Source: a virus (lineage: Duplodnaviria > Heunggongvirae > Uroviricota > Caudoviricetes). Taken from it: a stretch of DNA of 64,000 bases. This document shows, one piece after another, positions 1-64,000 of the stretch. Both the position numbers and the translations under genes were made by a program. The notes below the pieces were generated by a model. It had not been told where the DNA came from. It worked only from the letters and a program-made list of their open reading frames with translations, and made no database searches. Position 1 is the stretch's first letter. Each line of letters begins with the position of its first letter. Location of the stretch: IMG/VR virus record IMGVR_UViG_2671180747_000017; one strand, given 5' to 3'.

Positions 1-105
1 GGTATCCGTGAAGCCGAACAGGATCGCCAGATGAACATACTGACGGGGGCTTCTGCACCGGCAAGACAGAAACTGAGTGTTGGCGGACAACTGGTGGCAG
101 CGTAA
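1..105 (+). CDS. 3' end of a phage gene truncated by the window start
   Basis: Frame-1 open from position 1 to TAA at 103-105; next gene's GGAGG RBS follows immediately. Confidence 0.4.
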   Translation, partial: GIREAEQDRQMNILTGASAPARQKLSVGGQLVAA

Positions 106-114
106 GGAGGAAAT

Positions 115-366
115 ATGGGGTACGGCTTACTGGATATTGCGAATCAGTCACGGCGTGAGGCATTACAGGGAATAAGTGACGCAGACCGACGACGTGAAGA
201 AATTGAGGCTGCGAACAAACAGATGGCGGCGCAACAGAAAGCGCAGAACAAGCAGAATATCGGTACGGGCATTGGTACGGGGGCGGCTATTGGCGCATCC
301 GTTGGTGGTCCTGTTGGTGCTGTTGCTGGAGCAGTAATTGGCGGCATTGCTGGTTCTTTGTTTTAA
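115..366 (+). CDS. Small phage protein with Gly-zipper hydrophobic C-terminal tail (putative membrane/virion-associated)
   Basis: ORF track; GGAGG RBS 8 nt upstream of ATG; C-terminus GTGIGTGAAIGASVGGPVGAVAGAVIGGIAGSLF. Confidence 0.65.
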   Translation: MGYGLLDIANQSRREALQGISDADRRREEIEAANKQMAAQQKAQNKQNIGTGIGTGAAIGASVGGPVGAVAGAVIGGIAGSLF

Positions 367-376
367 GGAGTGGTGA

Positions 377-1642
377 ATGAGCGGATTTGCACAGGGGTTA
401 CTTGCCGGATTCAGCACGGTTGACCAGGCAATGACCCGTCGTAAGGAGCTTGGTCTGCGTGAAGCACAGCTTGCCCGGCAACAGAAAAATAACGAGCGCG
501 ATTTTGAGTTTGCGCAGTCTCAGTTTGAACATAATAAAAACGTTGATCAGCGGAACTTTGATTACAGAGCCAAAGTTGACGACCGTAATTATGCACTGAA
601 GGAAAGGGAGTTTAACGCTAACCAGAATTACCGGAATGCGTCGCTGGGTATGGAGCAGCAGCGACTCCGGATGCAGAAATACAACCAGCGACGGCTTGAG
701 TATAACGATATGCTGGCGCGCGATCAGCCTGTGATGGCGGCGCTTGGAAAGGCTGTGGATGCTGGCGATCGGGATGCAGCAATGCGTCTTTACGGCCAGT
801 TGTCAGAGGGTAATCCGCTGAGGCTGATGGCGAATGATGGCTATGTAGCGAAAGCGGGTCAGGCCGTGAACAACCTGCAAAAAATCTTTGATGACAAGCC
901 AGACAGGGCTATCGCTTCACTTAATACGCCGGAGAATCTTGATGTCCTTTCCGGGGTGTTTGGCCCGGAACTGCAACAGCGTATTGGCATGCCCGATTCA
1001 ACCGGGAAAAAGACGATAAAAGAGGCCAGGATTGGCAGTATAGTACCGGCACAGCAGGAAGGGTACATACTTATCGGCCTTGATCTCACATACAGTGATG
1101 GCTCTACAGCACATAAACCTGTAACAGAATACGGCAGTGCGCACCCTGATGATCAAACCGTGCTGGCGATACCCGTTGATAAGGCTATCGCTCAGGTCAG
1201 GGATCGCAGCAAATTTGCAGAGATATCGAAAAATTATGGTTATTTTATGCCGAAGCAGCAGGGACTTTCTCTGAAAGAGCTTCAGAAGGGGGCCAGCAAC
1301 GTCGCGGCGGACGCGATCAAGAATGGCGGTAATGCACAGGCTGCGGTGGATGAATATTATGCTGCGACTGGTTCACAACCGCATCAACAGAAAATTCAGC
1401 AACAAAAACTTCAGCAACAGGTTATCAACTGGGCGGGAGATGATCCTGATAAGCTGTCATTTGCCAGAAATGTAGCGGCCCGTCAGCCTGAAATGCTGGA
1501 GCCTCAGAATCAGAAATTGCTGGAGAACGGGTATGCGAATTTTCTCCGTATTCAAAAGGCCAGGGGGGAACAGGCCAGAGATGAAAGTGCTTCATCTGCA
1601 TCTCAGTTTATCCGTGGACTGAAACAGAATTACGCCCAGTAA
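377..1642 (+). CDS. Phage protein of unknown function, 421 aa, Gln/Asn/Arg-rich
   Basis: ORF track; AAGGAG RBS upstream; tightly packed after preceding gene; no domain I recognise. Confidence 0.7.
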   Translation: MSGFAQGLLAGFSTVDQAMTRRKELGLREAQLARQQKNNERDFEFAQSQFEHNKNVDQRNFDYRAKVDDRNYALKEREFNANQNYRNASLGMEQQRLRMQKYNQRRLEYNDMLARDQPVMAALGKAVDAGDRDAAMRLYGQLSEGNPLRLMANDGYVAKAGQAVNNLQKIFDDKPDRAIASLNTPENLDVLSGVFGPELQQRIGMPDSTGKKTIKEARIGSIVPAQQEGYILIGLDLTYSDGSTAHKPVTEYGSAHPDDQTVLAIPVDKAIAQVRDRSKFAEISKNYGYFMPKQQGLSLKELQKGASNVAADAIKNGGNAQAAVDEYYAATGSQPHQQKIQQQKLQQQVINWAGDDPDKLSFARNVAARQPEMLEPQNQKLLENGYANFLRIQKARGEQARDESASSASQFIRGLKQNYAQ

Positions 1643-1675
1643 TTCACGATATTCCATTAATACCATTTCCTGATG

Positions 1676-1700
1676 CCCGGCCATTGTGCCGGGTTTTTTT
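1676..1700 (+). terminator. Rho-independent terminator-like hairpin (CCCGGC-loop-GCCGGG then T7)
   Basis: Read directly: 6-bp GC stem, 6-nt loop, 7 consecutive T; lies between the 421-aa gene stop and the giant gene start. Confidence 0.6.
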
Positions 1701-1711
1701 ATGGAGTCTGT

Positions 1712-4700
1712 ATGGCCTATTCAGAGGAACAGCGTCCTGAGGCGCAACTCGGTAACCAGAATCGTAACAGCCTGAACATTCAGCAACCCGGCGAAACTGA
1801 CAGCTATGAAGCATTTTTCTCTGATCCGAATCGCTGGAAGGATAACAGTACGTCGTTCAGCCTGGGCGATGTATTGCCAACAATGGGTAAAGGTTTCGCC
1901 CAGTCCGTCCGGGGAACAGGGGAAATGGCCCGTGGACTCGGTGATGCGATGATTCAGAGCCCGGTAAAAACAGGGGCGCGTATTTTAAATGAGTTCAGCC
2001 GTATGGGGCTGCCGGGTGTCGCAACTGTGCAGGATATTTTTGCCGGTGGCAGCAGGGGGGCTGATGAGGTCATCGATACCCTGCCTGATGGCAAAAACGC
2101 GGTTACTGATACTGTCGGTAAAGGTCTGAAGGCAACCGGTAAGGCTGTCAGTGATGGTGCTGAAGCCACTGATGAATGGCTGACCGGTAAGATGTCGCCG
2201 GGTGCAGTTCGTGCGCTGAATACGCCGATGACCGAAGGCTATGATGATTCTGCGGTCTGGGTGGCGAAGGGTGTAAACCTGATTGGTGCGCTTGTACCTG
2301 ATATGGTTGCTGGCGGTGTGGCTAAAAAGGTGGGTGATGTCACACTGCGAAAAATGCTGACCGCCGGGCTGGAGAAAAAATACATCGCGGCAGGGATGCA
2401 GCCGGAAAGAGCCACGGCACTGGCAGCAGAAGCTGTCGATAAAAAAATGCCGGATTTATTCCAGGCGGGCCTGATCACCCATTCCACAGCCAGTGCACAG
2501 GGGCAGAGTGCAATGGCGGCAGCAGATGCTGTTCTTAATGCGGATTACTCTGAGCTGGCGCAGTCACCGAAATTTCAGCAGACGTTTTTGTCCATTGACG
2601 CCGACCCGCAGCACGCACAGCTTACTGATCGCCAGAAAATGGATCTGGCAAAAGAGCGTGTTGCCGATGAGGTGCGCGCGCAGCTGGCAACCGATCCTGA
2701 ATTGCTGGCTGTGAATGCCATGGCGGCAAAACTGGGTGACGCACAACTGTTTAATCTGGTGACACGAGGCACAGCGAAGACCGTTAAAAGCGGCATTGTC
2801 AGAAATGCCACGGAACAGGGGGCGATTAATGCGGCGCAGGGCGGCTATTCACGCTATCAGGAAAACACGGCATTGCGTGAGACCGCCGGAATGGATGTGT
2901 CACCGTGGGAGGGCGTGGCTGACGCAACGATCGAAGGTGCAGCCTTTGGTGCTGCGATGGGGGCTCCATCCGGTGCGGTTGCCGGATATCGTGGCAGACG
3001 TCAGGCCGCAGAAGAAGCAGCCATGCGTGATGCTGAAACCGTGCAGCAGGACGACGCAGCCCCGCAACCAGAATCTGTTGATCCGGTGGCGCAGCATCGT
3101 GAATCCATGCAGGGGATGAATCGCGAGCAGCTTCTGGAGCAGTATGCTGATGCGGATATGGCAACAGAGGGGGACGCATCCGCAGCTCATCGCCGGGAAG
3201 CTGCCAGCCAGTTGTTGAATGAACTGGACGAACAGGCGAAGCGACAGGCTGTGATGAATGAGCTGAAGGCGAAGCCGCGTTCTGAACTGCTTGAGGAATA
3301 CCGCAGACTCAGCCAGAAAGAGGAGCGCACCGAGACTGAAGAACAACAGTTTCAGGCAATACGAGAAGTCATTCGCCCACAACAGGAAGTGACGCCGGAA
3401 GCACAGTCACAGCCTGAAAATGCGGAGGATGGTAACGGGAGCATTTACCCGACGGTGCGGTTCCGGGACCCGAATGAAGTCCGCATTGAAATTAACGGGA
3501 ATGGTGCGTCCAGACCAGCGGAACGCATTGAAAAGGTGCGCCCGGACAACCGTTATTTCACGGATGAGAAAAGCGCCATGGGGAGTGATGTTTTCCGTAA
3601 TGCCGCCGCCACCGGCCTGAAACCGTCCGTAGTGAAGAAAGGCGAGACTCAATATGCTGTTGAAATGGATAATCCTGCGTTCTCTGAAGATGTGGCAACG
3701 GAAACCATTAACACCCTGGCTGACGGAGAGCGTATTGCTGATGCTGACCCGATGGAGCAGCCCGCGTTCATGCGTGACCCACGATTCCGTGGTTTCACGG
3801 GGGATGATACGGAGGTACAGGCCCGCCTTGCCCGTGGCAACGTGCCGACGGCAGAGGAGCTTGTACGTTCACAGATGGCTGAAGGTGATGCCGGTCCGAC
3901 AGCACAGGAGTTAACTGAGCGTCCACGCCTGCCCGCTCCCGGCGATATTCATCCCGGACAGGGATATCCGTTACCGGGAGAGGTGGCGCGTACGCCGGAT
4001 GAGAATCAGGCAGGACGTGGTGGTCGTTTTACCACAACCGGTGAGGTTAAGGGCCAGAGTTTCCAGAAAGGACAAGCTCTGGCACCGGAAAACGCCGCTG
4101 GTCGCCAGGGGGAAACACTCGAGGGTGAAATGGTTCGTCGTGGTCTGCCGTCACCGGATGCGCAGAACGCGACAGCACCGGTACGTGAAGGGCTACCGGC
4201 TCCGGACATTACACACAATGTCCGTATGCCTCAGCCTGATCAGCTTCCCCGAACTGTTCGTAACTCATTGCCTGAGCTCGCACAGCAGGCAGAAGTACGT
4301 CGACAGGCCGGAGGAAATCGTGACATCCCGCAGCCTGAGACAATCGCACCTGAATCTGAAACAACAGTCGCTACTGACAGGGAAGCTACCGTGCGCGGAG
4401 GTGAAGTCAGGGGCAAAAAAATTGAAGACTTTGGTGAAGAAATTAAGGGCGCGGCAAAACACCGTTATGCACAGCTTGCTGAAACACTGGGTAAAACGCT
4501 GGAAGACAGGGATTATGTCACGCAACCGCTGAGCAAACTGTTCCCGAAACCGGACTACGCAAAACTGGCGAGCGAAGGGGCTGATGCTGACACCCTGGCA
4601 ATGATAGCGCTGTATCGTAGCGATATTCCGGTGAAGACGAAACACAATACGGCAGGCTGGGGGGAGAGCGTAAAAAAAGTACGACACAGTGTATCGGAAA

Positions 4701-7700
4701 TGCTGAACGGAACGGTCAGCGCGAAACGCCTCGCAGAATGGATGGAAGGCAGAATGCCCTCCCGTTACGCGGACACCTGGCAACTGTTACGCACTCTGCC
4801 ACCCTCACAGATGGACAAGGCTTCTGCTTATCGGGTGGTATCGGGTGTGTATCAGGCGGCAGGAGGGAAGCGTTACGATCCGCCACAGAAACTTTATTCA
4901 CTGCGCAATAAGGACAATAAGGGGAGTAACCTCTTTTTCTCGGAAAGCAGGGATGAATTACTGGCAAAGGCGAAAGTCTGGTTTGCAGAGCAGGAGGAAA
5001 AATCACAGGCGAAAGGTGATGAAAAAACAGCACCGTCTCCGGATGACAAAATCCGCTTTGACGTTTACCGGAATACCCGCAGTGGCGATATTTTTATCGC
5101 TTACGGTAAAAACAAAATGCGGGTGAGAGGTGGCTTTAAGTCAGCCAGTGATGCGCGTAAGTACATTGATTTACATCGTGATGAGCTTGTTCGTCATGTG
5201 AAGGAGATGCGGGAGATTTCGCGTGAGGAGCAGCGCAACGCCACCAACCGCGACCGTACCGGACCAGAACGCCGCAAGGGGGATGTTTCACCGGAGCAGT
5301 TCAGTGATGCGTTTGGTTTTCGTGGTGTGCAGTTTGGTAATTATGTGGAAAGTCCGCGTCGTCAGGCTGATTTGAACCGGGCTTATGACTCGCTGCATGA
5401 CCTGGCTGACGTGCTGAATGTACCGACAAAAGCGCTTTCTCTGAACGGTCGTCTTGGGCTTGCTTTTGGTGCCCGTGGTAAGGGTAAGGCGGCGGCACAC
5501 TATGAGTCAGGTGAGGTGGCAATCAACCTGACAAAAGGTAACGGACCGGGTGCGCTGGCGCACGAATGGTTCCATTCTCTGGATAATTATTTTGGTCGTT
5601 ATGACGTTTCCAGTGACGGGAAAATTACGTCAGGTGGCGACTTTATGACGGAAGCACAGCGTGTCAGGCGCATATTTAAAGACGGCAGGTATGTTGATGC
5701 TGAATATCCGGTACGTCAGGAGGTTTACGACGCTTTTAAAGGTGTGATTCAGGCCATTAAAAACAGTGACATGCCGCGTCGTTCAGCGCTTCTTGATGAG
5801 GTGCGCTCAAAACCGTACTGGTCAACGGATGTTGAAATGGCGGCACGTGCCTTTGAGCGTTATGTTCAGGATAAGGCGCGTATGGCTGGCGTGGAGAATG
5901 ATTATCTGGTCAATATCCGTAAGGCACCTGAGCACAACACAGATAACACCTACGCTTATCCGACGAATGCGGAACTGGATGGCGGTATTCGTGAGGCATT
6001 CGATCACCTGTTCCGCACCCTGAAAACCCGTGAGACGGACAAGGGCGTTGCGTTTTATTCCCGTAAGGGCATGACCCGCACACCTGAAGGTAATCTCATT
6101 TCGGATGTTAACCGTAGTGCGGAAGCCAAAGGCAGCCCGGTCCCGCAGGTTGAAGCGGTTGCCCGTGGCGTGATGAGCGGCATTAAGGACAGTGACCTGA
6201 CGGTCCGTGTGGTGAAGTCACAGAAAGAGGCTGAAGCGCTGGCGGGTGAATCGTTCGACGGTTACGGCAGGGTGCACGCATTCTATCGTCCGGATAAACG
6301 AGAAATTGTCCTGGTGGCGGATAACATCCCTGACGGGCAGACCGTACGCGAGAAGTTGCGTCACGAGATTATCCACCATGCCATGGAGCATGTTGTCACG
6401 CCAGCGGAATATCAGACGATTATCAAAACCGTGCTGAAAACCCGCGACAGTGATAACGCCACCATCCGTGAAGCCTGGCGTAAGGTTGATGCGTCCTATG
6501 GTAAGGAATCACCGGAAGTACAGGCGGGTGAATTTCTGGCACATATGGCGGAGAAACAGCCGAATAAATTCGTGGCGGCATGGGAGCGTGTTGTTGCCCT
6601 GGTCAAAGGGGTACTGCGTCGTACGGGGTTACTGAAGCCGACGGAACTGAACGATATCAGACTTGTTCGCGAGACCATCCGTACGTTAGGCCAGCGTGTG
6701 CGGGAAGGTTACACGCCGCGTGAGGATGGCGTGGGCGCATCGTCTCAGTACTCCCGTAGTGGTAAGCCTGATCCGTTCAAAGTGCCGGAAGGTGAGGGTG
6801 AACGTTATCGCGATGACCTTGCCAGAATGATGAAATCTCTGCGTACCACAGATTTAACGGTAAACATCGGGCGTACGCCGCCGGTATTGCGTCACCTTGG
6901 TGCACCGGATTTGCCGCTGGTTATTTCCCGCGATACTGTGCGGAAGGCCACCAATGGTGTGAAACATGTGGTGCCGATGGATGTTATCGAGAGACTACCG
7001 GAACTGATGCACGATCCGGATGCAATTTACCGCTCAGCGACAGAAAGAAATGCGGTTGTGATGCTGCTTGATGCCGTGGATAAAAATGGTGATCCGGTAG
7101 TGTCTGCGGTGCATATGAAGGCAACCCAAAAACTTCTGGAAGTTAACCGTATTGCTTCTGTTTACGGAACGGAAAACGGGAAAAAACTGAAGAGTATGGA
7201 AACGGCTGGCTTAACATTATACAGGAGAGAAAAACTAAACCCTGATGGTTCTCTGTACAGAGGGCTCCAATTGCCCAAAGATGAGCACTCCCGTCAGGGT
7301 TCTGCGGATAAAATACTCTATCCTGAAGATATTCGCAAGGGGCCGTATTACTCCCGTACCAGCAGTCTGACACCGGAAGAGACAATTGCATCGCGTTTTG
7401 TGCGCCAGATGCAGGATAAATTCCAGGTGCTGAAAGCTGTTCAGGAGAATATCCGTAAAACTGGTGGAAAAATAGACGACAGTAACAACGCTTATATGGC
7501 GGAAGAACTCTTCCACGGGAAGGCGGAAAACGACCTGAACGTGATGAAGGAGCGCTACGTTCAGCCACTGGCTAAATTACTGGCGGACTACAAAATTGCG
7601 CAGGCCGATCTGGATGAGTACCTCTACGCCCGTCACGCGCCGGAACGTAACGCGCATATCGCGAAAATCAACCCGAAAATGCCGGACGGCGGTTCGGGGA

Positions 7701-10093
7701 TGACCAACGCGGAGGCGGCGGAAATCATGCAGCGTGTACGTAACAGCGGCAAACAGGCACAGTATGACCGTCTGGCAGGGATTGTTGACGATATGCTGGC
7801 CCGTCGCCGTGAGCTTATCCGTGAGGCAGGACTGGAAGAGAGCGGCGTGGTGGATGCCTGGCAGAAAGCCTACCGTTACTACGTTCCCCTGAAAGGGCAG
7901 GATGTTGACGGTGTGGTGTCACTGCCACGTACAGGCAAGGGATTCACCATCGGCGGGCGTGAAAGTAAGCAGGCCATGGGGCGCGCATCCCGCGCACAGT
8001 CTCCTTCCACTCAGGCGATACAGGATTTGAGCGAATCACTGATCCGCAATCGCAAAAATGAAGTGGGTAACGCCTTCCTGAAACTGGTACAGGATAATCC
8101 CGACAAGGATTACTGGCAGGTATTCACCGATGACAGACCGGATACCATGCGGACGATTGCAGAGCGCAAGGACAAGGAAACTGGTGAAACCATTCGCGAA
8201 GTTGTCGAACGCCCTGTACCGATGGCAATGATGGCAGACCGGTACTTCACCACCAAAAAGAACGGCAAAACGTACTACATCAAACTCCATGATCCGCGCC
8301 TGATGCGTGCGATGAAGAATATGGGACCGGAAACCAGTAACGCCGTAATCCGCACGCTGGGGAAAGTTAACCGCTTCCTGGCAACGGTGAACACGTCGTA
8401 TAACCCGGAATTCCTGGTCAGTAACTTCATCCGTGACGTACAGACGGCGGTGATGAACCTGAAGGCGGAGCAGGGAAGGAGCGACGGCAAACTGAAAGGG
8501 CTGGATAACTTATCCGCACTGGCTGTGGTGAAAGACAGTCGGTCTGCCATGTCTGCCGTATACGCCAGTCTGCGTGGTAAAACCCTCACGGGCAACGGTG
8601 CGCAGTGGCAGAAGGTGTGGAAAGAGTTTGTTGAGGACGGAGGTAAAACCGGCTGGTTTAACATGGGTGACCTTGAAGGCCAGCAGAAGGAAATGGATCG
8701 CCTTGTATCGCTGGCGAAGGGAGGATGGAAAGGCCAGAGTATCGGTGCATGGAATTCGTTCCTTAACCTTGTCGAGGATGCCAACGGGGCGGTTGAAAAC
8801 GCTCTGCGTCTTTCTGCCTATAAACACGCCCGTGATGCCGGTTTGTCACGCCAGCAGGCGGCGTCTCTTGCCAAAAACATGACGGTGAACTTTAACCGTC
8901 GTGGTGAGCAGGGGGCGCTGATGAACTCGCTGTACATGTTCGCCAACGCCAGTATTCAGGGAACGGCAAATCTGGTGAGAACGCTCGGACATCTTAATGG
9001 TGAGGGACCTTTACTGGAGCGCCTTCGCTGGAAGAATCTGAATGTTCCGCAGAAAATCGCGCTTGCCGCTGTGGGAGCGGGTTATCTGCTTGGCTCGCTT
9101 AACCGCAGCGTGGCGGGTGAGGATGATGACGGGGTTAACTGGTATGACAAAGTACCGTCTCATGTGAAAGAGCGTAACCTCGTCATTATGAAATCGGTGT
9201 TCGGGGGCAAGGCCGGAGAGTACTGGAGTATTCCTCTGCCTTACGGGTACAACGTTTTCTTCCTGCTTGGTCACACAGCCGAAGGGGTGGCAGCGGGCGA
9301 CCTGACCGCTTCACGTGCTGCCGGTAATGTTGTTGGTGGTGTGCTTGGGGCATTCAGTCCTGTGGGCAGTGAAACGTCGGAAACACTGTCCGGGGCATTG
9401 CTGAAAAATGCAGCGCCGACCATTCTGCGTCCGTTTGCGAACCTTGCCATGAATGAAAACTTCATGGGGGCGCAGATTTACCAGGAGAACATGCCGTTTG
9501 GTACACCAAAACCTGACAGCCAGCTGGGAAGACGTTCAACGCCAGAAGCGTACAAGGCGTTTGCATCCTGGCTGAATGCGTTCTCAGGTGGCAGCCAGTA
9601 CCGTCCCGGCGCGGTGGATATCACACCGGAATCGCTGAAATTCTGGATTGACTATATCTCCGGAGGGACAGGGCGCTTCATTTCCAAAACCACGGATGCG
9701 GCGGTGAAATCGCTGAATGGTATTGATATACCGGAACAGCAGGTGCCCTTCCTGGGGAAAATTTCGGGGGAGGTGATGCCGTATGCAGACCAGCAGAAGA
9801 TGTACGACCGGATGACAGAGATTGCGCAGTATCACGCAGAGCTGAAGAGTCTGACCGGTGCAGAAAGAACGGCGTTCATTGACGAGAACAACGGAAAATT
9901 GTCGATGAACGGGCTTATGCAGGATACCCGGAAGAGACTGAAGGATTTGCGTAAACAGCGTGATGCCATTTATGCCGACAGTTCTCTCAGTCTGGCGCAG
10001 CAGGCGGCGATAGTGAAATCGGTAGAGCGGGATATGAAGGTTGCCGTGGATCGCTTTAACCGCGAGTACAACAAAAAAGTGGGAGTGGATTAA
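1712..10093 (+). CDS. Giant phage protein (about 2793 aa) with HExxH zincin-like metallopeptidase motif; polyvalent/virion-associated type protein (function inferred)
   Basis: Single uninterrupted 8.4-kb ORF; ATG at 1712 chosen because the track start 1673 lies inside the upstream terminator hairpin; motif GALAHEWFHSLDNYFG; long Ala/Glu/Gln low-complexity stretches. Confidence 0.8.
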   Translation: MAYSEEQRPEAQLGNQNRNSLNIQQPGETDSYEAFFSDPNRWKDNSTSFSLGDVLPTMGKGFAQSVRGTGEMARGLGDAMIQSPVKTGARILNEFSRMGLPGVATVQDIFAGGSRGADEVIDTLPDGKNAVTDTVGKGLKATGKAVSDGAEATDEWLTGKMSPGAVRALNTPMTEGYDDSAVWVAKGVNLIGALVPDMVAGGVAKKVGDVTLRKMLTAGLEKKYIAAGMQPERATALAAEAVDKKMPDLFQAGLITHSTASAQGQSAMAAADAVLNADYSELAQSPKFQQTFLSIDADPQHAQLTDRQKMDLAKERVADEVRAQLATDPELLAVNAMAAKLGDAQLFNLVTRGTAKTVKSGIVRNATEQGAINAAQGGYSRYQENTALRETAGMDVSPWEGVADATIEGAAFGAAMGAPSGAVAGYRGRRQAAEEAAMRDAETVQQDDAAPQPESVDPVAQHRESMQGMNREQLLEQYADADMATEGDASAAHRREAASQLLNELDEQAKRQAVMNELKAKPRSELLEEYRRLSQKEERTETEEQQFQAIREVIRPQQEVTPEAQSQPENAEDGNGSIYPTVRFRDPNEVRIEINGNGASRPAERIEKVRPDNRYFTDEKSAMGSDVFRNAAATGLKPSVVKKGETQYAVEMDNPAFSEDVATETINTLADGERIADADPMEQPAFMRDPRFRGFTGDDTEVQARLARGNVPTAEELVRSQMAEGDAGPTAQELTERPRLPAPGDIHPGQGYPLPGEVARTPDENQAGRGGRFTTTGEVKGQSFQKGQALAPENAAGRQGETLEGEMVRRGLPSPDAQNATAPVREGLPAPDITHNVRMPQPDQLPRTVRNSLPELAQQAEVRRQAGGNRDIPQPETIAPESETTVATDREATVRGGEVRGKKIEDFGEEIKGAAKHRYAQLAETLGKTLEDRDYVTQPLSKLFPKPDYAKLASEGADADTLAMIALYRSDIPVKTKHNTAGWGESVKKVRHSVSEMLNGTVSAKRLAEWMEGRMPSRYADTWQLLRTLPPSQMDKASAYRVVSGVYQAAGGKRYDPPQKLYSLRNKDNKGSNLFFSESRDELLAKAKVWFAEQEEKSQAKGDEKTAPSPDDKIRFDVYRNTRSGDIFIAYGKNKMRVRGGFKSASDARKYIDLHRDELVRHVKEMREISREEQRNATNRDRTGPERRKGDVSPEQFSDAFGFRGVQFGNYVESPRRQADLNRAYDSLHDLADVLNVPTKALSLNGRLGLAFGARGKGKAAAHYESGEVAINLTKGNGPGALAHEWFHSLDNYFGRYDVSSDGKITSGGDFMTEAQRVRRIFKDGRYVDAEYPVRQEVYDAFKGVIQAIKNSDMPRRSALLDEVRSKPYWSTDVEMAARAFERYVQDKARMAGVENDYLVNIRKAPEHNTDNTYAYPTNAELDGGIREAFDHLFRTLKTRETDKGVAFYSRKGMTRTPEGNLISDVNRSAEAKGSPVPQVEAVARGVMSGIKDSDLTVRVVKSQKEAEALAGESFDGYGRVHAFYRPDKREIVLVADNIPDGQTVREKLRHEIIHHAMEHVVTPAEYQTIIKTVLKTRDSDNATIREAWRKVDASYGKESPEVQAGEFLAHMAEKQPNKFVAAWERVVALVKGVLRRTGLLKPTELNDIRLVRETIRTLGQRVREGYTPREDGVGASSQYSRSGKPDPFKVPEGEGERYRDDLARMMKSLRTTDLTVNIGRTPPVLRHLGAPDLPLVISRDTVRKATNGVKHVVPMDVIERLPELMHDPDAIYRSATERNAVVMLLDAVDKNGDPVVSAVHMKATQKLLEVNRIASVYGTENGKKLKSMETAGLTLYRREKLNPDGSLYRGLQLPKDEHSRQGSADKILYPEDIRKGPYYSRTSSLTPEETIASRFVRQMQDKFQVLKAVQENIRKTGGKIDDSNNAYMAEELFHGKAENDLNVMKERYVQPLAKLLADYKIAQADLDEYLYARHAPERNAHIAKINPKMPDGGSGMTNAEAAEIMQRVRNSGKQAQYDRLAGIVDDMLARRRELIREAGLEESGVVDAWQKAYRYYVPLKGQDVDGVVSLPRTGKGFTIGGRESKQAMGRASRAQSPSTQAIQDLSESLIRNRKNEVGNAFLKLVQDNPDKDYWQVFTDDRPDTMRTIAERKDKETGETIREVVERPVPMAMMADRYFTTKKNGKTYYIKLHDPRLMRAMKNMGPETSNAVIRTLGKVNRFLATVNTSYNPEFLVSNFIRDVQTAVMNLKAEQGRSDGKLKGLDNLSALAVVKDSRSAMSAVYASLRGKTLTGNGAQWQKVWKEFVEDGGKTGWFNMGDLEGQQKEMDRLVSLAKGGWKGQSIGAWNSFLNLVEDANGAVENALRLSAYKHARDAGLSRQQAASLAKNMTVNFNRRGEQGALMNSLYMFANASIQGTANLVRTLGHLNGEGPLLERLRWKNLNVPQKIALAAVGAGYLLGSLNRSVAGEDDDGVNWYDKVPSHVKERNLVIMKSVFGGKAGEYWSIPLPYGYNVFFLLGHTAEGVAAGDLTASRAAGNVVGGVLGAFSPVGSETSETLSGALLKNAAPTILRPFANLAMNENFMGAQIYQENMPFGTPKPDSQLGRRSTPEAYKAFASWLNAFSGGSQYRPGAVDITPESLKFWIDYISGGTGRFISKTTDAAVKSLNGIDIPEQQVPFLGKISGEVMPYADQQKMYDRMTEIAQYHAELKSLTGAERTAFIDENNGKLSMNGLMQDTRKRLKDLRKQRDAIYADSSLSLAQQAAIVKSVERDMKVAVDRFNREYNKKVGVD

Positions 10094-10101
10094 CAGAAAT
10101 G

Positions 10102-10123
10102 GCCCCGTACGGAAGTGCGGGGC
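10102..10123. terminator. Stable hairpin after giant gene at convergent gene junction, no U-tract
   Basis: GCCCCGTAC-GGAA-GTGCGGGGC 9-bp stem read directly, 9 nt after stop codon. Confidence 0.3.
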
Positions 10124-10216
10124 TGATTAAGGAATAAACACACATTAACCTGTAATAACCGGAGCTATTAACATATAGTCAGAAAGAGTATTTCATGTGA
10201 GACAGAGAGCCGATTT

Positions 10217-10408
10217 ATGTTTAATGAAGAAAAAGTTGCGCAAATGGCAGCGTATTTGCTGAAAAAGCATGGCGGATCTATGCGTTTCATTAAGCTGATG
10301 AAGCTGATGTATCTCTCTGACCGCAAAGCAATGGAGTCTTTAACCGGGAAGGGGAGAGGTTTGAATGCTCCCCCACAATTCCCCGGCATCAAATCTCCAT
10401 GCAGGTGA
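10217..10408 (+). pseudogene. Possible N-terminal remnant of a Panacea (DUF4065)-like gene
   Basis: 63-aa ORF with KLMKLMYLSDRKAMESLTGK pattern recalled from Panacea-domain N-termini; ends abruptly; sits alone between convergent operons. Confidence 0.25.
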
Positions 10409-10494
10409 ACTATTTTACCCCCAGCGGCAAATCGCAAAAACAATCAGTGCGATCGAAATGGCAGCCACTACAATTGCAAATGCTTCAGGCTAGG

Positions 10495-11421
10495 TCATTG
10501 GCTTACCTCCTTCGGCGGTTCTGGTAGCGGCATCCAGTGGGTTACTTCTTTGAGATGCAGGTCTTCGCCATCACCGTCATCCCAAGTGGGATTGCCATCA
10601 TTAAACCAGTCGCCATATACGCCGACCTGAGTGTTGGGGATGCTTGGTGGGTAGTTGTTTTTAAAGTCAGCTGCTAACACATAGTATTGTCGCTCTCCCA
10701 TTTCTGGCATTCGATCACTACAGCTTATCCAACCATCCGGAGTTACCGGAACTGGCGGAACGGCTGTTTGCTCTCGAACGTCATTAGTCGCTATCGGTTC
10801 TGCTGCCAACTGACTGGCATATTTGTTAATGGTAACGATAAGCTCTTGCTCAGCCTCATCCAGACAATCACCGATACCTCGCCTGTCACCGTCAAAATCA
10901 TCGAAATCGGCACGAATCTTGGCAACCTTCTGGATTGCGGACAACACCTCACTAGGAATTACCGGATAGTTGGTTGACGTTTCCGCGATTTCCCGAAAAT
11001 TATTGGTTGACGAATTCTTGTTTTCCCGAAAGTTTCCGGACTGAAGCATGGCGGCGCGGCAGGCATTCCAGCCTCTTACCTCTGCAATAGCGGCAACCGC
11101 ATCAACCGCGTACATGCTAAGAGGATTAGGCATTGGTTTTTCTTCCGGTACTACTGGTGCTGGAGGGGCGGCGTAAATGCCCTCTATCACTAAATGTTTG
11201 CGCTCAAAATCATCTGGCTCTCGATGATATACGTAACTCCAATCACCAAGGTTATCATTGCGCCTGCAACGGAAACCTATCGGCTCGGCTTCCAGCGCTG
11301 CCAGAGCAATTCGTGCCAGTTCTTCCGCTTCTTCTGCTGGCAGTACAACGTTGCTACCAGGTCCGTATGTTTCGCGCCACTGCTTGATTGTCAGTAGTCG
11401 CTCTTTGGTAATAGTGATCAT
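10495..11421 (-). CDS. DUF551-like prophage protein
   Basis: ORF track; C-terminal YYVLA...GVYGDWFNDG...THWMPLPEPP resembles the DUF551 module common in lambdoid early-left regions. Confidence 0.65.
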   Translation of the reverse strand: MITITKERLLTIKQWRETYGPGSNVVLPAEEAEELARIALAALEAEPIGFRCRRNDNLGDWSYVYHREPDDFERKHLVIEGIYAAPPAPVVPEEKPMPNPLSMYAVDAVAAIAEVRGWNACRAAMLQSGNFRENKNSSTNNFREIAETSTNYPVIPSEVLSAIQKVAKIRADFDDFDGDRRGIGDCLDEAEQELIVTINKYASQLAAEPIATNDVREQTAVPPVPVTPDGWISCSDRMPEMGERQYYVLAADFKNNYPPSIPNTQVGVYGDWFNDGNPTWDDGDGEDLHLKEVTHWMPLPEPPKEVSQ

Positions 11422-11933
11422 GCCGCGTTTCCTTCTTTCTTATTAACAATTACACCGTCATATATTTCATTAAGGTGCCCTCTCAACTCCATGCGCCTTA
11501 ATGCAGATAACATGTAATCGCATTCAACCTGCTTATTCCCAATAAAAGGTTTATCTTCAGGGTTACCCCAACAGCAATTCCCCTTGGGCCATCCATGTAC
11601 TTTCCGTACTCTTCCGTTAACAACGTGAAGTAATCCCCAGCCAGGTGGTAAATCCTCAATTGAAATAATTCCCGGCTCACTAATAAAGAATCGCCAGTCG
11701 CCCATTCCAAGAGACGGATTTTTACGAAAACGCTTTTTTCTATCTGCCAACAAGTCAGCACGAGAACATTTCGCCTCTATCAGGCATGATGCTGAATTTC
11801 TGAATCCCATAGCATCTGGCTGTTCTCCGGTACTGGTTACAGCTATAAAGCGGTCATGAAAACAAACCTTGAACCCGTTGCGCTTAAGGAACTTGTACGC
11901 AATCTGACAGAGTTCGCGGTGTGTTAACGCCAT
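11418..11933 (-). CDS. Hypothetical prophage protein, possible PD-(D/E)xK-like nuclease motif
   Basis: ATG at 11933 with AAGGAG RBS overlapping the upstream gene's stop; motif CLIEAKCSRADL. Confidence 0.55.
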   Translation of the reverse strand: MALTHRELCQIAYKFLKRNGFKVCFHDRFIAVTSTGEQPDAMGFRNSASCLIEAKCSRADLLADRKKRFRKNPSLGMGDWRFFISEPGIISIEDLPPGWGLLHVVNGRVRKVHGWPKGNCCWGNPEDKPFIGNKQVECDYMLSALRRMELRGHLNEIYDGVIVNKKEGNAA

Positions 11934-11934
11934 A

Positions 11935-12885
11935 TCACTCTCCTTTGATGCGAATGCCAGCAAGCCAGTTTCTTATGCCGATATATTCAGCGTTCCGGAA
12001 ACCGCTTTTTACATATATAAATGGCAAGCGAAGATTGTGACCATTGACTGCCAGGTAGTCTTTACAACCCTGTTCGGTGAAACAGCAGGTAACGAATTCA
12101 TCAATATCTTTCACAGCAACGCGCCGCCATTTTTCTGGTGGCTCTCGAAAGTTTTCATGAAGTAGCTCGAGACGACGACTATGGCGTTTATTGGCTTCAT
12201 TGCCATCTTCGTCAACCCAGACAATCCGGTCATGGTCATAATCAGCATCAACAACGATTTCGCGCTTTTGATACACACAAAACATGGGATCTGACGTTAT
12301 TCGATTGTCCTGTGTTCGAATATTTTCACCGATGATGCCAAACGAATCTGGTGCAGATTTTGTCTGCATCTCTTCGATACGTTCAGCCATCGCAGCACAC
12401 TCTTCAAAGTTGCTTAATGCTTTTCGCTCCCATTCGGCGCATTGTTTTTCCAGTTCTGCTATGCGCTTACTTCCATCCGCGATTACTCCCTCGTAATATT
12501 CACGCTGCTCGTTGAGTTTTGATTTTGCTGTTTCAAGCTCAACGCGCAGCTTCCCTACCGTAAGCGCAATATCCTCGTTCTCCTGGTCGCGGCGTTTGAT
12601 GTATTGCTGGTTTCTTTCCCGTTCATCCAGCAGTGCCAGCACGGTAGCCGGATTGGCTGCGGCGATGAATTCAGCATTGGCCTGCTGTTCCATTTGGAAA
12701 TCTTCATCGAAACCGCTTTCAGGATGTGCTCCTTCAATTCTGCAAATGGGAATATATCCAGCAGCCTCGCGATGAATTAGTGCATCATCACCATCAAATC
12801 GGTTCTCTCCATATTCGAGCGACCACTCACCACGCGTTGCTTTTTCTGCCTTTTCACGCAGTACCTGATAGTTAATCTCGCTCAT
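11935..12885 (-). CDS. Ead/Ea22-like prophage protein
   Basis: Contains ANAEFIAAANPATVLALLDE, which I recognise from Ea22-like proteins; central coiled-coil; start refined to ATG 12885. Confidence 0.7.
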   Translation of the reverse strand: MSEINYQVLREKAEKATRGEWSLEYGENRFDGDDALIHREAAGYIPICRIEGAHPESGFDEDFQMEQQANAEFIAAANPATVLALLDERERNQQYIKRRDQENEDIALTVGKLRVELETAKSKLNEQREYYEGVIADGSKRIAELEKQCAEWERKALSNFEECAAMAERIEEMQTKSAPDSFGIIGENIRTQDNRITSDPMFCVYQKREIVVDADYDHDRIVWVDEDGNEANKRHSRRLELLHENFREPPEKWRRVAVKDIDEFVTCCFTEQGCKDYLAVNGHNLRLPFIYVKSGFRNAEYIGIRNWLAGIRIKGE

Positions 12886-13156
12886 TTTTCTCTTCGCTCC
12901 GGTATACAAGAATTACAACGTCACCTCTGCTAATTACGCGAGCTGGATCTCCTGGCTCCATGCTGTCAATCCCGAAGGCTTCGGAAAACGCATTCATTGC
13001 CTTCTGGCGTTGATCCTGCTTACGGCATTTATTCCATTTTTTCAGTAACAACAGCGATAGCCACCGCCCGGCGCAGAACATAATGTAAAAATAACCAAGA
13101 AGCGCCAGACCTGTGTTGAGGGCCGTATCGATCGTTATAGTGGTGTCTATGCTCAC
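12872..13156 (-). CDS. Small hydrophobic (membrane) prophage protein
   Basis: ORF track; hydrophobic segment GLALLGYFYIMFCAGRWLSLLLL; translationally coupled to neighbours. Confidence 0.5.
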   Translation of the reverse strand: MSIDTTITIDTALNTGLALLGYFYIMFCAGRWLSLLLLKKWNKCRKQDQRQKAMNAFSEAFGIDSMEPGDPARVISRGDVVILVYRSEEKNERD

Positions 13157-13374
13157 TTCACACCTCTCTGTTTGTTGATAAGTTCAATATCCTGCTGGCA
13201 ACTGGCGCAAGTTCGGCATCCGCGAACAGCCTGGCGTCGCCGCTCATCTATCGGATCGCCACACTCGCAACAATGAGTAGCAGATGGGGCATTACTTTCG
13301 GATTTGTATTTTTGCAGGGAGAGATTGCGCTGCAATTCTTCGATTTCAGCGGCATTGTCGATGATATCTGCCAT
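13153..13374 (-). CDS. TraR/DksA-family C4 zinc-finger protein
   Basis: CCECGDPIDERRRQAVRGCRTCASCQ four-Cys motif; 73 aa, typical size and position for phage TraR-like proteins. Confidence 0.8.
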   Translation of the reverse strand: MADIIDNAAEIEELQRNLSLQKYKSESNAPSATHCCECGDPIDERRRQAVRGCRTCASCQQDIELINKQRGVK

Positions 13375-13421
13375 TTTCCTTTCCTTCAGGCATGAAAAAA
13401 GGAGCCGAAGCTCCTTTGGTA

Positions 13422-14045
13422 TCAGAATTCAAATTGTCTTGCTCTTAGTTGCGCTAGCATACTTCTGGCCCTATGCACCATATAGTTGGCGGGATCAAGT
13501 TTTGCTGCTTCGCGGAGCAATGTGTCGCGAGTCCGGTTGGTTATATGACGAGTCTCGTAGGCCAGATCAAACAGTTTCCCGTAGTAATCAGAATTCAGTT
13601 CTCTCATGACGGGGTATAGCTGCTTACTGAGTTGTTGTGCTTTTTCCATCCAGAGTTGAACGTAGCAGAGCAGGATGATGTCTTCTGCTGTGAATTGCTG
13701 CTCAGTTTGTACTGGCTGAATGTTGCGAAGTTTCTTTTCGCACTCGATGAAGTATCGGCGTATCTGGCGGCCTTTTTCGTTACGTTCAACCATCGCAAGC
13801 TCTTTGGCTGTGTCGAGGGTGAGGTGGTAATCCTTGCGGCGGCGGCCTGGAGTTTTCGCCAAATTTGGCGAAAATAGAATGTAGTCTAAATTTTCTACGA
13901 ATCCATACTCGTTTAGCTTGGCCCGTATCCAGTTAGAAAAATCTTTACCTACCTCTAAAAATCCATGCAAATCACGCGCGTTCACCAGAAGCGTAGGTTC
14001 ATTTGAGATTGTACCTTCAAACACAGGGATGAGTTGAGTGGTCAT
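13422..14045 (-). CDS. Phage antirepressor, AntA-type N-terminal domain
   Basis: Start refined to ATG 14045 (MTTQLIPVF...) with GGAGG RBS; N-terminal region matches AntA/AntB-type antirepressors. Confidence 0.75.
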   Translation of the reverse strand: MTTQLIPVFEGTISNEPTLLVNARDLHGFLEVGKDFSNWIRAKLNEYGFVENLDYILFSPNLAKTPGRRRKDYHLTLDTAKELAMVERNEKGRQIRRYFIECEKKLRNIQPVQTEQQFTAEDIILLCYVQLWMEKAQQLSKQLYPVMRELNSDYYGKLFDLAYETRHITNRTRDTLLREAAKLDPANYMVHRARSMLAQLRARQFEF

Positions 14046-14294
14046 GATGACCTCCTTTGGCTTTTTTCGAGAAATGCCACCACAAAATGTGGTGCCGGGA
14101 GGCTCGAAACGGCCCAAAAGATACCGCGGACTTATTCCCCTTGCGGGTGTTGTATTCGTCGCCCTCCCGACATTGATCGGGGATGTGACCGCACACTGTG
14201 CTATCACTGAATAACAGGCATAAAAAATCCAACACTGACGGGGTTGGTTTAATCCGCTTTTGGGAGGTTTTCGAGGCCTCGGCGCGGAGTATAG

Positions 14295-14582
14295 TCAGTA
14301 TTGGACGCAGTCGTCAACCATCGCCGTTTCTTTGGCTGTGTCGAGGGTGAGGTGGTAATCCTTGCGGTTGTGACCGCCTCTACCAGATGTTTGCTTTCCC
14401 AAATTGGAAAGCAAAATATAGTCTTGATTTTCAATGAATTCGTATTCTGAAATGCGATTTGTAATCCATGCCGCAAACACCTTTTTCACGCCTAAAAAAG
14501 CATGCAGATCGCGGGCATTGCAGAGTAGGGCTGTTTCGTTGTCGATAGTGCCGTTGAATACGGGGATGAGTTGATTAGCCAT
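14295..14582 (-). pseudogene. Truncated paralog of the antirepressor (N-terminal domain only)
   Basis: MANQLIPVFNGTIDNETALL... closely parallels the 13422-14045 protein then ends at ...MVDDCVQY; flanking DNA is a partial duplicate of 13790-14290. Confidence 0.5.
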
Positions 14583-14909
14583 AATTATGACTCCTGACGT
14601 TTTAGTATTGACTGCCACCTTAGTGGGGTGGCGGGCTTCAACTACCGCGTCAGACGGCGGAGCGTATTTCCCGAAAGGGTATTGTATTAGGCTCTCTCGA
14701 CCCGCCATTGATATGGCGATACCTGTAAACAGGCATAAAAAAGCCGCAAAGCTATCGGGTGCGGTTGACCGCTGACGTTGTAGTGCAGTCAGTATGCGAT
14801 AGCTCTGGCAGATTTGTCAAATCGTGCAGTAACATCCTTTTCTTCCTTGCCATTTCTCAATGATGACAAAGGGTGGATTCGGATTGGTATTGGGACAAAA
14901 GTGAGACAC

Positions 14910-14942
14910 ACAAAGCTTTGCATCGGCTTACAAAGCTTTGCA
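14910..14942. repeat. Two direct copies of ACAAAGCTTTGCAT, each containing the palindrome AAAGCTTT, 19 bp apart
   Basis: Read directly near the prophage A / ynfG junction; operator-like or att-proximal binding sites. Confidence 0.4.
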
Positions 14943-14987
14943 TGTTTTTCAATGTTGGGACGTGTGAGCGCAGAAATGACGGGCTAT

Positions 14988-15101
14988 CTAATTGATTTTA
15001 AACGATACGTAACCAACTTTAAAATCTTTGCACGCCAGTTCGCAGGTTTTACAGCCAGTACAGCGGCTGGAATCGATAAAAAATCCATATTGTGTGGTCA
15101 T
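14988..15101 (-). pseudogene. ynfG: ynfG 5' remnant: first 28 codons (MTTQYGFFIDSSRCTGCKTCELACKDFK) fused to 9 phage-derived codons
   Basis: N-terminus matches DmsB/YnfG Fe-S subunit start; sequence diverges after KDFK at about 15018; AAGGAG RBS before ATG 15101. Confidence 0.7.
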
Positions 15102-15111
15102 GGGCTACTCC

Positions 15112-17538
15112 TTAAACCTTTTCGATCTGGACAAGATTGCTGTGCGACGGGTTTCCCTTTGCCAGCGGTGAAGGGCGGTGAGAGGTCAGAATATTGATAC
15201 TGCCGCCGTGATCGACCCGGTCACCAAACATATCCGCTTTAAGCCACGCACCTTGCCCGATGGCGGTAACGCCAGGCAGAATACGCGGAGTCACTTTTGC
15301 GGCAATCAGCATTTCTCCATTATTGTTAAATACCCGCACGGTATCGCCATGACGGATACCGCGTGCCTGAGCATCAATGGGGTTGATCCACACCTCTTGT
15401 GGGCAGGCCTGCTGTAACACATCAATATTGCCGTAGCTGGAGTGGGTACGCGCTTTGTAGTGGAAGCCCGTTAACTGCAGTGGATAGGTTTTCCGCAGGG
15501 GATCGTCCCAGCCATCAAAACCTGGGGTATACGCAGGAAGGGGATGAATAATTTCATCTTTTTTCAATTCCCAGGTATCTGCAATCTTCGCCAGTCGTTC
15601 AGAATAAATTTCGATTTTCCCCGAAGGTGTTTTCAACGGGTTTGCCTGTGGATCTTCACGGAATGCGCGGAAAGCGACGTAGTGTTCTTCCGGGCATTTT
15701 TTCTTAAAGATCCCGGTCGTTTTCATCTCCTCGTAGTCGGGCATCTCAGGGTTACGTTCCTTCGTTTTCGCATGGAGATATTTGATCCATTCATGCTGAC
15801 TGCGACCTTCAGTAAAGGTTTGATAAACGTCTGGTCCTAAGCGTTTGGCGACTTCACTCAGCATCCAGTAGATGGGTTTGCGTTCAAATTTTGCTGAGGT
15901 TGCGGGTTGGGCGAGGATCACATAGCCCATATTCCCTGCAGATTCATGAGAGATAAGGTCTTCTTGCTCTGTTGGCATCAGGTCGGGCAACAGGATATCG
16001 CAATACTTAGCCGAGGCCGTCATGAAGAGGTCAATGCCAACAATCATCTCGCACTTGCTGTCATCCTGAAGCACCTCATGGGTGTGATTGATGTCGCCAT
16101 GTTGATTGATCAATGTGTTACTGGCGTAGCACCATAAAAACTTGATGGGGACATCCAGTTTTTCTTTTCCACGAACACCATCACGGGTCGCGGTCATTTC
16201 CGTACCATGGTCGATGGCATCTGTCCATGTAAAGACGGAAATCTGCGTTTTAACAGGATTCTCAAGCATCGGGAACCATTCTACCCCCAGATCCCAGCTA
16301 CCTTCGCGTACACCTGAGTTGCCGCCGTTTATGCCGACGTTACCGGTGAGAACGGAAAGCATGGCAATAGCGCGGGACGTTTGCTCGCCGTTGGAATGTC
16401 GTTGTGGCCCCCAACCCTGACAAATATAAGCAGGTTTTGCTGAACCGATCTCTCGTGCCAACTGGATAATTTTTTCTGCCGGGATGCTGGTGATTTTTGC
16501 TGCCCATTCCGGCGTTTTAGCTATGCCGTCAGGCCCTTCGCCCAGAATATAGGCTTTATAATGCGCGTTACGTGGTGCGTTGGCGGGCAGCGTTTTTTCA
16601 TCGTAACCAACACAATATTTGTCGAGAAATGGCTGATCGACCATGTTTTCAGTAATCAGTACCCAGGCAATCGCACAGGCCAGTGCGCCATCGGTGCCAG
16701 GGCGAATGGGCAGCCATTCATCTTCACGCCCGGCAGCAGTGTCGTTATAACGTGGATCGATGACGATCATGCGTGCGTTTGAACGTTCGCGGGCTTGCTC
16801 GACGTAGTAAGTGACACCACCGCCGCTCATCCGCGTTTCTGCCGGGTTATTTCCGAACATAACGACCAGTTTCGTATTGGCGATATCATCCGGGCTGTTG
16901 CCATCATTGGCACCGAACATATAACTCATTGCGGCACTGATCTGTGCGGTACTGTAGCTGCCATAGCGACTGAGAAAACCACCGCAAGAGTTCATCAGAC
17001 GGTACGGGACGTTTGAGTTGGTGATGTTTCCGCCATCTACGCCTGTTCCGTACAGGACATGTACAGCCTCATTGCCGTAATCTTTCAGGATCCGCCGAAG
17101 ATTATCACTGATGGTATCCAGGGCTTCGTCCCAACTTATCCGTTCAAATTTACCTTCACCGCGCTTGCCGACGCGCTTCATGGGATATTTCAACCTATCA
17201 GGATGATTCATCCGTCGGCGGATAGAGCGCCCGCGTAAACACGCTCGAACCTGATGGTTACCGTAGACGTCGTCACCTGTCGTATCAGACTCCACCCAGT
17301 ACACGGTGTCATCTTTCACATGCAAACGTAACAGACAGCGGCTCCCGCAGTTAACGGTGCAGGAACTCCAGACCGCTTTCTCTTCTACCGGAGCCTCTGC
17401 CGCCCGGACCATTTGGGAAAATGGCAGAGTGAAAGCACTGCTTGCCAGCGCAAGACTGCCAAGTGCGGAGGTTTTCATCAGACTTCTACGGCTGATTTCA
17501 GCCTTCATGAGCGCCTCTGTGGTATGGATTTTCATCAT
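15112..17538 (-). CDS. ynfF: DMSO-reductase-family molybdoenzyme catalytic subunit, intact (808 aa)
   Basis: ORF track; Tat signal SRRSLMKTSALG, CTVNCGSRC Fe-S motif; synteny ynfE-ynfF-ynfG. Confidence 0.9.
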   Translation of the reverse strand: MMKIHTTEALMKAEISRRSLMKTSALGSLALASSAFTLPFSQMVRAAEAPVEEKAVWSSCTVNCGSRCLLRLHVKDDTVYWVESDTTGDDVYGNHQVRACLRGRSIRRRMNHPDRLKYPMKRVGKRGEGKFERISWDEALDTISDNLRRILKDYGNEAVHVLYGTGVDGGNITNSNVPYRLMNSCGGFLSRYGSYSTAQISAAMSYMFGANDGNSPDDIANTKLVVMFGNNPAETRMSGGGVTYYVEQARERSNARMIVIDPRYNDTAAGREDEWLPIRPGTDGALACAIAWVLITENMVDQPFLDKYCVGYDEKTLPANAPRNAHYKAYILGEGPDGIAKTPEWAAKITSIPAEKIIQLAREIGSAKPAYICQGWGPQRHSNGEQTSRAIAMLSVLTGNVGINGGNSGVREGSWDLGVEWFPMLENPVKTQISVFTWTDAIDHGTEMTATRDGVRGKEKLDVPIKFLWCYASNTLINQHGDINHTHEVLQDDSKCEMIVGIDLFMTASAKYCDILLPDLMPTEQEDLISHESAGNMGYVILAQPATSAKFERKPIYWMLSEVAKRLGPDVYQTFTEGRSQHEWIKYLHAKTKERNPEMPDYEEMKTTGIFKKKCPEEHYVAFRAFREDPQANPLKTPSGKIEIYSERLAKIADTWELKKDEIIHPLPAYTPGFDGWDDPLRKTYPLQLTGFHYKARTHSSYGNIDVLQQACPQEVWINPIDAQARGIRHGDTVRVFNNNGEMLIAAKVTPRILPGVTAIGQGAWLKADMFGDRVDHGGSINILTSHRPSPLAKGNPSHSNLVQIEKV

Positions 17539-17595
17539 TACTCACTTATTGCTTTTCAAACAAAATGTCATGCCAGAATTTATGATTGTCGTGGG

Positions 17596-18622
17596 TTATA
17601 TTTTTTCGATCTCGACCAGATTAGTGTGCTGCGGGTTTCCCTTCGCCAGTGGTGAAGGGCGCAGAGTGGTTAGCGTATTCACACAGCCGCCATGGTCGAT
17701 TTTATCGCCAGACATATTGGCCTCGTGCCAGGCTCCCTGGCCCATAGCGCTAACTCCAGGGAGAATACGTGGTGTTACTTTGGCTGGTAGCCGAACTTCG
17801 CCACGATGGTTAAACACCCGCACCATATCGCCGTTGGCAATCCCACGTTTCTGCGCATCTATAGGGTTGATCCACACCTCCTGACGGCAGGCAGCCTTCA
17901 GGAGATCAATATTGCCGTAGGTCGAGTGAGTACGGGATTTGTAATGGAAACCAAACAGTTGCAGTGGGAAGGTTCTACGTTCAGGGGAGTCCCAGCCTTC
18001 AAAGGTAGAGGCATAAACTGGCAGTGGGCTTATCACTTCATCTTTTTCCAGTTCCCAGGTACGGGCAATTTCCGCCAGCTTGCTGGAATAAATTTCAATC
18101 TTACCGGAAGGTGTTTTAAGTGGATTTGCCTCGGGGTCGTCACGAAATGCTTTGTAGGCGACAAAATGACCATTGGGATCTTTACGCTTATAGATACCCA
18201 TTTTTTTCAGTTCGTCGTAAGACGGTAACGCCGGATCTTTGGCAAGCATTTTGGCGTACAGATGTTGTAACCATTGTTCCTGCGTGCGACCTTCAGTGAA
18301 CTTTTGATAGACGTCAGGTCCAAGACGTTTCGCGACTTCACTCAGGATCCAGTAAATCGGTTTGCGTTCGAATTTTTCGCTGGTGACAGGCTGGAGGAAA
18401 ATGAGATATCCCATGTTACCGGCGTAGTCGTTAGGAATAATATCTTCCTGCTCAACGGTCATCAGGTCTGGCAGCAGAATGTCGGCATATTTTGCCGATG
18501 AGGTCATAAAGTTTTCGATGACCACAATCATTTCGCATTTCGATTCGTCCTGCAGAATTTCATGCGTTTTGTTGATGTCAGAATGCTGATTAACGAGGGT
18601 ATTTCCCGCGTAGTTCCAGATG
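17596..18622 (-). pseudogene. ynfE: ynfE C-terminal fragment (distal part of the disrupted gene)
   Basis: Paralogous to ynfF C-terminal half; the ynfE-derived reading frame begins at the junction (...SIWNYAGNTL) and the track ORF N-terminus is island-derived. Confidence 0.85.
18612..18622. repeat. attL core direct repeat AGTTCCAGATG
   Basis: Identical 11-mer at both ynfE breakpoints. Confidence 0.8.
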
Positions 18623-18687
18623 GACTCCATTGTCAGACGGATGGATGGACTTGAAGTAGTTGACTCAATGCTACTTAAGGTCCTGAT

Positions 18688-20271
18688 ATGACTGACATTA
18701 ACCATGATAATACTGTATATCCATCCAGTTCTTTCTCTGGGTCTCCCTATCTGTATCAGCAAGTCTGCACCTCAAGTCCTGACACAAGGCTGACACAAAT
18801 CAATCTACTCAGCGTAGCTAAGCCTCAGTTAGTCCGTAGAGCCAATGGTCGATATACTATCCGCTTCAGACTCAAGGGACAGACCATCCCGTTTCTTTCA
18901 GTATCGACCCGAAGCACAGACAGGAGAGTAGCCACAATGCGTCAGAGAGAGCTTGCAGCCACAGCTAAGTCCTTCATGTTGGATAGGCCTGATGTCTCGC
19001 TACAGGAGCTTACGGACCACCTCCGGTCTATGGCTGAGCAGTTCCTGACAGACGCCAGTGATGACTACTGGAATGGACTTGAGGTCGCTACTCTGGTGGA
19101 CGAGAAGTCCAACCTGAAGGAGCTAGCCGCTACGCAAGCCTTGAGTCTGGACCAGCAGAAGGGCATAAGGTTAGCGCTTGAAGTCCTGACCGCAGCACAG
19201 CAGAGGGTAGACACTGGTGATGCCTCTGGTCTGATTAAGCTGATTGATGATAATAACCATACTGATTACTCAACTATAGGCGACTCTACGTCAATTCTGA
19301 AGAATGAGCAGGGGGATAGACCAGCAGTTTTCACACAGGAGCGTCAGCCATCTGTGGTTTTTTCAAGCCTAGTGTCCTCGCTGCTGGCTGAGAAGGTCCA
19401 GACCCTGAAGTCCTCCAGCTACAAGGACCTGTCGTCCTCACTGAATACCGTCTCTCGGTTCTTACCTGAAGACATGGACCTGATGTCCCGCTCTGAGTGG
19501 CTGGCTGTCAGGGACTCCATGCTGGCTGCTGAGGTGAGACCATCGACAATCAACAAGCTGCTGACTAAGGCGAAGATGTGTCTTGATTATGGCCTGATGA
19601 ATGGGCAACTTGAGGGCCGCAACCCTATTGAACGGATGAAGCTGACCAAGGATATCGACTCCAAGCGCAGAGCGTTCACAGACGAGGAGCTGGAGAGACT
19701 TCTGGTCCGTGTTGAGTCTGAGTATCAGTTCACACGACACACGGCTCACACGACCTCTGAGGCCCGTAGATGGGCGTCTCTGGTGTCTGTGGTCACTGGC
19801 GCGAGGTCTGCTGAAGTCTGCCACCTGACTAAACGTGACATTGTCACCTTAGACAACGGTTTAACCTGCATCGACATCAATGAAGATGGGGACGGTAAGT
19901 CTGTGAAGAACAAACATTCAGTCCGACTTGTACCGCTGACCGATGGGGCCTGTGGGTTCGACCTGAAGTCCTTCCTTGAATGGGTAGACACGCAGCCTGA
20001 CGACGGCGGTCCTCTCTTCGGGATGACTCCGAGCGCCTACTCTAGCTGGTTTAACTCTAGGGTCCTGACTGAGGCACTGGGAGACGCTGAGAACGTTTCT
20101 CTCCATAGTCTGAGGCATTGGCTGGCGACCCGAATGAAAGAGCGTGGAGTCAATCTGGTGGACGCTCAGGGCATCTTAGGCCATAGCAGTCAGTCAATTA
20201 CGTATGACCTGTACGGGAAAGGACACGCTGTTGGTAGGCTGGCTGAGGTGCTGAAGACAGCTTTACTTTAA
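18688..20271 (+). CDS. int: Tyrosine recombinase / integrase of the island
   Basis: C-terminal HSLRHWLATR and LGHSSQSITYDLYGKGH (H-x-x-R and catalytic Tyr); N-terminal GRYTIRFRLKG arm-binding-like segment; true start uncertain because arm-type repeats lie at 18780-18798. Confidence 0.85.
   Translation: MTDINHDNTVYPSSSFSGSPYLYQQVCTSSPDTRLTQINLLSVAKPQLVRRANGRYTIRFRLKGQTIPFLSVSTRSTDRRVATMRQRELAATAKSFMLDRPDVSLQELTDHLRSMAEQFLTDASDDYWNGLEVATLVDEKSNLKELAATQALSLDQQKGIRLALEVLTAAQQRVDTGDASGLIKLIDDNNHTDYSTIGDSTSILKNEQGDRPAVFTQERQPSVVFSSLVSSLLAEKVQTLKSSSYKDLSSSLNTVSRFLPEDMDLMSRSEWLAVRDSMLAAEVRPSTINKLLTKAKMCLDYGLMNGQLEGRNPIERMKLTKDIDSKRRAFTDEELERLLVRVESEYQFTRHTAHTTSEARRWASLVSVVTGARSAEVCHLTKRDIVTLDNGLTCIDINEDGDGKSVKNKHSVRLVPLTDGACGFDLKSFLEWVDTQPDDGGPLFGMTPSAYSSWFNSRVLTEALGDAENVSLHSLRHWLATRMKERGVNLVDAQGILGHSSQSITYDLYGKGHAVGRLAEVLKTALL
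18780..18798. repeat. Two direct TGACACAA arm-type repeats, 11-bp spacing, left end of island
   Basis: TGACACAAGGCTGACACAA read directly; same motif triplicated at the right end. Confidence 0.7.
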
Positions 20272-20348
20272 GTAGGAAGACCCAAGGTGGAGACCATATA
20301 CGGCTTGATGGTTGAGACCTTGGGTCACTGAAGTCTGACTGAAGTTAG

Positions 20349-20376
20349 GGAGGGTGATAATAATCATAATCCCTCC
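20349..20376 (+). terminator. Hairpin downstream of integrase (GGAGGG, 16-nt loop, CCCTCC), no clear U-tract
   Basis: Read directly about 80 bp after the int stop. Confidence 0.25.
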
Positions 20377-20483
20377 TGACTATAGGCCCACTGGTTCGCC
20401 TTCGGCTGTCAGACTCTAAGTCTGTATGTGGTCTTATTTAAACTGGTTCCCTAACTCCAGTACTCCAAATTCCTATGGTCTCC

Positions 20484-20690
20484 TCTTGACATTCCTGTTT
20501 AACTGTGAGTCGCCTCTGGTCTCTCTTTATATATACTTCCTTAATTCCTGAGGCGTCTTTAGTCCTTGACATCCAGTCCAGCCTGTGAGTCACATCCGGT
20601 CCTCCCTCTTTATATATACTTCCTTAATTCCTAGGGTCGCCTTAATCCTTGACATCCAGTCCAGCCTGTGAGTCACATCCTGTCGCGCTA
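20484..20690. repeat. Three tandem direct repeats, period about 80-83 bp, each with TTGACAT...CTGTGAGTC; the first two also carry CTCTTTATATATACTTCCTTAATTCCT
   Basis: TTGACA at 20486, 20566, 20649; CTGTGAGTC at 20503, 20583, 20666; 27-mer at 20523 and 20606. Confidence 0.75.
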
Positions 20691-20713
20691 CTGTATGCAT
20701 CACCAGTGATGGA

Positions 20714-20736
20714 CTTGATTATCACTATAGGGGAAC
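20714..20736 (+). promoter_or_regulatory. T7-group phage RNA polymerase promoter-like site, copy 1 (predicted +1 G at 20730)
   Basis: TCACTATAGGG matches T7 consensus positions -8 to +3 exactly; upstream specificity region (ATTA) differs from T7/T3/K11/SP6; 35 bp upstream of an ORF with AGGAG RBS. Confidence 0.6.
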
Positions 20737-20764
20737 CAACTAATTCAACTACAGGAGATACTCT

Positions 20765-21133
20765 ATGGCACGACCAATCGCAACTCACGACAACACGTTC
20801 ACCAAAGCCTACTTGCAGCAGCACTGCGGGGACCTGCTGTCATTCGATGGTCAGGGCGACCTGAGTGGTTGGCTGGATGATGTCCTTACTGGTGCTGGTC
20901 GCCTGAACGAATCAATGGCAAGCAATACCAAGCCTGTCAGCCCATACTTGATTCTGACCCAACTACTAACGCACGACACATTAACTGTAAGCGCTGTACA
21001 GGAGTCCCTGAGCCGTAAGCGTGTTGCCTTGGGTGAACCTATGGTTTCAACTCGCTACGCTCGCTACGTCTATGCTACCGTCGTCAGCGCCAGTAAATCC
21101 GTCCAGTACCACGCCAGTAAAGCTGGTTCATGA
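20765..21133 (+). CDS. 122-aa protein, first gene downstream of phage-type promoter 1, unknown function
   Basis: ORF track; ACAGGAGATACTCT-ATG gives an AGGAG RBS at good spacing. Confidence 0.65.
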   Translation: MARPIATHDNTFTKAYLQQHCGDLLSFDGQGDLSGWLDDVLTGAGRLNESMASNTKPVSPYLILTQLLTHDTLTVSAVQESLSRKRVALGEPMVSTRYARYVYATVVSASKSVQYHASKAGS

Positions 21134-21142
21134 TTACGGACC

Positions 21143-21165
21143 CTAAACTATCACTATAGGGAGAC
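21143..21165 (+). promoter_or_regulatory. T7-group phage RNA polymerase promoter-like site, copy 2 (predicted +1 G at 21159)
   Basis: TCACTATAGGGAGA matches T7 consensus positions -8 to +6 (14/14); shares TATCACTATAGGG with copy 1; same strand. Confidence 0.65.
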
Positions 21166-21422
21166 CAGCCTCCGCCTCTGAGTCTGATGCGTCAGAACAT
21201 GCGAGCATCTGGTCAACCGACATTAAGTATCTCTCCTAAGTAATCAAGGCATGTGACCGCCTCTGTCAGACCTCGTGTATCGACCTCCAGCTCGTTAGCG
21301 TTCTCGTGTCTTCATTATGATTTGGGTCTATCACCGCTCACCATCTGGAAGTCCTTACAGCTCGTCCTGACATGCGGTCTCACCTTTATATGGCTGGAAG
21401 AGACCTCCTCTGTCAGACGCTA

Positions 21423-21470
21423 TCTAACCAACCCAGAAAACGGGTTTGTTAAAAAGATTAACATGGGTCT
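21423..21470. repeat. Direct repeat copy 1, about 47 bp (TCTAACCAACCCAGAAAACGGGTTTGTTAAAAAGATTAACATGGGTCT)
   Basis: Near-identical second copy at 21619-21665; contains short hairpin AACCC-AGAAAAC-GGGTT. Confidence 0.7.
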
Positions 21471-21490
21471 CCACCTTCATGAGGACCGCT

Positions 21491-21504
21491 CCGGAAATTT
21501 CCGG
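21491..21504. repeat. 14-bp perfect palindrome CCGGAAATTTCCGG between the two 47-bp repeats
   Basis: Read directly. Confidence 0.7.
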
Positions 21505-21618
21505 ACCGTGAACGGGTGGCTCTATCACAGGTCGCGAAAATGGAAACCTGCTTAACGTCCCCAAAACTGAGCAGTCACCATTCTTAACGGGTCCAAATTT
21601 GGGCGCGTTGGCGAGAAG

Positions 21619-21665
21619 TCTAACCAACCCAGAAAACGGGTTTGTTAAAAAAGTTAACATGGTCT
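21619..21665. repeat. Direct repeat copy 2, about 47 bp
   Basis: About 45 of 48 positions identical to copy 1; 196 bp spacing. Confidence 0.7.
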
Positions 21666-21793
21666 TCACACGACCTCATTACCTCAAGTCTTTCTGTATG
21701 TCTCCTGTTGCCTGTGAGTCTCCCTATCGTTGGGGGCTTGAGTAGGCTTTCAGGGTGTGACTTCAGGAGGCATAACAAAAGGAGTACAACGAT

Positions 21794-22552
21794 ATGTCAA
21801 CTCAACCCTTAATGAAGCATGAAGTAGTTCTTCCTGTCATCGTTGACGGCTATCACTGGGCCTGTAATCAGGACCGTATGTGGAACCTGAACGAGCTACA
21901 TAAAGAGCTTGAGCTTCCATCTGCTAAGGAGCCGGGTCAGTGGCGTTCTAGCGTCAGGACGCTTCTTGACCAAGATGCAAATCTGCATGTTGCTCATGGT
22001 GGTTCGACTCCGGGGACATGGGCTACTGAAGAGGCGGCTATTGCCTATGCGATGTGGGTCTCACCTGATTTCTACCTTAAGGTCATCCGTGCTTTCATCG
22101 CTTTACGTAACGACAAAGTGTCGGAAGCTAAGGCGCTGGCGCAGGACTCCAAGGAACTTAAGGGTCTCAAGCCTATAGCCCGTAACTGGCTGGAAAAGCT
22201 GGATAACCCGAAGCAGGGCCACACCCTGACAGAGTGTCTTAAGAATCTCGACTTCAGGTTAGGTACAAAGCTGGTATCAGCCAAGGCTCTTAATGCCGTA
22301 TTGAAGTCAGGGCGTATAGCTAATCCCTTCTATAGTCGCAAGCTGGACGGTCGAGGACAGCCTGTATTTGACATCTCGTCAGGTGGCTGGATGACCAGCT
22401 TCAATCCTAAGGGTCTGGAGAACGGCTATTACCGTCTTCAGGATAACCACTATAACGGTCAGGAGGGGCTTAAGGTCCTCACCAAGGGTTACGAGTGGCT
22501 TAAGTCCAACAAGGTCGAGCTGGTTCGTCTGTGCGCTAAGGGAGGACTCTAA
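21794..22552 (+). CDS. KilA-N domain protein (DNA-binding), 252 aa
   Basis: AAGGAG RBS; N-terminal ...LHVAHGGSTPGTWATEEAAIAYAMWVSPDFYLKV resembles KilA-N/APSES-type domain. Confidence 0.7.
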   Translation: MSTQPLMKHEVVLPVIVDGYHWACNQDRMWNLNELHKELELPSAKEPGQWRSSVRTLLDQDANLHVAHGGSTPGTWATEEAAIAYAMWVSPDFYLKVIRAFIALRNDKVSEAKALAQDSKELKGLKPIARNWLEKLDNPKQGHTLTECLKNLDFRLGTKLVSAKALNAVLKSGRIANPFYSRKLDGRGQPVFDISSGGWMTSFNPKGLENGYYRLQDNHYNGQEGLKVLTKGYEWLKSNKVELVRLCAKGGL

Positions 22553-22553
22553 G

Positions 22554-22721
22554 ATGATTGACCCGCGCACACCTGAGGGCCGCATGACTCTCCGTTACCG
22601 TGGCTACCGGACTGAAGTCCTCCTCAGAGAGCTTGGTCTAGACCCGGAAGATGAGACCCGCCAGCACCAATCCCGAGACGAGCTGATAGCGCAACTGGTC
22701 GCTATGAAACTGTCTGCCTAA
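22554..22721 (+). CDS. Small 55-aa protein, not in ORF track
   Basis: ATG immediately after the upstream stop (TAAGATG coupling); MIDPRTPEGRMTLRYRGYRTEVLLRELGLDPEDE...; read by eye. Confidence 0.4.
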   Translation: MIDPRTPEGRMTLRYRGYRTEVLLRELGLDPEDETRQHQSRDELIAQLVAMKLSA

Positions 22722-22817
22722 TTTTAAAACCTTTTGAGATGACCGATGCGGGGAGACCCGTAGGCGCTACTGCGTCTGCGATACCGATAGTCTCAACTCT
22801 CAAGAGGAGAATTACCT

Positions 22818-23309
22818 ATGATGTTCAACAACAACAACTGGAAGCTGTCAGTCACCGACATCAACCTTTATGAAAACACTGTGAGTCTGGACGGTCAGTC
22901 CTATCCGTTGTCGCTCGCTATCAAGACCCTGATTCCGGGCTACCTGTCAGGACTGCCGTCTACCAGCCGTGAGTCTATGGAGTTACTGGAAGCTCTGGCT
23001 GAAGCTGGTGTAGCTATTGGCAACTTCTTCAGTAATGACCTGATGACCGCCTATGGTCGCCGCCAGCAGAACAAGCGAGCTGAGGCTGAGCGTATCGCTA
23101 AAGAGCAGCGCATTCAGGCCGAGCGCATGCGTGAAGAGAACATGACTGATGCAGAGTGGCAGAAAGAGCTACAGCGCCGCGAACAGGTCAAAGCTGAACG
23201 CCGGACCTATGGTGAGAACCTCCGCAGTGCTACCCATTCCGCTGGTCGCTCCCGTGCCGCTATTGTCGCTGACCTTGAGTCAGGCGGTAACTGGCTGGAC
23301 AGCTTATAA
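22818..23309 (+). CDS. 163-aa protein with basic coiled-coil C-terminal half, unknown function
   Basis: ORF track; GAGGAG RBS; Arg/Glu/Gln-rich heptad-like segment AEAERIAKEQRIQAERMREE. Confidence 0.6.
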   Translation: MMFNNNNWKLSVTDINLYENTVSLDGQSYPLSLAIKTLIPGYLSGLPSTSRESMELLEALAEAGVAIGNFFSNDLMTAYGRRQQNKRAEAERIAKEQRIQAERMREENMTDAEWQKELQRREQVKAERRTYGENLRSATHSAGRSRAAIVADLESGGNWLDSL

Positions 23310-23393
23310 GACACACAGTCCCTGACCCGATGTTAGGGACTCCTCAGTTTTGAGGACTCACAGTATTTAAACTAATTTAGGAGATTGATTATT

Positions 23394-24380
23394 ATGACGA
23401 TTAAAGACGCTTTCCAGTTTGGCATTGAGCCAGTACGCATCACCGATACCGACAACATTCAGGTCAATGAAGGTCTGCCGACTAACGCTGACCCGCAGGT
23501 CTACGCCCTCCAGTTAGCTAAGACGGTTAAGGCTATGCTGAACGGTGTACTTAAGGACGCTCAAGAGAACATCCCGTTCCCTGTAGAAGTCCTGCCGACC
23601 CGTAACAGCTTACCGACCCCAATCATTGCCCACACTCTGACTGACCGCTCTGTGGTCGTTCCTGTCCGTGGTGGCAAGCGACCTGAAGTCGTGACCGTTC
23701 CGTCTGGACAAGAAATCGTGGTCGAACCAATCGAGCAGGCTATTCTCATCTCTGAGCAGACCAAGCTCTGGGACGCCAAGTCATCCACCGGATTCACTCA
23801 GGGCACACTTCAGCAGGACGCTATGAACATCTGTGAGAATGTGGTCCGTACCATCAACGCTCGCATGGTCGACGTTCTGGAATCCTCTAAGCTGCTGAAG
23901 ACCGTAGAGCTTCCTGTCCTGACTGGTAGCCTGACCGCTAAGGCAGACGCTATCATGGACGCTCTGTATGAGAACACAGAGTCTTCTTTCGGTTCTGAGG
24001 TGTCTGACTACGGTATTATCGCTCATGAGAGCCAACTGAAAGCACTGTCCCGTCTGGCTGCTAAGCAAGGCTTCTCCGGTGAAGACGCTATCGTCGATAT
24101 GCTGGGAACAGACATCGCCTACTACAACGGTGAAGACAAGGGTGTATTCATGCTGGCTAAACGCTTCACGGCTCTGAGCTTCGGTTGCTTCCGTCACGAT
24201 GGCGAGAATATTACGGTCGTCCTTTCACGTGATGGCGACTCTCAGTCCCACGACTTGGAAATCCTCGGTAAAGTGTTCGTTGTCGCTGAAGCTGCTACGA
24301 CCATCAAGATGGGCACTGGCTCAGCTACTGCCGTCCTGCCTGTAGTCAAACGCCTGAAGTTCACCAAGACCGAAGCGTAA
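23394..24380 (+). CDS. 328-aa protein, unknown function (largest island cargo gene)
   Basis: ATG 23394 with TAGGAG RBS (track start 23385 is TTG); no motif I can assign. Confidence 0.65.
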   Translation: MTIKDAFQFGIEPVRITDTDNIQVNEGLPTNADPQVYALQLAKTVKAMLNGVLKDAQENIPFPVEVLPTRNSLPTPIIAHTLTDRSVVVPVRGGKRPEVVTVPSGQEIVVEPIEQAILISEQTKLWDAKSSTGFTQGTLQQDAMNICENVVRTINARMVDVLESSKLLKTVELPVLTGSLTAKADAIMDALYENTESSFGSEVSDYGIIAHESQLKALSRLAAKQGFSGEDAIVDMLGTDIAYYNGEDKGVFMLAKRFTALSFGCFRHDGENITVVLSRDGDSQSHDLEILGKVFVVAEAATTIKMGTGSATAVLPVVKRLKFTKTEA

Positions 24381-24385
24381 GACCA

Positions 24386-24625
24386 ATGGGTAAGAGCATT
24401 AGTAAAGGCTTCAGGTCCATCGCCAAGGGCCTGACAGGTGGTGGTGGGACTCAAGGTGGGGCTTCGGTCCCGCCTCCTGTAGCTCCTCCTGTAGCTCCTC
24501 CAGATGACGCTCAGCAAGCTGTAGTCGATACCCAAGGTCAGGAGACCGAGGGAGGTAAGACCATGAGCAGAGGTAAGTCTGGACTGAATATCAGCAGGAC
24601 TTCAGGTGGTGGCCTGTCACTGTGA
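24386..24625 (+). CDS. 79-aa Gly/Pro-rich basic protein
   Basis: ORF track; GGGGTQGGASVPPPVAPPVAPP low-complexity; follows 328-aa gene by 5 nt. Confidence 0.45.
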   Translation: MGKSISKGFRSIAKGLTGGGGTQGGASVPPPVAPPVAPPDDAQQAVVDTQGQETEGGKTMSRGKSGLNISRTSGGGLSL

Positions 24626-24863
24626 TTAAGACATCTATACAGCCTGTGGAGGGTGGACGATATCAAGCAACAATCTGGATGACACGCAGAGTCTATAAGC
24701 GGCTATGCTGGTCACTGGCTGAAGCTGAACAGTGGGTGAGACGTAAAGTGCCTACCGTTCAATCGTTCCAATCATCATGATAACTATGGTCTGGACCAAT
24801 GGTCTGGACCTTTGTTTTGTACTAGTTATCTAGTGCAGTAGTACAATAGACGAAGGAGGCTTT

Positions 24864-25019
24864 ATGTCTATGACTTCCGCAGACCTAAGGTCCCTCCTGA
24901 CTCTGGTCTATAAACTCGTGTTCCTCTCTGTGGGTCTCTATATGGTCCTCTCCGGTCGACTCGGTGTGAATGTATTCGACACTCTGTCTAAGGCTGTGGG
25001 TGGGCTTCTGGGGGCTTAG
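24864..25019 (+). CDS. 51-aa hydrophobic membrane peptide
   Basis: Strongest RBS in the island (GAAGGAGG, 6 nt before ATG); one predicted TM helix LLTLVYKLVFLSVGLYMVLSG; read by eye, not in ORF track. Confidence 0.5.
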   Translation: MSMTSADLRSLLTLVYKLVFLSVGLYMVLSGRLGVNVFDTLSKAVGGLLGA

Positions 25020-25169
25020 GTTTGGACTCACAGTGGGACCGATGGTTTCTGACAGAAAAATGTGAATGACCATCTAATACATTAAGCCAGCAGACTTCCC
25101 CCATAGCCCGCCTCAAGTCCAGACCGAGGCCACCGGGGGGCTGACCAGCCGTCTAGACATCCCGTCTAA

Positions 25170-25200
25170 TGACACAAGGCTGACACAAAGCCTGACACAA
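25170..25200. repeat. Three direct TGACACAA arm-type repeats (11-12 bp spacing), right end of island
   Basis: TGACACAAGGCTGACACAAAGCCTGACACAA read directly. Confidence 0.7.
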
Positions 25201-25257
25201 AGTCCTTGACTCAATGCAGGACCTCAGGCCTACTAAGGGTCCGCTTCAAGTCCTTGA

Positions 25258-25268
25258 AGTTCCAGATG
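25258..25268. repeat. attR core direct repeat AGTTCCAGATG
   Basis: Identical to 18612-18622. Confidence 0.8.
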
Positions 25269-26668
25269 AACTTAATGGGCACATCCAGTTTATCTTTGCC
25301 GCGGACGCCGTCGCGGATTGCCGTCATTTGCGGACCATGATCGATAGCATCTGTCCAGCTGAAGCAGGAGATTGACATTTTGACCGGATTATCCAGCACC
25401 GGCAGGCGTTCTATGGTAATGGTATAGGTCGATTCACGCGCGCCACTATTTCCGCCGCTGATGCCGACATTGCCCGTCAAAATAGGTAACATAGCAATAG
25501 CGCGTGCAGTCAGTTCGCCGTTTGCCTGGCGTTGCGGCCCCCAGCCCTGGCAGATATAAGCGGGTTTTGCTGTGCCAATTTCACGCGCCAGTTTGATGAT
25601 ACGGTCTACCGGGATACCGGTAATTTGCGAAGCCCACTGCGGCGTTTTCGCTGTGTTATCATCACCTTCACCAAGAATATAGGCTTTATAGTGACTATTT
25701 TTGGGTGCATCTGCGGGTAAGGTTTTTTCGTCATAGCCGACGCAGTATTTATCGAGAAAAGGTTGATCAACGAGATTTTCGTTAATCAATACCCAGGCAA
25801 TACCCGCAACCAGCGCGGCATCGGTGCCCGGGCGAATAGGGAGCCATTCATCTTCACGACCAGCAGCCGTATCGGTATATCGCGGATCGATAGCAATCAT
25901 TTTGGCGTTCGATTTCTCGCGCGCTTTTTCAAGAAGATAAGTGATGCCACCGCCGCTCATGCGGGTTTCTGCCGGGTTGTTACCAAACATCACGACCAGC
26001 TTGCTGTTTTCAATATCCGTGGTGCTGTTGCCATCATTACTGCCGTAGGTGTAGGGCATGGCACAGGAAATTTGCGCGGTGCTGTAGGAGCCATACTGAT
26101 TGAGTGAACCGCCGTAGCAGTTCATCAGGCGTTTGACCGCCGAGGCTGATGGCGAAGAGCGGGTCATATTGCCGCCAACGATCCCCGAAGAGTACTGAAT
26201 ATATACAGCCTCATTGCCATATTGTTCGACGGTTTTCTTCAGGCTACTGGCGATAGTATCCAGGGCTTCATCCCAGCTAATCCGTTCGAATTTGCCTTCG
26301 CCGCGTTTGCCCACGCGTTTCATTGGGTAATTCAAGCGATCGGGATGATTAATACGCCGACGGATGGATCGACCACGCAAACAGGCGCGTACTTGATGAT
26401 TGCCATACTCGTCGCTGCCGGTGTTGTCAGTTTCCACCCAGGTGACTTCATTATCTTTAACATGTAGACGAAGTGCACAGCGGCTACCACAGTTGACGGA
26501 ACAGGCACCCCAGATCACTTTTTCGCTGGCCTGTTGTACCGCTGCCGCTGCACTGCGCAGGGTGAACGGTAAAGAAAAACCGCCTGCAGCCAGCGCCAGA
26601 GAACCTATCGCGGTTGATTTAACGAGTGTTCTGCGGCTGATGCCCACCATTCGGTCATTTTTGGACAT
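25258..26668 (-). pseudogene. ynfE: ynfE N-terminal fragment (promoter-proximal part of the disrupted gene)
   Basis: Tat signal GISRRTLVKSTAIG, CSVNCGSRC motif; colinear with ynfF to ...DVPIKFIWN, then island-derived residues and stop. Confidence 0.85.
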
Positions 26669-26866
26669 AACTCACTCCCTGTTCTTTATCGTTATATAAA
26701 TGTTTATATATTGAATATTTAGCGCGCTAACAATAGAGGGAGTCTACCCATTTTGGGTTAAGAATTATTAATCCATATCAATAGAAGGGTATGAGTAATA
26801 AGGTGGGATTATGTTGTATGTTCAAATCGCCGGATGTGTCGTATCCGGCGTTCAGTCGATAATGTA

Positions 26867-27172
26867 TTACTGCGGTTCGGCAGGCGCGCCATCCTGGGTA
26901 GACTGCGCGGGAGCAGAGACGTTACCGCTGGTGGTGCGGGTATAGAGAATTTTATGCGTATCATTAGCGCAATGGCCGACGACCTGGGAATCAGGCTGAT
27001 CAACCTGGTCATTGGGTACAATACTTAACGTGAAGCTGCTTTCGGGTACGCCATTATTGATAATGCGCTGTGATATATCGCTCTGTATGCGCTCACAGGA
27101 TCCCGGCGCGGCGAGTACCGCGGGTGAGGCGAGGGCGAGCAGAAGCGCGGCACAGCAGGTTGAGAGTTTCAT
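26867..27172 (-). CDS. ynfD: DUF1161-family secreted protein YnfD
   Basis: Start refined to MKLSTCCAALLLALASPAVLA (signal peptide) with GGAG RBS; synteny. Confidence 0.8.
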   Translation of the reverse strand: MKLSTCCAALLLALASPAVLAAPGSCERIQSDISQRIINNGVPESSFTLSIVPNDQVDQPDSQVVGHCANDTHKILYTRTTSGNVSAPAQSTQDGAPAEPQ

Positions 27173-27279
27173 CATAAGCTCCTTACGCGAAGATAACTTC
27201 TTTAAGCATAGCATTTAACGTGTAAAGTACTGTATTTGCTACTATGATTGAGAATCATCTCTACTCTCTGGTGACTGTT

Positions 27280-27990
27280 GTGAAATACAAATTACTACCA
27301 TGCTTACTCGCGATATTCCTCACAGGATGTGACCGCACAGAGGTAACACTTTCATTTACCCCTGAGATGGCCAGTTTCTCTAATGAATTCGATTTTGATC
27401 CGCTGCGTGGTCCGGTAAAAGATTTCACTCAGACATTAATGGATGAGCAAGGTGAAGTGACGAAACGTGTTTCTGGGACTTTGTCGGAAGAAGGCTGTTT
27501 TGATTCACTCGAATTACTGGATCTGGAAAATAATACCGTGGTCGCTCTGGTACTGGACGCCAATTATTACCGTGATGCCGAGACGCTGGAGAAGAGAGTA
27601 CGTTTACAGGGAAAATGCCAGCTAGCAGAATTACCTTCTGCCGGGGTGAGTTGGGAAACCGATGATAATGGCTTCGTGATTAAAGCCAGCAGCAAACAAA
27701 TGCAGATGGAATATCGCTATGATGATCAGGGTTATCCACTGGGTAAAACCACGAAAAGTAACGACAAAACATTATCTGTCAGCGCCACGCCATCAACGGA
27801 CCCGATCAAAAAATTAGATTACACAGCGGTTACTTTACTGAATAATCAACGAGTTGGTAATGTAAAACAGAGCTGTGAATATGACAGTCACGCCAATCCG
27901 GTGGACTGTCAGCTGATCATTGTTGATGAAGGAGTAAAACCCGCCGTCGAAAGGGTTTACACCATCAAAAATACGATCGATTATTATTAA
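27280..27990 (+). CDS. ynfC: Lipoprotein YnfC (UPF0257)
   Basis: GTG start giving (M)KYKLLPCLLAIFLTGC lipobox; synteny between ynfD and speG. Confidence 0.75.
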   Translation: MKYKLLPCLLAIFLTGCDRTEVTLSFTPEMASFSNEFDFDPLRGPVKDFTQTLMDEQGEVTKRVSGTLSEEGCFDSLELLDLENNTVVALVLDANYYRDAETLEKRVRLQGKCQLAELPSAGVSWETDDNGFVIKASSKQMQMEYRYDDQGYPLGKTTKSNDKTLSVSATPSTDPIKKLDYTAVTLLNNQRVGNVKQSCEYDSHANPVDCQLIIVDEGVKPAVERVYTIKNTIDYY

Positions 27991-27992
27991 TG

Positions 27993-28553
27993 CTATTGTG
28001 CGGTCGGCTTCAGGAGAGTCTGACCCGGTGTTTTGTGCTCTGCCAGATACTGATGCTGGAATATACACATGCGAATGGCATTACGATATTGACCATTAAT
28101 AAAGAACTCGTGCATCAATTCACCTTCAACCGTAAAGCCAAGCTTGCGGTAAATGTGAATCGCTTTTTCATTCTCTTTATCGACGATCAGATACAGCTTA
28201 TAGAGATTGAGAACGGTGAAGCCATAGTCCATTGCTAATTTGGCGGCACGGGTTGCCAGACCTTTCCCCTGATACTCCGGGGAGATAATTATCTGAAATT
28301 CTGCCCGGCGATGTACATGGTTAATTTCCACCAGCTCCACCAGACCGGCTTTTTCGCCGTCACATTCCACCACAAAGCGTCGTTCGCTCTGATCGTGAAT
28401 ATGCTTATCATACAGATCAGAGAGTTCAACAAAGGCTTCGTAGGGTTCCTCAAACCAGTAACGCATCACACTGGCGTTATTGTCGAGTTGATGTACATAG
28501 CGTAAATCTTCACGCTCCAGCGGGCGTAGCTTAACACTGTGGGCGCTTGGCAT
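27993..28553 (-). CDS. speG: Spermidine N1-acetyltransferase (GNAT)
   Basis: 186 aa; recognised SpeG sequence from its N-terminus and GNAT core motif [18 protein letters not shown]. Confidence 0.95.
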
Positions 28554-28587
28554 AACGTGTCCTTACATTCCTTAAATCAATAACAGG

Positions 28588-28929
28588 TTAGGGGGTAATA
28601 ACGCGGCCAGTTCGACGGTCCAGGCAGCGCAAAGTATTTGGCTCCCAGTAGGCATTGATGTTGGCGCTTTGCTCACATTTATCGCGGTTATCAAAAGCGG
28701 CGTCGGCTTTATCCCACTCTTTTTCAGTGCGTTTATTCACTTTCTGACGCAGATTGCGCGTGTCATTCCATTGCTCTTTTTCCATAGCGGCGTGCTGGCG
28801 GCTTTGTGCACTGTCGCCAGACTCAATCACCAGTTTGTTAGTTTCGGCATGAACAGTTGTGCTCAGTGCCAGTGCGCAAGGCAGCAGAAAAGCGAGCAGG
28901 CCGATTCGTTTGCTGAGAGTGATTTTCAT
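28588..28929 (-). CDS. ynfB: UPF0482 secreted protein YnfB
   Basis: 113 aa with signal peptide; synteny speG-ynfB-ynfA. Confidence 0.8.
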
Positions 28930-29063
28930 AATTCATTCCCTGTATGAATGATTAAAGGAGATTCTACACCATCCACTGCGAACGCAAAACGTACCAGGAG
29001 GGTGTTTATATTGATGATATTATGTCGCCCTATAACTATACATGATGTCAATAAGTGACAAAG

Positions 29064-29390
29064 ATGATTAAAGCAACGTTACTATTTTTTGCTACTGCGC
29101 TGTGTGAAATTATTGGATGCTTTCTGCCCTGGTTGTGGTTAAAACGAAACGCCAGTATCTGGCTGTTGCTTCCGGCGGGGATTTCACTGGCGCTGTTTGT
29201 CTGGTTGTTAACGTTGCATCCAGCGGCGAGTGGGCGTGTTTACGCGGCTTATGGTGGCGTTTATGTCTGCACGGCGTTGATGTGGCTGCGCGTTGTGGAT
29301 GGCGTGAAACTGACTCTTTATGACTGGACGGGTGCGTTGATTGCGCTTTGCGGCATGTTGATCATTGTTGCGGGCTGGGGGCGCACGTAG
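29064..29390 (+). CDS. ynfA: UPF0060 inner-membrane protein YnfA
   Basis: Start refined to ATG 29064 (MIKATLLFF...); 108 aa, multi-TM. Confidence 0.85.
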
Positions 29391-29427
29391 GAACATAAAT
29401 CCATTTTATCAATAAGATAAGAGGAAG

Positions 29428-29439
29428 TGTCAGCTGACA
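29428..29439. promoter_or_regulatory. 12-bp perfect palindrome TGTCAGCTGACA upstream of rspA, candidate regulator binding site
   Basis: Read directly, about 160 bp upstream of the rspA start. Confidence 0.3.
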
Positions 29440-29595
29440 AAAGGTATTCTATTTCATCTTTTGTCAACCATTCACAGCGCTAATATACGCCTTTTTTTGT
29501 GATCACTCCGGCTTTTTTCGATCTTTATACTTGTATGGTAGTAGCTCAGTTGCGTAGATTTCATGCATCACGACAAGCGATGCAAGGAATCGAAC

Positions 29596-30810
29596 ATGAA
29601 GATCGTAAAGGCTGAAGTTTTTGTTACCTGTCCGGGGCGTAATTTCGTCACATTAAAAATCACCACTGAGGACGGTATTACGGGCCTTGGGGATGCCACC
29701 CTCAATGGACGTGAGCTTTCCGTGGCCTCTTATTTGCAGGATCACCTTTGTCCGCAGCTTATTGGTCGCGATGCGCACCGTATCGAAGATATCTGGCAGT
29801 TTTTCTATAAAGGTGCTTACTGGCGTCGCGGTCCGGTTACGATGTCGGCCATTTCAGCGGTTGATATGGCGCTGTGGGATATTAAAGCCAAAGCTGCCAA
29901 CATGCCGCTTTACCAGTTACTCGGCGGCGCGTCTCGTGAAGGGGTGATGGTTTATTGCCATACCACCGGTCACAGTATTGATGAAGCTCTGGATGATTAT
30001 GCCCGTCATCAGGAGCTGGGATTCAAAGCCATCCGCGTGCAGTGCGGAATCCCTGGTATGAAAACCACCTACGGCATGTCGAAAGGTAAAGGTCTGGCTT
30101 ATGAACCCGCAACCAAAGGACAGTGGCCGGAAGAGCAGTTGTGGTCGACGGAGAAATACCTCGATTTCATGCCGAAATTGTTTGACGCGGTACGTAACAA
30201 GTTTGGTTTTAATGAACATTTGCTGCATGACATGCACCATCGCTTAACGCCTATTGAAGCGGCGCGCTTTGGTAAAAGCATTGAAGATTATCGCATGTTC
30301 TGGATGGAAGACCCGACGCTTGCAGAAAACCAGGAATGCTTCCGTCTCATTCGCCAACATACCGTCACACCCATCGCAGTGGGTGAAGTCTTCAACAGCA
30401 TCTGGGACTGCAAACAACTGATTGAAGAGCAACTCATCGATTATATCCGCACCACGCTGACCCATGCAGGCGGAATTACCGGTATGCGCCGGATTGCCGA
30501 TTTTGCTTCGCTGTATCAGGTACGTACTGGCTCACACGGTCCTTCCGATTTGTCACCAGTCTGCATGGCTGCAGCGCTGCACTTTGATCTGTGGGTCCCC
30601 AATTTCGGTGTCCAGGAATACATGGGTTATTCCGAACAAATGCTCGAAGTCTTCCCGCACAACTGGACTTTCGATAACGGCTATATGCATCCGGGAGACA
30701 AACCGGGTCTTGGCATCGAATTCGATGAAAAGCTGGCGGCGAAATATCCCTATGAACCTGCTTATCTACCAGTCGCACGTCTGGAAGATGGCACGCTGTG
30801 GAACTGGTAA
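29596..30810 (+). CDS. rspA: Starvation-sensing protein RspA (mannonate-dehydratase-like, enolase superfamily)
   Basis: Start refined to [10 protein letters not shown] with AAGGAA RBS; 404 aa. Confidence 0.9.
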
Positions 30811-30821
30811 GGAGTAAGATA

Positions 30822-31841
30822 ATGAAAAGCATATTAATTGAAAAACCGAATCAACTGGCGATTGTCGAACGTGAAATACCCACCCCGTCAGCGGGTGAAG
30901 TACGAGTAAAAGTGAAACTTGCCGGAATTTGTGGTTCAGATAGCCATATTTATCGTGGGCATAATCCTTTTGCGAAATATCCGCGCGTCATTGGACATGA
31001 ATTCTTTGGCGTCATTGATGCGGTGGGTGACGGCGTGGAAAGCGCCAGAGTCGGTGAACGTGTTGCTGTCGATCCGGTGGTCAGCTGTGGGCATTGCTAT
31101 CCGTGCTCTATAGGTAAACCGAACGTTTGTACGACACTTGCTGTATTAGGTGTGCACGCTGACGGTGGTTTCAGTGAATATGCCGTGGTTCCGGCAAAAA
31201 ATGCGTGGAAAATTCCTGAAGCAGTGGCCGATCAATATGCGGTGATGATCGAACCTTTTACCATTGCGGCTAACGTAACCGGACATGGTCAACCGACTGA
31301 AAATGATACCGTTCTGGTTTATGGTGCCGGTCCAATCGGCCTGACGATCGTTCAGGTATTAAAAGGCGTCTATAACGTTAAAAATGTGATTGTTGCCGAT
31401 CGCATTGATGAACGACTGGAAAAAGCGAAAGAGAGCGGGGCAGACAGGGCGATTAATAACAGCCAGACACCGCTTGGCGAGATTTTCGCTGAAAAAGGCA
31501 TCAAGCCGACATTAATTATCGATGCGGCTTGTCATCCTTCTATCCTGAAAGAGGCCGTTACGCTGGCTTCTCCAGCGGCACGTATTGTATTGATGGGCTT
31601 CTCCAGTGAACCGTCTGAAGTGATTCAGCAAGGAATTACCGGAAAAGAACTCTCTATTTTCTCTTCACGCTTAAATGCAAATAAATTTCCGGTTGTTATC
31701 GACTGGTTAAGTAAAGGGTTAATTAAACCAGAAAAATTAATTACCCATACGTTTGATTTCCAGCATGTTGCTGATGCCATTAGTTTATTTGAACAGGATC
31801 AAAAACATTGCTGCAAAGTCTTACTCACTTTTTCTGAATAA
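30822..31841 (+). CDS. rspB: Zn-dependent alcohol-dehydrogenase-family protein RspB
   Basis: Start MKSILIEK with TAAGGAG RBS; GHEFFG and GAGPIGL motifs; 339 aa. Confidence 0.9.
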   Translation: MKSILIEKPNQLAIVEREIPTPSAGEVRVKVKLAGICGSDSHIYRGHNPFAKYPRVIGHEFFGVIDAVGDGVESARVGERVAVDPVVSCGHCYPCSIGKPNVCTTLAVLGVHADGGFSEYAVVPAKNAWKIPEAVADQYAVMIEPFTIAANVTGHGQPTENDTVLVYGAGPIGLTIVQVLKGVYNVKNVIVADRIDERLEKAKESGADRAINNSQTPLGEIFAEKGIKPTLIIDAACHPSILKEAVTLASPAARIVLMGFSSEPSEVIQQGITGKELSIFSSRLNANKFPVVIDWLSKGLIKPEKLITHTFDFQHVADAISLFEQDQKHCCKVLLTFSE

Positions 31842-31898
31842 TACCAATAACGGCGAGTAAGTAGTACGCATCTTACCTCTTTTTTAGAGATAACCATT

Positions 31899-32009
31899 AT
31901 GACAATAGAAAAACATGAAAGAAGCACTAAGGATTTGGTGAAAGCAGCAGTATCGGGATGGCTGGGCACTGCGCTTGAATTTATGGATTTCAAGAGTCAT
32001 GCGTGTTAA
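31899..32009 (+). pseudogene. Short 36-codon ORF, likely 5' remnant of a host gene disrupted by prophage B (ydfJ-like position)
   Basis: MTIEKHERSTKDLVKAAVSGWLGTALEFMDF then unrelated residues and stop; lies between rspB and the prophage integrase; assignment inferred from K-12 synteny memory. Confidence 0.35.
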
Positions 32010-32028
32010 CTATTTGATAAATATTAAA

Positions 32029-33309
32029 TTAATTTTTCATTGATTCGTTATGGGGCATGGTTGGGGCAAACTCGCTTAACTGTGTATTTAACAAAGCTAC
32101 CTGTGCATTATTGTTTTCAGACATCCATTTTCCGTATACCTGAAATACCATTTGCGCATCTGCATGGCCCATCTGGTTTGCTATAAATGCCGGGTTAGCA
32201 CCAGCTGTCAGCGACCAGCAGGCATAAGTATGTCTCGACTGATATGATTTTCGATGGCGGAGTCCGGCACGTTTTATCGCTGCGTCCCACATCTGCCTTA
32301 TTGAGTCAACGGTAAAATGGTCACCATAATTTTTTACTCTCGCTGACACTTCAGGTTGAAAAACAAAGGTGCATTTTTGTTTTTCTGTTCTGCCATACTC
32401 TCTGAGGTGAACATCAATGATATGCTCTTTGCTCAGTCTCGTTAATGTCATCTGACTCCGGAGAGCGTCGATTGCTGGCTTAATAAGATGAATGGCCCGA
32501 TTGGTTCCCGCCTGTGTTTTTGGTACCGTGAAACGGTCTTTTGCTAAATTTCTCCTGATCATCATTGTTCCATTTTTCAGATCTATGTCCTCCCATCCAA
32601 GTGCACACAGCTCACCAGGGCGAACGCCAGTATAAACAGAAACACACCATAAATTTTTTGCTTGCTGATTTCTGCACGCATCGATAAGACGGATAAATTC
32701 CTCCCGCGAAAGAGGATCCGGAATGGTTCTTGATTCCTTTAATGGCGAGATCCCCTTAAACGGATTATCTGCCAGGTAACCGTTATCAACACCAAACTGG
32801 AACACGGCGTTAAGATTTGTCATGTAATTATTTACAGTTACAGCCGATCTCCCTGGTTGTGTAACAATATAGTTACTTTTGGGGATCTGGTATCCAGTCA
32901 GTAGCTCTTTACGAACCTCCAGTAATTTTTCTTTATTAATCGATGAGGCAAGATTTTTTTCACCGATTATGCTCAGGATATTTTTGATGACGGCACGGTA
33001 TGTGTTGAGTGATGTTTTGGCGACTTCAGTTTCTTTCAGTGCCAGAAATTTTTCAGCCAGTTCTTTTATGGTTAAATCTTGTCGGGCCTCACCAAATTTT
33101 TCCAGATTGCGTGAGGAGGGAAACTGTTTTGCATAGTCGAAAACACCAGTTTTTATTGCGTAACAAACAGAGGAGCGTAGTTCACCTGCAACGCGCCTGT
33201 TTTTTGCTGTGTCAGGAACCCCCAGATTTTCCCTGACTCTTACGCCTTTATAAACAAACCAGATACGTAATTTCCCTCCATGGTTTTCCACGCCTGTCGG
33301 ATATTTCAT
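32029..33309 (-). CDS. int: Prophage integrase (lambda Int family tyrosine recombinase)
   Basis: N-terminal arm-binding-like MKYPTGVENHGGKLRIWFVYKG; C-terminal SRHTYACW and VYGKW catalytic motifs. Confidence 0.9.
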   Translation of the reverse strand: MKYPTGVENHGGKLRIWFVYKGVRVRENLGVPDTAKNRRVAGELRSSVCYAIKTGVFDYAKQFPSSRNLEKFGEARQDLTIKELAEKFLALKETEVAKTSLNTYRAVIKNILSIIGEKNLASSINKEKLLEVRKELLTGYQIPKSNYIVTQPGRSAVTVNNYMTNLNAVFQFGVDNGYLADNPFKGISPLKESRTIPDPLSREEFIRLIDACRNQQAKNLWCVSVYTGVRPGELCALGWEDIDLKNGTMMIRRNLAKDRFTVPKTQAGTNRAIHLIKPAIDALRSQMTLTRLSKEHIIDVHLREYGRTEKQKCTFVFQPEVSARVKNYGDHFTVDSIRQMWDAAIKRAGLRHRKSYQSRHTYACWSLTAGANPAFIANQMGHADAQMVFQVYGKWMSENNNAQVALLNTQLSEFAPTMPHNESMKN

Positions 33310-33343
33310 TTCAACTTCTCTCATTAGTTAGTGTGGCTTTTAG

Positions 33344-33595
33344 TCAAGTAAGATGACATCTTGGTCTCGCTGATGCTTGGCGCTCAATCCAGCGATCAAT
33401 TTCTTCCAGGTTGTAAAAGCATGGACTGTTATCCCATGGCATACCGTCATGAGCGACATGCTTATATTCCCTTCCTTCCATAAACGATTTTTCCCGAGCC
33501 TTTTTTAACGTACCTTTTTTTATTCCTTTCAGCGCAATTAACTGCTCTTCGGATACCCATTTGCCGGGAGAGACAATCATGATTACTTCGCTCAT
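33344..33595 (-). CDS. xis: Excisionase-like protein
   Basis: 83-aa ORF directly upstream of int in the canonical xis position. Confidence 0.65.
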   Translation of the reverse strand: MSEVIMIVSPGKWVSEEQLIALKGIKKGTLKKAREKSFMEGREYKHVAHDGMPWDNSPCFYNLEEIDRWIERQASARPRCHLT

Positions 33596-33667
33596 CGATT
33601 TCTTTATCTCTTACATCAGACGAGCGCCGGTTGCAGAATACCAGTCACAACCGGCGACAGTTGAACA

Positions 33668-36139
33668 TTAAGAATCAGCCTGACTCGGGATCAGTTTTTG
33701 CCAGATAACTGAAACGTATTTTGCCTGGTAACGGGCGTCATCAAGTGCATTATGGCGCTCACCTTCGAATGGAATAGCCGTTCTGGCATCGAAGTCTATG
33801 GCTTTCCCCAGCTCAACGATTGTGCGTACATCGCGATCGTTGTAGTAACGCCACGGGCAGGGGATCCCCTGCCGTTCATATGAACGGCGCAAAATCGTGT
33901 TGTCGAAGTTGGCTCCATTTCCCCAAACCTGAACAAAAAATTCACCGGAGTTTTCGTCGATAAATTCCCGCAATTGTAACAGTGCATCATCTAACGGGAT
34001 TTCATCGGTCATAATGGCAGATTGCGCTTCGCGTGATTGCTTAAGCCACCATTTAATGGTGTCCCGATCAATGACTCCGCCAGCAGTTTCCAGATCGATA
34101 GTCTTACTAAATTCCGGTCCCATATCTCCGGTTTGCGGATCGAAAAATATTGCACCTATTGAGATGATCGGGGCATCAGGATTTTTTCCCATGGTTTCAA
34201 GGTCGATCATTAGATGGTCACACGTCCTGCTGGTGGATGTGATTTCGTGATGACCGTTCACCTTAATTGGGTGATCTGCCGTCTCGCCAGTTTCATTATC
34301 GCTATTGTGATGCTGATTGCCGCCAGTGTTCTCCTTGTGTGGATGTTCAGCGCCTTCCATTTCCTCCGGATCATCTTCCTGAACTTCAACCTGATACTCT
34401 TCATCGAATGTTTCTTGGTATGTTGCGTCGCCCATCACCGCGCCACAATCAGGGCAGTTGCCGCCGCCGGTCTGACCGCAGGCGGTGCAGACCTTTTCCA
34501 CTTCCTGTTGCGCCACTGGTTCAGGCTGTTTCGTTTCTGGCTCGTTTTGTAACGCATTTGGACTGTTTTGTTCCGCTTTTTGGTAGTTCCGTTCCGATTC
34601 ATGCTGGTTCTGGTTCACAGAATCGCGGGTCTGGATCCCCTTAACCCATTTCGGATCATTCGGGTCACTAATCCCTTCAACAAATTCACCACGTGATGCA
34701 GCAAGCAACTTATCGGCGTCAGGCTGGCTGATATTGGCTGCCTGCATAATTTTGTTTACTTCGTCAGCGGTAACTTTTATCGGCTCTGGTTGTTCTGAAT
34801 CTTCAGCGGTATCTACATTTTGCGGTAAGCCCGTGTATGTGCCATTTTTTCGGGCAAAATATTCTTCTTTTGTGATTTCAGTGGCGCCAGCAGCCAGTGC
34901 CTTATCCAGACCAGAAAGTTTGTTTGCGCGACCGTATTTTTCTCCGTCCTTATCTGCGAAGAGGAAATAGAACGGCCCCTCACGCTCTACAGATGGTTCA
35001 GCTTCCGGCGCGGTTTCATTTTTTGGGATATCAGATACCTCAGTTTCCACTGCATCAGTTTGTGTTTCTGATGACTGGAGAACATCAACAGTGCCCAGGT
35101 CTGTTTCTTCATTCTCAAACACGCCCTTTGTCGTCAGGTATTCGCAGATATATTTGTTCAGTGCTACGGGATCTTTGTGAATGTCGATCGGACGCTCACG
35201 GACAAGGCCAAAAATAGTTTGGCGGTCGTAGCGAAGGGCATCAGGCTGTTTGCGCATTGATGCCGAGATACGCTTCCAGTCTTCGCGGTCGTTGTCGATA
35301 ACTTCTTTTTTTGCCCAGCGATGGATGCTGCCGTCAATGTTTCCGGCATCCACATCACCAGGCCAGAGAGCGTAGGCCAGTTCGTCATCCAGTGTTTTCC
35401 ATGTCTGCTTGTATTCGCGATGAATGGCAGCAATGACCGGGCTGATTTTTCCTGTTGAATTTTCAGTGTACTGTTGATTGGCTCTGGCGCGGGCGAGATC
35501 AACAACAGACGTGTATTTTCCGGTTTCCTTGCGTTCACCTTCGCGACGTTTTTTCCAGATGCGCATCTCTGCCTGAATTTCGGGCCATTTAGCACCAGGA
35601 ATACATTTATGCTTAACCCACCCAATGGCGTGCAACTTAAGCTCCGGATACATGGCGTTAACTTCTGGCATTTTCATCAACGCTTCAACGATATGTCCGT
35701 CGAATGTTGCCATGTCTTCCTGCAACAATTCCTGTGCGCTAATAACCATATCAACGGTGATGTTTTCACATGTGTCGAACTTAACCATGACAGCGTTCTG
35801 TACTTCAGGGGCCAGCTTGTCAAAAGTGACGTTCATCGGATCGGATTCAGTCTCAACCGGGACAAAAGAAGCAGACTCCTCATCCCAGCGGTTTTCCTGC
35901 ATATATTCAGCATCCCATGAATCGAGGGCAGGGCGGGGTATGCCAGGTTTATCCTCGCAGACAATAAATTTATAAGCGCAGTCCTGAGCAGCCGGATAAT
36001 GTTCCAGGAATTGCCAGTGAAATTTTGCTCGAGCACGGCGTTCGTCGCCAGCTTCAATGGCTGTGGCTACAGCCACAGCGCCTTCTTCCCTTGTTGCCAG
36101 TTCGTCAGGAATAGCGGCGCAAATAAAGACTTTACTCAT
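33668..36139 (-). CDS. Prophage exonuclease with C-terminal DEDDh (DnaQ-like) 3'-5' exonuclease domain and internal Cys4 zinc ribbon
   Basis: C-terminus DLETMGKNPDAPIISIGAI...NGANFDNTIL...HNALDDARYQ; CTACGQTGGGNCPDCG; occupies the exo/recE position. Confidence 0.75.
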   Translation of the reverse strand: MSKVFICAAIPDELATREEGAVAVATAIEAGDERRARAKFHWQFLEHYPAAQDCAYKFIVCEDKPGIPRPALDSWDAEYMQENRWDEESASFVPVETESDPMNVTFDKLAPEVQNAVMVKFDTCENITVDMVISAQELLQEDMATFDGHIVEALMKMPEVNAMYPELKLHAIGWVKHKCIPGAKWPEIQAEMRIWKKRREGERKETGKYTSVVDLARARANQQYTENSTGKISPVIAAIHREYKQTWKTLDDELAYALWPGDVDAGNIDGSIHRWAKKEVIDNDREDWKRISASMRKQPDALRYDRQTIFGLVRERPIDIHKDPVALNKYICEYLTTKGVFENEETDLGTVDVLQSSETQTDAVETEVSDIPKNETAPEAEPSVEREGPFYFLFADKDGEKYGRANKLSGLDKALAAGATEITKEEYFARKNGTYTGLPQNVDTAEDSEQPEPIKVTADEVNKIMQAANISQPDADKLLAASRGEFVEGISDPNDPKWVKGIQTRDSVNQNQHESERNYQKAEQNSPNALQNEPETKQPEPVAQQEVEKVCTACGQTGGGNCPDCGAVMGDATYQETFDEEYQVEVQEDDPEEMEGAEHPHKENTGGNQHHNSDNETGETADHPIKVNGHHEITSTSRTCDHLMIDLETMGKNPDAPIISIGAIFFDPQTGDMGPEFSKTIDLETAGGVIDRDTIKWWLKQSREAQSAIMTDEIPLDDALLQLREFIDENSGEFFVQVWGNGANFDNTILRRSYERQGIPCPWRYYNDRDVRTIVELGKAIDFDARTAIPFEGERHNALDDARYQAKYVSVIWQKLIPSQADS

Positions 36140-36232
36140 TTTGTTTTAACCTCATGACAGATTTAAGGATGAACAAATCCCTGCCATTGCTGGCATATAA
36201 GAATGAAACCGGATATTTATTACGGAACTGTT

Positions 36233-36424
36233 TTAAAGACCTGCCGGGATTTCGATATTATCCTGGTGAATAACTTTATCGACCGGGTAACAGTTACCGG
36301 GAATTTTCTGTTCGGTTGCTGCAGTCATACACTCCTGCATTGTCCTGTGAACACTGACTGCAATATCAACTGGCACTCCGGAAACAAGAAAAACTGTCAG
36401 AACAAGCGCAAATGCTGAATTCAT
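36233..36424 (-). CDS. Small secreted/membrane protein (63 aa)
   Basis: Internal start MNSAFALVLTVFLVSGVPVDIA signal-like segment; weak support. Confidence 0.35.
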   Translation of the reverse strand: MNSAFALVLTVFLVSGVPVDIAVSVHRTMQECMTAATEQKIPGNCYPVDKVIHQDNIEIPAGL

Positions 36425-36609
36425 TGTGCACATCCTTTTGGCATCAGACGTAAACGAGCCAGCATTGAAACAATGCATATTTTATTTAATAGCTCCCGTT
36501 CTTGTTTTCTCTTGTTAATGGCATCTTCAGTAAATACAGGGTTACTGATAGTGACACCAATTTCAAAACAACCTTCAGACGTATTAACGTTTGGTAATAA
36601 CGTTTTCAT
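36421..36609 (-). CDS. Small protein (62 aa) in the kil-like position
   Basis: Start refined to MKTLLPNV with GAGGA RBS. Confidence 0.4.
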   Translation of the reverse strand: MKTLLPNVNTSEGCFEIGVTISNPVFTEDAINKRKQERELLNKICIVSMLARLRLMPKGCAQ

Positions 36610-37113
36610 TATCGCGTCCTCAACAATGAATTTTGTGATGCAGTGCCTGGTGCCTCCAGGTGACGTTAACCAGTTAACAATTAACGTCGGATACAGAGAA
36701 TCCACCCATAACACTGTTTTTGGTTTTAACTGTTCCGCGTGCGCTTAGCCGCATTCACCGCATCACAAAATTCACTTTAAAAACGGCGGCAGAGCAGTCA
36801 CGGAGTAAAACTGATACCGCCAAACGTCACCAGAAAATTGATAACAGAGGGCGTTGCAGCGGGGTTGTCACTTAAGCGTATGGTCAACCTGACAACTCGG
36901 TGTCCTCAACGGGGAAGGAATAACCCCGCCATACTTACCGCCGCGCCATTTTGCGGGTTGCCACAACCGGAAGCGCACGGTCGAATTAAATTTAACGACA
37001 CCGTACAGCGAGACGAACTTCGCCGTGCGCTTTCGTGTTGTGTGCCTGCTTTTAACCACGTCAGGCGAGGTGGTATCCTTAAAATCACCACAGTTTTAAG
37101 GATTCATTAAGCA

Positions 37114-37434
37114 ATGTCGCAACCACCAATAAATCCGCTTAAGAACATGAAAATTGATTACTGGTATAAAGCGCTTACAGTTGTTGGCGCTGCGTTGTTT
37201 GTCTTTAATGGAACGTCTTTTTTTGACAGATATCCCGTTGTTCCATTGGGTTTTTTGTCCTCCGGCATCTTTTTTATTGGTTTGGGGGAGTGGATTAATC
37301 ACCCTCTCAAAGTGAGATTTATTGGTCCTGGAGTTTGGACTCGTGGATATAATAGTTCTTCGTGCGCACTCGGTATCATCTTCGACATACTTGGTTGTTT
37401 CCTGATTGTTACAGGAGTCGTCAAGTTCTTCTGA
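37114..37434 (+). CDS. Membrane protein (106 aa, 3 predicted TM segments)
   Basis: ORF track; hydrophobic segments; location comparable to sieB-type genes (inference only). Confidence 0.5.
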   Translation: MSQPPINPLKNMKIDYWYKALTVVGAALFVFNGTSFFDRYPVVPLGFLSSGIFFIGLGEWINHPLKVRFIGPGVWTRGYNSSSCALGIIFDILGCFLIVTGVVKFF

Positions 37435-37482
37435 TGTAAAACCGCAAATGGGGCACGTAACGGGAATTTTGAAAAGCGTTTC

Positions 37483-37671
37483 TCAGGGTTCCAGAACAAA
37501 ATTTTCTGCGGTCTGATTTTGCTTCTCATATTTGTGCTCCGCGTCATTGTGAGAGCACATTCTTATTCTGAGTGCCTGTTTAAACTCACTGAAGCTGAGA
37601 GCTTCTTCGCCTTCGGCAAGGCCTTCGAAGTATTCTTCGTAAGCCTTTTCCATGATTGTGTCGAAATCCAT
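37483..37671 (-). CDS. Small acidic protein (about 62 aa)
   Basis: Start refined to MDFDTIMEKAYEEYFEG overlapping the upstream stop. Confidence 0.4.
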   Translation of the reverse strand: MDFDTIMEKAYEEYFEGLAEGEEALSFSEFKQALRIRMCSHNDAEHKYEKQNQTAENFVLEP

Positions 37672-37672
37672 A

Positions 37673-37828
37673 TCACTCACCTGAGTTTCTTTCCAGCCAG
37701 CGACGGGCACCATTTTCGGTTTTAAACGTTTTGCTTTTGGTATACGTCATCGCGGTGAACGTACCGTCCTGGTTGGGGAATACGCCACATACCAGAGATT
37801 CGTTGTTGCCAAGATCGATAGTATCCAT
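37673..37828 (-). CDS. DUF1391-like small prophage protein (51 aa)
   Basis: Start refined to MDTIDLGNNESLV... with GAGG RBS; resembles Qin YdfA-type small proteins from memory. Confidence 0.55.
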   Translation of the reverse strand: MDTIDLGNNESLVCGVFPNQDGTFTAMTYTKSKTFKTENGARRWLERNSGE

Positions 37829-37943
37829 GCTGACCTCATTTCCCCTTAACGCCGGGGTAGCGGAACTGTTTGCTGAGAACACCGTGCGGTGTCTTGATGG
37901 AGGTAATTTAGTTTTCTCATTGTTTTTCGTCAAGGTTTTTTGA

Positions 37944-37955
37944 TGAGAAAACTCA
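37944..37955. promoter_or_regulatory. Operator-like interrupted palindrome TGAGAAAACTCA, copy 1
   Basis: Same 12-mer plus flanking (A/G)TATTGG recurs at 38480. Confidence 0.4.
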
Positions 37956-38020
37956 AGTATTGGCGCAAGATAAAGCCAATACATTGAAATGTAAGGCTTT
38001 AAAATTTTGTGAAGGGATGA

Positions 38021-38428
38021 TTATTGATGCTTGTTGCGTTTGCGAGCCTCTAATAGCTCGGTGAACAGGCGATTAAAATTCTCAACGCGGGCGCGGAGTT
38101 CGCTGAGTTGTGCTTGTTGCTCTGATTTAGGAAGTGCGCGATACAAACGCAGCATCTCTAACTCATCTTCCGATAAGTCTAAGGCACTATCGAGTGAAAC
38201 AGGGGGAGCTGGTGTTTTGTCCTCGTCGCCAAACAGTATCCAGGTTGGTGAACATTGCAATACCTCGGCGAGGCGATGCAAATTTTGCCCGCGCGGGGCT
38301 GTATGGTCACTTTCCCATAATGAAATTGATGAGCCAGATACGCCAGCAGCTTTGCTTAAACCGTTTTGACTTAAGCCTACCTGCTTACGTCTTTCTCTAA
38401 TGCGTTGACCTAAAGTTTTCTCGTTCAT
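38021..38428 (-). CDS. DicA/RacR-like HTH (XRE-family) prophage repressor
   Basis: N-terminal HTH and C-terminal ...LQCSPTWILFGDEDK... pattern as in DicA; divergent from a Cro-like gene. Confidence 0.8.
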   Translation of the reverse strand: MNEKTLGQRIRERRKQVGLSQNGLSKAAGVSGSSISLWESDHTAPRGQNLHRLAEVLQCSPTWILFGDEDKTPAPPVSLDSALDLSEDELEMLRLYRALPKSEQQAQLSELRARVENFNRLFTELLEARKRNKHQ

Positions 38429-38449
38429 ATTTAGATATCTTAATAACCC

Positions 38450-38479
38450 TTGACTTGAGATTCCTTGAGTGATTAGTAT
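38450..38479 (+). promoter_or_regulatory. Sigma70-like promoter for the Cro/YdaS-like gene (-35 TTGACT, 18-bp spacer, -10 TAGTAT)
   Basis: Read directly in the divergent intergenic region. Confidence 0.4.
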
Positions 38480-38491
38480 TGAGAAAACTCA
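38480..38491. promoter_or_regulatory. Operator-like interrupted palindrome TGAGAAAACTCA, copy 2
   Basis: Immediately downstream of the putative -10. Confidence 0.4.
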
Positions 38492-38505
38492 ATATTGGAG
38501 GTGCG

Positions 38506-38733
38506 ATGTTTAAATCAGACGTAATTAATTTTTACGGTACGAAAGCCAAAGTAGCGAAAGCTGCTGGCGTTGACCCATCTGCTGTTTCTCAATGGCAAGA
38601 GCTGGTTCCTGAAGGTCGCGCGATGCGTCTACAGGAGGCATCTGGCGGCGAGCTTCAGTATGATCCCAAGGTTTATGACGAATATCGTAAGACGAAGCGG
38701 GCGGGGCGGTTGAACAATGAAAATCACTCCTGA
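38506..38733 (+). CDS. Cro/YdaS-like small HTH protein
   Basis: ATG 38506 with GGAGG RBS; contains VAKAAGVDPSAVSQWQ HTH-like segment. Confidence 0.7.
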   Translation: MFKSDVINFYGTKAKVAKAAGVDPSAVSQWQELVPEGRAMRLQEASGGELQYDPKVYDEYRKTKRAGRLNNENHS

Positions 38734-39238
38734 ACAGGCTCGTGAGGCTCTGGATGCCTGGATATGTCGACCAGGAATGACACAGGAGCAGGCGACGATA
38801 TTAATCACTGAAGCATTCTGGGCTTTGAAAGAGCGCCCGAACATCGATGTTCAGCGTGTCACAGATGAAGGTGGCGCGGTTGATCAGCGAGCGCTTGGCG
38901 TTAATCGAGTGAAGATATTCGAACGCTGGAAGGCTATCGACACCAGGGATAAGCGTGAAAAGTTCACGGCGCTAGTGCCTGCAATTATGGAGGCTATCCG
39001 GATTAATGATTTCAGGTTGTATCGTGAAATTAGTGACGGAAAAAGCATCACGTACATGATCGCCGGGTTAAACAAAGAATATGGCGATGTGGTGGAGTCC
39101 GGACTGCTTTTTGCTGATCCTGCCGTAGTGGATCGTGAAACTGACGAACTTATAGAAAAAGCAATTGCTTTCAAACTTGCGTATCGACAGCAATACCAAC
39201 AAAAAGCTGGATGGAATTATGAGCCTTCTTTTTGCTGA
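38717..39238 (+). CDS. YdaT-like prophage protein
   Basis: ORF track; position after the Cro-like gene as in Rac (racR-ydaS-ydaT). Confidence 0.6.
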   Translation: MKITPEQAREALDAWICRPGMTQEQATILITEAFWALKERPNIDVQRVTDEGGAVDQRALGVNRVKIFERWKAIDTRDKREKFTALVPAIMEAIRINDFRLYREISDGKSITYMIAGLNKEYGDVVESGLLFADPAVVDRETDELIEKAIAFKLAYRQQYQQKAGWNYEPSFC

Positions 39239-40184
39239 ACGCCCACTGGTTATAAACACACAGCTTGCGATGAAGATTGGCTTAAATGAAGCCATTGTGT
39301 TGCAGCAGTTGCATTACTGGTTGAGAGATACCAATTCCGGTATGGAATGTGATGGTGTTCGCTGGATTTACAACACAACGGAACAATGGCTGGAACAGTT
39401 CCCATTCTGGTCAGAGTCAACGTTAAAGCGCGCGTTTGCAAGTCTGAAAACGCTGGGGCTTTTGCGTTGTGAAAAGCTCAATAAATCAAAGCGCGATATG
39501 ACCAATTTCTACACGATCAACTACGGGAGCGAGCTTTTAGATGATGGCAAATTGAGCGAATCCATCGGTTCAAAATGCGCCGCTCCATCAGGTCAAAATG
39601 ACACGATGGAAGAGGTCAAAATGAAACGCTCCATTGGTTCAAAACGATCCAATGTCATCGGGTCAAAATGGCCTGATGATCTTACAGAGAATACAACAGA
39701 GATTACTACAGAGAATAAAAACACTTTTCGTCCGGAAGCTTCGCAACCGGACCCGCAGACGACTGAACAGGATTTTTTAACCCGGAACTCCGACGCGGTT
39801 GTGTTTAGTGCGAAAAAACGCCAGTGGGGTAGCAGGGAGGATTTGGCGTGTGCGCAGTGGATCTGGGGGCGGATCGTGGGCCTCTACGAACAGGCAGCCA
39901 GTGATGATGGCGAGATCATGAGACCAAAAGAGCCTAACTGGACTGTCTGGGCCAATGACGTGCGCACAATGCGGATGCTGGATGGCAGAAGCCACAGACA
40001 AATTTGCGAAATGTTTGGTCGGGTTCAGCGAGATCCATTCTGGGTAAAAAACATCATGAGCCCGTCAAAGCTCCGCGAAAAATGGGACGAACTGGTCATC
40101 CGCCTGGGACGTTCACCTGTACAGCGTTGTGTTAATCATATTTCTGAACCGGATACAGAAATTCCGCCTGGTTTCAGAGGATAA
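39219..40184 (+). CDS. Putative replication initiation protein (YdaU/O-like)
   Basis: Position after immunity genes; N-terminal HTH-like LAMKIGLNEAIVLQQLHYWL; start 39219 vs 39270 uncertain. Confidence 0.55.
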   Translation: MSLLFAERPLVINTQLAMKIGLNEAIVLQQLHYWLRDTNSGMECDGVRWIYNTTEQWLEQFPFWSESTLKRAFASLKTLGLLRCEKLNKSKRDMTNFYTINYGSELLDDGKLSESIGSKCAAPSGQNDTMEEVKMKRSIGSKRSNVIGSKWPDDLTENTTEITTENKNTFRPEASQPDPQTTEQDFLTRNSDAVVFSAKKRQWGSREDLACAQWIWGRIVGLYEQAASDDGEIMRPKEPNWTVWANDVRTMRMLDGRSHRQICEMFGRVQRDPFWVKNIMSPSKLREKWDELVIRLGRSPVQRCVNHISEPDTEIPPGFRG

Positions 40185-40224
40185 GTGTTGATTTCAGGTC
40201 ATGAGGTAATTTTAAGGGGGACTT

Positions 40225-40647
40225 GTGGCAAAAGTTTTTACACAAGAAGAGCGGGAAAAAATTAAAGGGCAGGTGGTGGAACTCGTGCGCCAGAGCGGTC
40301 GTGAGACGTTACGGCAACTGGAAGCTAAAACAGGTGCGACTAGATATCTGATGAGCGTTCTTGCCAGAGAGCAGGTAGCCAGTGGCGATGTATACAACTC
40401 CGGCTACGGGTTATTCCCGTCTGAACAGGCGCGTAAGGACTGGCAAAACGCCCGCAAAAAACTCTCGAGGGCAAAGGTGAAGAAACCTGCTGTGGTTGAT
40501 CCGGACCTTATCTGGTCATTACCTGACGGAGAAATACGCCGCTACGACAGTCGTCTAAACATAATCTGTCGCGAGTGCCGGAAGAGCGAAGTTATGCAGC
40601 GTGTTCTGACGTTTTATCAGGGGAATTATCGGGAGGTGATGCTGTGA
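40225..40647 (+). CDS. Hypothetical prophage protein (140 aa)
   Basis: GTG start with AAGGGGG RBS; basic protein. Confidence 0.5.
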   Translation: MAKVFTQEEREKIKGQVVELVRQSGRETLRQLEAKTGATRYLMSVLAREQVASGDVYNSGYGLFPSEQARKDWQNARKKLSRAKVKKPAVVDPDLIWSLPDGEIRRYDSRLNIICRECRKSEVMQRVLTFYQGNYREVML

Positions 40648-40877
40648 GTACATCGGCTACCATTCTCGACATGTGCTGTGGCAGTCGCATGCTCTGGTTC
40701 GATAAGAATGACGAATGGTCGATATTTAGCGATATCAGGAAAGAGGAACATTCGCTATGTGATGGACGTCACCCGATTATTAATCCCGACATTATCGCTG
40801 ATTTTCGTGCGCTGCCGTGGTTGTCTGCTTTGCATCAAAAGCAGACATTACCAGATTTAGACATCTGTTTCCGATAG
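40644..40877 (+). CDS. Small hypothetical protein (77 aa), GTG start overlapping the upstream stop
   Basis: GTGA start/stop overlap; [19 protein letters not shown]; identity unknown. Confidence 0.35.
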
Positions 40878-40909
40878 CCCGTTCTGATGCTACACTTTTT
40901 GCTATTTTC

Positions 40910-41596
40910 ATGAACCTCATAAACACATTTATGACTGTTGCTGATTTCAAACGCCCCAAATTGGAGCTCCCAAACGGGGCAAAAAAACTATTACTGCACT
41001 CTTGCTGTGCTCCATGTTCCGGTGAAGTGATGGAGGCGCTTCAGGCCTCGGGAATCGACTACACCATCTTTTTCTACAACCCGAACATTCATCCTCAGAA
41101 AGAGTATTTAATTCGTAAGGATGAGAATATTCGCTTTGCTAAACAACACGGCGTGCCATTTATTGATGCTGATTACGACACAGACAACTGGTTTGAGCGA
41201 GCCAAAGGAATGGAATGGGAGCCTGAACGAGGGATCCGTTGTACCATGTGTTTTGACATGCGTTTTGAGCGGACTGCACTGTATGCCGCTGAAAATGGTT
41301 TCAGTGTGATCAGTAGCTCACTGGGCATTTCACGCTGGAAAAATATGCAGCAGGTTAACGACTGTGGACGGCGAGCCGTCGCGCATTATCCGGGCATGGT
41401 GTACTGGGATTATAACTGGCGAAAACAGGGCGGCTCTTCCCGCATGATTGAAATCAGCAAGCGCGAACAATTCTATCAGCAGGAATATTGTGGCTGCGTG
41501 TATTCACTGCGCGATACCAATCTACACCGCAAATCTCAGGGACGCCCTCTAATCAAAATTGGTCAACTGCACTACGGTAAGGAAGGACAGGAATGA
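40910..41596 (+). CDS. QueH-like (DUF208, epoxyqueuosine-reductase family) protein
   Basis: Hallmark [14 protein letters not shown]...FFYNPNIHP motif; start ATG 40910 or 40931. Confidence 0.7.
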
Positions 41597-41675
41597 TTTT
41601 ATATTATGCCAACGGAGCGTAGCAGTGTTTCTATATATAGTACGCCTACCTTAATTTTCAAATAATCATGATTAA

Positions 41676-41710
41676 TGAGCAGGTCATCAGTGCAAGCAAT
41701 GACCTGCTCA
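41676..41710 (+). terminator. 12-bp perfect inverted repeat hairpin (TGAGCAGGTCAT ... ATGACCTGCTCA)
   Basis: Read directly about 80 bp after the QueH-like stop; weak U-tract. Confidence 0.45.
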
Positions 41711-42208
41711 TCTTGTTGAAATTAGAGGAAATCTTGCAGCCATGATATGGCTTAAAATAACGTTTGATTATTTTACCTGCTGTTTGTCCCTGGTTTAAAG
41801 TCGGTTGTCTGATTTGATTACGCGCAACTGACGCTTACGTATTGAAGTAACGAGCACGAAGACACATATTTATCAGTGCCTGTATACGTCAAGAGCAGGA
41901 GATTTATGTGCTGGTTCTCAAATGCACGCTGGCTATTGTGGCTGTAATGGCAATTTATTGTCTTGTTATTGTTCTTATGGATCACCTTTCTGATTGATTT
42001 CATATTGGCGAGGTAACGGTAGTTAAGTAGAATGGCTGCGGGTGCTTGAGGCTATCTGCCTCGGGCATGAACACCAACGGCAGATAGAGAAAAGCCCCAG
42101 TTAACATTACGCGTCCTGCAAGACGCTTAACATTAATCTGAGGCCAATTTCATGCTAGACACATGTAGGTTAGCCTCTTACGTGCCGAAAGGCAAGGAGA
42201 AGCAGGCT

Positions 42209-42364
42209 ATGAAGCAGCAAAAGGCGATGTTAATCGCCCTGATCGTCATCTGTTTAACCGTCATAGTGACGGCACTGGTAACGAGGAAAGACCTCTGCGA
42301 GGTACGAATCCGAACCGGCCAGACGGAGGTCGCTGTCTTCACAGCTTACGAACCTGAGGAGTAA
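42209..42364 (+). CDS. hokD: Hok/Gef-family membrane toxin
   Basis: MKQQKAMLIALIVICLTVIVTALVTRKDLCEVRIRTGQTEVAVFTAYEPEE recognised as a Hok-family toxin; internal start of the track ORF. Confidence 0.9.
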   Translation: MKQQKAMLIALIVICLTVIVTALVTRKDLCEVRIRTGQTEVAVFTAYEPEE

Positions 42365-42434
42365 GAGACCCGGCGAGGGAGAAATCCCTCGCCACCTCTG
42401 ATGTGGCAGGCATCCTCAACGCACCCGCACTTAA

Positions 42435-42459
42435 CCCGCTTCGGCGGGTTTTTGTTTTT
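42435..42459 (+). terminator. Rho-independent terminator after hok (CCCGC-TTCG-GCGGG plus T-run)
   Basis: Read directly. Confidence 0.75.
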
Positions 42460-42580
42460 ATTTTCAACGCGTTTGAAGTTCTGGACGGTGCCGGAATAGA
42501 ATCAAAAATACTTAAGTAGCGCGCAGGGATAAGAGGGATGGTCCCTTAAAGGGGAGAGCTAATTATCCGGAAGGATTCTG

Positions 42581-42832
42581 ATGATGAACATCGAAGAACT
42601 GCGTAAAATTTTTTGTGAAGATGGCCTCTATGCTGTGTGCGTTGAAAATGGAAACATTGTTAGTCATTACCGCATTCTGTGTTTGCGAAAGAATGGGGCT
42701 GCGTTAATTAATTTTGTGGATGCTCGGGTCACGGACGGATTTATCTTGCGCGAAGGTGAGTTTGTCACTTCATTACAGGCACTGAAAGAGATCGGAATAA
42801 AAGCAGGCTTTTCAGCTTTTGCAGAAGAATAA
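42581..42832 (+). CDS. rem: Rem-like small prophage protein
   Basis: 83-aa MMNIEELRKIFCEDGLYAVCVENG... recalled as Qin Rem; synteny hok-rem-ydfU-Q. Confidence 0.65.
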   Translation: MMNIEELRKIFCEDGLYAVCVENGNIVSHYRILCLRKNGAALINFVDARVTDGFILREGEFVTSLQALKEIGIKAGFSAFAEE

Positions 42833-42898
42833 ACTCATCTACAATCTTGCGCGGGGCTGAACTCCCGCTGAGTAACACCGTGCCACCGGAGAAAACCG

Positions 42899-43177
42899 AT
42901 GGCACGCAACGTAAAATATTACAATTCTGATAATTCGCCCGTTCTTGTCTGCACGCACGAGCGGTATTCTCACGCATTCAAGTCTGAATGGTTCCAACAC
43001 CCTCCATGCACTGAAGAGCAGGCTGAATGGATAATTCAGTGTTACCGCAGGCGCGGATACGAGGTTAAGAAAGCCCTTAGCCTCGACTACCGTCACTGGA
43101 TAATCTCAGTCAGATTGCCTTACTCCGAACGCCCACCACGTGCGTCCCGCACTTTCCAGCAACGGATCTGGAGGTAA
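42899..43177 (+). CDS. Hypothetical prophage protein (92 aa)
   Basis: ORF track; immediately upstream of the DUF968 gene. Confidence 0.45.
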   Translation: MARNVKYYNSDNSPVLVCTHERYSHAFKSEWFQHPPCTEEQAEWIIQCYRRRGYEVKKALSLDYRHWIISVRLPYSERPPRASRTFQQRIWR

Positions 43178-43178
43178 C

Positions 43179-44228
43179 GTGCGGGTATTACTTAGACCTG
43201 TTCTGGTGCCTGAGCTTGGGCTGGTGGTCCTTAAGCCGGGCCGTGAATCCATACAGATATTTCATAATCCTCGAGTGCTGGTGGAACCGGAACCAAAAAG
43301 CATGCGTAATCTGCCATCCGGAGTCGTTCCTGCCGTTCGCCAGCCGCTGGCGGAAGACAAAACATTGCTGCCGTTTTTTAGTAACGAACGGGTGATTCGT
43401 GCTGCTGGCGGCGTTGGCGCATTGTCTGACTGGCTATTACGTCATGTTACATCCTGCCAGTGGCCTAATGGCGATTACCATCACTCTGAAACAGTCATTC
43501 ACCGTTATGGTACCGGCGCAATGGTGTTGTGTTGGCACTGCGACAACCAACTGCGTGACCAGACATCGGAATCACTGGATCTGCTTGCTCAACAAAATCT
43601 GACAGCATGGGTGATTGACGTCATCCGTCACGCAATAAGCGGTACGCAGGAACGTGAATTATCTCTGGCTGAATTATCCTGGTGGGCGGTCCGCAATCAG
43701 GTGGCGGACGCGCTACCGGAAGCGGTATTACGTCGTTCGCTGGGATTACCAGCGGAAAAAATCTGCTCGGTGTACCGCGAGAGCGACATCGTACCGGGAG
43801 AGCAGACCGCCACCAGCATATTGAAACAACGCACAAAAAATCTTGCACCGTTGCCTTACGCCCACCAGCAACAAAAACTACCACAGGAAAAGACGGTGGT
43901 AAGCATCACCGTTGATCCAGAGTCTCCGGAATCTTTCATGAAGCTGCCTAAACGTCGCCGCTGGGTTAAGGAGAAATACACACGTTGGGTTAAGACACAG
44001 CCGTGTGCTTGCTGCGGTATGCCAGCCGACGATCCGCATCATCTGATTGGTCACGGGCAGGGCGGAATGGGAACAAAAGCACATGATCTCTTTGTGTTGC
44101 CTTTGTGCAGAAAGCATCACAACGAGCTGCATAGGGATACAGTGGCATTTGAAGAGAAGTATGGCTCCCAACTGGAGCTGATATTTCGTTTTATCGATCG
44201 CGCGCTGGCAATTGGCGTACTGGCGTAA
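43179..44228 (+). CDS. ydfU: DUF968-family prophage protein (YdfU-like), C-terminal HNH/zinc-finger-like motif
   Basis: GTG start with GGAGG RBS; CACCGMPADDPHHLIGHGQGGMGTKAHDLFVLPLCRKHHNELH. Confidence 0.7.
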   Translation: MRVLLRPVLVPELGLVVLKPGRESIQIFHNPRVLVEPEPKSMRNLPSGVVPAVRQPLAEDKTLLPFFSNERVIRAAGGVGALSDWLLRHVTSCQWPNGDYHHSETVIHRYGTGAMVLCWHCDNQLRDQTSESLDLLAQQNLTAWVIDVIRHAISGTQERELSLAELSWWAVRNQVADALPEAVLRRSLGLPAEKICSVYRESDIVPGEQTATSILKQRTKNLAPLPYAHQQQKLPQEKTVVSITVDPESPESFMKLPKRRRWVKEKYTRWVKTQPCACCGMPADDPHHLIGHGQGGMGTKAHDLFVLPLCRKHHNELHRDTVAFEEKYGSQLELIFRFIDRALAIGVLA

Positions 44229-44241
44229 GTGGAGAACGAGC

Positions 44242-44994
44242 ATGAACCTTGAAGCCTTACCAAAATATTACTCCCCAAAATCTCCAAAATTGAGCGATGA
44301 CTCTCCAGCGACAGGCACCGGTTGTTTAACAATTACGGATGTAATGGCAGCGCAGGGGATGGTGCAGTCGAAAGCACCACTTGGGTTGGCCTTATTTCTG
44401 GCAAAAGTTGGTGTTCAGGACCCTCAGTTTGCGATTGAAGGCCTGCTAAATTACGCGATGGCACTGGATAACCCGACATTGAACAAATTGAGTGAAGAAA
44501 TCCGGTTACAGATTATTCCTTACCTCGTGAGTTTTGCCTTTGCTGATTACTCCAGGTCTGCGGCAAGTAAGGCTCGCTGTGAGCATTGTTCAGGTACGGG
44601 ATTTTATAATGTATTGCGCGAAGTGGTGAAACACTACAGACGCGGGGAATCTGTAATCAAGGAAGAATGGGTGAAGGAACTATGTCAGCATTGCCATGGT
44701 AAGGGCGAAGTCAGCACAGCGTGCAGAGGGTGTAAGGGTAAAGGGATTGTTCTGGATGAAAAAAGAACCCGGTTTCATGGCGTACCGGTATATAAGATTT
44801 GTGGGCGTTGTAATGGAAACCGGTTTAGTCGTTTACCGACCACGCTGGCACGACGTCATGTCCAGAAGCTGGTACCAGACCTGACCGATTATCAGTGGTA
44901 TAAGGGGTATGCGGACGTCATTGATAAACTGGTAACAAAGTGCTGGCAGGAAGAAGCATACGCGGAAGCGCAATTGAGGAAGGTGACGAGATAA
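44242..44994 (+). CDS. Late-gene antiterminator Q
   Basis: Zn-binding CEHCSGTG...CQHCHGKG...CRGCKGKG; upstream of the lysis cassette. Confidence 0.85.
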
Positions 44995-45103
44995 ATGATT
45001 TTTGCTGAAGATGGCGACATGATGTTTGCATTTTTCAAAAAACATGGATAAGATTTTCTCAACGATGGGCTTTGTGTATCCGACGTTTAGAAAAAAGTAG
45101 AAA

Positions 45104-45125
45104 ACCCGCTGATAAGCGGGTTTTT
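45104..45125 (+). terminator. tR'-like rho-independent terminator downstream of Q
   Basis: ACCCGCT-GATA-AGCGGGT stem then TTTTT, about 110 bp after the Q stop. Confidence 0.7.
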
Positions 45126-45669
45126 GTGCTTTAAATGGGGCAATAGAGATATTGAATCTCATCCCGGGATAAACATTGGGAGTTGAAGGTCCACGCGAAC
45201 CATTTATCCGGCAAAATTCCACGCGTAATCCTGTGGTAATTTCTTCTGCATCTCGAAGATTGAGAGCTGAAACGTGAAGCTGGGCATCGATACGCCATCG
45301 GATGGGAATATAAGACCTTTGCTGCTTTTGTAGTCAAAGTTTTTGACAATTCCTGTCATTTTAGGGGACAGAAAAACTCCTTAATACTGATAACCTGGTG
45401 CACCATACACACGTTCCTGGAGAAAACTACTTTGTTGATAGGGTTGAAGGTGTCTGGATGTCTAAAATAAACATTGCTTCATATGTTCAACTATGAGTTA
45501 ATGACTGCGTCGGTTTGAAGAACAGACGATATACGAAGTAGTTTACTAAAGCAGTTCTCATTTCAGGTGTTATTCACTTATTCCTTCTTTGAGTCTCTCC
45601 AATTAAGTACGAAGTCGTTTCTGTTATGCAAACCATTTATGCCGAAAGGCTCAAGTTAAGGAATGTAGA

Positions 45670-45885
45670 ATGTCAAATAAAATGACTGGTTTAGTAAAAT
45701 GGTTTAACGCTGATAAAGGTTTCGGCTTTATTTCTCCTGTTGATGGTAGTAAAGATGTGTTTGTGCATTTTTCTGCGATTCAGAATGATAATTATCGAAC
45801 CTTATTTGAAGGTCAAAAGGTTACCTTCTCTATAGAGAGTGGTGCTAAAGGTCCTGCAGCAGTAAATGTCATCATTACTGATTAA
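45670..45885 (+). CDS. cspB: Cold-shock protein (CspA family)
   Basis: [23 protein letters not shown]...VFVHFSAI canonical CSD; Qin-like position after Q. Confidence 0.8.
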
Positions 45886-46166
45886 AATTCATCGCTCGTC
45901 TGTATACGATAACGAAGAAGGCTGATGCCTGAGTAGAGATACGGACAGAGTAGTGAATATTGGATTTCTTTAATAAAAATTAAGGAGGTCCAATACATGA
46001 AACAATGGCCAGCATATTTGGCAAAATCTTAATCAGGAAAAGTATGCTAACCATTGTGGTGAAGTGCAGGTTTGCTGCATGAATAGTTTTACAGCAGAAG
46101 CTAACTGCTGGCATGGCAAAACAAAGTGCGTAAGTGGATGACTCCCACAAAAAGCACCACAATCTC

Positions 46167-46190
46167 AAACCCGCTCAGGCGGGTTTTTTA
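46167..46190 (+). terminator. Rho-independent terminator (CCCGC-TCAG-GCGGG plus T-run)
   Basis: Read directly; near-identical architecture to the hok and tR'-like terminators. Confidence 0.6.
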
Positions 46191-46247
46191 TTATCTGCTT
46201 TAAATATATTATTAAAATATAAAAATACTTGTTACTAATAAAATCAA

Positions 46248-46418
46248 TCAGGCTACAGCTTTAAGATTTGTCTGGAATACTTTGTTGCAATGAGGGCAGA
46301 TCAAAAGGGCACCTTTTTGTACTCTTGAAAAACTGTGTTCTGACTCTTGGGTGCAGTTTGGGCAGGAACATTTAACGAGATAATTACGGCGTGATTTTGA
46401 GTCTTTACGTTCTGACAT
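46248..46418 (-). CDS. Small zinc-ribbon protein (56 aa)
   Basis: Start refined to MSERKDSKSRR; CSCPNC...CPHCNK four-Cys motif. Confidence 0.5.
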   Translation of the reverse strand: MSERKDSKSRRNYLVKCSCPNCTQESEHSFSRVQKGALLICPHCNKVFQTNLKAVA

Positions 46419-46637
46419 AGGCTTTTCCTGTATAAATGGCCGTATACAGTACACTAAATATGAAAACATTTCTCGTATTATTATTTTATATATGACTTTC
46501 TTTCAAAATAATTACTCACATTTTTAATGTGTATGTTTCTTTAGCGCCGTTGAGAACAACGTGTGCTGTCAAAACTACCCCGTAGACTCCGATCTTTTCA
46601 AACATATTGCACCATCCGTGTACATCGGGGTGAGGAT

Positions 46638-46853
46638 ATGAAATCAATGGATAAGTTAACAACAGGTGTTGCCTATGGCACATCGGCGGGTAATGCTGGT
46701 TTCTGGGCATTGCAGTTACTCGATAAAGTAACTCCGTCACAGTGGGCTGCAATCGGTGTGCTGGGTAGCCTGGTTTTTGGCCTGCTGACGTATCTGACAA
46801 ATCTTTATTTCAAGATTAAAGAAGACAGGCGTAAGGCTGCGAGAGGAGAGTAA
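46638..46853 (+). CDS. Class II holin (phage 21 S-type pinholin-like), dual-start motif MKSM
   Basis: [28 protein letters not shown]...[35 protein letters not shown] resembles S21; two in-frame Met separated by Lys-Ser. Confidence 0.85.
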
Positions 46854-46857
46854 TCCA

Positions 46858-47165
46858 ATGACTCAAGACTATGAACTGGTTGTGAAAGGAGTCCGTAATT
46901 TTGAGAATAAAGTTACGGTAACTGTAGCCTTACAGGACAAAGAACGCTTTGACGGTGAAATTTTTGGCCTGGATGTCGCCATGGACCGTGTTGAAGGAGC
47001 TGCGCTGGAGTTTTATGAGGCAGCAGCCAGAAGGAGCGTCCGGCAAGTCTTCCTGGAAGTAGCAGAAAAATTGTCAGAAAAAGTTGAGTCTTATCTGCAG
47101 CATCAGTACTCCTTTAAGATTGAAAATCCTGCCAATAAGCACGAGCGTCCTCATCATAAATATAT

Positions 47166-47169
<4 letters not shown>
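46858..47169 (+). CDS. YdfR-like (DUF1327) protein
   Basis: ORF track; position between holin and endolysin. Confidence 0.55.
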
Positions 47170-48193
<1,024 letters not shown>

Positions 48194-48554
48194 GGTAATA
48201 TTAAATCGGAACATTTACATCGCGGAATGTAAAATTTAAATAAAAAGGACTCTTCCATGAGCCAAAATTCCTGAAATCTTAAGGGTAAGATAAAAGGTCT
48301 TAATCAGAATGACACGTTTTATTAATAAATAAAGCTATTCTTTCATTGCTGTGTTTTTCTTTACAAAAGTAATCCTTGCTATGGGTGGTTAATCATGCGT
48401 TAATGGTGTTCTGGTTTGTTACAAATTTATCTGAAGCAGTCATTGTTATAATTTTATTATTTGTACCTCTTGAGATTTCCTTGTTGGTTTTTCTCTCTGA
48501 TATTTTTTTCGGACCATTCTGCCCAAGGGCTAATTTCTTCAAAAGGTAATAATT

Positions 48555-48767
48555 ATGTCTAACAAAATGACTGGTTTAGTGAAATGGTTTAACCCTGAAA
48601 AAGGTTTTGGTTTCATCACGCCGAAAGATGGCAGCAAAGATGTGTTTGTCCATTTCTCAGCAATTCAGAGCAACGATTTCAAAACATTAACTGAGAATCA
48701 GGAAGTTGAATTTGGTATTGAGAACGGACCTAAAGGTCCTGCCGCTGTTCATGTAGTGGCGCTTTGA
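48555..48767 (+). CDS. cspI: Cold-shock protein (CspA family)
   Basis: [37 protein letters not shown]...; Qin-like position after the lysis genes. Confidence 0.8.
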
Positions 48768-48973
48768 GGTAGACAATATTACAAACCATATTCACTTTAG
48801 ATGCCCGTGTTGTCATGGTTCCCAGTATAGAACATCATCTTTTGATGTTTCTGACATGAATCCTTTCGGGGCAAAATGTATCTTTTGTAAATCAATGATG
48901 ATTACATTTGATAATATTTCACAATACTTAAATGCCAGCCGTCTGTCGTTGGATTTAAAAAAGTGAAAATGAA

Positions 48974-48995
48974 GGCTCCTTCGGGAGCTTTTTTG
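48974..48995 (+). terminator. Rho-independent terminator (GGCTCC-TTCG-GGAGC plus T-run)
   Basis: Read directly downstream of cspI. Confidence 0.6.
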
Positions 48996-49038
48996 CTTGG
49001 TGTCTATTCGATGGATACTCACATACTACGGTAACATC

Positions 49039-49269
49039 ATGAAAAAAATCATAGTTTTTTTTAACTCTGAACCAGCAGTGGTAGTGCCAGCGATGACTGG
49101 AGTTAACACCATCATGCGTGAATATCCAAATGGCGAAAAAACACACCTTACTGTAATGGCCGCAGGGTTTCCATCTCTGACCGGAGATCATAAAGTCATT
49201 TATGTAGCCGCGGATCGACATGTCACTTCAGAAGAAATTCTGGAAGCAGCAATAAGGCTCTTGAGTTGA
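49039..49269 (+). CDS. Hypothetical small protein (76 aa)
   Basis: Internal start MKKIIVFFNSEPAVV of the track ORF. Confidence 0.45.
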   Translation: MKKIIVFFNSEPAVVVPAMTGVNTIMREYPNGEKTHLTVMAAGFPSLTGDHKVIYVAADRHVTSEEILEAAIRLLS

Positions 49270-49437
49270 TTTGATGCTATTGCATTGATAATTCAGGAAA
49301 ATTCTCTTTGTCTGTTTGTGTAAAATTTAGACTATCGTATGTTGATTATTGCGATGTTTCATCTTATCTTTTACACGTTTGCACCATATAATCGACTTAC
49401 TGTGTAACTGGAAAGTCATAACAGACTAAAAGAGGAA

Positions 49438-49614
49438 ATGATGAATATTGAAGACTTAAAAACAAAAGCAGAAGCAGATATTTCTGAATATATAACAAAA
49501 AAAATTATTGAACTTAAGAAAAAGACCGGGAAAGAAGTTACCAGTATTCAGTTTACCGCACGGGAAAAAATGACGGGTCTTGAAAGCTATGATGTCAAGA
49601 TTAATTTAATCTGA
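49438..49614 (+). CDS. gnsB: GnsB-like small protein (about 58 aa), not in ORF track
   Basis: AGAGGA RBS; MMNIEDLKTKAEADISEYITKKIIELKKKTGKEVTSIQFTAREKMTGLESYDVKINLI read by eye; resembles GnsA/GnsB. Confidence 0.55.
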   Translation: MMNIEDLKTKAEADISEYITKKIIELKKKTGKEVTSIQFTAREKMTGLESYDVKINLI

Positions 49615-49765
49615 TGTATTCAATAATAAAATTTATCCATAAACCTCGTTTTTACGGGGTTTTGTTATATTTGAATGGTTCCGAATATCTAAATCACAAT
49701 TGTTGATGGTTTTTATTAAACCAATGCAGTCCGGCTCAGGAGTGAGAGAAGCCGGACGTTATGGT

Positions 49766-50191
49766 TTAGCGTGGTAAGATCTGTGTAGTTTTCTGGATGC
49801 TTTCAGTAAATAGTAATGAGTTATCAAAGGCATAGTAATATCTTTGGTGTTCCTGGATATTTGTAACCCATCGGAAAACTCCTGCTTTAGCAAGATTTTC
49901 CCTGTATTGTTGAAATGTGATTTCTTTTGATTTCAACTTATTATAGGAGGTCTCTATAAGATGTTTGTTTCTGGAGAATTTAACATTTACAACCTTTTTG
50001 AGTCCTTTTACTAACACTATGTTGTCGTTTTCTAACACAATGTGAATATTATCTGTGGCTAAATAGTAAATATAAAGTGAGACATTGTGACGTTTTAGCT
50101 CAGAATAAAATAATTCACAGTTTAAATCTTTACGCACTTGATCGAATATTTCTTTAAAAATGGCAGCCTGAGCCATTGGTAAACCTTCCAT
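49766..50191 (-). CDS. YdfO-like (DUF1398) protein
   Basis: ORF track; Qin-like position. Confidence 0.55.
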
Positions 50192-50476
50192 GTGATACGA
50201 TAGCGCGTAGTTTGCATTATCGTGTTTATTGTTTCAATCTGGTCTGACCTCTTTGTGTTTTGTTGATGATTTATGTCAAATATTAAGCCTGTTTTTAATG
50301 AATAGTGTTGATTGCGTAACAAAGTTGAGCCTTGCTGGCATCCAGGAGGGATATGCAACCGACAGATGTATGTAAGGTCGATGTACTCAAACTTTCATAC
50401 TTTTCCTCTTTTATGCAGAAAGATTTGAAGTAATATTTTAACCGCTAGATGACGAGCAAACGCATGGAGCGACAAA

Positions 50477-50683
50477 ATGAATAAAGAACAATCTGCTGAT
50501 GAACTCTCGTTGGATCTGATTCGTGTAAAAAATATGCTTAATAGCACCATTTCTATGAGTTACCCGGATGTTGTAATTGCATGTATAGAACATCAGGTGT
50601 CTCTGGAAGCATTCAGGGCAATTGAGGCAGCGTTGGTGAAGCACGATAAGAATTCGAAGGATTATTCCCTGGTGGTTGACTGA
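50477..50683 (+). CDS. Small hypothetical protein (YnfO-like position)
   Basis: ORF track. Confidence 0.45.
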
Positions 50684-51039
50684 GCACCATAACTGCTAAT
50701 CATTCAAACTATTTCACCTGTGACAGAGTCAATGTCGCATTCTGTCACTGTCATGCTAATACAGAGCTGCAATTCAACTACTGCAATGTCCTCGTAATTA
50801 GGTGAATTTACAATATCGTCCTGTTCGGATGCCGGCTGCATTGCTGAAGATGAGGCATTTATGGTTCGCATATTTTCCCCTCATGCTCGTCAGTCCTGTG
50901 CGTAGGAAGAAACAGGACACTCACACTAATTTGTGTGGGCATGCTGTGATGTCCTTCTGAATTATTCCTATGCCATTATGTAAAGCGCTGTATCAGATGC
51001 TCGTCACGGCTGTCAGGCTGTCGGGTCCTCCCGGTGGGG

Positions 51040-51110
51040 CCCCTGCCACGGGGCGGGAGCGTCGCGGAAAAAGGCTAGTTTTTGAAATTTTATTCGTCAT
51101 CACCACTACT
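51040..51110. other. Putative cos site (cosN-like GGGCGGGAGCGTCGCGG followed by cosB-like region)
   Basis: Resembles lambda left end GGGCGGCGACCTCGCGG...TTCGTCAT in sequence and in position about 150 bp upstream of the small terminase gene. Confidence 0.45.
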
Positions 51111-51236
51111 GTAATTGATTGATATTACAGTTGTTTTATTTTTATGGTGTCGATTCTGATTGTTTTTTGTTCATCACTAACACCGTTTGCCTAAAGTTGT
51201 TCGCAAGATGCATGTTTAAAACATTCTGGAGCGGGT

Positions 51237-51731
51237 ATGGATCGAGAGTTAAAAAATCTGACGCTGAATATCAGTCAACTGGCGGCATTGTCAGGTGTAC
51301 ATCGCCAGACTGCTGCGGCAAGGCTGCAAAATCTACCCGTTGCAGGGGGGCATGAAAGCAACCTCAAGCTTTATCGGGTGGTTGATATTGTGTCGGCATT
51401 TCTGGCATTACCACCGCCGGTTGCAGAAGGCGAAATGGACGCGCATGAGCGCAAAGCCTGGTATCAGTCTGAACGTGAGCGTCTTAAGTTCGAACAGGAA
51501 ACGGCACAACTCATTCCGGCCAGTGATGTCAGACGGGAGTTTGCCATCTGGGCAAAAGCGGTCGTGCAGGTGCTGGAGACATTACCGGATATTCTTGAAC
51601 GTGACTGCGGTCTGCAGCCTGCCGCTGTGAGCCGTGTTCAGTCCATTATTGATGATCTGCGCGATCAGATAGCCCTGCGGGTGACTGAAGCAGGTGCGGA
51701 TGATGAGGAGGAATTACAGCAGGAGGAGTAA
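51237..51731 (+). CDS. Terminase small subunit (Nu1/NohA-like)
   Basis: N-terminal wHTH-like LNISQLAALSGVHRQTAAARL; immediately upstream of the large terminase. Confidence 0.8.
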   Translation: MDRELKNLTLNISQLAALSGVHRQTAAARLQNLPVAGGHESNLKLYRVVDIVSAFLALPPPVAEGEMDAHERKAWYQSERERLKFEQETAQLIPASDVRREFAIWAKAVVQVLETLPDILERDCGLQPAAVSRVQSIIDDLRDQIALRVTEAGADDEEELQQEE

Positions 51732-53833
51732 TGCTGAATCAGGAAACCGCAAAGGCAGCACGAACCGATTCAGGTTATATCCTTCGCGCACCGAGACGAA
51801 TGCGGGTTGCTGATGCCGTTGCTCAGTATATGCGGGTGCCCATGGGGGCAGGGAACTCAGTCCCGTGGGATCCGCTGGTGGCACCGTATGTTATTGAGCC
51901 TATGAACTGCCTGGCCTCGCGTGAATACGACGCAGTGATATTTGTTGGCCCGGCACGAACCGGCAAGACTATCGGCCTGATTGACGGCTGGGTGATTTAC
52001 AACGTGATTTGCGATCCTGCTGATATGCTGATCATTCAGATGACGGAGGAAAAAGCCCGCGAACACTCCAAAAAACGACTCGCCAGAACGTTTCGCGTCA
52101 GCCCGGAAGTGGTCAGTCGCCTGAGTCCGAACAAAAATGACAACAACGTTTATGACAGAACATTCCTTGCTGGCAACTACCTGAAAATCGGCTGGCCGTC
52201 AGTCAATATCATGTCTTCATCAGATTATAAATGCGTGGCGCTGACGGATTATGACCGTTTTCCGGAAGATATTGATGGTGAGGGGGATGCCTTCTCTCTT
52301 GCCTCAAAACGTACCACCACATTTATGTCCAGTGGTATGACGCTGGTGGAGAGTTCCCCCGGCAGGGATGTGAAGGATGTGAAATGGCGACGGACTTCAC
52401 CGCATGAGGCTCCACCAACCACGGGGATCCTGTCGCTCTATAACCGTGGCGATCGCCGTCGCTGGTACTGGCCCTGTCCACACTGTGGTGAGTATTTTCA
52501 GCCCTGCGGCGATGTGGTTGCTGGTTTCCGTGATATTGCCGATCCTGTGCTGGCAAGTGAGGCGGCTTATATTCAGTGTCCTTCCTGTTCAGGACGGATT
52601 TTGCCTGAACAAAAACGCGAGCTGAACGGACGTGGGGTCTGGTTACGGGATGGTGAATCCATCAATGCAGATGGCAGTCGTTATGGTGATCCCCGGCGTT
52701 CACGTATTGCGTCATTCTGGATGGAGGGGCCGGCAGCTGCTTATCAGACACTCTCGCAACTCGTTTACAAACTGCTTACTGCAGAACAGGAATACGAGAC
52801 AACCGGAAGTGAAGAGACACTCAAGACGGTTATCAATACCGACTGGGGATTACCTTATCTTCCCCGCGCCAGCATGGAGCAACGAAAAAGTGAATTGCTT
52901 GAGCAGCGGGCAGAGCCAGTTCCTTCCCGCAGTGTGCCGGATGGCGTTAATTTCCTTGTGGCGACAGTGGATGTGCAGGCGGGACGTCATCGCCGTTTTG
53001 TGGTTCAGGTAACGGGCTATGGCAGCCGTGGCGAACGCTGGATTATTGATCGTTACAACATCACGCAGTCATTGCGCGGTGACAGCGACGGGGAGAGCCA
53101 GCGAATTGATCCGGCCAGCTATCCGGAAGACTGGGATGTCCTGCTGACGGATGTTTTTCATAAAAGCTGGCCGCTGGCCTCCGATCCTTCTCAACAAATG
53201 CGACTGATGGCAATGGCGGTGGACTCCGGCGGTGAAGACGGGGTCACTGATAATGCCTATAAATTCTGGCGTCGTTGCCGTCGTGATGGCCTTGGTAAAC
53301 GTATTTACCTGTTTAAGGGCGACAGCATCCGGCGCGCAAAACTGATCACCCGTACATTCCCTGATAACACCGGACGAACGGGCCGACGGGCGCAGGCCGC
53401 AGGTGATGTACCGCTCTGGCTTCTTCAGACGGATGCCCTGAAAGACCGGGTGAATAACGCGTTATGGCGTGACTCGCCAGGTCCCGGCTATGTGCATTTC
53501 CCTGACTGGCTGGGGAGCTGGTTTTACGACGAACTGACGTATGAAGAGCGGAGCAGTGACGGGAAATGGAGTAAGCCGGGTCGCGGTGCCAACGAAGCTT
53601 TTGACCTGATGGTGTATGCCGAGGCTCTGGTCATTCTGCATGGATACGAAAAGATCCGCTGGCCGGATGCACCGGAGTGGGCGAGCCGGGAAACCTGGCT
53701 GGAGTGTGTCCCGGACAGTACCGAACCGTCACCCACACCGGAACCGGTATCCACGCCTGTTAAAAAACAAAAACGGAAGAAAACAGTAACTGACGATGTT
53801 AACCCCTGGCTGACTTCCGGAGGATGGTTATGA
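51731..53833 (+). CDS. Terminase large subunit (lambda gpA-like)
   Basis: Walker A VGPARTGKT; 700 aa; ATGA overlap with the small subunit. Confidence 0.9.
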   Translation: MLNQETAKAARTDSGYILRAPRRMRVADAVAQYMRVPMGAGNSVPWDPLVAPYVIEPMNCLASREYDAVIFVGPARTGKTIGLIDGWVIYNVICDPADMLIIQMTEEKAREHSKKRLARTFRVSPEVVSRLSPNKNDNNVYDRTFLAGNYLKIGWPSVNIMSSSDYKCVALTDYDRFPEDIDGEGDAFSLASKRTTTFMSSGMTLVESSPGRDVKDVKWRRTSPHEAPPTTGILSLYNRGDRRRWYWPCPHCGEYFQPCGDVVAGFRDIADPVLASEAAYIQCPSCSGRILPEQKRELNGRGVWLRDGESINADGSRYGDPRRSRIASFWMEGPAAAYQTLSQLVYKLLTAEQEYETTGSEETLKTVINTDWGLPYLPRASMEQRKSELLEQRAEPVPSRSVPDGVNFLVATVDVQAGRHRRFVVQVTGYGSRGERWIIDRYNITQSLRGDSDGESQRIDPASYPEDWDVLLTDVFHKSWPLASDPSQQMRLMAMAVDSGGEDGVTDNAYKFWRRCRRDGLGKRIYLFKGDSIRRAKLITRTFPDNTGRTGRRAQAAGDVPLWLLQTDALKDRVNNALWRDSPGPGYVHFPDWLGSWFYDELTYEERSSDGKWSKPGRGANEAFDLMVYAEALVILHGYEKIRWPDAPEWASRETWLECVPDSTEPSPTPEPVSTPVKKQKRKKTVTDDVNPWLTSGGWL

Positions 53834-54042
53834 ATCAGAATGATATTGAAGCCATGATTCAGCGTTATACGGAAGCTGAAATGGCAGTGCTGGACGGAAA
53901 ATCCGTCACTTTTAATGGTCAGCAGATGACCATGGAAAACTTATCTGAGATCCGGCAGGGGCGGCAGGAGTGGGAGCGCCGCCTTGCGGCTCTGATTACA
54001 CGACGACGGGGGCATCCCGGGTACCGGCTGGCGAGGTTCTGA
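53830..54042 (+). CDS. Head-tail joining protein (gpW-like)
   Basis: About 70 aa between terminase and portal; start 53830 preferred for RBS spacing. Confidence 0.65.
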   Translation: MNQNDIEAMIQRYTEAEMAVLDGKSVTFNGQQMTMENLSEIRQGRQEWERRLAALITRRRGHPGYRLARF

Positions 54043-55550
54043 TGGCAATTCTTGATGATGTGATTGGCGTTTTTTCACCAGGATGGAAAGCGGCAAGGCT
54101 GCGTTCCCGAGCGGTGATCCAAGCTTATGAGGCCGTAAAAACGACGCGGACACACAAAGCCCGACGGGAGAACCGAACTGCCGACCAGTTAAGCCAGTAC
54201 GGGGCCGTGTCGTTACGTGAGCAGGCCCGTTACCTTGATAACAACCACGATCTGGTCATTGGTGTATTTGACAAGCTGGAAGAACGGGTGGTGGGGAAAA
54301 ACGGGATTATTGTCGAGCCACATCCGGTATTACGCAATGGTGCCATTGCCCGTGACCTGGCAGCGGAGATACGTACCCGATGGAGTGAATGGTCTGTCAG
54401 TCCGGAAGTCACCGGGCAGTTTACCCGTCCGATGCTGGAACGTCTGATGCTGCGTACCTGGCTGCGCGATGGTGAGGTGTTTGCCCAGATGGTTTCCGGG
54501 CGCATAAACAGCCTGACGCCTTCTGCCGGTGTTCATTTCTGGCTGGAGGCGCTCGAGCCGGACTTTATTCCCATGACCAGTGATGAGAGCAACAGGCTGA
54601 ATCAGGGCGTGTTTGTTGATGACTGGGGGCGTCCCGAAAAATATCTGGTGTATAAAAGTCGTCCTGTATCCGGACGGCAGATGGAAACCAAAGAAGTGGA
54701 TGCAGAGCGAATGCTGCATCTTAAATTTGTTCGCCGTCTGCACCAGATGCGCGGGACGTCTTTATTGTCCGGTGTGCTGATCCGCCTCAGCGCCCTGAAA
54801 GAGTATGAAGATTCTGAGCTGACTGCAGCAAGGATCGCCGCTGCTCTGGGGATGTACATCCGGAAAGGCGACGGACAGAGCTATGAAACGGATGGTAATG
54901 ACAGCAAGGAGAATGAACGCGAGCTTACCATTCAGCCAGGCATTATTTACGACGATCTGAAACCCGGCGAAGAAATCGGAATGGTGAAGTCGGATCGTCC
55001 CAATCCTAACCTTGAAACTTTTCGTAATGGTCAGTTGCGTGCCGTGGCGGCGGGCAGTCGTCTGAGTTTTTCCAGTACGGCACGCAACTATAACGGCACT
55101 TACAGCGCCCAGCGTCAGGAACTGGTTGAGTCTACTGATGGCTACCTGATCCTGCAGGACTGGTTTATTGGTGCCGTCACCCGCCCGATGTATCGTGCCT
55201 GGCTGAAACAGGCTGTGGCATCCGGTGTTATCAGGCTACCCCGCGATCTTGACCGTTCTTCACTGTATACCGCGGTGTATTCCGGACCAGTGATGCCGTG
55301 GATTGACCCTGTTAAGGAGGCTGAGGCCTGGAAAATCCAGATTCGTGGTGGAGCGGCGACAGAATCAGACTGGGTACGTGCTGGTGGTCGTAATCCGGAT
55401 GATGTCAAACGTCGGCGCAAGGCCGAAATTGATGAAAACCGCAAGCTGGATCTGGTATTTGATACCGATCCGGCCAGTGATAAAGGAGGCAGCAGTGCCG
55501 CAACGAAACGACAGGAGCCGCAGCACACCGACGACCAGTCCGAAGAATAA
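54042..55550 (+). CDS. Portal protein (lambda gpB family)
   Basis: Start MAILDDVIGVF overlapping the W stop (TGATG); 502 aa; synteny. Confidence 0.9.
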   Translation: MAILDDVIGVFSPGWKAARLRSRAVIQAYEAVKTTRTHKARRENRTADQLSQYGAVSLREQARYLDNNHDLVIGVFDKLEERVVGKNGIIVEPHPVLRNGAIARDLAAEIRTRWSEWSVSPEVTGQFTRPMLERLMLRTWLRDGEVFAQMVSGRINSLTPSAGVHFWLEALEPDFIPMTSDESNRLNQGVFVDDWGRPEKYLVYKSRPVSGRQMETKEVDAERMLHLKFVRRLHQMRGTSLLSGVLIRLSALKEYEDSELTAARIAAALGMYIRKGDGQSYETDGNDSKENERELTIQPGIIYDDLKPGEEIGMVKSDRPNPNLETFRNGQLRAVAAGSRLSFSSTARNYNGTYSAQRQELVESTDGYLILQDWFIGAVTRPMYRAWLKQAVASGVIRLPRDLDRSSLYTAVYSGPVMPWIDPVKEAEAWKIQIRGGAATESDWVRAGGRNPDDVKRRRKAEIDENRKLDLVFDTDPASDKGGSSAATKRQEPQHTDDQSEE

Positions 55551-55563
55551 TTCCTGGTTCAGG

Positions 55564-57522
55564 ATGCAGGCTGGTCACCAGAGTGACGCGGATATTTATA
55601 TTTATGACGAGATTGGTTTCTGGGGTGTTACAGCGAAGCAGTTTATCAGTGATCTGAATGCACTGGGCGATATCACCCACATTAATCTCCATATTAATTC
55701 ACCGGGTGGCGATGTCTTTGAAGGCATCGCCATTTTTAATGCGCTGAAAACACATGGTGCGTCCATTACCGTTTATGTCGACGGTGTGGCGGCGTCAATG
55801 GCGTCGGTCATTGCGATGGTGGGAAACCCGGTCATTATGCCGGAAAACACTTTCATGATGATTCATAAACCATTTGGCTTTACGGGCGGTGATGCGGAGG
55901 ACATGCGCACCTATGCCGACCTGCTCGATAAAGTTGAGGCGGTTCTGTTACCCGCTTATGCACAGAAAACCGGGAAAACCACCGATGAAATTGCTGCCAT
56001 GCTGGCGGATGAGACCTGGATGTCCGGTGCCGAATGTCTGGCACATGGATTTGCTGATCAGGTAACGCCAGCCGTTAAGGCAATGGCATGTATTCAGTCA
56101 AAACGTACAGAGGAATTTAAAAAGATGCCGGAATCCATTCGAAACATGATTACTCCGCCACGCAACAGTGCTCCACGCGTACAGGATGATGAACCTGCAG
56201 CCTCCCGGACGCCAGTGCAGGCAGCAGCACCCGTGGTGGATGAAAACAGTATCCGTGCGCAGGTACTGGCAGAGCAAAAAGCGCGTGTAAACGGTATTAA
56301 TGATCTGTTTGCCATGTTTGGCGGGCGTTATCAGACTCTGCAGGCTCAGTGTCTTGCCGATCCTGAATGTTCGCTGGAGCAGGCCCGCGAAAAGCTGTTG
56401 AACGAGATGGGGCGCGAGTCCACGCCATCCAATAAAAATACCCCGGCTCATATTTATGCCGGTAACGGTAATTTTGTGGGGGACGGGATCCGCCAGGCGC
56501 TGATGGCGCGTGCCGGATTTGAAAAAACCGAACGTGATAATGTCTACAACGGGATGACCCTGCGTGAATATGCCCGTATGTCACTGACTGAACGGGGTAT
56601 TGGGGTTTCCAGTTATAACCCGATGCAGATGGTCGGTGCGGCGTTCACACACAGTACGTCTGACTTCGGTAATATTCTGCTGGATGTTGCGAACAAAGCC
56701 ATTCTGCAGGGCTGGGAAGATGCTCCTGAAACCTATGAACAGTGGACGCGGAAAGGTCAGTTGTCTGATTTTAAAATTGCCCATCGTGTGGGTATGGGGG
56801 GCTTCAGTGCTCTGCGTCAGGTGCGTGAAGGGGCGGAATATAAATACGTCACCACCGGAGATAAACAGGCCACTATTGCACTGGCGACCTATGGCGAGCT
56901 GTTCAGTATCACCCGTCAGGCCATTATCAATGATGATCTGAATATGCTGACCGATGTCCCGATGAAGCTGGGCCGTGCGGCGAAATCCACCATTGCCGAT
57001 CTGGTTTATGCCATTCTGACGTCTAACCCGAAAATCTCCACAGATAATGTAAGTCTGTTCGATAAAGCGAAACATGCAAACGTACTGGAGAGCGCTGCAA
57101 TGGACGTGGCATCGCTGGATAAAGCCCGCCAGTTGATGCGCGTTCAGAAAGAGGGGGAGCGTCATCTGAATATTCGTCCTGCGTTCGTACTGGTACCGAC
57201 GGCGATGGAGTCTGTTGCTAACCAGGTCATTCGCTCCTCAAGTGTCAAGGGGGCTGACATTAACGCAGGTATTATTAACCCGGTGAAAGATTTTGCGACC
57301 GTTATTGCAGAGCCTCGTCTTGATGATAACAGCCAGACCACCTTCTACCTGGCTGCGTCCAAAGGCTCCGATACGATTGAAGTGGCTTATCTCAACGGTG
57401 TGGATACGCCATATATTGATCAGATGGAGGGCTTCAGTGTGGATGGCGTGACAACGAAAGTGCGTATTGACGCCGGTGTCGCGCCAGTTGATCACCGCGG
57501 TCTGGTGAAATGTACGGCGTAA
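55564..57522 (+). CDS. Prohead protease (ClpP/S49-like) fused to major capsid protein, 652 aa
   Basis: N-terminal INLHINSPGGDVFEGIAIFNALK...SMASVIAMVG protease motifs; no separate capsid gene before the tail genes. Confidence 0.75.
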   Translation: MQAGHQSDADIYIYDEIGFWGVTAKQFISDLNALGDITHINLHINSPGGDVFEGIAIFNALKTHGASITVYVDGVAASMASVIAMVGNPVIMPENTFMMIHKPFGFTGGDAEDMRTYADLLDKVEAVLLPAYAQKTGKTTDEIAAMLADETWMSGAECLAHGFADQVTPAVKAMACIQSKRTEEFKKMPESIRNMITPPRNSAPRVQDDEPAASRTPVQAAAPVVDENSIRAQVLAEQKARVNGINDLFAMFGGRYQTLQAQCLADPECSLEQAREKLLNEMGRESTPSNKNTPAHIYAGNGNFVGDGIRQALMARAGFEKTERDNVYNGMTLREYARMSLTERGIGVSSYNPMQMVGAAFTHSTSDFGNILLDVANKAILQGWEDAPETYEQWTRKGQLSDFKIAHRVGMGGFSALRQVREGAEYKYVTTGDKQATIALATYGELFSITRQAIINDDLNMLTDVPMKLGRAAKSTIADLVYAILTSNPKISTDNVSLFDKAKHANVLESAAMDVASLDKARQLMRVQKEGERHLNIRPAFVLVPTAMESVANQVIRSSSVKGADINAGIINPVKDFATVIAEPRLDDNSQTTFYLAASKGSDTIEVAYLNGVDTPYIDQMEGFSVDGVTTKVRIDAGVAPVDHRGLVKCTA

Positions 57523-57608
57523 ACGTCGCAGACAACAACTCTGATGGCCCGTAAGGGCTTTTTTTGTACCTGAAATCAGCCTCTGAACGGGGCTGTACGG
57601 AGACAGTT

Positions 57609-57932
57609 ATGGCAAAGAATTTTGTAGAAGAAGGAAAAACGGTGGCGATTGTTGCCAGTGCAGCCATCAGCAGCGGAGATCTGGTGCAGGTGGGTGATGT
57701 TTTTGCGGTGGCGCTGACCGATATTCCACAGGGTGAAACAGGCGACGGCATGACCGAAGGTGTGTTTATCCTGCCTAAACTGAAAACGGATGACATGAAA
57801 ACGGGTAAGAAGGTTTATCTGAAGTCCGGAAAAGTTCAGCTGACTAACAGCGGCTCTGATCCGCTGGTCGGGGTTGTCTGGGCAGATGCCGGAACCAGTG
57901 CAGAAGAAGTGCCGGTAAAACTCAATGTCTGA
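57609..57932 (+). CDS. Small head-associated protein (DUF2190-like)
   Basis: Internal start MAKNFVEEGK; position after capsid. Confidence 0.5.
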   Translation: MAKNFVEEGKTVAIVASAAISSGDLVQVGDVFAVALTDIPQGETGDGMTEGVFILPKLKTDDMKTGKKVYLKSGKVQLTNSGSDPLVGVVWADAGTSAEEVPVKLNV

Positions 57933-58200
57933 TCCCTTTTCCCGGCTGGCAGCGCGTATGGATGCGATCACGGTCAGAAAGATGGGAAAGACAGCCTCGA
58001 TTAATGATGTCGATATGGCTGTGATCCCGGGCGAAACACTGGCAGAGCTGAATGCTCTGTCCGGACCTGCGGTCTCTCTGGTGGTGTTTTCTTCGGGATA
58101 CCGCCCACGGCGCGGGGATCGCGTTGTTTATGACGGACAACAATGGACGGTCACACGGCATGAACGTTTTAACGGTAAGCCAATGATCTTTATTGAGTAA
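57925..58200 (+). CDS. Head-tail connector/adaptor-like protein
   Basis: ORF track; position between head and tail-completion genes. Confidence 0.5.
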   Translation: MSDPFSRLAARMDAITVRKMGKTASINDVDMAVIPGETLAELNALSGPAVSLVVFSSGYRPRRGDRVVYDGQQWTVTRHERFNGKPMIFIE

Positions 58201-58211
58201 AGAGGTGTGGG

Positions 58212-58790
58212 ATGAAGGGGCTTGAGAATGCCATCCGCAATCTGAACAGCCTTGATACCCGTATGGTGCCACAGGCCAGCGCATGGGCGATAAACCGTGT
58301 GGCACAGAAAGCGGTCTCGGTTGCCACCCGGCAGGTTGCCGGGAATACCGTTGCGGGAGATAACCAGGTGAAAGGGATCCCCCTGAAACTGGTACGTCAG
58401 CGTGTCCGGGTGTTTAAAGCCAGTCCGTCAGGAAAAATGACGGCCAGGATCCGCGTTAACCGGGGCAATCTGCCCGCCATTAAGCTGGGGACAGCCCGGG
58501 TCAGACTGGCCCGGCGTGGTGGAAAACTGCAGTACCGTGGCAGTGTGCTGAAGGTGGGTAAATATCTTTTCCGGGATGCGTTTATTCAGCAACTGGCGAA
58601 TGGTCGCTGGCATGTGATGCGGCGTATTGATGGCAAAAATCGTTACCCCATTGATGTGGTGAAAATCCCGCTGTCCGGACCGCTGACACAGGCATTTGAA
58701 GATGCCCGCGACCACATCATTGCTGCGGAAATGCCGAAACAGCTGGGGTATGCACTGAAACAACAACTGAGGTTATGGCTGACCCGATGA
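58212..58790 (+). CDS. Minor tail protein Z-like
   Basis: 192 aa, same size and position as lambda gpZ. Confidence 0.65.
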   Translation: MKGLENAIRNLNSLDTRMVPQASAWAINRVAQKAVSVATRQVAGNTVAGDNQVKGIPLKLVRQRVRVFKASPSGKMTARIRVNRGNLPAIKLGTARVRLARRGGKLQYRGSVLKVGKYLFRDAFIQQLANGRWHVMRRIDGKNRYPIDVVKIPLSGPLTQAFEDARDHIIAAEMPKQLGYALKQQLRLWLTR

Positions 58791-59188
58791 ACCGGCATAC
58801 ACAAATCCGCCAGGCCGTACTGGCACGCCTTCGGGAACAGTGTGGAGACAGCGCCACGTTTTTTGACGGGCTTCCGGCATTTATTGATGCGCAGGAACTG
58901 CCTGCCGTGGCGGTGTGGCTGAGTGATGCTCAGTACACCGGAAAAATGACGGATGAAGATGACTGGCAGGCTGTTCTGCATATTGCCGTCTTCATCCGGG
59001 CACAGGCACCGGATTCAGAGCTGGATATGTGGATGGAGAGCACCATTTTCCCTGCCCTGAATGATATACCGGCACTTTCCGGACTCATCGACACCCTGAT
59101 CCCACTCGGTTTTAACTATCAACGTGATAATGAGATGGCCACCTGGGCGATGGCGGAAATCACGTACCAGATCACGTACACGAATTAA
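58787..59188 (+). CDS. Tail terminator protein U-like
   Basis: Start MNRHTQIRQAVLARL aligns with lambda U N-terminus from memory; ...ATFFDG...PAVAV...TG...SELD.WMES...ITY. Confidence 0.75.
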   Translation: MNRHTQIRQAVLARLREQCGDSATFFDGLPAFIDAQELPAVAVWLSDAQYTGKMTDEDDWQAVLHIAVFIRAQAPDSELDMWMESTIFPALNDIPALSGLIDTLIPLGFNYQRDNEMATWAMAEITYQITYTN

Positions 59189-59198
59189 GGAGGTGGTA

Positions 59199-59942
59199 AT
59201 GACCACACCAAATCCACTGGCAAAGACGAAAGGTGCGGGGACGACGTTCTGGATGTATACCGGCAACGGCGATGCGTTTGCGAACCCTTTGTCGGACACT
59301 GACTGGCTGCGTCTTGCGATGGTGAAGGATCTGCAACCTGGCGAAATGACCGCTGATGCAGAAGATGACACTTATCTCGATGATGAAGATGCAGACTGGA
59401 AAACGACAACCCAGGGGCAGAAATCCGTTGGTGATACTTCGGCGACGCTGGCCTGGCGTCCGGGTGACAGCGGGCAGAAAAAACTGGTTCAGTTGTTCGA
59501 CTCCGGTGAAGTCTGCGCGTTTCGTATCAAATATCCCAACGGCACTGTTGATGTTTTCCGTGGCTGGCTGAGCTCACTGGGTAAAACCATTGCCTCAAAA
59601 GACGTGATGACCCGCACTGTGAAAATCAGCGGTGTGGGGCGTCCGTATCTGGCAGAGGAAGGCACTGAAACCGTGAGCGTTACCGGGCTGACAGTATCAC
59701 CGGCGTCTGCCAGTGTAAAAGTGGGAGCAACCACCACGCTGACCTTTACAGTAAAACCTGACGGAGCCAGTGACAAAGCGATCAGTGTGCATTCGTCAGA
59801 TCCACAGACTGCCACGGTTACCCTGAACGGACTTGTGGCCACGGTAAAAGGCGTGAAGCAGGGCAGTGTCAGCATTGTGGGCATGACCGCTGACGGGAAT
59901 TTTGTGGCTGTGACTGCGGTGACTGTCAGCGCAGCAGGTTAA
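59199..59942 (+). CDS. Major tail protein V-like with C-terminal Ig-like domain
   Basis: AAGGAGG RBS; 247 aa; C-terminal TVSVTGLTVSPASASVKVGATTTLTFTVKPDGASDKAISV. Confidence 0.85.
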   Translation: MTTPNPLAKTKGAGTTFWMYTGNGDAFANPLSDTDWLRLAMVKDLQPGEMTADAEDDTYLDDEDADWKTTTQGQKSVGDTSATLAWRPGDSGQKKLVQLFDSGEVCAFRIKYPNGTVDVFRGWLSSLGKTIASKDVMTRTVKISGVGRPYLAEEGTETVSVTGLTVSPASASVKVGATTTLTFTVKPDGASDKAISVHSSDPQTATVTLNGLVATVKGVKQGSVSIVGMTADGNFVAVTAVTVSAAG

Positions 59943-59999
59943 CAGGACGATACTCATCATTTGCCCCGGTTATGCGGGGCTTTTTTGCAGGTGGAGAAC

Positions 60000-60389
60000 A
60001 TGATGTTTCTGAAACAGGACACGTTTAATTATGAAAAACAGTCCGTGGTGCTCAGTGAGCTGTCCGGGCTGCAGAGAATTGAATATCTGACGTTTGTTCA
60101 GCAGCGAACGGCAAAGTTTGATGCCGGGGAGGGAGAACTGCCGGAGGCTGAACGACAGATTGCTTTTCTGCGGATGGGGATGGATATCAATGCCTGGCTG
60201 GTTTCCCGCTCACTGTGGAATGCGGATCAGTCTAAGGATGTAGAGACGCTTTGCGCATCCGTTATTACAACATGGTCGTATGATGCCCTGGGTGCGGGGG
60301 CGGAGATGGTTCTGTCGCTGAGCGGTATGGGGGCCATTGATAATGCCGTGGATGATGAGCATGAGGCGCTGACGCCGGAAAAGTCCTGA
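60000..60389 (+). CDS. Tail assembly chaperone G-like
   Basis: MMFLKQDTFNYEKQSVVLSELSGLQRIEYL parallels lambda gpG N-terminus from memory. Confidence 0.75.
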   Translation: MMFLKQDTFNYEKQSVVLSELSGLQRIEYLTFVQQRTAKFDAGEGELPEAERQIAFLRMGMDINAWLVSRSLWNADQSKDVETLCASVITTWSYDALGAGAEMVLSLSGMGAIDNAVDDEHEALTPEKS

Positions 60390-60727
60390 CGCGGGAAATG
60401 CAGTTTGTCATGCGGCTTGCCCGGGAGTTCCGGCGGGCAGACTGGCGGCGGATGCTGTCGGAAATGTCGGCCACTGAGCTTGGTGAGTGGGGCGATTATT
60501 TCCGGATGCAGAGCTTCAGTGATGTGTGGATGGATGCGCAGTTTGCCTCGCTGAAGGCATTGATCGTGAGAATGGTGTCCGGCAGCAGTGATGCTGCGGT
60601 GGCTGATTTCAGCCTTTTACCGGAAGAGAACGGGATACCGGAGCGAACGGACGAAGAACTGATGCATCTTGGGGAAGGTATTTCCGGAGGTGTGCGTTAT
60701 GGACCAGATAGCCAACCTGGTCATTGA
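60365..60727 (+). CDS. T segment of tail assembly chaperone GT, -1 frame relative to G (programmed frameshift product)
   Basis: The -1 frame is open from 60365, overlapping the last 8 codons of G; candidate slip site GGAAAAG at 60377-60383. Confidence 0.5.
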   Translation, partial: GADAGKVLTREMQFVMRLAREFRRADWRRMLSEMSATELGEWGDYFRMQSFSDVWMDAQFASLKALIVRMVSGSSDAAVADFSLLPEENGIPERTDEELMHLGEGISGGVRYGPDSQPGH

Positions 60728-63700
60728 TTTGGGGATTGATGCGGCAGAGTTTAAAAATGAAATTCCCCGTATCAAAAACCTTCTGAATGGTGCAGCCAGC
60801 GATGCAGAACGGTCTTCTGCCCGTATGCAGCGTTTTATGGAGCGTCAGACTCAGGCCGCCCGGCAGACAACGCAGGCAGCTTCTTCGGCTGCAACAGCCG
60901 CATCCGTCCATGCGCAGACGGTGGAGAAGAACGCACAGGCTCATGAACGCATGGCCCGCGAGGTGGAGAAAACCCGCCAGCGCATGGAGGCACTGAGCCA
61001 GAAAATGCGCGAGGAACAGGCGCAGGCCATGGCTCTGGCGGAGGTTCAGGATAAAGCGGCTGCTGCGTTTTATCGTCAGATTGACAGTGTGAAACAGGCC
61101 AGTGCGGGGCTGCAGGAATTACAGCGTATTCAGCAGCAGATCCGACAGGCCAGAAACAGTGGCGGGATTGGTCAGCAGGATTATCTGGCGCTGATTTCTG
61201 AGGTTACTGCGAAAACCCGTGTTCTTACACAGGCTGAGGAAGAGGCTACCCGACAGAAAGTGGCGTTTATCCGTCAGCTTAAAGAGCAGGCAACCCGCCT
61301 GAATCTTTCATCTTCTGAGTTGCTTCGTGCTAAGGCAGCCCAGCTGGGGGTAAGCAGTGCTGCAGAAGTGTATATCCGCAAAATGGAGCAGGCAGGAAAA
61401 GCCACGCATTCGCTGGGTCTGAAAAGTGCATCAGCCCGCCAGGAGATAGGCGTTCTGATAGGTGAACTGGCCCGCGGCAATTTAGGGGCGCTGAGGGGAT
61501 CCGGGATAACGCTGGCTAACCGTGCCGGATGGATAGACACACTGATGTCACCGAAAGGCATGATGCTTGGCGGGGTTATTGGCGGTATTGCCGCGGCCGT
61601 CTATGGTCTGGGTAAAGCCTGGTATGACGGTCAGAAGGAGGGGGAAGAATTTAACCGCCAGTTGTCGCTGACGGGGCATTATGCCGGAGTCACTGCCGGG
61701 CAGCTGTGGACGCTCAGTCGTGCTATTTCCGGGAATGGTATCACGCAACATGCTGCAGCCGGTGCGCTGGCTCAGGTGGTGGGGAGTGGTGCATTTCGTG
61801 GAAACGATATCGGTATGGTGGCGAGAGCTGCCGCACAGATGGAGCGATCGGTTGGCCAGTCGGTCAGCGATACCATAAATCAGTTTAAGCGGCTGAAGGA
61901 TGATCCTGTAAATGCCGCGAAGGCTCTGGACAATGAGCTGCATTTTCTTACTGCCACTCAGCTTGAGCAGATACGCGTCCTTGGGGAGCAGGGGCGGTCC
62001 AGTGATGCTGCACGGATAGCCATGTCTGCACTGGCAGAGGAAACCGGTCGGCGTACTGCGGATATTGATAATAACCTCAATGCGCTTGGCAGTACGCTGA
62101 AGTATCTGTCTGATTTGTGGAGTCGTTTCTGGGATGCGGCCATGAATATTGGTCGTGAAGACTCGCTGGATGAACAGATTGCCGCTTTACAGGAGAAAGT
62201 GTCGCGGGCGAAAAGACTCCCCTGGACGGCATCATCTTCTCAGGTTGAATACGATCAGCAGCGTCTTAACGATCTTCAGGAGAAAAAACGCCAGAAGGAT
62301 TTGCAGGATGCAAAAGAGCAGGCAGAGCGGAATTATCAGGAGCAACAGAAACGCCGTAATGCTGAAAATGCTGCACTGAACCGGATGAATGAAACGGAAG
62401 CAGCACGACATCAGCGTGAAATTGCGCGTATTAATGCCATGCAGTACGCCGATCAGGCTGTCAGGGATGCGGCGATACAACGTGAAAATGAACGTTACGA
62501 GAAAGCCCTGGCATCCGGTAAGAAAAAAACACGCGAAACCCGTAATGATGAGGCCACCCGGTTATTGCTGCAGTACAGTCAGCAACAGGCACAGGTGGAA
62601 GGACAGATTGCTGCTGCCAGACAGTCAGCAGGCATTGCCACGGAAAGGATGACAGAAGCGCATAAACAGCTTCTGGCTCTGCAGCAGCGCATCAGCGACC
62701 TGGACGGGAAAAAACTTACGGCAGATGAAAAGAGTGTGCTGGCCCGTAAAGATGAACTGATTCAGGCACTGACGCTGCTGGATGTAAAACAGCAGGAGCT
62801 TCAGAAACAGACGGCACTCAACGAGCTGAAGAAAAAAACAATTCAGCTGACCAGTCAACTGGCTGAAGAAGAGCGCGCTCAGCGTCAGCAACATGACCTG
62901 GATATCGCCACGGTGGGTATGGGTGATCAGCAGCGACAGCGATATCAGGTACAACTGAGTCTTCGCCAGAAATACCAGCAACAGCTGGAGCAGTTGAGGC
63001 GGGATAGTGAGCAGAAAGGGACATATAACACGGATGACTACAGAAAGGCCGAGCAGGCGCTGACGGAGAGCCTGAACCGACAACTGAATGAGAATCGCCG
63101 TTACTGGCAACAGCTTGAAGTTGTGCAGGGTAACTGGAAAAACGGAGTCCTGCGTGCATTTCAGGATTTTACCGTGGATGCAGATAATACGGCAGAAACA
63201 GCAGAACAGGTGTTCTCGTCAGCCTTCAGCAACATGGGAAATGGCCTGGCAACTTTTGTCACTACCGGCAAACTCAATTTCAAATCCTTCACCTCTTCTG
63301 TGCTGTCAGATATGGCGAAAATCCTGGCGCAGGCAACCATGATGAAATCGATAAAAGGGATTGGCAGTGTACTGGGATTTGATCTCAGCAGCCTTTCCCT
63401 GAATGCCAATGGGGGGATTTATCAGTCTGCTGATTTGAGTCGTTACAGTGGCACGGTGGTTAACCGTCCGACGTTTTTTGCTTTTGCAAAAGGCGCGGGT
63501 GTGATGGGGGAAGCGGGACCTGAAGCCATTCTGCCATTGCGTCGTGGTGCTGACGGTAAGCTGGGGGTTGTGGCGGATATTGGGGGTTCAGGTATGGCGA
63601 TGTTTTCCCCGCAGTACAACATCGAGATCAATAACGATGGCACGAACGGGCAGATAGGTCCGGCTGCCCTGAAGGCGGTTTATGACCTCGGGAAAAAAGC

Positions 63701-63764
63701 GGCAGCGGACTTTATGCAACAGCAGGCCCGTGATGGTGGTCGGTTAAGTGGAGCATATCGGTAA
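60699..63764 (+). CDS. Tail tape measure protein (gpH-like), about 1021 aa
   Basis: GGAGG RBS; long coiled-coil Ala/Gln/Glu-rich protein downstream of G/T. Confidence 0.9.
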   Translation: MDQIANLVIDLGIDAAEFKNEIPRIKNLLNGAASDAERSSARMQRFMERQTQAARQTTQAASSAATAASVHAQTVEKNAQAHERMAREVEKTRQRMEALSQKMREEQAQAMALAEVQDKAAAAFYRQIDSVKQASAGLQELQRIQQQIRQARNSGGIGQQDYLALISEVTAKTRVLTQAEEEATRQKVAFIRQLKEQATRLNLSSSELLRAKAAQLGVSSAAEVYIRKMEQAGKATHSLGLKSASARQEIGVLIGELARGNLGALRGSGITLANRAGWIDTLMSPKGMMLGGVIGGIAAAVYGLGKAWYDGQKEGEEFNRQLSLTGHYAGVTAGQLWTLSRAISGNGITQHAAAGALAQVVGSGAFRGNDIGMVARAAAQMERSVGQSVSDTINQFKRLKDDPVNAAKALDNELHFLTATQLEQIRVLGEQGRSSDAARIAMSALAEETGRRTADIDNNLNALGSTLKYLSDLWSRFWDAAMNIGREDSLDEQIAALQEKVSRAKRLPWTASSSQVEYDQQRLNDLQEKKRQKDLQDAKEQAERNYQEQQKRRNAENAALNRMNETEAARHQREIARINAMQYADQAVRDAAIQRENERYEKALASGKKKTRETRNDEATRLLLQYSQQQAQVEGQIAAARQSAGIATERMTEAHKQLLALQQRISDLDGKKLTADEKSVLARKDELIQALTLLDVKQQELQKQTALNELKKKTIQLTSQLAEEERAQRQQHDLDIATVGMGDQQRQRYQVQLSLRQKYQQQLEQLRRDSEQKGTYNTDDYRKAEQALTESLNRQLNENRRYWQQLEVVQGNWKNGVLRAFQDFTVDADNTAETAEQVFSSAFSNMGNGLATFVTTGKLNFKSFTSSVLSDMAKILAQATMMKSIKGIGSVLGFDLSSLSLNANGGIYQSADLSRYSGTVVNRPTFFAFAKGAGVMGEAGPEAILPLRRGADGKLGVVADIGGSGMAMFSPQYNIEINNDGTNGQIGPAALKAVYDLGKKAAADFMQQQARDGGRLSGAYR

Positions 63765-64000
63765 TGGAGACGTTTCACTGGAAAGTGCGCCCGGATATGA
63801 ATGTGGTATCAGAGCCGAAAGTGGTGACAGTGAAGCTGGGCGATGGTTATGAACAGCGTCGTGCGGCGGGACTGAATAACCAGTTGTCGACTTACAGCGT
63901 GACGATACGTGTTCGTAAATGTGAACACCCATCTTTAAAAGCCTTTCTGGAACGGCACGGTGGCGTCCGTGCATTTCAGTGGACTGTAGTGGTCAAGTAA
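63764..64000 (+). CDS. Minor tail protein M-like
   Basis: METFHWKVRPDMNVVSEPKVV...GDGYEQRRAAGLNNQLSTYSVT parallels lambda gpM; ATGG overlap with H stop. Confidence 0.7.
   Translation: METFHWKVRPDMNVVSEPKVVTVKLGDGYEQRRAAGLNNQLSTYSVTIRVRKCEHPSLKAFLERHGGVRAFQWTVVVK

What the first reader, a model, noticed from the sequence alone, without database searches (positions are those of the whole stretch)
1712..10093. Giant 2793-aa prophage ORF with a zincin-like HExxH motif
This is an 8.4-kb uninterrupted reading frame, far larger than typical lambdoid structural genes. It contains HEWFH in a context resembling zincin-like metallopeptidase or ArdC-type modules, plus several long low-complexity linkers, which is the make-up of multi-domain polyvalent proteins delivered with phage or plasmid DNA. 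It is preceded by a Gly-zipper small protein and a 421-aa protein, possibly an ejection-protein set. Such proteins often carry anti-defence or effector domains.
Basis: partly seen in the sequence, partly recalled or inferred. Interest (0 to 1): 0.6.

Follow-up and report, generated by a model that had tools for sequence, protein, structure and literature searches.

The report
Giant virion-packaged polyvalent Stx-phage protein
This 8.4-kb gene is real and intact, but it is the already catalogued giant "polyvalent" protein of short-tailed Shiga-toxin-type phages, which is carried inside the virus particle and is probably injected into the cell with the DNA.

Summary
The ORF is confirmed at 1712..10093 (+), 2793 aa. 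It is 100% identical in several complete STEC genomes and present in 427 of 5426 complete E. coli genomes. It is the conserved last gene of the virion operon of 933W/phi24B-type podoviruses; the window is 99.7% identical to Shigella phage 75/02 Stx. RefSeq calls it an "LPD5/LPD38 domain-containing protein", and a 2026 preprint found the phi24B ortholog (gp47) abundant in virions. HEWFH belongs to a conserved CLCA_X-type zincin core (HExxHxxxD) flanked by LPD5 and LPD1. Additions from this work: a second invariant zincin-like motif (HEIIH…E1607); a MuF_C/PBECR predicted RNase domain that is the allelic hot spot among E. coli copies; and a ~900-aa C-terminal module shared with Vibrio, Ralstonia, Burkholderia and Bacillus podoviruses, with a confident predicted fold (pLDDT 88.6) that matches no solved structure. 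The 83-aa Gly-zipper and 421-aa upstream genes form a syntenic, virion-associated cassette with it. No ArdC, DarB-type, lysozyme or tail-fibre domains were found. Most likely it is a capsid-packaged, ejected carrier protein whose built-in peptidases release effector domains; activity and ejection are untested. Already known; moderate-to-low interest.

The parts
115..366 (+). 83-aa Gly-zipper protein, first gene of the three-gene cassette (annotated 'bacteriocin' in RefSeq)
   Evidence: Weak Pfam Gly-zipper_YMGG hit, below the gathering score. Hydrophobic Gly-zipper segment at aa 57-75. 42% identical homolog (E=1.7e-11) at the syntenic position in Vibrio phage D62. The phi24B ortholog gp49 was weakly detected in virions.
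377..1642 (+). 421-aa protein, second gene of the cassette
   Evidence: PHROG 601, function unknown. Homolog (E=3e-14) immediately upstream of the giant ORF in Vibrio phage D62. The phi24B ortholog gp48 was flagged structural, 1634 spectral counts. In Burkholderia phage JC1, the 510-aa protein gp68 at the same position is virion-associated, but no sequence homology was tested.
1675..1694 (+). Terminator-like hairpin (7 pairs, 6 G-C, T-run) between the 421-aa gene and the giant ORF
   Evidence: It overlaps the alternative ATG at 1673. Its function was not tested.
1712..10093 (+). Giant ORF, 2793 aa: polyvalent virion protein (ortholog of phi24B gp47 and 75/02 Stx gp68)
2192..2935 (+). N-terminal conserved block (aa 161-408), containing the only marginal hydrophobic segment (aa 181-199)
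   Evidence: Shared at about 29% identity with the Vibrio phage giant proteins and with Photobacterium P0213. Hydropathy.
3062..4411 (+). Acidic, Pro/Gln/Glu-rich low-complexity linker (aa 451-900)
   Evidence: Composition. No family hits. Confined to the Stx-phage lineage and relatively variable.
4862..5311 (+). LPD5 domain (aa 1051-1200)
   Evidence: Pfam PF18799, 152 bits. Well-predicted alpha/beta domain in model 2. Travels together with the HEWFH core and LPD1 in the relatives.
5255..6031 (+). Zincin module 1 (aa 1182-1440): CLCA_X-like core with HEWFHSLD (nt 5561-5584), plus Pfam LPD1 (aa 1361-1440)
6119..6706 (+). Zincin-like module 2 (aa 1470-1665) with HEIIH (nt 6362-6376) and E1607
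   Evidence: H1551 94%, E1552, H1555 and E1607 100% conserved. Predicted three strands, then HExxH helix, then Glu helix. Retained next to the C-terminal module in Salmonella, Vibrio and Photobacterium relatives and in P0190. Nearly invariant among E. coli copies.
6959..7222 (+). MuF_C / PBECR domain (aa 1750-1837), a predicted BECR-fold RNase; the allelic hot spot
   Evidence: Pfam PF18819, 63.9 bits. Iyer et al. define it as PBECR. At least three alleles (100%, 85% and 76% identity over aa 1690-1900) with invariant flanks.
7349..10090 (+). Conserved C-terminal module (aa 1880-2793), including Pfam LPD38 (aa 2476-2681; nt 9137-9754)

Best explanation
The ORF encodes the giant polyvalent virion protein of 933W/phi24B-type (Sepvirinae) short-tailed phages. 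It is made late, as the last gene of the structural operon. It is packaged in multiple copies inside the T=9 capsid together with the products of the two small upstream genes, and it leaves the capsid through the portal and tail with, or just ahead of, the DNA. The protein is built as a carrier plus cargo. The C-terminal ~900-aa module, usually with the adjacent HEIIH zincin-like module, is the constant part shared by podoviruses of many hosts; I infer that it handles packaging and/or passage across the envelope. The variable part in this lineage comprises the LPD5-CLCA_X zincin-LPD1 unit, the MuF_C/PBECR predicted RNase and a long acidic linker; I infer these are effector cargo acting on host or competitor targets early in infection. 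The built-in metallopeptidases most likely cut the polypeptide, or host proteins, after delivery. Shown: gene identity, domain content, conservation pattern, synteny, and virion presence of the ortholog (from the literature). Inferred: ejection, self-processing, peptidase and RNase activity, and the role of the C-terminal module.
Confidence: 0.6

Rival explanations
1. Pure ejectosome reading, as proposed in the phi24B preprint: the protein's main job is to form or extend a trans-periplasmic conduit, like T7 gp15/gp16 or P22 gp7/gp20/gp16, and its metallopeptidase digests peptidoglycan. Under this reading the enzymatic domains are not effectors.
For: Podovirus tails are too short to span the envelope. 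The small, medium and giant gene order mirrors the T7 gp14/15/16 and PhiXacm4-11 gp33/34/35 sets. All three products are in virions and gp47 is absent from the external map. The C-terminal module is conserved across podoviruses.
Against: No lysozyme, transglycosylase or peptidoglycan-peptidase family or fold was detected. The zincin matches are protein-cleaving or regulatory peptidases (IrrE, Wss1, SprT, MtfA, lethal factor). The preprint calls MuF-C a metallopeptidase, whereas Iyer et al. define it as a BECR-fold predicted RNase. Swapping of ART, InPase and methyltransferase cargo in relatives and the MuF_C allelic mosaic are hard to explain for a pure conduit. The giant protein has no strong membrane segment. 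The two readings are not exclusive: the C-terminal module could form a conduit while the rest is cargo.
Confidence: 0.25
2. DarB-type anti-restriction protein: it is packaged with the DNA and protects it in cis from host restriction, as in phage P1 and as annotated for the Bcep22 and Ralstonia homologs.
For: PHROG 10089 'DarB-like antirestriction' matches aa 2351-2681 (E=3.8e-26). Ralstonia RPZH3 and Burkholderia JC1 homologs carry this annotation and are virion proteins.
Against: The similarity is confined to the C-terminal module. No helicase or methyltransferase domain, which would define DarB-like function, is present here. The annotation of the relatives is itself by similarity, not by test.
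Confidence: 0.08
3. External structural protein (tail fibre or tape measure) or a non-virion lysogenic-conversion or toxin gene.
For: [quoted passage not shown] It is next to lom, bor and 'bacteriocin'-annotated morons.
Against: The lineage is short-tailed and has no tape measure. gp47 is absent from the complete cryo-EM model although abundant in virions. No fibre or tape-measure families were found. The domain content is enzymatic. The gene lies in the late operon.
Confidence: 0.02

Closest known systems
phi24B gp47 / 933W-family giant ORF / Shigella phage 75/02 Stx gp68 (YP_009226900, 'LPD5 domain-containing protein')
   Same: Orthologs: same length class, 95-100% identity, same operon position, same Pfam domains. 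gp47 is shown to be virion-associated.
   Different: Nothing substantive. This copy carries one of at least three MuF_C alleles. The preprint annotates 2811 aa from an upstream start and labels MuF-C a metallopeptidase.
Polyvalent proteins of phages and conjugative elements (Iyer, Burroughs, Anand, de Souza, Aravind 2017, PMC5512222)
   Same: Multiple unrelated domains in one polypeptide; zincin metallopeptidase as hub; MuF-C/PBECR; LPD5, LPD1 and LPD38; encoded among virion genes. LPD38 is noted there as phage-only.
   Different: That survey left LPD1, LPD5 and LPD38 functionally open. Here LPD1 appears as the C-terminal part of a CLCA_X-type zincin unit, and LPD38 as only about 200 aa of a ~900-aa conserved module.
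CLCA_X zincin-like family (Lenart et al. 2013, PMC3650047)
   Same: HExxHxxxD active-site consensus, phage and plasmid distribution, frequent occurrence in very long proteins. NCBIfam CLCA_X aligns over 3-245 of 250 positions at E=5.9e-44.
   Different: The score (150 bits) is below NCBIfam's whole-protein cut-off (260). Here it is an internal domain flanked by LPD5. No member has been tested biochemically.
Bcep22 gp75 / JC1 gp69 / Ralstonia GP4-like 'DarB-like antirestriction' giant virion proteins
   Same: Same virion lineage: portal, capsid and head-closure proteins are homologous to 933W. Giant last gene of the structural operon, virion-associated, homologous C-terminal ~900-aa module.
   Different: The N-terminal and middle cargo is unrelated (LPD3 and others). 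Those proteins are 3100-4600 aa. The Stx version has zincin and PBECR cargo instead.
Phage N4 virion RNA polymerase gp50
   Same: Works like it in outline: a ~3500-aa protein packaged in a T=9 podovirus capsid and injected with the DNA. N4-like vRNAPs are fused to zincin metallopeptidases.
   Different: No RNA polymerase domain here and no sequence or fold match. This is an analogy, not membership.
T7 gp14/gp15/gp16 and P22 gp7/gp20/gp16 ejection proteins
   Same: A set of small, medium and large internal proteins encoded together and packaged in the capsid of a short-tailed phage.
   Different: No sequence or fold similarity was detected, and there is no transglycosylase domain. The giant protein is 2-4 times larger and carries enzymatic cargo.

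Membership tests
Polyvalent proteins (Iyer et al. 2017) | Several unrelated globular domains, including family-specific LPD domains, in one polypeptide | tested here: met
   LPD5 152 bits, LPD1 83 bits, MuF_C 64 bits and LPD38 165 bits, all above Pfam gathering scores.
Polyvalent proteins (Iyer et al. 2017) | Phage-type context: encoded among virion/late genes | tested here: met
   Last gene of the structural operon in 75/02 Stx and in four distant relatives.
Polyvalent proteins (Iyer et al. 2017) | Delivered into the recipient cell with the DNA | not testable with these tools
   Only virion presence of the ortholog is documented, from the literature. Ejection itself has not been shown.
Zincin-like metallopeptidase, CLCA_X type (module 1, HEWFH) | HExxHxxxD active-site motif, evolutionarily conserved | tested here: met
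   HEWFHSLD at aa 1284-1291. H, E, H and D are 100% conserved in 53 relatives drawn from different 50%-identity clusters. Consensus from PMC3650047.
Zincin-like metallopeptidase, CLCA_X type (module 1, HEWFH) | Match to the curated family model (NCBIfam NF041907) | tested here: inconclusive
   E=5.9e-44 over model positions 3-245 of 250, but 150 bits against a whole-protein cut-off of 260. Best described as a CLCA_X-like domain.
Zincin-like metallopeptidase, CLCA_X type (module 1, HEWFH) | Zincin fold (beta-sheet, then HExxH helix, then a helix carrying an acidic ligand) | tested here: met
Zincin-like metallopeptidase, CLCA_X type (module 1, HEWFH) | Zinc binding and peptidase activity | not testable with these tools
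   No biochemical data exist for any CLCA_X member.
Zincin-like metallopeptidase (module 2, HEIIH) | Conserved HExxH plus a downstream Glu ligand | tested here: met
   H1551 94%; E1552, H1555 and E1607 100%. H, E, H, E and A are invariant in the 21-sequence alignment.
Zincin-like metallopeptidase (module 2, HEIIH) | Match to a described zincin family or a solved zincin structure | tested here: inconclusive
   Only faint Pfam hits: Peptidase_M76 in 3 of 21 members, MATCAP, M48 and DUF2268 once each. No PDB sequence match. Predicted topology fits, but pLDDT is about 57-75. hhalign found no link to module 1.
MuF_C / PBECR (BECR-fold predicted RNase) | Match to Pfam PF18819 above the gathering score | tested here: met
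   63.9 bits against 27.6; 69 bits on the isolated segment.
MuF_C / PBECR (BECR-fold predicted RNase) | [quoted passage not shown] | tested here: inconclusive
   A His ('VKHVV', H1752) and 'YGTE' are invariant across the alleles, but I did not map them onto the family's catalytic columns.
ArdC-type anti-restriction module | ArdC-N ssDNA-binding domain | tested here: not met
   No ArdC hit in Pfam, even at E up to 1 on segments. Iyer et al. note ArdC-N is rare in phage-type proteins.
DarB-like anti-restriction proteins | Helicase and DNA methyltransferase domains | tested here: not met
   None detected. Similarity to 'DarB-like' phage proteins is confined to the C-terminal module.
T7 gp16-type ejectosome protein | Lytic transglycosylase domain and homology to the gp16 fold | tested here: not met
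Tail fibre / tape-measure protein | Fibre or tape-measure domains; external or tail-lumen location | tested here: not met
   No such families in the giant ORF. The ortholog is absent from the resolved virion exterior.

The most novel reading that the evidence does not exclude
The C-terminal ~900-aa module (aa 1880-2793, of which Pfam LPD38 covers only about 200 aa) may be a previously unrecognised, structurally novel delivery chassis. It would be common to the giant internal proteins of 933W/GP4/Bcep22-type T=9 podoviruses of Proteobacteria and Firmicutes, and possibly of a predicted archaeal virus. On this reading it is the part that binds the portal/core during packaging and threads, or forms, the channel across the envelope. 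The lineage can then bolt almost any enzymatic cargo onto it (zincins, RNase, ADP-ribosyltransferase, pyrophosphatase, methyltransferase, helicase). The adjacent HEIIH zincin would be the dedicated release protease.
Probability: 0.3. Interest if true: 0.65.

Novelty: already known. Interest (0 to 1): 0.3.

Why it matters
Stx phages spread Shiga toxin genes. About 8% of complete E. coli genomes carry this gene, which takes up about 14% of the phage genome, yet nobody has shown what it does. If it is an injected carrier of peptidase and RNase effectors, it would be the first thing the phage does to a new host. It could therefore influence host range, superinfection and lysogenic conversion of new pathotypes. 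The conserved C-terminal module, which has a confident predicted fold with no solved counterpart, is a concrete target for structural and genetic work on how short-tailed phages deliver megadalton amounts of protein. None of this is new as a class: the family, its domains and its virion location are already published.

Tried and rejected
1. The full-length homolog search returned only copies at least 95% identical and was useless for diversity. I switched to profile queries built from distant relatives.

2. Sequence searches against PDB found nothing usable, whether with the protein, the two-zincin profile or the HEIIH profile.

4. Foldseek on the middle model was not significant.

5. A 'cargo-less' standalone C-terminal module was rejected. 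P0179 lies in a rearranged prophage remnant, and the region upstream of P0217 has sparse gene calls, so both look like fragments.

6. Paralogy of the two zincin modules: hhalign returned only the trivial self-match.

7. PADLOC gave no hits. This is not informative, because that library covers defence systems, not anti-defence.

8. The cross-domain (archaeal) reach of the module was downgraded, because MetMV's Methanosarcina host is only an in-silico prediction for a metagenome-assembled genome.

9. The portal-MuF_C-C-terminal-module fusion (P0158) comes from a short assembly contig and was not verified.

This limited the depth of the alignment over the HEIIH module.

Full report
**1. The observation**

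An open frame runs from 1673 to 10093 on the + strand. The alternative ATG at 1673 sits inside a strong terminator-like hairpin at 1675-1694 (6 G-C pairs plus a T-run), so 1712 is the more credible start. A stop-free frame of this length has a chance probability of about 1e-58 (my arithmetic). HEWFH is at aa 1284. For this composition only 0.036 HExxH motifs are expected by chance, and there are two; the second is HEIIH at aa 1551. The stretch aa 451-900 is an acidic, Pro/Gln/Glu-rich linker with net charge -25. The 83-aa Gly-zipper ORF (115..366) and the 421-aa ORF (377..1642) are present as described.

**2. What the locus is**

Window 1-12000 is 99.7% identical to Shigella phage 75/02 Stx and 97% identical to POCJ13, VT2-Sakai and many other Stx-converting phages; 186 phage records cover at least 80% of it. 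These are Sepvirinae, the 933W/phi24B-type short-tailed phages. In the RefSeq annotation the ORF is gp68, 'LPD5 domain-containing protein'. It is the last gene of the late operon, after the terminase, portal, major head, tail-fibre, lom and small genes. The same 8.4 kb occurs in 427 of 5426 complete E. coli genomes, up to three copies per genome, and is 100% identical and uninterrupted in several human STEC isolates. A PHROG profile of exactly 2793 positions matches it end to end. One 90%-identity protein cluster alone has 4186 members. So the gene is real, intact, common and already catalogued. In this window the prophage ends at about 15,017 inside ynfG, and a second, lambda-like siphovirus prophage occupies the far end.

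**3. Domain anatomy**

- **Pfam hits above gathering scores:** LPD5 (aa 1051-1200), LPD1 (1361-1440), MuF_C (1750-1837) and LPD38 (2476-2681).
- **HEWFH module.** HEWFH lies between LPD5 and LPD1, inside a match to NCBIfam CLCA_X (aa 1182-1437, E=5.9e-44, model positions 3-245 of 250, but below the whole-protein cut-off). CLCA_X was defined by Lenart et al. 2013 as a phage- and plasmid-borne zincin-like family with the consensus HExxHxxxD. The window has HEWFHSLD. An exhaustive search with aa 1180-1680 found 5911 clusters at 50% identity, nearly all inside proteins of 2000-5700 aa. In 53 divergent relatives, H1263, E1265, H1284, E1285, H1288, D1291, E1375, R1379 and E1382 are 100% conserved.
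- **HEIIH module.** The second motif is also conserved: H1551 94%, E1552, H1555 and E1607 100%.
- **Strength of each call.** The zincin assignment is good for module 1. For module 2 it is plausible but weaker: Pfam hints are only faint and hhalign finds no link between the two modules.
- **MuF_C.** According to Iyer et al. 2017, MuF_C is a BECR-fold predicted RNase (PBECR), not a peptidase.
- **Absent domains.** No ArdC, helicase, methyltransferase, lysozyme, fibre or tape-measure domain was detected.

**4. The conserved C-terminal module**

tblastn of aa 1880-2793 finds near full-length homologs in about 100 Vibrio phages (42% identity), Ralstonia GP4-like and Burkholderia Bcep22-like phages (27%, annotated 'DarB-like antirestriction protein'), Bacillus megaterium podoviruses (first ~540 aa) and the metagenome-assembled Methanosarcina virus MetMV (28% over 91% of the query). 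In all four loci examined the giant ORF (1679-3114 aa) is the last gene of the structural operon, and the homology lies at its C-terminus, or in its C-terminal half in Page.

**5. Carrier and cargo**

- The Stx protein shares only three parts with the Vibrio proteins: aa 161-408, the HEIIH module and the C-terminal module.
- Salmonella ~1600-aa versions match aa ~1450-2790 at 70-75%, i.e. HEIIH, MuF_C and the C-terminal module, with an unrelated N-terminus.
- Ralstonia RPZH3 and MetMV carry similar 'L-x-HE-x-x-H-S-G' motifs 130 and 588 aa upstream of the module. Vibrio D62 and Bacillus Page have none.
- The N-terminal 1040 aa are otherwise confined to Stx phages and diverge to 86% identity among them, whereas all Stx-lineage copies of the C-terminal module are at least 95% identical.
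- Among 120 close orthologs, the MuF_C region (aa 1700-1870) is the polymorphism hot spot, with at least three alleles (100%, 85% and 76% identity over aa 1690-1900) between invariant flanks. The HEIIH and C-terminal modules are almost invariant.

This pattern fits a constant delivery part with exchangeable, fast-evolving effector parts.

**6. The upstream genes**

The 83-aa and 421-aa proteins have homologs at syntenic positions in Vibrio phage D62 (E=1.7e-11 and 3e-14). In the phi24B supplement, gp48 (421 aa) is a flagged structural protein (1634 counts, with the authors' guess 'Transcription factor?'). gp49 (86 aa, 'E. coli bacteriocin') gives a weak signal that the authors dismissed as a contaminant on the basis of its annotation. 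In JC1 the 510-aa protein just upstream of the giant gene is also virion-associated.

**7. Published evidence on location**

The phi24B preprint (bioRxiv 10.64898/2026.04.10.717836) found gp47 abundant in purified virions but absent from the cryo-EM model, and proposed that it is an encapsidated ejection protein. In its supplement gp47 has 10,962 spectral counts, against 17,998 for the capsid protein. In the whole-virion digest it has about 1.9 times the per-residue signal of the portal, which crudely suggests on the order of 10-25 copies per virion (my estimate). Counts are highest in the first four listed gel slices but extend through slices in which the 80-kDa portal peaks and beyond. That is compatible with full-length protein plus large fragments, but it does not prove processing.

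**8. Mechanism and rivals**

Best explanation (confidence about 0.6): a capsid-packaged, ejected carrier protein. The C-terminal module, with the N-terminal block and the two small partner proteins, would serve packaging and envelope passage. The zincin modules would cleave the polypeptide or host proteins. The LPD5-CLCA_X-LPD1 unit and the PBECR RNase would be early effectors.

- The pure-conduit reading with a peptidoglycan-degrading peptidase is weakened by the absence of any muralytic fold, by the cargo swapping in relatives, and by the mislabelling of MuF-C. It can still coexist with the carrier reading.
- A DarB-type role is not supported, because the defining helicase and methylase domains are missing.
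- Tail-fibre, tape-measure and non-virion readings are contradicted.
- All activities, and ejection itself, remain untested.

**9. Novelty and score**

The class (Iyer et al. 2017), the zincin family (Lenart et al. 2013), the gene's annotation and its virion location (2026 preprint) are all published, so the finding as stated is already known. The points added here are modest:
- the second conserved HExxH motif;
- LPD1 as part of a CLCA_X-type zincin unit;
- the extent, breadth and structural novelty of the C-terminal module;
- the syntenic three-gene cassette;
- the MuF_C allelic mosaic.

Interest 0.3. The most novel reading still open is that the C-terminal module is a new kind of cargo-delivery chassis for T=9 podoviruses (probability about 0.3).

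Noticed in passing
window 1675-1694 (+): A strong intrinsic-terminator-like hairpin (GCCCGGC...GCCGGGT plus a T-run) sits in the 70-nt gap between the 421-aa gene and the giant ORF, overlapping the alternative ATG at 1673. It could insulate the giant gene from read-through unless transcription is Q-antiterminated.
   Followed up: partly
window ~6780-7320 (aa 1690-1870 of the giant ORF): Among E. coli orthologs at least 95% identical overall, the MuF_C/PBECR segment exists as at least three alleles (100%, ~85% and ~76% identical to this copy). The flanks and the N-terminal 'VKHVV' helix are invariant. This is a localized recombination or diversifying hot spot.
   Followed up: partly
window 115-366: The 83-aa Gly-zipper gene is annotated 'bacteriocin' in RefSeq, and for that reason was dismissed as a contaminant in the phi24B virion proteome. 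It is conserved at the syntenic position in Vibrio phage D62, so it is more likely a virion or ejection partner.
   Followed up: partly
phi24B preprint (bioRxiv 10.64898/2026.04.10.717836) versus window aa 1750-1837: The preprint describes a 'Muf-C metallopeptidase domain' that might degrade peptidoglycan. Iyer et al. define MuF-C as a BECR-fold predicted RNase. The HExxH motifs lie elsewhere (aa 1284 and 1551), and no muralytic domain was found.
   Followed up: yes
window ~15017; 17596-26668; 32029 to the end of the window: The Stx-type prophage abuts ynfF after only about 85 nt of ynfG, so it is inserted in ynfG. A separate small island (527-aa integrase, KilA-N protein and others) splits ynfE. 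A second, lambda/mEp460-like siphovirus prophage starts near rspB (integrase 32029-33324) and runs to the end of the window.
   Followed up: partly
L003 5584-14592 (Methanosarcina virus MetMV, MK170447): A 3002-aa ORF of a virus predicted to infect an archaeon carries the same C-terminal module (28% identity over 91% of the 914-aa query) and an HELTH motif. The host assignment is only in silico for a metagenome-assembled genome, so it could equally be a bacterial phage.
   Followed up: partly
P0158 (1594 aa, from a 9-kb assembly contig): A P22-type portal N-terminal domain is fused to MuF_C plus the C-terminal module. This fits the PBECR-MuF-portal fusions noted by Iyer et al. and hints at a portal association, but it may be an assembly or gene-calling artefact.
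   Followed up: no
L002 3076-3867 (Vibrio phage D62): An HNH endonuclease gene on the opposite strand is inserted inside the three-gene cassette, between the small Gly-zipper gene and the 467-aa gene. The D62 giant protein keeps the HEIIH-module homology but has lost the HExxH motif.
   Followed up: no
window 5312-5341 (aa 1201-1210, FGFRGVQFGN): An almost invariant F-G-F-R-G-V-x-F-G-N motif lies just upstream of the CLCA_X core, at the LPD5/zincin junction, in all 53 divergent relatives. It is more conserved than most of the peptidase itself and has no assigned role.
   Followed up: no

Follow-up and report, generated by a model that had tools for sequence, protein, structure and literature searches.

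The E. coli ynfEFGH-dmsD operon is interrupted in the window (the whole 64,000-nt stretch analyzed here) by two unrelated site-specific elements, a lambdoid prophage (prophage A) in ynfG and a 6.6-kb integrative island in ynfE. In our preferred reading, to which we give a probability of roughly 0.8, each element occupies its own fixed intragenic site in a dispensable, paralogue-backed operon. Both insertions are already known, that in ynfG from PMC5447701 and PMC10562709 and that in ynfE from PMC7192596; because each element sits in its own documented site, the double insertion, although genuine, is for the most part unremarkable. The operon encodes a selenate/tellurate reductase (PMC5203670, PMC12096835), in which, according to work in Salmonella, catalysis depends mainly on YnfE and little on YnfF, with YnfG as the electron-transfer subunit (PMC5203670). 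Feature coordinates are collected in Table 1.

Table 1. Features of the interrupted ynf operon and its two inserted elements in the window.
Feature	Position	Strand	Basis or remark
Prophage A right (late/accessory) arm	1..15016	.	POCJ13 / 75/02-type Stx-phage-like lambdoid podovirus
Giant LPD38 ORF, 2806 aa	1673-10093		in prophage A arm
Truncated ynfG ORF	14988..15101	-	28 native codons, 9 phage-derived codons, TAG
7-bp att core TTTAAAG, prophage A/ynfG junction	15017..15023	-	attL, attR and attB compared (EC2, S19-651, K-12-like ynfG)
ynfF, full-length ORF, 807 aa, H503L	15112..17535	-	NCBIfam NF041884; K-12 comparison
ynfE C-terminal fragment, ~aa 467 to stop codon	17596..18626	-	blastn to K-12 ynfE; translation
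Left island att repeat AGTTCCAGATGGACT	18612..18626	.	G at 18623 derived from attP; repeat family D15
Integrative island in ynfE	18627..25257	+	6,631 bp between repeats; 6,646 bp with one repeat
Island tyrosine integrase, 527 aa	18688..20271	+	Pfam PF00589, E = 1.8e-13; PHROG 1 integrase, E = 3.3e-42
Tandem repeat of ~83 bp, roughly 2-3 copies	20503..20689	.	repeat families D1, D6
KilA-N domain protein	21794..22552	+	Pfam PF04383, E = 1.3e-09
ORF163, charged, coiled-coil-like	22818..23309	+	directly upstream of capsid-like gene
ORF331, predicted HK97-fold major-capsid-like protein	23385..24380	+	AF2 model and Foldseek
ORF79, small Gly/Pro-rich, like T7 gp7.3-type virion proteins	24386..24625	+	phrog_1320, E = 1.8e-11
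ynfE N-terminal fragment, aa 1 to ~470	25211..26668	-	translation versus K-12 YnfE
Right island att repeat AGTTCCAGATGAACT	25258..25272	.	identical to attB

Prophage A in ynfG

An earlier note on this DNA had placed the end of ynfG after codon 28, and base-level comparison bore this out. Read on the minus strand from its ATG at 15101-15099, the gene is identical to intact K-12 ynfG through codons 1-28 (codon 28, 15020-15018) and one further G (15017), beyond which the frame enters phage DNA for nine foreign codons and stops at a TAG (14990-14988). In EC2, RM10410 and S19-651, the same 84-bp remnant bears the RefSeq annotation '4Fe-4S binding protein', marked as partial. The TTTAAAG core corresponds to ynfG codons 27-29. 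As the window begins inside prophage A, the integrase end of the phage and the 3' part of ynfG were read from near-identical genomes instead. In EC2 and S19-651, the far prophage end consists, in order, of the gene for a 387-aa phage integrase, the TTTAAAG core, the 540-bp 3' part of ynfG, ynfH and dmsD; ynfH and dmsD thus lie on the other side of the ~60-kb prophage, directly downstream of the integrase gene. The possibility, raised in the same note, that ynfG function is restored at this end by a simple att duplication did not hold for either genome: the 3' part begins after Cys24, lacks Cys14/17/20/24 and any replacement N-terminus, and is preceded by an in-frame TAG 42 nt upstream. Recombination by the prophage A integrase at the 7-bp core would thus leave 28 ynfG codons beside ynfF and displace the other 540 bp, with ynfH and dmsD, by ~60 kb to the end where the integrase lies.

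The prophage A arm (window 1-15016) aligned collinearly to positions 47692-62699 of Shigella phage POCJ13 with 100% coverage and 97.6% identity, the match reaching the last base of the POCJ13 record, and to phage 75/02 Stx with 99.3% identity; it differed from the Stx1a prophage arm of the STEC strain S19-651 by only 2 SNPs. Phages 75/02 and POCJ13 integrate in ynfG (PMC5447701), as does the Stx1a prophage of RM10410 (PMC10562709), a strain that has both this prophage and the ynfE island, like the window. Given the late/accessory arm, end base and ynfG attB that it has in common with POCJ13 and 75/02 Stx, prophage A is, as judged from sequence, probably a POCJ13 / 75/02-type Stx1-converting prophage with ynfG as its attB. 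The S19-651 prophage encodes stxA1a and stxB1a outside the stretch covered by the window, while neither gene appeared in the annotation of the EC2 prophage region examined; from near-identical S19-651, we infer that prophage A probably carries Stx1a.

Between the two insertions, ynfF is intact, as had been claimed. The protein scored 1769.9 bits against the NCBIfam model NF041884 (selenate_YnfF; cut-off, 1650) and is identical to K-12 YnfF at 806/807 residues. The substitution H503L is private to the window relative to S19-651.

An integrative island in ynfE

Alignment of K-12 ynfE to the window by blastn gave two parts, 18626..17596 (C-terminal) and 26668..25258 (N-terminal), with a 15-bp overlap. 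At each break lies one copy of the imperfect direct repeat AGTTCCAGATG(G/A)ACT, with one mismatch between the copies, whose first bases are 6,646 bp apart, in line with the ~6.65-kb island by which ynfE had been thought to be split. The break falls at codons 467-471, within the molybdopterin domain. From the N-terminal side, the ynfE ORF continues for 15 foreign codons into the island and then stops; upstream of the C-terminal fragment there are unrelated island-derived codons only, and no replacement YnfE N-terminal sequence. All island genes are antisense to the ynf operon.

Members of the same element family occupy this point of ynfE in Citrobacter, Kluyvera, Leclercia and S. flexneri; there, integrase relatives border on ynfE at aa 465-468, and YnfE is broken at aa 465-471. 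Recombination by the 527-aa integrase would take place inside the 11-bp identity AGTTCCAGATG, and the family uses exactly this position across several enterobacterial genera. By these sequence comparisons, the island is a ynfE-targeting integrative element of the TIGER Eco892.7.ynfE type. TIGER has catalogued the element as Eco892.7.ynfE and Sfl13.8.ynfE (Mageeney 2020, NAR; PMC7192596), which are 7-8 kb in size and, like the island, encode a tyrosine integrase and sit in the ynfE Molybdopterin domain without restoring it, scored as 'domain disrupted without restoration'. In its available text, that paper lists the element and puts regulated gene integrity forward as its role, with no description of the cargo.

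The cargo varies by strain, the KilA-N gene of the window island being replaced by other ORFs in EC2. The integrase gene begins 62 bp from the left junction, and the ~83-bp tandem repeat downstream of it could perhaps represent iterons or a regulatory element. ORF163 had no family match in Pfam, PHROGs, NCBIfam or PADLOC and is conserved in the islands of Leclercia, S. flexneri and Kluyvera; we infer for it a possible scaffold role. ORF331 was modeled by AF2 with a pLDDT of 83.2 and a pTM of 0.79. Foldseek searches of the model against the PDB returned 214 matches at E <= 1e-3, and each of the 50 of the 214 that were listed is a shell protein of a capsid or an encapsulin; among the matches listed from BFVD, most are capsid or head proteins. 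ORF331 is therefore predicted to be an HK97-fold capsid protein, an unexpected finding for a previously unannotated ORF. The similarity of ORF79 to T7 gp7.3-type proteins extended to the Pfam family VirionAssem_T7 only at E = 0.0057, which falls short of the curated cut-off.

With this gene content, the island is possibly a satellite of minimal size that encodes its own capsid protein. Of the regulators and replication genes typical of PICI, cfPICI, P4-like and PICMI satellites, neither AlpA nor a primase nor TerS was detected in it with Pfam, PHROGs, NCBIfam or PADLOC, which recognized the integrase, KilA-N and gp7.3-like proteins only. While cfPICIs have a complete capsid and packaging module comprising MCP, portal, protease, connectors and terminase, the island has only the HK97-fold capsid-like protein and the scaffold-like ORF, and 6.6 kb leaves no room for the rest. 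It resembles the metagenomic 'twilight-zone' mini HK97-fold genomes (bioRxiv 10.1101/2025.06.18.659913), which are likewise small temperate elements combining an integrase with HK97-fold capsid and scaffold-like genes and carrying no portal, terminase or tail genes. Unlike those ~8.9-kb genomes, the 6.6-kb island has a defined attB in a cultured host, E. coli, and no RepA or helicase was recognized in it. Its proteins share 97-100% identity with their counterparts in Leclercia, which points to recent horizontal spread.

Occupancy of the two sites and its interpretation

Window and S19-651 differ by 3 SNPs in 28.6 kb. S19-651 has the Stx1a prophage, yet its ynfE site is empty, with an intact attB exactly at the island position that fits the island repeat exactly; the insertions are therefore two separate events, and the change at the island is recent. 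The relatives STEC17-183, JNEC-KY179/208 and STEC2018-607 also combine the prophage with an intact ynfE, and by parsimony the prophage would have come first and the island later. The S19-651 attB itself could equally be an excision product or the ancestral, never-occupied state. The two tyrosine integrases have only the catalytic motif in common and the att cores are unlike (TTTAAAG versus AGTTCCAGATG), which argues against common targeting. The integrations are thus independent and unrelated, as the earlier note had held. Of the two explanations that it offered for their proximity, a permissive locus is plausible, whereas a target preference for the operon is not borne out: each element is in its own fixed site, published in PMC5447701 and PMC10562709 for ynfG and in PMC7192596 for ynfE.

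The comparison of occupancy across strains that had been suggested was carried out on 5,426 complete E. coli genomes. The ynfG junction was present in 82 (1.5%) and the ynfE junction in 149 (2.7%). Sites matched as two half-sites numbered 82 genomes for the ynfG attB and 152 for the ynfE attB, and each attB is essentially used by one element type. For the two sites, 100 and 143 genomes (~2-3%) gave no megablast match. Carriers of either element included animal and STEC-associated strains. Both junctions occurred in 9 genomes compared to 2.25 expected (naive p = 3.7e-4), about 4-fold above independence; with obvious clones collapsed and population structure uncontrolled, p is ~0.02-0.07. Given this excess, some coupling of the two elements may exist, whether ecological, epistatic or helper-satellite.

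Among the alternatives, second-hit epistasis fares best. Under this account, a first lesion makes the other attB cost-free and so enriches double occupancy. The excess of doubly occupied genomes fits it, as does the sharing of the prophage with relatives whose ynfE is intact, which suggests that the island entered an already broken operon; the private missense change in ynfF is a single case of little weight. The enrichment, however, shrinks once clones are collapsed, both elements occur in animal and STEC-associated strains, and 140/149 island carriers and 73/82 prophage carriers have taken one hit only. We regard epistasis as possible but rather unlikely.

A less probable alternative is regulated gene integrity, in which at least one of the elements would serve as a reversible switch, excising precisely under defined conditions to rebuild ynfE and/or ynfG when the cell requires the reductase. 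The TIGER authors (PMC7192596) read the ynfE element as a new candidate of this kind and not as a tolerated lesion, citing independent integrations, a tight integrase clade and the same domain position. Compatible with a switch are the intact island integrase with both att copies present, the attB in near-clonal S19-651, which is exactly that expected from precise excision, and the ynfE site shared across genera, a recurrent, independent and site-identical disruption of a conserved domain. Parallels exist in the Stx prophage in mlrA (yehV), in skin/sigK and in comK, where a site-specific integrase likewise inserts its element within a conserved gene, which is inactive while occupied and restorable by excision. 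In contrast to ynfE and ynfG, those cases have a described regulatory role (PMC7192596), and none of them places two different elements in one operon. Several points weigh against a switch in the ynf operon. Neither an excisionase nor an anaerobiosis-linked regulator was found in the island with Pfam, PHROGs or NCBIfam. At frequencies of 2.7% (island) and 1.5% (prophage), the 'switch' would be missing from most of E. coli; two independent elements would both have to excise for function, and some lineages have lost the operon or let it decay. Excision of an ordinary SOS-type lambdoid Stx phage, moreover, normally kills the cell. On balance, a switch appears improbable.

Functional linkage, with the ynfE island as a satellite mobilized by the ynfG Stx-type podovirus as helper, seems to us more doubtful still. 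An island with HK97-fold capsid-like, scaffold-like and gp7.3-like proteins and no portal, terminase or tail would need outside functions for packaging, and the near-identity of its proteins in E. coli and Leclercia and the modestly enriched co-occurrence are what a mobilized satellite could produce. But the island proteins have no sequence similarity to those of prophage A or prophage B, the ynfG prophage is missing from 140/149 island carriers, island DNA had zero matches in 50,697 phage records, and searches of viral and metagenome contigs did not turn up the attP junction. An assembly chimera or mis-joined contig might be suspected, as IMG/VR places the island together with two prophages and chromosomal genes in one 72.9-kb 'viral' contig. 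It is effectively refuted, since the junctions recur in 82 and 149 independently finished genomes (both in 9), the flanking DNA follows the gene order of K-12 and S19-651, and the att repeats have precisely the form that site-specific recombination leaves behind.

Consequences for the reductase

The preferred reading, two elements each in its own site, has a well-supported predicted consequence: the native YnfEFGH enzyme would be lost, because no intact YnfE and no YnfG remain, YnfE being cut in its molybdopterin domain and YnfG reduced to 28 codons. The non-functional reductase predicted earlier thus stands. Two points can be added to that earlier prediction. First, 6.6 kb of antisense island DNA lies between ynfF and the operon promoter, from which dmsD is likewise cut off. 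Second, precise excision could in principle undo both disruptions. Neither element restores the gene it interrupts. Compared to the paralogous S-/N-oxide and selenate reductases DmsABC and YnfEFGH, only ynfF is complete as a structural gene within the window. YnfF reportedly exchanges subunits with DmsB/DmsC, as is attributed to Lubitz and Weiner in 2003, and the intact YnfF might work with these partners.

The locus is plausibly permissive, being absent by megablast from ~2-3% of genomes and decaying in Shigella flexneri, in which ynfE/ynfF are fragmented. A dispensable operon with a paralogue remains the best reading of the double insertion, and the nearness of the two sites would then reflect that a gene-disrupting attB can persist only where loss of the gene costs little.

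Two mobile elements in the ynf operon

Comparison of the window with an intact ynfG and with K-12 upheld, in every element and coordinate, the earlier note's observation that ynfG is truncated after codon 28 by prophage A and ynfE is split by a 6.6-kb island, with ynfF intact between them. The window is part of an E. coli chromosome, and the ynf operon lies on its minus strand. The K-12 ynfD-dmsD region aligned by blastn in two blocks, 27337-25258 and 18626-15017, with a K-12 overlap of 15 bp. The break in ynfE falls at codons 467-471 (…PIKFIWN|YAGN…), and an imperfect direct repeat, AGTTCCAGATG(G/A)ACT, flanks the insert at 18612-18626 and 25258-25272 (spacing 6,646 bp). Codon 503 of ynfF (window 16028) has a private missense substitution, H503L, that neither S19-651 nor K-12 shares; this single observation could hint at relaxed constraint in an operon already dead.

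Coordinates of the interrupted ynf genes, the capsid-like cargo of the ynfE island and the lambda-like prophage in the window
Feature	Position	Strand	Description
ynfG, remaining 5' part	15101 (start) to 15017	minus	28 codons plus one base identical to intact ynfG
Foreign tail of truncated ynfG	after 15017; TAG at 14990-14988	minus	9 phage codons
ynfF	15112-17535	minus	complete ORF; 806/807 identical to K-12 YnfF; above NCBIfam YnfF cut-off
ORF163 (island)	22818-23309		charged, coiled-coil-like, directly upstream of ORF331
ORF331 (island)	23385-24380	plus	unannotated; predicted HK97-fold capsid/encapsulin-like
ORF79 (island)	24386-24625		matches PHROG of T7 gp7.3-type virion proteins
Lambda-like prophage	about 31900-64000		third integrative element; excisionase, exonuclease
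Its integrase	32029-33324	minus	
Its large terminase	51731-53833		
Its tape measure	60669-63764		

Window 1-15016 was collinear with Shigella phage POCJ13 (100% coverage, 97.6% identity), ending at the last base of the POCJ13 record, and 99.3% identical to phage 75/02 Stx. Both phages are known to integrate in ynfG (PMC5447701), as does the Stx1a prophage found in E. coli RM10410 (PMC10562709). Prophage A is very probably an Stx1a-converting phage, because the near-identical ynfG prophage of the Shiga-toxin-producing E. coli (STEC) S19-651 (NZ_CP075852.1) carries stxA1a and stxB1a; the window strain would then probably be Shiga-toxin-producing. As the window opens inside prophage A, its far end was read in EC2 and S19-651, where a 387-aa phage integrase is followed by the 7-bp core TTTAAAG, then by the other 540 bp of ynfG, and then by ynfH and dmsD. 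The earlier note had reserved the case that the missing part of ynfG lies at the other prophage end with function restored. The remainder does lie there, as it must after any site-specific integration; function is not restored, as an in-frame TAG 42 nt upstream leaves at most a GTG-initiated stub, without Cys14/17/20/24 of the first ferredoxin motif.

The ynfE island encodes a 527-aa tyrosine-type integrase (Pfam PF00589) starting 62 bp from the left junction, and all island genes are antisense to the ynf operon. It is the counterpart of the TIGER integrative elements 'Eco892.7.ynfE' and 'Sfl13.8.ynfE' (PMC7192596), so that both integration events, at the Stx1-phage site in ynfG and at the island site in ynfE, are already documented. 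In a scan of one genome per species, related integrases were found in Citrobacter, Kluyvera, Leclercia and Shigella flexneri, each abutting a ynfE fragment that starts at aa 465-468. With the breaks all at these residues, the island integrase is strictly site-specific in several genera. An island relative that has diverged to about 80% DNA identity was present in a 6,661-bp Logan contig (SRR29836470), bounded by its own 16-bp repeat TAGTTCAGATTGAACT and flanked on both sides by about 14 nt of host DNA. This host flank resembles the ynfE counterpart region (translated F-N-L-N-Y-A versus F-I-W-N-Y-A), which suggests that the integrase clade may track the ynfE site in diverged targets. The contig was rejected as an excised form of the island, since repeat and host flank fit an assembly-graph break and not a circle.

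Within the island, an 83-bp tandem repeat of about 2-3 copies (window 20503-20689) directly follows the integrase gene, and the exact 20-nt repeat TGACACAAGGCTGACACAAA lies at 18780-18799 and 25170-25189, about 150 bp and 70 bp inside the ends; they may serve as iterons and arm-type integrase sites. RM10410, a crow STEC, has the island too, there interrupted by two copies of ISCro1 (IS66 family); ynfE did not come up in a search of the text of the RM10410 paper (PMC10562709). The island had no blastn match (distant mode) among 50,697 phage records. Identification as a defence island was rejected, PADLOC giving only a weak KilA-N match to PDC-S22.

The lambda-like prophage beyond the island adjoins rspB, where K-12 has a Qin remnant, and of the 64 kb in the window no more than about 10 kb is core chromosome. 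Window 15385-32377 is 99.994% identical to a 17-kb stretch of the 72,915-bp IMG/VR contig IMGVR_UViG_2698536640_000010. Judged from the coordinate offset, that contig would extend from the interior of prophage A to the interior of the lambda-like prophage, a single provirus call in which both prophages are lumped with the island and with the ynf-rsp genes of the chromosome.

Relation between the insertions and site occupancy

The island and prophage integrases have only the catalytic HxLRH region in common (BLASTP E = 0.017 over 34 aa), the two att cores are unrelated, and ynfF contains neither the FIWNYAG motif nor the 15-bp core; shared targeting of the operon was rejected on these grounds. 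Queried by tblastn against the EC2 copy of prophage A and against all other parts of the window, the island proteins gave only two marginal integrase matches (E about 0.01), and there was no sign of a shared origin. Over the 28.6 kb that the window shares with S19-651 (window 1-18626 and 25258-35263), there are 3 SNPs and an att-derived difference at 18623. ynfE is uninterrupted in S19-651, with a site sequence identical to attB, and also in four further genomes that match both the backbone and the phage arm at 99.5-100%, which makes the insertions two distinct events. The most parsimonious order is that the island arrived after the prophage, and very recently; its precise loss from several relatives is the less parsimonious alternative. 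S19-651 is a natural near-isogenic empty-site control for the window strain.

Occupancy was counted in 5,426 complete E. coli genomes. At the ynfG site, a phage junction was present in 82 (1.5%), O104:H4 outbreak strains among them, and attB was intact in 5,235; 82 genomes gave two half-site matches and 100 gave no match. The corresponding numbers at the ynfE site were 149 island junctions (2.7%), 5,117 intact attB, 152 with two half-site matches and 143 with no match. Junction counts close to half-site counts point to essentially one element type per site, and the genomes giving no match to a locus missing in about 2-3%. A query spanning both junctions found the two insertions together in nine genomes, about 0.17% of finished E. 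coli genomes: RM10410, EC2, ES5, three SW0716xx isolates, 1504D004/1604D011 and PS2Canimalfeces12.

We favor, as likely, a reading in which two unrelated site-specific elements would each occupy their own fixed, gene-disrupting attB, such sites persisting in the ynf operon since its loss would cost little. A low cost is suggested by the DmsABC paralogue, by the absence of the locus from some genomes and by its decay in S. flexneri. In S. flexneri CP182556.1, about 1.3 kb breaks the island integrase match, and the ynfE, ynfF and ynfG matches are fragmented and frame-shifted, so that island and operon are both decaying there. Between the explanations offered earlier, a permissive locus fits the paralogue, the absences and the decay, whereas target preference applies only in a trivial way, each integrase having a single site. 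The earlier interpretation is supported in part.

Among alternatives to two unrelated elements in a dispensable operon, an easing of selection at the second site once the first had been hit is the one that fares best, and we consider it rather unlikely. Double occupancy, nine genomes observed against 2.25 expected under independence, has a naive hypergeometric p of 3.7e-4, which becomes 0.025 with two obvious clone groups collapsed and population structure uncontrolled. This modest excess, the sole positive evidence for any rival, whether epistasis or a helper link, is weak and unexplained and gives no evidence of coupling. That the island acts as a reversible regulatory switch seems improbable. 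The TIGER study noted that the ynfE elements disrupt the Molybdopterin domain without restoration and proposed them as a regulated gene integrity candidate (PMC7192596). A helper-satellite link between island and prophage A, to which the same excess would speak, is very improbable given the lack of any tie between them by tblastn.

Consequences for operon function

Salmonella genetics identified YnfE as the main selenate-reductase catalytic subunit, YnfF as a minor one and YnfG as the electron-transfer subunit (PMC5203670). Because YnfE is cut in its catalytic domain and only 28 codons of YnfG remain, it can be soundly predicted that the native selenate/tellurate reductase is lost, in agreement with the earlier expectation of a non-functional YnfEFGH enzyme. 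The ynfE promoter is separated from ynfF by 6.6 kb of convergently oriented island, and ynfF is for this reason probably transcribed poorly. A consensus scan of 14700-27300 for promoters and terminators was uninformative, with counts of 9 and 12 where shuffled controls gave 11.3 and 10.6. Ynf and Dms subunits are reportedly interchangeable (Lubitz and Weiner, 2003), and YnfF may retain residual activity with DmsBC.

The ynfG prophage also places ynfH and dmsD about 60 kb from the ynfE promoter and directly downstream of the phage int (EC2 locus L004, 11229-13281; S19-651 locus L014, 1112-3164). Their expression would now depend on read-through from int or on an internal promoter. Because DmsD is needed in DMSO reductase maturation, ynfG lysogens, with dmsD cut off from the operon promoter, might show altered DMSO respiration.

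Capsid-like cargo of the ynfE island

ORF163, ORF331 and ORF79 form the most conserved island cargo. Protein identities in Leclercia and S. flexneri were 94-96% for ORF163, 97.6-99.4% for ORF331 and 100% for ORF79; in Kluyvera, ORF163 and ORF331 were 32-45% identical and ORF79 was not detected. ORF331 matched no family in Pfam, PHROGs, PADLOC or NCBIfam, and distant homologues were obtained by exhaustive HMMER search. From a 34-sequence alignment of diverse homologues, AlphaFold2 gave a confident model (pLDDT 83, pTM 0.79), whose structural matches at E <= 1e-3, to 214 PDB chains and to 192 entries of BFVD, point to HK97-fold capsid and encapsulin shell proteins; among the 214 PDB matches, the 50 listed were capsid or encapsulin shell proteins throughout, and the listed BFVD matches were mostly capsid or head proteins. 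When the 34 homologues were compared with PHROG, one member had matches, all of them to tail families or Ig-domain families, for which an appended domain is the probable source. A scaffold role is suggested for ORF163 because it is charged, coiled-coil-like and directly upstream of ORF331. The island contains no portal, terminase or tail genes.

A 35% identical homologue of ORF331 occurs in the mini-island Int-254-155-MCP, at another chromosomal site in another genome. A 2025 preprint described temperate, tailless 'mini' HK97 genomes of roughly 9 kb from gut metagenomes (bioRxiv 10.1101/2025.06.18.659913). The island resembles these, but they have so far come only from metagenomes, whereas it is chromosomally anchored in cultured E. 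coli. On these grounds, the island may be a minimal capsid-encoding, satellite-like element. An exact 28-mer of the attP junction had 0 hits each in IMG/VR and JGI metagenome contigs, and so gave no direct sign of an island in circular or packaged form. Tentatively, and with the odds somewhat against it, we picture a minimal mobile element with integrase, scaffold-like, HK97-fold and gp7.3-like proteins, the equivalent in cultured E. coli of these mini genomes. It would pass from one enterobacterial genus to another by assembling or re-sizing a small capsid with the help of helper-phage functions; the helper could be the neighboring Stx-type podovirus.

The locus is an example of gene-disrupting attB sites gathering in a dispensable paralogous operon. 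Together with the natural isogenic empty-site strain, the capsid gene would offer a tractable system for very small capsid-encoding elements. The capsid-like gene of the island merits a separate look, and this by-product may matter more than the double insertion.

Follow-up and report, generated by a model that had tools for sequence, protein, structure and literature searches.

The DNA analysed here, a 64-kb stretch of IMG/VR record IMGVR_UViG_2671180747_000017 (hereafter the window), carries an insert of ~6.6 kb in the Escherichia coli gene ynfE. What kind of mobile element is this insert, and what would set it in motion? The preliminary description offered two options, both dependent on a T7-like phage: a satellite, or a cassette triggered by infection. 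Judged from its sequence, the island is most likely a hitherto undescribed phage satellite of very small size, which would be switched on by the RNA polymerase of an invading phage. Genes of lambdoid prophages are found on both sides of it, at 1-15 kb and 32-64 kb of the window.

The insertion in ynfE and its integrase

18612..18622, no strand: attL core AGTTCCAGATG within ynfE
25258..25268, no strand: attR core, second copy of the repeat
18780..18799, plus strand: left copy of the arm-type repeat TGACACAAGGCTGACACAAA
18688..20271, plus strand: tyrosine integrase (int), 527 aa
20279..20326, plus strand: strong hairpin just 3' of int
20520..20684, plus strand: 83-bp tandem duplication in the spacer between int and orf122

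The insert is a site-specific integration in ynfE and brings its own tyrosine integrase. Its direct repeat AGTTCCAGATG (11 bp) is found in the window at 18612-18622, at 25258-25268 and nowhere else, compared to a mean of 0.06 copies in shuffled sequences (two or more copies in 0 of 100 shuffles). In silico deletion of 18623-25268 results in a single uninterrupted ynfE reading frame of 808 aa on the minus strand. A query of the in silico junction with 150 nt from either flank recovered the contiguous empty site at 100% identity within the annotated ynfE of other strains, and the site is present in 5114 of 5426 complete E. coli genomes (coverage of at least 80%). The exact repeat, the restoration of ynfE and the arm-type repeats at both ends were all part of the preliminary description and hold, and the comparison of empty ynfE sites across genomes that it proposed was positive. 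The arm-type repeat TGACACAAGGCTGACACAAA is identical in 20 of 20 positions between 18780-18799 and 25170-25189, and 16 of 20 positions of the left copy match the DTR (97-116) of the Kayfunavirus phage Pisces. In some island variants the att repeat is 13 bp long (GTAGTTCCAGATG), and the AGTTCCAGATG core is also used in another gene of the DMSO reductase family.

The integrase assignment, made earlier from the letters alone, was confirmed by profile searches (Pfam Phage_integrase PF00589, 1.8e-13; phrog_1, 3.3e-42). Full-length matches among phages were limited to five records, all integrases encoded by Pseudomonas phages of ~40 kb; they cover 89-91% of the protein at 32-34% identity, with a best E value of 2e-55. 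The one inspected, vB_PsyP_3MF5, is a T7-like phage (Studiervirinae/Warsawvirus), with the large terminase gene on one side of its integrase gene and the right terminal repeat on the other. The ancestry of the island integrase appears to point to T7-like phages. The hairpin behind int (an inverted repeat; RNA fold -25.9 kcal/mol, z = -4.2) is kept in the variants and is possibly a terminator or an RNA-processing site. The two copies of the 83-bp spacer unit are 89% identical; as other variants hold a single copy, the duplication is private rather than a feature of the family.

Promoters and end sequences shared with T7-like phages

20710..20735, plus strand: promoter-like site P1 (…GATTATCACTATAGGGGAA), upstream of orf122
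21143..21167, plus strand: phage-RNAP promoter P2, CTAAACTATCACTATAGGGAGACCA
20349..20376, plus strand: 28-nt element GGAGGGTGATAATAATCATAATCCCTCC
18728..18778, plus strand: left-end segment resembling the right boundary of the helper terminal repeat
25030..25194, plus strand: right-end segment, collinear with the right end of the helper genome and the left part of its terminal repeat

Two sites on the gene strand had been noted as similar to the core of T7-group RNA polymerase promoters, and the likeness turned out to extend beyond the core. Only TCACTATAGGGGAA at 20722 and TCACTATAGGGAGA at 21151 match TCACTATAGGGRRA in the window, even if two mismatches are permitted. The octamer ACTATAGG occurs four times in the window, compared to 0.68 expected, and none of 100 shuffles contained that many; all four copies are in the island, on the gene strand. 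P2 is identical in 25 of 25 positions to Pisces 21457-21481, a late promoter directly upstream of the major capsid gene (E value 2.3e-7), and fits the consensus of the eight Pisces sites of its type with ACTATAG, all of which are on the coding strand. P1 (20710-20732) shares 21 of 23 positions with the Pisces promoter at 38896-38918, downstream of terL (phiOR position). Both promoters are kept in every island variant, although the island capsid protein has diverged to ~72% identity, and P2 is predicted to drive the main gene block. A sister lineage, whose capsid protein is 42% identical, carries TTTAAGGAAGGTACACTATAGGGAGAGACAC instead of the Pisces-type promoter. This sequence is identical (31 of 31 positions) to the annotated promoter before gene 10 of Citrobacter phage CR8 (Caroctavirus), the 11 annotated promoters of which have TAAGGAAGGTACACT(A/G)TAGG in common. 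Sigma-70-like sites are not in excess in the island (6 versus 5.1 +/- 2.3 expected).

Kayfunavirus-type phages have a conserved non-coding element to which the 28-nt element of the island is identical. The island copy matches Pisces 39030-39057, between the large terminase gene and gene 19.5, in 28 of 28 positions (E value 3.7e-9), and the match in phage phiYIO1-1 extends to 32 of 32. The element was found in 154 records of T7-like phages (at least 90% identity over ~28 nt), near the right genome end, and five island variants retain it with no more than one change; its RNA fold is a modest hairpin only. The T7 packaging signal Pac consists of PacB, recognized by gp18, and PacC, cut by gp19 (PMC9860248). 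The 28-nt element is a candidate packaging-recognition or RNA-processing signal; note that it could serve in RNA processing rather than packaging, a point against the satellite reading.

The ends of the island resemble those of the helper genome. The left-end segment, which overlaps the first codons of int, aligns locally to Pisces 172-223, spanning the DTR boundary at 190, with a score of 52 (shuffles 19.4 +/- 2.1, maximum 27; z ~15). Within it, GTCTCCCTATCTGTAT at 18741-18756 is similar to the pause signal of the T7 concatemer junction; this motif recurs at the same position in every island variant and also in two Kayfunavirus junctions. The right end aligns to Pisces 39455-39497 plus 1-121 with a score of 41 (shuffles 19.4 +/- 2.1; z ~10), and the terminus equivalent, between …GACCA and TCTAATACAT…, would be at about 25072/25073. 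The motif CCCCCATAGCCC(G/T)C(C/T)TCAAGTCCAGACC is common to the right end, the second Kayfunavirus junction and the island variants, and in BLAST searches the right-end segment matched only phages of T7-like size (~40 kb). Joined in silico as after excision, the island ends resemble a helper concatemer junction. The ends of the CR8-type sister island have no significant likeness to those of CR8 (score 25 versus 20.7 +/- 2.1), so the look-alike of the terminal repeat may be an ancestral trait of the island family and not tuned to each helper.

Gene content

20765..21133, plus strand: orf122 (phrog_23123, 1.1e-8), with homologues in diverse virulent phages
21168..21793, plus strand: non-coding leader of ~620 nt after P2, with no conserved ORF and no Rfam match
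21794..22552, plus strand: KilA-N domain DNA-binding protein (Pfam KilA-N, 1.3e-9; phrog_129, 1.5e-17)
22554..22721, plus strand: orf55, small protein, ORF only, no family match in Pfam or PHROGs
22818..23309, plus strand: orf163, helical protein rich in charged residues, encoded directly before the capsid gene, which it adjoins in all variants
23385..24380, plus strand: orf331, HK97-fold major capsid protein by structure prediction
24386..24625, plus strand: orf79, homologue of the T7 virion/adsorption protein gp7.3, 79 aa (phrog_1320, 1.8e-11)
24622..24780, plus strand: orf52, small basic protein without matches; the ORF overlaps the orf79 stop codon
24788..24819, plus strand: terminator-like hairpin followed by a T-run (RNA fold z = -3.6)
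24864..25019, plus strand: orf51, small hydrophobic protein (ORF), last gene before the right end

Besides the integrase gene, the island possesses eight further co-directional ORFs, in line with the earlier estimate of about eight small genes. As had also been stated, searches with Pfam, PHROGs, NCBIfam and PADLOC revealed no terminase, portal or replication initiator. The island has no genes for RNA polymerase, DNA polymerase, primase or tail proteins, no portal or protease of its own (Pfam, PHROGs), no marker genes of PLE, PICI, P4 or PICMI, and no defence system recognized by PADLOC.

The view that the island lacks structural genes was not borne out, as orf331 encodes an HK97-fold capsid protein and orf79 a gp7.3 homologue. 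The fold of orf331 was detected through structure prediction only. Its best structural matches are small-shell HK97 proteins, i.e., the T=3 particle of P. furiosus and encapsulins, and it has no sequence relationship to T7-like capsid proteins. The mechanical ORF start is TTG 23385; the true start is likely ATG 23394 (MTIKDAF…), because full-length homologues of 323-330 aa and the alignment consensus begin with M-x-TIKDAF. The orf79 protein is 34% identical to the gp7.3-like protein of Pisces over its full length (E value 6e-12) and has a weak match to Pfam VirionAssem_T7. For orf163, there are only weak matches (T7_gp14, 0.013; phrog_13808, 0.002) and no similarity to the helper scaffold; its position and composition suggest a scaffold or assembly factor.

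Two gene slots are variable: other island lineages have a DUF4145 protein in place of orf122, and sister islands encode Rha, AP2 or other proteins in place of the KilA-N regulator. In PADLOC, the KilA-N protein gave a weak candidate match (PDC-S22, 5.9e-7). An excision or directionality factor is one possibility for orf55. The leader contains 44-nt direct repeats at 21423-21466 and 21619-21662; its outer parts (5' ~100 nt, 3' ~110 nt) are conserved across variants irrespective of the following gene, its middle part varies, and it is a candidate replication origin or processed leader. The protein encoded by orf51 has the same position as helper gp19.5 (hydrophobic, 52 aa) but no sequence similarity to it. 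Sites with a terminator-like hairpin and T-run are not more numerous in the island than expected by chance.

Distribution and interpretation of the island

The capsid module is present in 310 of 5426 E. coli genomes, always on the chromosome, and related islands occupy further sites and were also found in Citrobacter, Shigella and Rouxiella. Strains UMNK88, ECONIH5 and NT1F34 are among the carriers of the island. The compact layout with intact ORFs recurs at several att sites in several genera (77-100% DNA identity), implying efficient horizontal transfer of the family. Seven variants have sizes of 6452-6782 bp, i.e., within 5%, despite their swapped cargo genes. Neither IMG/VR nor a metagenome contig collection contained the predicted attP junction, and the island-length metagenome contigs are integrated copies, since all of them carry ynfE flanks. 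Searches of the literature did not turn up a satellite of this kind.

The proposed link to a T7-like phage is supported by the concordance of the promoters, the 28-nt element, the ends, the gp7.3 homologue and the CR8 promoter of the sister island. Between the two options left by the preliminary description, the capsid protein, the gp7.3 homologue, the helper-identical 28-nt element and the helper-like ends favour the satellite over the cassette. We therefore consider the insert an integrative satellite whose helper would be a virulent T7-like phage of Kayfunavirus type (probability about 0.68); the best reading is that it represents a new satellite family of virulent T7-like phages. The comparison with PLE, which stays silent until its virulent helper ICP1 arrives, is apt as an analogy only.

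In an uninfected cell, the island would be transcriptionally quiet. Upon helper infection, the newly made single-subunit RNA polymerase would fire P1 and P2, with transcripts expected to begin at the G's at about 20729 and 21158, leading to synthesis of the orf122 product, the KilA-N regulator, orf55, the scaffold-like orf163, the capsid protein, the gp7.3 homologue and two small proteins. The integrase, perhaps with a small directionality factor, would excise the island, and joining of attR to attL would rebuild a full look-alike (~330 bp) of the helper terminal repeat/concatemer junction with attP inside. As the island has no replication gene, copying is proposed to depend on the helper DNA polymerase and helicase-primase, probably with T7-style priming from the phage promoters of the island. 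The helper terminase would recognize the mimicked signals and package the island, either into small capsids of the island's own capsid protein on the helper portal or as ~six head-to-tail copies in a full-size head. The helper tail together with the island gp7.3 variant would deliver the DNA to a new cell, where the integrase would insert it at AGTTCCAGATG in a gene of the DMSO reductase family. The island would likely interfere with helper yield. What counts against this scheme is that int, although it would have to be expressed before T7-type breakdown of host DNA, lies upstream of both P1 and P2.

An infection-triggered defence or abortive cassette, spreading only by other means, would share the promoter logic of a satellite: the phage RNA polymerase fires the island promoters, and helper assembly is then poisoned or the cell killed by a capsid-protein decoy, the gp7.3 variant, the KilA-N/Rha/AP2 regulators or, in sister islands, DUF4145. 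The two variable cargo slots, which are reminiscent of satellite defence hotspots, the PDC-S22 match and the missing excised form fit this proposal. It is nevertheless unlikely, as PADLOC recognized no defence system and a cassette needs neither helper-end look-alikes on both sides of attP nor the 28-nt element, nor a size constant within 5%; the horizontal transfer implied above speaks against it as well. Satellites commonly combine transmission with defence, and this proposal overlaps with the satellite reading. Decay of an integrated temperate T7-like phage, with promoters, ends, integrase and gp7.3 gene as non-functional leftovers, is less probable still. Integrase-bearing T7-like phages with int beside the terminal repeat do exist and provide the closest full-length phage integrase matches, and the ends of the CR8-type lineage look ancestral rather than helper-tuned. 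However, 310 E. coli genomes, as well as other genera, keep intact ORFs in a compact layout, and they do so at several att sites; the size is constrained, and the capsid protein is unrelated in sequence to those of T7-like phages. Furthermore, two lineages carry exact capsid-gene promoters (25/25 and 31/31) of two extant virulent genera, which argues for ongoing selection and promoter replacement, not decay.

Within the satellite reading, the sequence would fit small capsids as well as concatemers. Packaging as a ~six-unit concatemer in normal helper heads is a possible but doubtful variant. The capsid-like protein would then not build a shell for the satellite alone but, like Ccm of SaPIbov5, serve for interference or size redirection. 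Six units of 6452-6782 bp amount to 38.7-40.7 kb, close to helper genomes of ~39-40.5 kb, and neither a portal nor a protease is encoded by the island. PICMI and marine VEIMEs, which are packaged as concatemers (PMC10803314, PMC9618062), provide a precedent; T7 plasmid transduction is a further parallel. On the other hand, every unit contains a complete junction look-alike, where cutting would yield monomers, the best structural matches of the capsid protein form small shells, and a scaffold-like gene directly precedes the capsid gene, as in a self-contained head module. Least probable is a satellite or cargo of the flanking lambdoid prophages. Apart from that neighbourhood, the island has no lambdoid cis signals, repressor/AlpA-type regulator or terS (Pfam, PHROGs), it is also present in genomes and at sites without these prophage neighbours, and all its specific matches are to ~40-kb T7-like phages.

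Insertion of the island in ynfE

The 11-bp sequence AGTTCCAGATG is present in exactly two copies in the window, at 18612-18622 and 25258-25268 (chance expectation 0.06; no shuffle reached two), which confirms the direct repeat (att) that had been proposed to bound the insert. Deletion of 18623-25268, i.e., of an island unit of 6646 bp, results in a single minus-strand ORF of 808 amino acids encoding a DMSO/selenate reductase A subunit. The corresponding empty site (300 nt, reconstructed in silico) is contiguous, with 100% identity, within the annotated ynfE gene of other strains, and can be found at a coverage of at least 80% in 5114 of the 5426 complete E. coli genomes. The preliminary description was therefore right in regarding ynfE as split by the insert. 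The other features named there are also present: the tyrosine integrase (int) matched Pfam and PHROGs profiles, a perfect 20-nt repeat is located close to each island end, and the small co-directional genes, estimated at about eight, correspond to eight ORFs besides int, all on the same strand.

The same or a near-identical core is also found in another gene of the DMSO reductase family (AGTTCCAGATG in metagenome contigs L029 and L033, TAGTTCAGATTGAACT in record L001), so the integrase targets a conserved coding motif common to these paralogues. The attP junction of the excised form is predicted as CAAGTCCTTG(A/T)AGTTCCAGATGGACTCCA and was present neither in IMG/VR nor in the metagenome contig collection. 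Island-length contigs from Logan and from metagenome assemblies were considered as free copies and rejected, as they possess host flanks and lack a terminal overlap; they represent integrated copies whose assembly was interrupted at att.

Promoters of the T7-like type and candidate terminal-repeat ends

A BLAST search of 50,697 phage records with the island led to Escherichia phages of ~40 kb in the genus Kayfunavirus (Autographiviridae, Studiervirinae), and the fully annotated phage Pisces (MK903277) was used as the reference for comparison. Eight of the ACTATAG-containing sites of Pisces have (A/T)AACTATCACTATAG, each oriented with the coding strand and placed as T7 promoters usually are. 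In the window, TCACTATAGGGRRA has only two matches even if two mismatches are allowed (20722 and 21151), and these belong to the two sites described earlier as similar to T7-group promoters, designated here P1 (20710-20735, plus strand) and P2 (21143-21167, plus strand; CTAAACTATCACTATAGGGAGACCA). The Pisces promoters similar to them have the common consensus cTAAACTATCACTATAGG. IMM-002, phiYIO1-1 and K1F-type phages belong with Pisces to this promoter type, and T7 and T3 differ in promoter specificity. P2 is identical at 25 of 25 positions (E 2.3e-7) to Pisces 21457-21481, which immediately precedes the major capsid gene, where phi10 is found in T7, and P1 matches at 21 of 23 positions (20710-20732) Pisces 38896-38918, which comes right after the large terminase gene, where phiOR is found in T7. 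Both sites thus hold up, and with the RNA polymerase consensus, the coding strand and the location upstream of genes the island has promoters of the Autographiviridae type; int is located upstream of both. The octamer ACTATAGG occurs four times in the window (0.68 expected), always inside the island and on the gene strand. Its copies at 19273 (within int) and 20379 were rejected as promoters, since their upstream bases deviate from the helper consensus and the one at 20379 is not kept in island variants.

A further match to these phages is a 28-nt element at 20349-20376 (GGAGGGTGATAATAATCATAATCCCTCC), identical (28/28) to Pisces 39030-39057, a non-coding stretch that follows the terminase gene, precedes the last small gene and lies ~450 nt short of the right genome end. 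The element matches phage phiYIO1-1 at 32 of 32 positions and is present at a minimum of 90% identity in 154 phage records, nearly all of them ~39-40 kb long. Its RNA folds into a modest bulged hairpin, and the element may act as a signal for packaging recognition or as a site of RNA processing.

For comparison of the ends, the right island end was joined to the left one, as after excision, and aligned to the concatemer junction of Pisces (right end, 190-bp terminal repeat and the sequence after it). Positions 18728-18778 aligned to Pisces 172-223, spanning the right edge of the terminal repeat (score 52), and 25030-25194 were collinear with Pisces 39455-39497 followed by 1-121, i.e., with the right end and the left part of the repeat (score 41), the shuffles giving 19.4 +/- 2.1 with a maximum of 27. 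Both ends are thus significantly collinear with the Kayfunavirus junction, and this similarity is split by att in the integrated form. The end motifs of the island are CTATCTGTAT and GACCA|TCTAATAC; on the right side, …GACCA|TCTAATACAT…CCCCCATAGCCCGCCTCAAGTCCAGACC… in the island is parallel to …CCA|TCTCACAGT…CCCCCATAGCCCTCTTCAAGTCCAGACC… in the phage. On the left, GTCTCCCTATCTGTAT occupies the same position in every variant compared, Rouxiella and E. coli O26 among them, and recurs at the edge of the repeat in two Kayfunavirus junctions. It resembles the class II pause/terminator of the T7 concatemer junction, whose seven bases we take to be ATCTGTT. A conserved seven-base motif is described for this T7 pause/terminator (10.64898/2026.02.12.705533). 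Judged from the alignments, the island equivalent of the terminal repeat would comprise ~330 bp, from ~25073 through attP to ~18756, and would thus be complete in the excised or concatemeric form only.

The leader following P2 (21168-21793) is conserved at its ends (5' ~100 nt, 3' ~110 nt), here and in the same region of the copies L001, L006-L009 and L013, and also in Rouxiella, whichever regulator gene is downstream. Its middle part is variable and contains here two 44-nt repeats with two small hairpins each. This ~620-nt region may function as an origin or be processed as a leader; comparison of the island with Rfam gave no match. An 83-bp tandem repeat in the spacer between int and the small gene orf122 (20520-20684, 89% identity) was rejected as iterons, because it is private to this copy and four variants have one unit.

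A diverged sister island, also located in the ynfE region, is present in another enterobacterial genome; the two capsid proteins are 42% identical. It lacks the Kayfunavirus promoter type and has TTTAAGGAAGGTACACTATAGGGAGAGACAC instead, which is identical (31/31) to the promoter annotated immediately ahead of gene 10 in Citrobacter phage CR8 (Caroctavirus); a second copy matches at 35 of 36 positions. The 11 promoters annotated in CR8 have TAAGGAAGGTACACT(A/G)TAGG in common. They differ from the Kayfunavirus type at about -8 to -12, the stretch that sets polymerase specificity in T7-group promoters. Exact copies of the capsid-gene promoters of two T7-like genera in two island lineages are expected if the polymerase of the helper must read the element, and neither chance nor a decaying relic would easily explain them. 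The lineages may have swapped promoters to follow the helper genera Kayfunavirus and Caroctavirus. The similarity of the sister-island ends to the CR8 ends is not significant, which suggests that the terminal-repeat look-alike may be an inheritance of the island family rather than being tuned to each helper. A third lineage (L023:4900-11500, from the enterobacterial assembly GCA_052218625.1) has the same architecture, a capsid protein with 33% identity and, on the gene strand, TAAACCCCGACTATAGAGAG in triplicate, apparently a third type of T7-group promoter; the collections searched contained no phage with a matching motif.

Island proteins and distribution of the family

Four profile libraries (Pfam, PHROGs, NCBIfam, PADLOC) detected no terminase, portal, polymerase, primase, tail or replication initiator gene in the island, in line with the preliminary description, which had recognised no terminase, portal or replication initiator. 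The profile and structure-prediction searches foreseen there revealed a predicted HK97-fold capsid protein and a homologue of the T7 protein gp7.3, and none of the characterised satellite families compared fits. The capsid protein (orf331, 23385-24380) has in its predicted structure the A and P domains, the spine helix and the E-loop of an HK97-fold major capsid protein. With 14 close homologues the prediction was unusable (pLDDT 48); it succeeded once distant relatives were added by an exhaustive profile search. The orf331 profile had no match among PDB sequences, hhalign revealed no relation to the helper capsid protein, and the family escapes Pfam, PHROGs and NCBIfam. The product of orf79 is a full-length homologue of gp7.3, a virion/adsorption protein of the T7 group (phrog_1320, 1.8e-11; 34% identity to the Pisces protein, E 6e-12). 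This link was found through the PHROG profile and direct comparison with the Pisces proteins; tblastn of orf331 and orf79 against the 50,697 phage records gave no match.

The gene directly upstream of the capsid gene is always orf163, which encodes a highly charged, helical protein. From this position and composition it may be a scaffold, and BLASTP revealed no similarity to the helper scaffold. An encapsulin, whose shell gene would share an operon with a cargo enzyme bearing a targeting peptide, appears not to be encoded: orf331 has as neighbours orf163, which lacks an enzyme domain, and the gp7.3 homologue, and the context is that of a mobile element with phage promoters. The integrase is matched over its full length, as far as phages are concerned, exclusively by integrases from Pseudomonas phages of ~40 kb (32-34% identity over 89-91%, best E 2e-55). 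In the single one inspected, the T7-like Warsawvirus vB_PsyP_3MF5, int is flanked by the terminase gene and the terminal repeat.

Note that in some E. coli RefSeq genomes (e.g., H3, H15, H17) the gene under the capsid module is annotated by PGAP as “peptidase M16 family protein”, and elsewhere as “hypothetical protein”. By size and place, this gene probably encodes the island capsid protein, and the “peptidase M16” label is then wrong in view of the predicted HK97 fold. A gene named “DUF6971 family protein” in one record is probably the orf163 homologue. Neither of the two labels conveys the predicted fold.

The module of orf163, capsid and gp7.3 genes was found in 310 of the 5426 complete E. 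coli genomes (~6%), including O26 and O111 EHEC strains. All copies are chromosomal, share 77-100% DNA identity and occupy several loci; in O26:H11 and related strains, the module lies beside the ETT2/GH15 region. Strains bearing the island include UMNK88, ECONIH5 and NT1F34. Close relatives of the island are present in Shigella, Citrobacter koseri and Rouxiella. The gene order does not vary: int is followed by a first exchangeable gene (orf122 or DUF4145), the promoter and the long leader, then by an exchangeable gene for a DNA-binding protein (KilA-N, Rha, AP2 or other), one small ORF, orf163, the capsid gene, the gp7.3-like gene and small ORFs. Seven island units measured 6452-6782 bp, and the promoters and the 28-nt element are kept across the variants. 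Many copies are broken by insertion sequences of the IS66, IS3 or IS4 families (L015/L016, L021, H2, H4, H20, H25), which suggests that part of the 310 copies is inactivated. An identical capsid gene (100%) is also present in the IMG/VR contig IMGVR_UViG_2698536640_000010 (72.9 kb), where the viral call is probably due to flanking prophages.

Relation to known satellites and possible way of life

In outline the island resembles known satellites, being a mobile element with its own integration (att, integrase, empty site) and, according to the four libraries, without genes for autonomous replication or virion formation; yet it fails the gene-content definitions of PICIs, cf-PICIs, P4-like elements, PLE and PICMI. 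Its nearest counterpart is PLE with ICP1 by logic, PICMI by size, the cf-PICIs and Ccm of SaPIbov5 by the HK97-fold protein, and the integrase-bearing T7-like phages by ancestry. PLE of V. cholerae is likewise a chromosomal island with its own integrase, silent until its virulent helper ICP1 infects and then using the replication and virion machinery of the helper, so the activation logic is shared. However, PLE is ~18 kb long and remodels the coat protein of its helper, whereas the island of 6.6 kb has its own predicted HK97-fold protein and would be switched on by promoter identity with the helper RNA polymerase. Homologues of the PLE genes for RepA, TcaP and NixI were found neither with Pfam nor with PHROGs; the host is E. 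coli rather than Vibrio, and every specific match is to a T7-like phage. The PICMI of Vibrionaceae are similar in size (~6 kb), in reduced gene content and in being satellites of virulent phages, and packaging from concatemers is possible for both (PMC10803314). PICMI are reported to encode no capsid-remodelling genes (PMC10803314). In contrast to them, the island encodes a gp7.3 homologue as well as a capsid protein and has another presumed helper family, and of the PICMI set (int, AlpA, Fis, primase, terS) the primase, terS, AlpA and Fis-type genes are absent according to the profile libraries.

The cf-PICIs encode their whole head and packaging module themselves and depend on the helper for tails only (bioRxiv 10.1101/2022.09.08.507074). 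Compared with them (e.g., EcCI2), the island has only the capsid protein and a possible scaffold, and lacks portal, protease, connector and terminase (terS/terL) genes. From the PICIs of Gram-negative bacteria it differs by the absence of AlpA, primase/rep and terS and by its size (6.6 kb vs about 10-15 kb). None of the P4-like genes (psu, delta, sid, alpha primase-helicase, epsilon, cnr) was detected by Pfam or PHROGs. Ccm of SaPIbov5 is homologous to the capsid protein of its helper, whereas the island protein has no sequence relation to that of its presumed helper; the regulatory and packaging genes of SaPIs are absent as well. Phages of the vB_PsyP_3MF5 type have the closest full-length integrases (34% identity over 91%, E 2e-55), with int next to the terminal repeat; they have phage RNA polymerase promoters, as the island does, and direct terminal repeats, to which the island ends may correspond. 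They are, however, complete at ~41 kb, with RNA and DNA polymerases, portal, tail and terminase, none of which is present in the island of about one sixth of that length. What the island shares with Autographiviridae genomes are cis elements, gp7.3 and an integrase of the type found in T7-like phages, without RNA polymerase, replication genes or a virion set. For plasmids, a T7 promoter-type origin together with the concatemer junction suffices for both replication and packaging by infecting T7 (Chung and Hinkle 1990, cited in PMC9860248). The island seems to have natural counterparts of both, a promoter-type origin and a concatemer junction; the plasmids are artificial and have neither integrase nor structural genes.

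We consider it probable (roughly 0.7) that the island represents a new family of very small satellites of virulent T7-like phages. The promoter, end and element matches support the reading of the preliminary description, which had proposed an element keyed to a T7-like phage. The chances are about even for the wider claim that this is the founding example of an undescribed satellite family on virulent T7-like phages, characterized by the smallest HK97-capsid mobile element, promoter-borne expression, helper-tracking promoters and a junction split by att. At ~6.6 kb, these would be the smallest known mobile elements with an HK97-fold capsid protein. Expression would proceed through exact copies of promoters of the helper RNA polymerase, and replication would probably depend on them too.

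In the uninfected cell the island would probably be quiet; sigma-70-like sites are not in excess over chance. The number of terminator-like sites is not above chance either. Upon infection, the helper RNA polymerase would fire P1 and P2, and the integrase would excise the island and thereby reconstitute the junction look-alike. As there is no replication gene, T7-style priming at the phage promoters, with the DNA polymerase and helicase-primase of the helper, would be the simplest account of island copying; the ~620-nt leader after P2 is a candidate origin. The helper terminase would then package the island DNA. In T7, Pac has two parts: gp18 recognises PacB, and gp19 cuts PacC (PMC9860248). 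With the promoter of the helper polymerase copied, there would be no repressor to inactivate.

Few phages are as well studied and as widely used (therapy, display, expression systems) as the T7-like ones, yet the full-text literature searched, which takes in a minority of the subscription journals, contained no description of a satellite of them. The record PQ520054.1 (L010, 7785 bp, “UNVERIFIED: Enterococcus phage IME_EF3, partial genome”), considered as a packaged satellite, proved to be a mislabelled Kayfunavirus fragment spanning the genome junction, with the terL end, gp19.5, terminal repeat, kinase and RNA polymerase (98% identical to Pisces). If keyed to Kayfunavirus-type phages, an island present in ~6% of E. 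coli would affect phage-therapy outcomes and host-range measurements and would constitute a new route of gene transfer, and the promoter swap between lineages would allow prediction of helper-satellite pairs from sequence alone. Furthermore, HK97-fold “mini genomes” of 5-11.6 kb form an unexplained “twilight zone” whose lifestyle is open (bioRxiv 10.1101/2025.06.18.659913). The island falls in this size range, below the smallest known tailed-phage genome, and could serve as a culturable E. coli system for this question.

Other explanations appear less likely. A cassette serving defence only would also be activated by infection, as the preliminary description had considered, but PADLOC revealed no known defence system in the island, its sole match (KilA-N) being weak, and such a cassette is less likely than a satellite. 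The relic of a T7-like phage would account for the gp7.3 homologue, the integrase and the phage-like ends; it is made less likely by the promoter copies, which correspond to a different helper genus in each of the two lineages. Dependence on a lambdoid prophage is suggested by the neighbourhood, since 32029-64000 is such a prophage, at the Qin-type position after rspAB, with the following features:

32029-33324, minus strand, prophage integrase with arm-binding domain
51731-53833, large terminase of the lambda gpA type
60669-63764, tape measure protein of the lambda type

There is no detectable link between this prophage and the island, and a satellite of a lambdoid prophage is the less likely reading compared with a satellite of T7-like phages. 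On the other side of the island, downstream of ynfF, the window (1-15016) is phage-derived as well, instead of the usual ynfG-ynfH-dmsD. It contains a “large polyvalent protein” of 2806 amino acids (1673-10093) with LPD38, LPD5, LPD1 and MuF_C domains, together with DUF551, Ead/Ea22 and AntA antirepressor genes. Similarity to strain UMNK88 ends ~95 bp past the stop codon of ynfF, which points to a rearrangement or a second mobile element abutting the ynf operon.

Follow-up and report, generated by a model that had tools for sequence, protein, structure and literature searches.

What is the function of a tandem repeat that stands between an integrase gene and a phage-type promoter on an island of the E. 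coli chromosome? The question arises from a stretch of 64,000 nucleotides (IMG/VR virus record IMGVR_UViG_2671180747_000017), the whole of which was analysed and is called the window here. An initial annotation, made from the letters alone, had described three tandem repeats of about 80 bp and had proposed that they represent iterons, the mimic of a packaging signal or binding sites of a multimeric regulator. Our analysis leads to a different emphasis. The array is a real, constrained and non-coding tandem cis-element which is best read as promoter- or operator-like, and its place in the element is best read as that of a control region which is kept by selection without being coding, situated on the host-polymerase side of what appears to be a small phage satellite. 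Three features had not been part of the initial annotation, namely a LexA box abutting the array, a -10-like TATACT in its AT-rich block and the resemblance of the island to a phage satellite.

Structure of the repeat array

The array comprises window positions 20468-20688 and consists of three tandem units with start-to-start distances of 80 and 83 bp. Tandem Repeats Finder reported a period of 83 with 2.0 copies and 91% matches at 20523-20684, and a repeat search returned two copies of 82 nt with 89% identity as well as a three-copy family around CTGTGAGTC spaced 80 and 83 bp. Together they confirm the three repeats originally described and resolve them into two full units and one more diverged 5′ unit, which the repeat search adds, with a core of 26 bp that is present three times.

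Each unit is composed of TTGACAT (box 1), a spacer of ten nucleotides (N10) and CTGTGAGTC (box 2), and both boxes were found in all three units, as had been claimed. TTGACAT starts at 20486, 20566 and 20649, and CTGTGAGTC at 20503, 20583 and 20666. Unit 1 (type A, 20468..20542, + strand) contains box 1 at 20486-20492, the spacer TCCTGTTTAA and box 2 at 20503-20511. Unit 2 (type B, 20543..20625, + strand) contains box 1 at 20566-20572, the spacer CCAGTCCAGC and box 2 at 20583-20591, and the truncated unit 3 (type B, 20626..20688, + strand) has its boxes at 20649-20655 and 20666-20674. The AT-rich block assigned to two units is indeed found in two of them, its length being 26 nt instead of the 27 bp given before. 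This block, CTCTTTATATATACTTCCTTAATTCC, lies on the + strand at 20523-20548, starting in unit 1 and harboring TATACT at 20532-20537, and again at 20606-20631, starting in unit 2 and harboring TATACT at 20615-20620. Unit 3 has no AT block, and a LexA box is located at about the homologous offset instead.

Searched with 0 mismatches, TTGACA-N14-TGAGTC occurs at these three sites only within the 64 kb. The array is oriented rightward, pointing at orf122, and its end is separated by 25 bp from position -17 of phage-type promoter 1, which lies downstream. The array is therefore located, as stated in the initial annotation, immediately upstream of phage-type promoters, whose transcriptional starts (+1) are at 20730 and 21159.

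Taken in either orientation (GACTCACAG/CTGTGAGTC), the sequence of box 2 is present in 7 copies in the 64 kb, compared to 0.37 expected, all of them inside the island (20503-25033), with five in one orientation followed by two in the other. The four GACTCACAG copies outside the array are poorly kept in relatives. A polar GACTCACAG motif spanning the whole island was considered and dropped, as the 7 copies here are matched by only 0-1 extra copies in related islands. Furthermore, AGTCCTTGAC is common to the right att arm and repeat unit 2.

The island and its gene content

The window is a piece of E. coli chromosome, and the array is part of an island of 6646 bp inserted in ynfE, a gene in which, according to one study, an integrative element integrates. 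An 11-bp direct repeat, AGTTCCAGATG, flanks the island and forms the left (18612..18622) and the right (25258..25268) att core. Joining the flanks in silico restores an intact ynfE with 100% identity. At least 80% of the joined sequence is covered in 5108 of 5426 genomes. Close to the att cores, CTGACACAARG is found three times on the right (25170-25217) and twice on the left (18660-18800), resembling arm-type sites of integrases, and the 12-mer TTGACTCAATGC lies about 40 bp inside each core. Four metagenome contigs of 6.6-6.9 kb (L031, L036, L040 and L043) were considered as circular excised forms and rejected as assembly bubbles, each comprising exactly the island, flanked at either end by about 45-55 bp of ynfE. 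Such contigs are the signature of mixed populations of island-positive and island-negative E. coli, not of circles.

The genes are arranged in the order tyrosine integrase, orf122, a variable gene (here coding for a KilA-N protein), orf163, orf331 and the gp7.3-like orf79. The integrase ORF (int) extends over 18688..20271 on the + strand, its true start probably being located further downstream, since other records annotate 451-459 aa. The gene orf122 (20765..21133, + strand) is the first gene of a module driven by phage polymerase, and the array is situated just upstream of its phage-type promoter. Its sole match is phrog_23123, a family of unknown function, and searches against Pfam, PDB sequences and PADLOC gave no match. 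The coiled-coil protein encoded by orf163 (22818-23309) may be a scaffold. The product of orf331 (23385..24380, + strand) is an HK97-fold major capsid protein: an AlphaFold model from a shallow alignment was unusable (pLDDT 37), and the model from an alignment of 39 sequences, with a pLDDT of 83, matched HK97-fold capsids and encapsulins in Foldseek with probability 1.0 and 212 matches at E≤0.001. The last gene, orf79 (24386..24625, + strand), encodes a homologue of the T7 gp7.3-like virion assembly/adsorption protein. Genes for Rep, Par, primase, helicase, initiator or small terminase are absent among the island proteins. Across islands, the variable slot is occupied by KilA-N, AP2, pRha or other genes, and the array is unchanged. 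Six island copies add up to 39.9 kb, which is about one helper genome length.

Signals shared with T7-like phages

Two promoters of the type used by single-subunit RNA polymerases are located on the + strand. Promoter 1 (20713..20735, +1 at 20730) reads GATTATCACTATA followed by GGGGAA and drives orf122; its upstream sequence is also given as TATCACTATA, followed by GGGG. Promoter 2 (21142..21164, +1 at 21159) reads AACTATCACTATA followed by GGGAGA, and between -17 and +6 its core does not differ from the promoter that precedes the capsid gene in phiYIO1-1, an Escherichia phage which is a K1F-like podovirus of the Kayfunavirus type with about ten CTAAACTATCACTATAGG promoters. The promoters of related islands are T3-like (ACCCTCACTATAGGGA), exactly of the T3 type (AATTAACCCTCACTAAAGGGAGA) or ACTATCACCTTAGGAGA, with two sometimes arranged in tandem. 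This implies that each island would be tuned to one or several helper polymerases, some relatives having two or three specificities. In the tandem pairs, the T3-like ACCCTCACTATAGGGA stands beside a K1F-like ACTATCACTATAGGGA; promoter sites in relatives are found at 3792-3840 and 4354-4400 of L021, at 5651-5700 of L026 and at 2156 and 2764 of L046. Promoter 2 is followed by a non-coding leader of about 600 nt (21165-21793) with blocks kept in all family members including that from Rouxiella, for instance GCCTCTGAGTCTGATGCGTCAGAAC and the end ...GGGTGTGACTCAGGGTGCAAAACAAAAAGGAG. The leader has no Rfam match and could be a structured RNA or an origin of the T7 type.

Both ends of the island carry sequences resembling the terminal repeat of the helper type. 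Its left part is mimicked on the + strand at 25098..25125 (CCCCATAGCCCGCCTCAAGTCCAGACC), matching positions 27-54 of the phiYIO1-1 repeat. The sequence at 18729..18756, also on the + strand, mimics the right edge of a terminal repeat of the T7 type, including the pause-site-like TATCTGTAT, and corresponds to positions 188-212 of the phiYIO1-1 repeat and to 146-166 of T7. In the comparison with phiYIO1-1, each end match beats 500 of 500 shuffles. Since the att cores split the two halves, the terminal-repeat-like sequence would be complete only after excision, spanning attP. Behind the int stop codon, two hairpins are encoded on the + strand, one with 19-nt arms (20279-20326) and one of the form GGGAGGG-TGATAATAATCATAAT-CCCTCC (20348-20376, within a feature at 20348-20384). 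The latter has an exact match of 32 bp to phiYIO1-1, on the opposite strand there, and matches of 28-32 bp in 154 records of T7-like phages. In the two phages inspected, Peacock and phiYIO1-1, the element belongs to the gene 19.5 leader and has a distance of about 450-500 bp to the right end of the genome.

On the basis of the helper-type promoters, the capsid gene, the terminal-repeat mimic and the other promoter specificities of its relatives, the island appears to be an undescribed capsid-encoding satellite of T7-like (Kayfunavirus) phages. It combines an integrase and att sites with helper-specific expression signals, structural genes and a putative packaging site of the helper type. A literature search found neither such an element nor any satellite of T7-like phages described in the searchable papers.

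Distribution of the array and selection acting on it

The array was detected in 81 of 5426 complete E. coli genomes, in Shigella flexneri and in 16 contigs from gut or food metagenomes. All of the 23 readable loci contain either 2 or 3 units, repeated every 80-84 bp, and the core TTGACA-N14-TGAGTC is invariant in 63 of their 63 units. Two diverged islands, L048 and L049, have an orf122 that is just 82-84% identical, yet they carry two units 80-81 bp apart; box 2 is shrunk to (C)TGAGTC, and the core is the same except for the last unit of L048, which has TGAGTG.

Diversity (pi) was computed pairwise from 15 islands with three units. Values were 0.177 for the third codon positions of int, 0.022 for the array minus its N10 spacers and 0.007 for the two boxes alone. 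Diversity of the array is about 8-fold below that of synonymous sites in the adjacent int, and the array is therefore under constraint. The N10 spacers of units 2 and 3 reach 0.155, and that of unit 1 has a pi of 0. This pattern is that of two putative contact boxes with a spacer of which the length alone is constrained, while the sequence of the N10 in units 2 and 3 changes at a roughly neutral rate. Most of the unit beyond the two boxes is conserved as well.

With orf122 present in 84 genomes and the array in 81, the two are co-inherited and almost always occur together. One locus (L007) has kept the array and lost orf122. The islands L046 and L026 encode homologues of orf122 and have no boxes; the distant L046 retains one AT block. 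Insertion sequences of the IS3 family and IS100 were observed at two loci. At L006 (2650-6002) they lie inside the AT block of unit 1 and part this unit from unit 2, and at L007 (4769-5997) the insertion is located just upstream of the array. L007 also shows a tandem AAGACTCTAAGTAAGACTGAAGTT array after its promoter, in place of the lost orf122.

No array was found in the ynfE island of Citrobacter koseri, with which the whole int-proximal flank up to ...CCAAATT is common, nor in the Rouxiella island and the E. coli islands at other sites. Its absence from these sister islands makes the array an accessory, lineage-specific module. The comparison of copy numbers suggested in the initial annotation gives a divided answer: 2 or 3 copies are kept throughout the E. 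coli/Shigella ynfE sub-lineage, and conservation does not extend to the sister islands. When IMG/VR and the GTDB species genomes were searched with the box motif, only this island and Shigella flexneri were returned, and a text search with the box sequences returned unrelated papers only.

The array is not coding sequence, an outcome that the initial annotation had named as refuting its proposal. Only ORFs of 51-71 aa clip it, and none spans the repeats. Neither of its periods, 80 and 83 bp, is divisible by 3, and variation is clustered in the N10 spacers without codon periodicity or an excess at third positions.

Promoter and transcript features

TTGACA matches the -35 consensus at six of six positions in all three units, which is worth 8.4 bits. 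It is followed after 14 nt by a TG at -15/-14, the extended -10 position for a 17-bp spacer, in every unit and every lineage including L048 and L049. A usable -10 hexamer at 16-19 bp is absent from the array units. The hexamers at this position are GTCACA, TCACAT, GTCGCC and TCGCCT, the key A at -11 is missing, and the -10 scores range from -0.6 to -3.6 bits. A consensus scan found no sigma-70 site in the array, and a position-weight scan assigned 6.0-7.6 bits to the units, all from the -35 box, compared to 11.6-14.6 bits for the T7 promoters A1-A3. Both scans agree with the earlier observation of a perfect -35 followed by no acceptable -10 at 16-19 bp, and they rule out canonical sigma-70 promoters within the units on either strand. 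Each unit is best read as a split sigma-70 cassette with a perfect -35, a free spacer of fixed length and a TG, lacking the -10 hexamer. Sites for sigma-32, sigma-E, sigma-54, sigma-28, CRP, FNR, PhoP, DnaA, IHF and Fur were rejected in a check by eye only, because spacing or key bases do not fit. Class II pause sites of T7 polymerase were likewise rejected, ATCCTGTC in the units not being ATCTGTT; the real pause-like site is located at 18749-18757.

The TATACT of the AT block, which is TATATT in relatives, scores 7.1 bits as a -10 element and lies 40-43 bp downstream of TTGACA. A decent -35 at 16-18 bp from it is absent in this lineage. One of the two hexamers is present in the AT block of every lineage, and the single homologous AT block of the distant island L046 forms a credible sigma-70 promoter, TTGGCT-16-TATACT, with 11.3 bits (T7 A1, 11.6 bits). 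The AT blocks have an AT content of just 68% over 40 nt, and other places in the island are more AT-rich.

The + strand of the array is C-rich and G-poor, its C/G ratio being 2-2.5 across some 280 nt, and it consists of 65-69% pyrimidine, values within the top 1-5% of the window. With C exceeding G over an unstructured stretch of at least 80 nt, it is a candidate Rho-utilisation (rut) site by base composition. RNA folding gave no significant structure of the array on either strand (fold z-score -1.7), and the island has no Rfam match at E≤1.

Predicted LexA boxes

Possible LexA operators were searched with a position-weight matrix derived from a set of known SOS boxes, which themselves score 13.2-27.2 bits. 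The palindrome TACTGTATGCATCACCAGTG (CTG-N10-CAG) at 20689..20708 directly follows the last repeat unit, between the array and phage-type promoter 1. Its 17.3 bits are the second best score in the 64 kb and fall within the range of the training sites, so that it is a predicted LexA operator. The best site of the window with 23.5 bits is TACTGTATATCCATCCAGTT at 18711-18730, which abuts the -10 of a putative int promoter (CTGATA-17-GATAAT, 18683..18730, + strand) predicted by the consensus scan. The third best site reaches 13.9 bits; the top two are both located in the island, and both recur in related islands. L049 carries a perfect canonical box, TACTGTATGTCCATACAGTT, at the same position after its last unit, and L048 possesses the array and lacks the second LexA box. 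Relative to a hypothetical start site of unit 3, the box would cover about +8 to +23, and it lies about 60 nt downstream of any start from an AT block. A LexA operator at this place would imply traffic of host polymerase, and the only polymerase-like signals upstream are those of the array and int. The two boxes together suggest SOS control of a satellite of virulent phages.

Proposed function and alternative explanations

These features led us to the tentative view that the array is a control array for orf122 read by host polymerase or a regulator, and we rate its chances somewhat short of even. In an uninfected cell, sigma-70 holoenzyme, or a regulator reading the same two boxes, would dock on the two or three in-phase units. 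LexA at 20689-20708, together with the C-rich and G-poor transcript, would bar host transcription from int or the array from entering the phage-polymerase module, and SOS induction or another factor would permit weak host-driven expression of orf122. During infection, the helper polymerase would fire both phage-type promoters whatever the array does. The outcome could be weak conditional host transcription of orf122 or insulation of the module until SOS induction or infection occurs. Binding of RNA polymerase or LexA, as well as the direction of the regulatory effect, is what we infer from the arrangement of these sites. The control-array reading is supported by the -35/TG geometry, by the constraint, by the -10 of the AT block, which is part of a predicted promoter in L046, by the LexA sites, by the co-occurrence with orf122, by the rightward orientation and by the base composition of the + strand. 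It is weakened by the lack of a -10, by unit scores far below those of T7 A1-A3 and by a TATACT without a -35. Conservation outside the boxes also weakens it, since a plain promoter needs none, as do the distance of about 60 nt between AT-block starts and the LexA box, the missing second box in L048 and sister satellites without an array.

The main rival, possible but clearly less probable, is that the array serves as a set of operators for a sequence-specific DNA-binding protein distinct from polymerase, which would bind cooperatively to the bipartite TTGACAT-N10-CTGTGAGTC on two or three units about 8 helical turns apart. It is compatible with a host-polymerase control array, the two not being mutually exclusive. 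Two boxes at a fixed spacing with a freely evolving spacer, the phasing of 80-83 bp kept in the diverged L048 and L049, the tight co-occurrence with orf122 and a motif found nowhere else in the 64 kb all fit such an array. Orf122, as an autoregulator or an excision/directionality factor, is the obvious binder, and an early protein of the helper or a host factor would be others. Orf122 has no recognisable DNA-binding domain, however, and neither the array without orf122 in L007 nor the homologues without boxes in L046 and L026 are expected for its operator. Furthermore, two dissimilar boxes would be odd for a homodimer, and the perfect -35 with a TG in register would have to be a coincidence. 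Binding of a multimeric regulator, as first proposed, stays viable in this form. The KilA-N protein, which had been nominated as the binder, is hardly suited to this role, since the gene in this slot differs from island to island and the array is constant. An improbable alternative is a transcriptional insulator, in which the C-rich, G-poor and unstructured RNA acts as a loading site for Rho and halts host read-through from int, the fast phage polymerase being insensitive. The skewed composition of the sense strand, the lack of significant RNA structure and the location directly after int and its hairpins would agree with this, but degenerate rut sites cannot explain near-invariant boxes, a fixed spacer length and a pi of 0.022, and sister islands do without the array.

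The remaining explanations have still smaller chances. A replication origin made of iterons and AT-rich unwinding blocks would account for the alternation of direct repeats with AT-rich blocks, and a satellite needs to be replicated during infection. The iterons for replication or partition proposed in the initial annotation are nevertheless quite unlikely: the period is 80-83 bp and not about 22 bp, Rep and Par genes are absent from the island, as are genes for an initiator, primase or helicase, and related satellites lack the array. In addition, in an origin of the T7 type the phage promoter comes first and reads into an AT-rich stretch, whereas here the array precedes a promoter that reads away from it, and its AT blocks are not the most AT-rich places of the island. 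A functionless recent tandem duplication would be in line with the restriction to one lineage, the varying copy number of 2-3 and the IS insertions in or next to the array of two genomes. It is very improbable given a diversity 8-fold under that of int synonymous sites while array-internal spacers vary freely, and given boxes and a period that are kept in islands with an orf122 of just 82-84% identity. We give the least credence to a packaging signal or a sequence imitating a helper DNA end. Read on the opposite strand, box 2 gives GACTCACAG, which resembles the TCTCACAG left end of T7-type genomes and of which all 7 copies lie within the island. In a comparison with the complete phiYIO1-1 genome, though, the units score no better than shuffles, other islands do not retain the additional copies of GACTCACAG, and the significant terminal-repeat mimic (0 of 500 shuffles for each end) is found at the att junction instead. 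A resemblance of the units to the right-end region of the phage (CTAGTGTCGCCT...TCCTTGAC) was also lost in a whole-genome Smith-Waterman comparison with shuffles.

The control-array reading can be extended to a more specific and rather unlikely proposal, according to which the array is the host-facing switch of an undescribed class of satellites living on virulent T7-like (Kayfunavirus) phages. Two or three in-phase -35/TG boxes without a -10 would poise host polymerase, or a factor of the helper or satellite, under the gate of LexA and would couple SOS or early infection to orf122, possibly the trigger of excision, before the helper polymerase takes over. If true, this would amount to a regulatory logic that is new and for which no counterpart has been described among other satellites. 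The repeat itself is of moderate interest, and its satellite context is more interesting. As the sole clearly constrained cis-element between a putatively SOS-controlled int and the phage-polymerase module, the array is the place to look for how the satellite stays silent, senses the helper or DNA damage and starts its cycle. Should the units be docking sites of a polymerase or regulator, they would offer a compact and testable model of the hand-over between host and phage polymerase, as well as a useful part for phage-responsive genetic circuits.

Comparison with known systems

T7-like phages are textbook examples of strictly virulent phages, and the early host-polymerase promoters A1, A2 and A3 at the left genome end of T7 are a close parallel in arrangement. 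Like the array, they form a tandem of three elements that all point the same way and carry a TTGAC(A/T) -35, placed between the terminal-repeat side and the first genes and beside a promoter for the phage polymerase. In contrast to the units of the array, they have good -10 hexamers and the higher scores noted above. Their spacing is about 125 bp compared to 80-83 bp, there is no sequence similarity, and only the array is followed by a LexA box.

LexA-repressed promoters are known from other mobile elements, such as those of integron integrases and colicins. The island resembles them in having CTG-N10-CAG at or just downstream of a promoter, namely at the -10 of int and after the array, but its second, predicted box has no canonical promoter ahead. 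The late promoters of P2 and P4 depend on an activator and carry a TGT-N12-ACA dyad at about -55, which is bound by Ogr/delta. They share with the island a -10-like element without a usable -35, a conserved upstream element and the satellite context. In contrast to this dyad, the boxes of the island are asymmetric and include a perfect -35 hexamer, and no activator gene was identified.

An iteron-type origin has several repeats of 17-22 bp at about helical spacing next to the gene of the cognate initiator. Such plasmid origins and lambda cosB (R3-I1-R2-R1) resemble the array in that repeated protein sites are set amid AT-rich, bendable segments. They differ from the island, which has no small terminase or Rep gene, a period of 80-83 bp and its end mimic elsewhere.

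The nearest relatives by context only are capsid-forming PICIs, PICMI and PLE, satellites of which some exploit virulent phages (PMC10803314, 10.1101/2022.09.08.507074). The island is likewise small, bears an integrase and has its own capsid gene, and most other virion and packaging functions, the gp7.3-like gene apart, would come from the helper. It differs from these satellites in its T7-like helper, its size of 6.6 kb and a terminal-repeat mimic split by att, and its induction appears to be wired through promoters specific to the single-subunit RNA polymerase of the helper.
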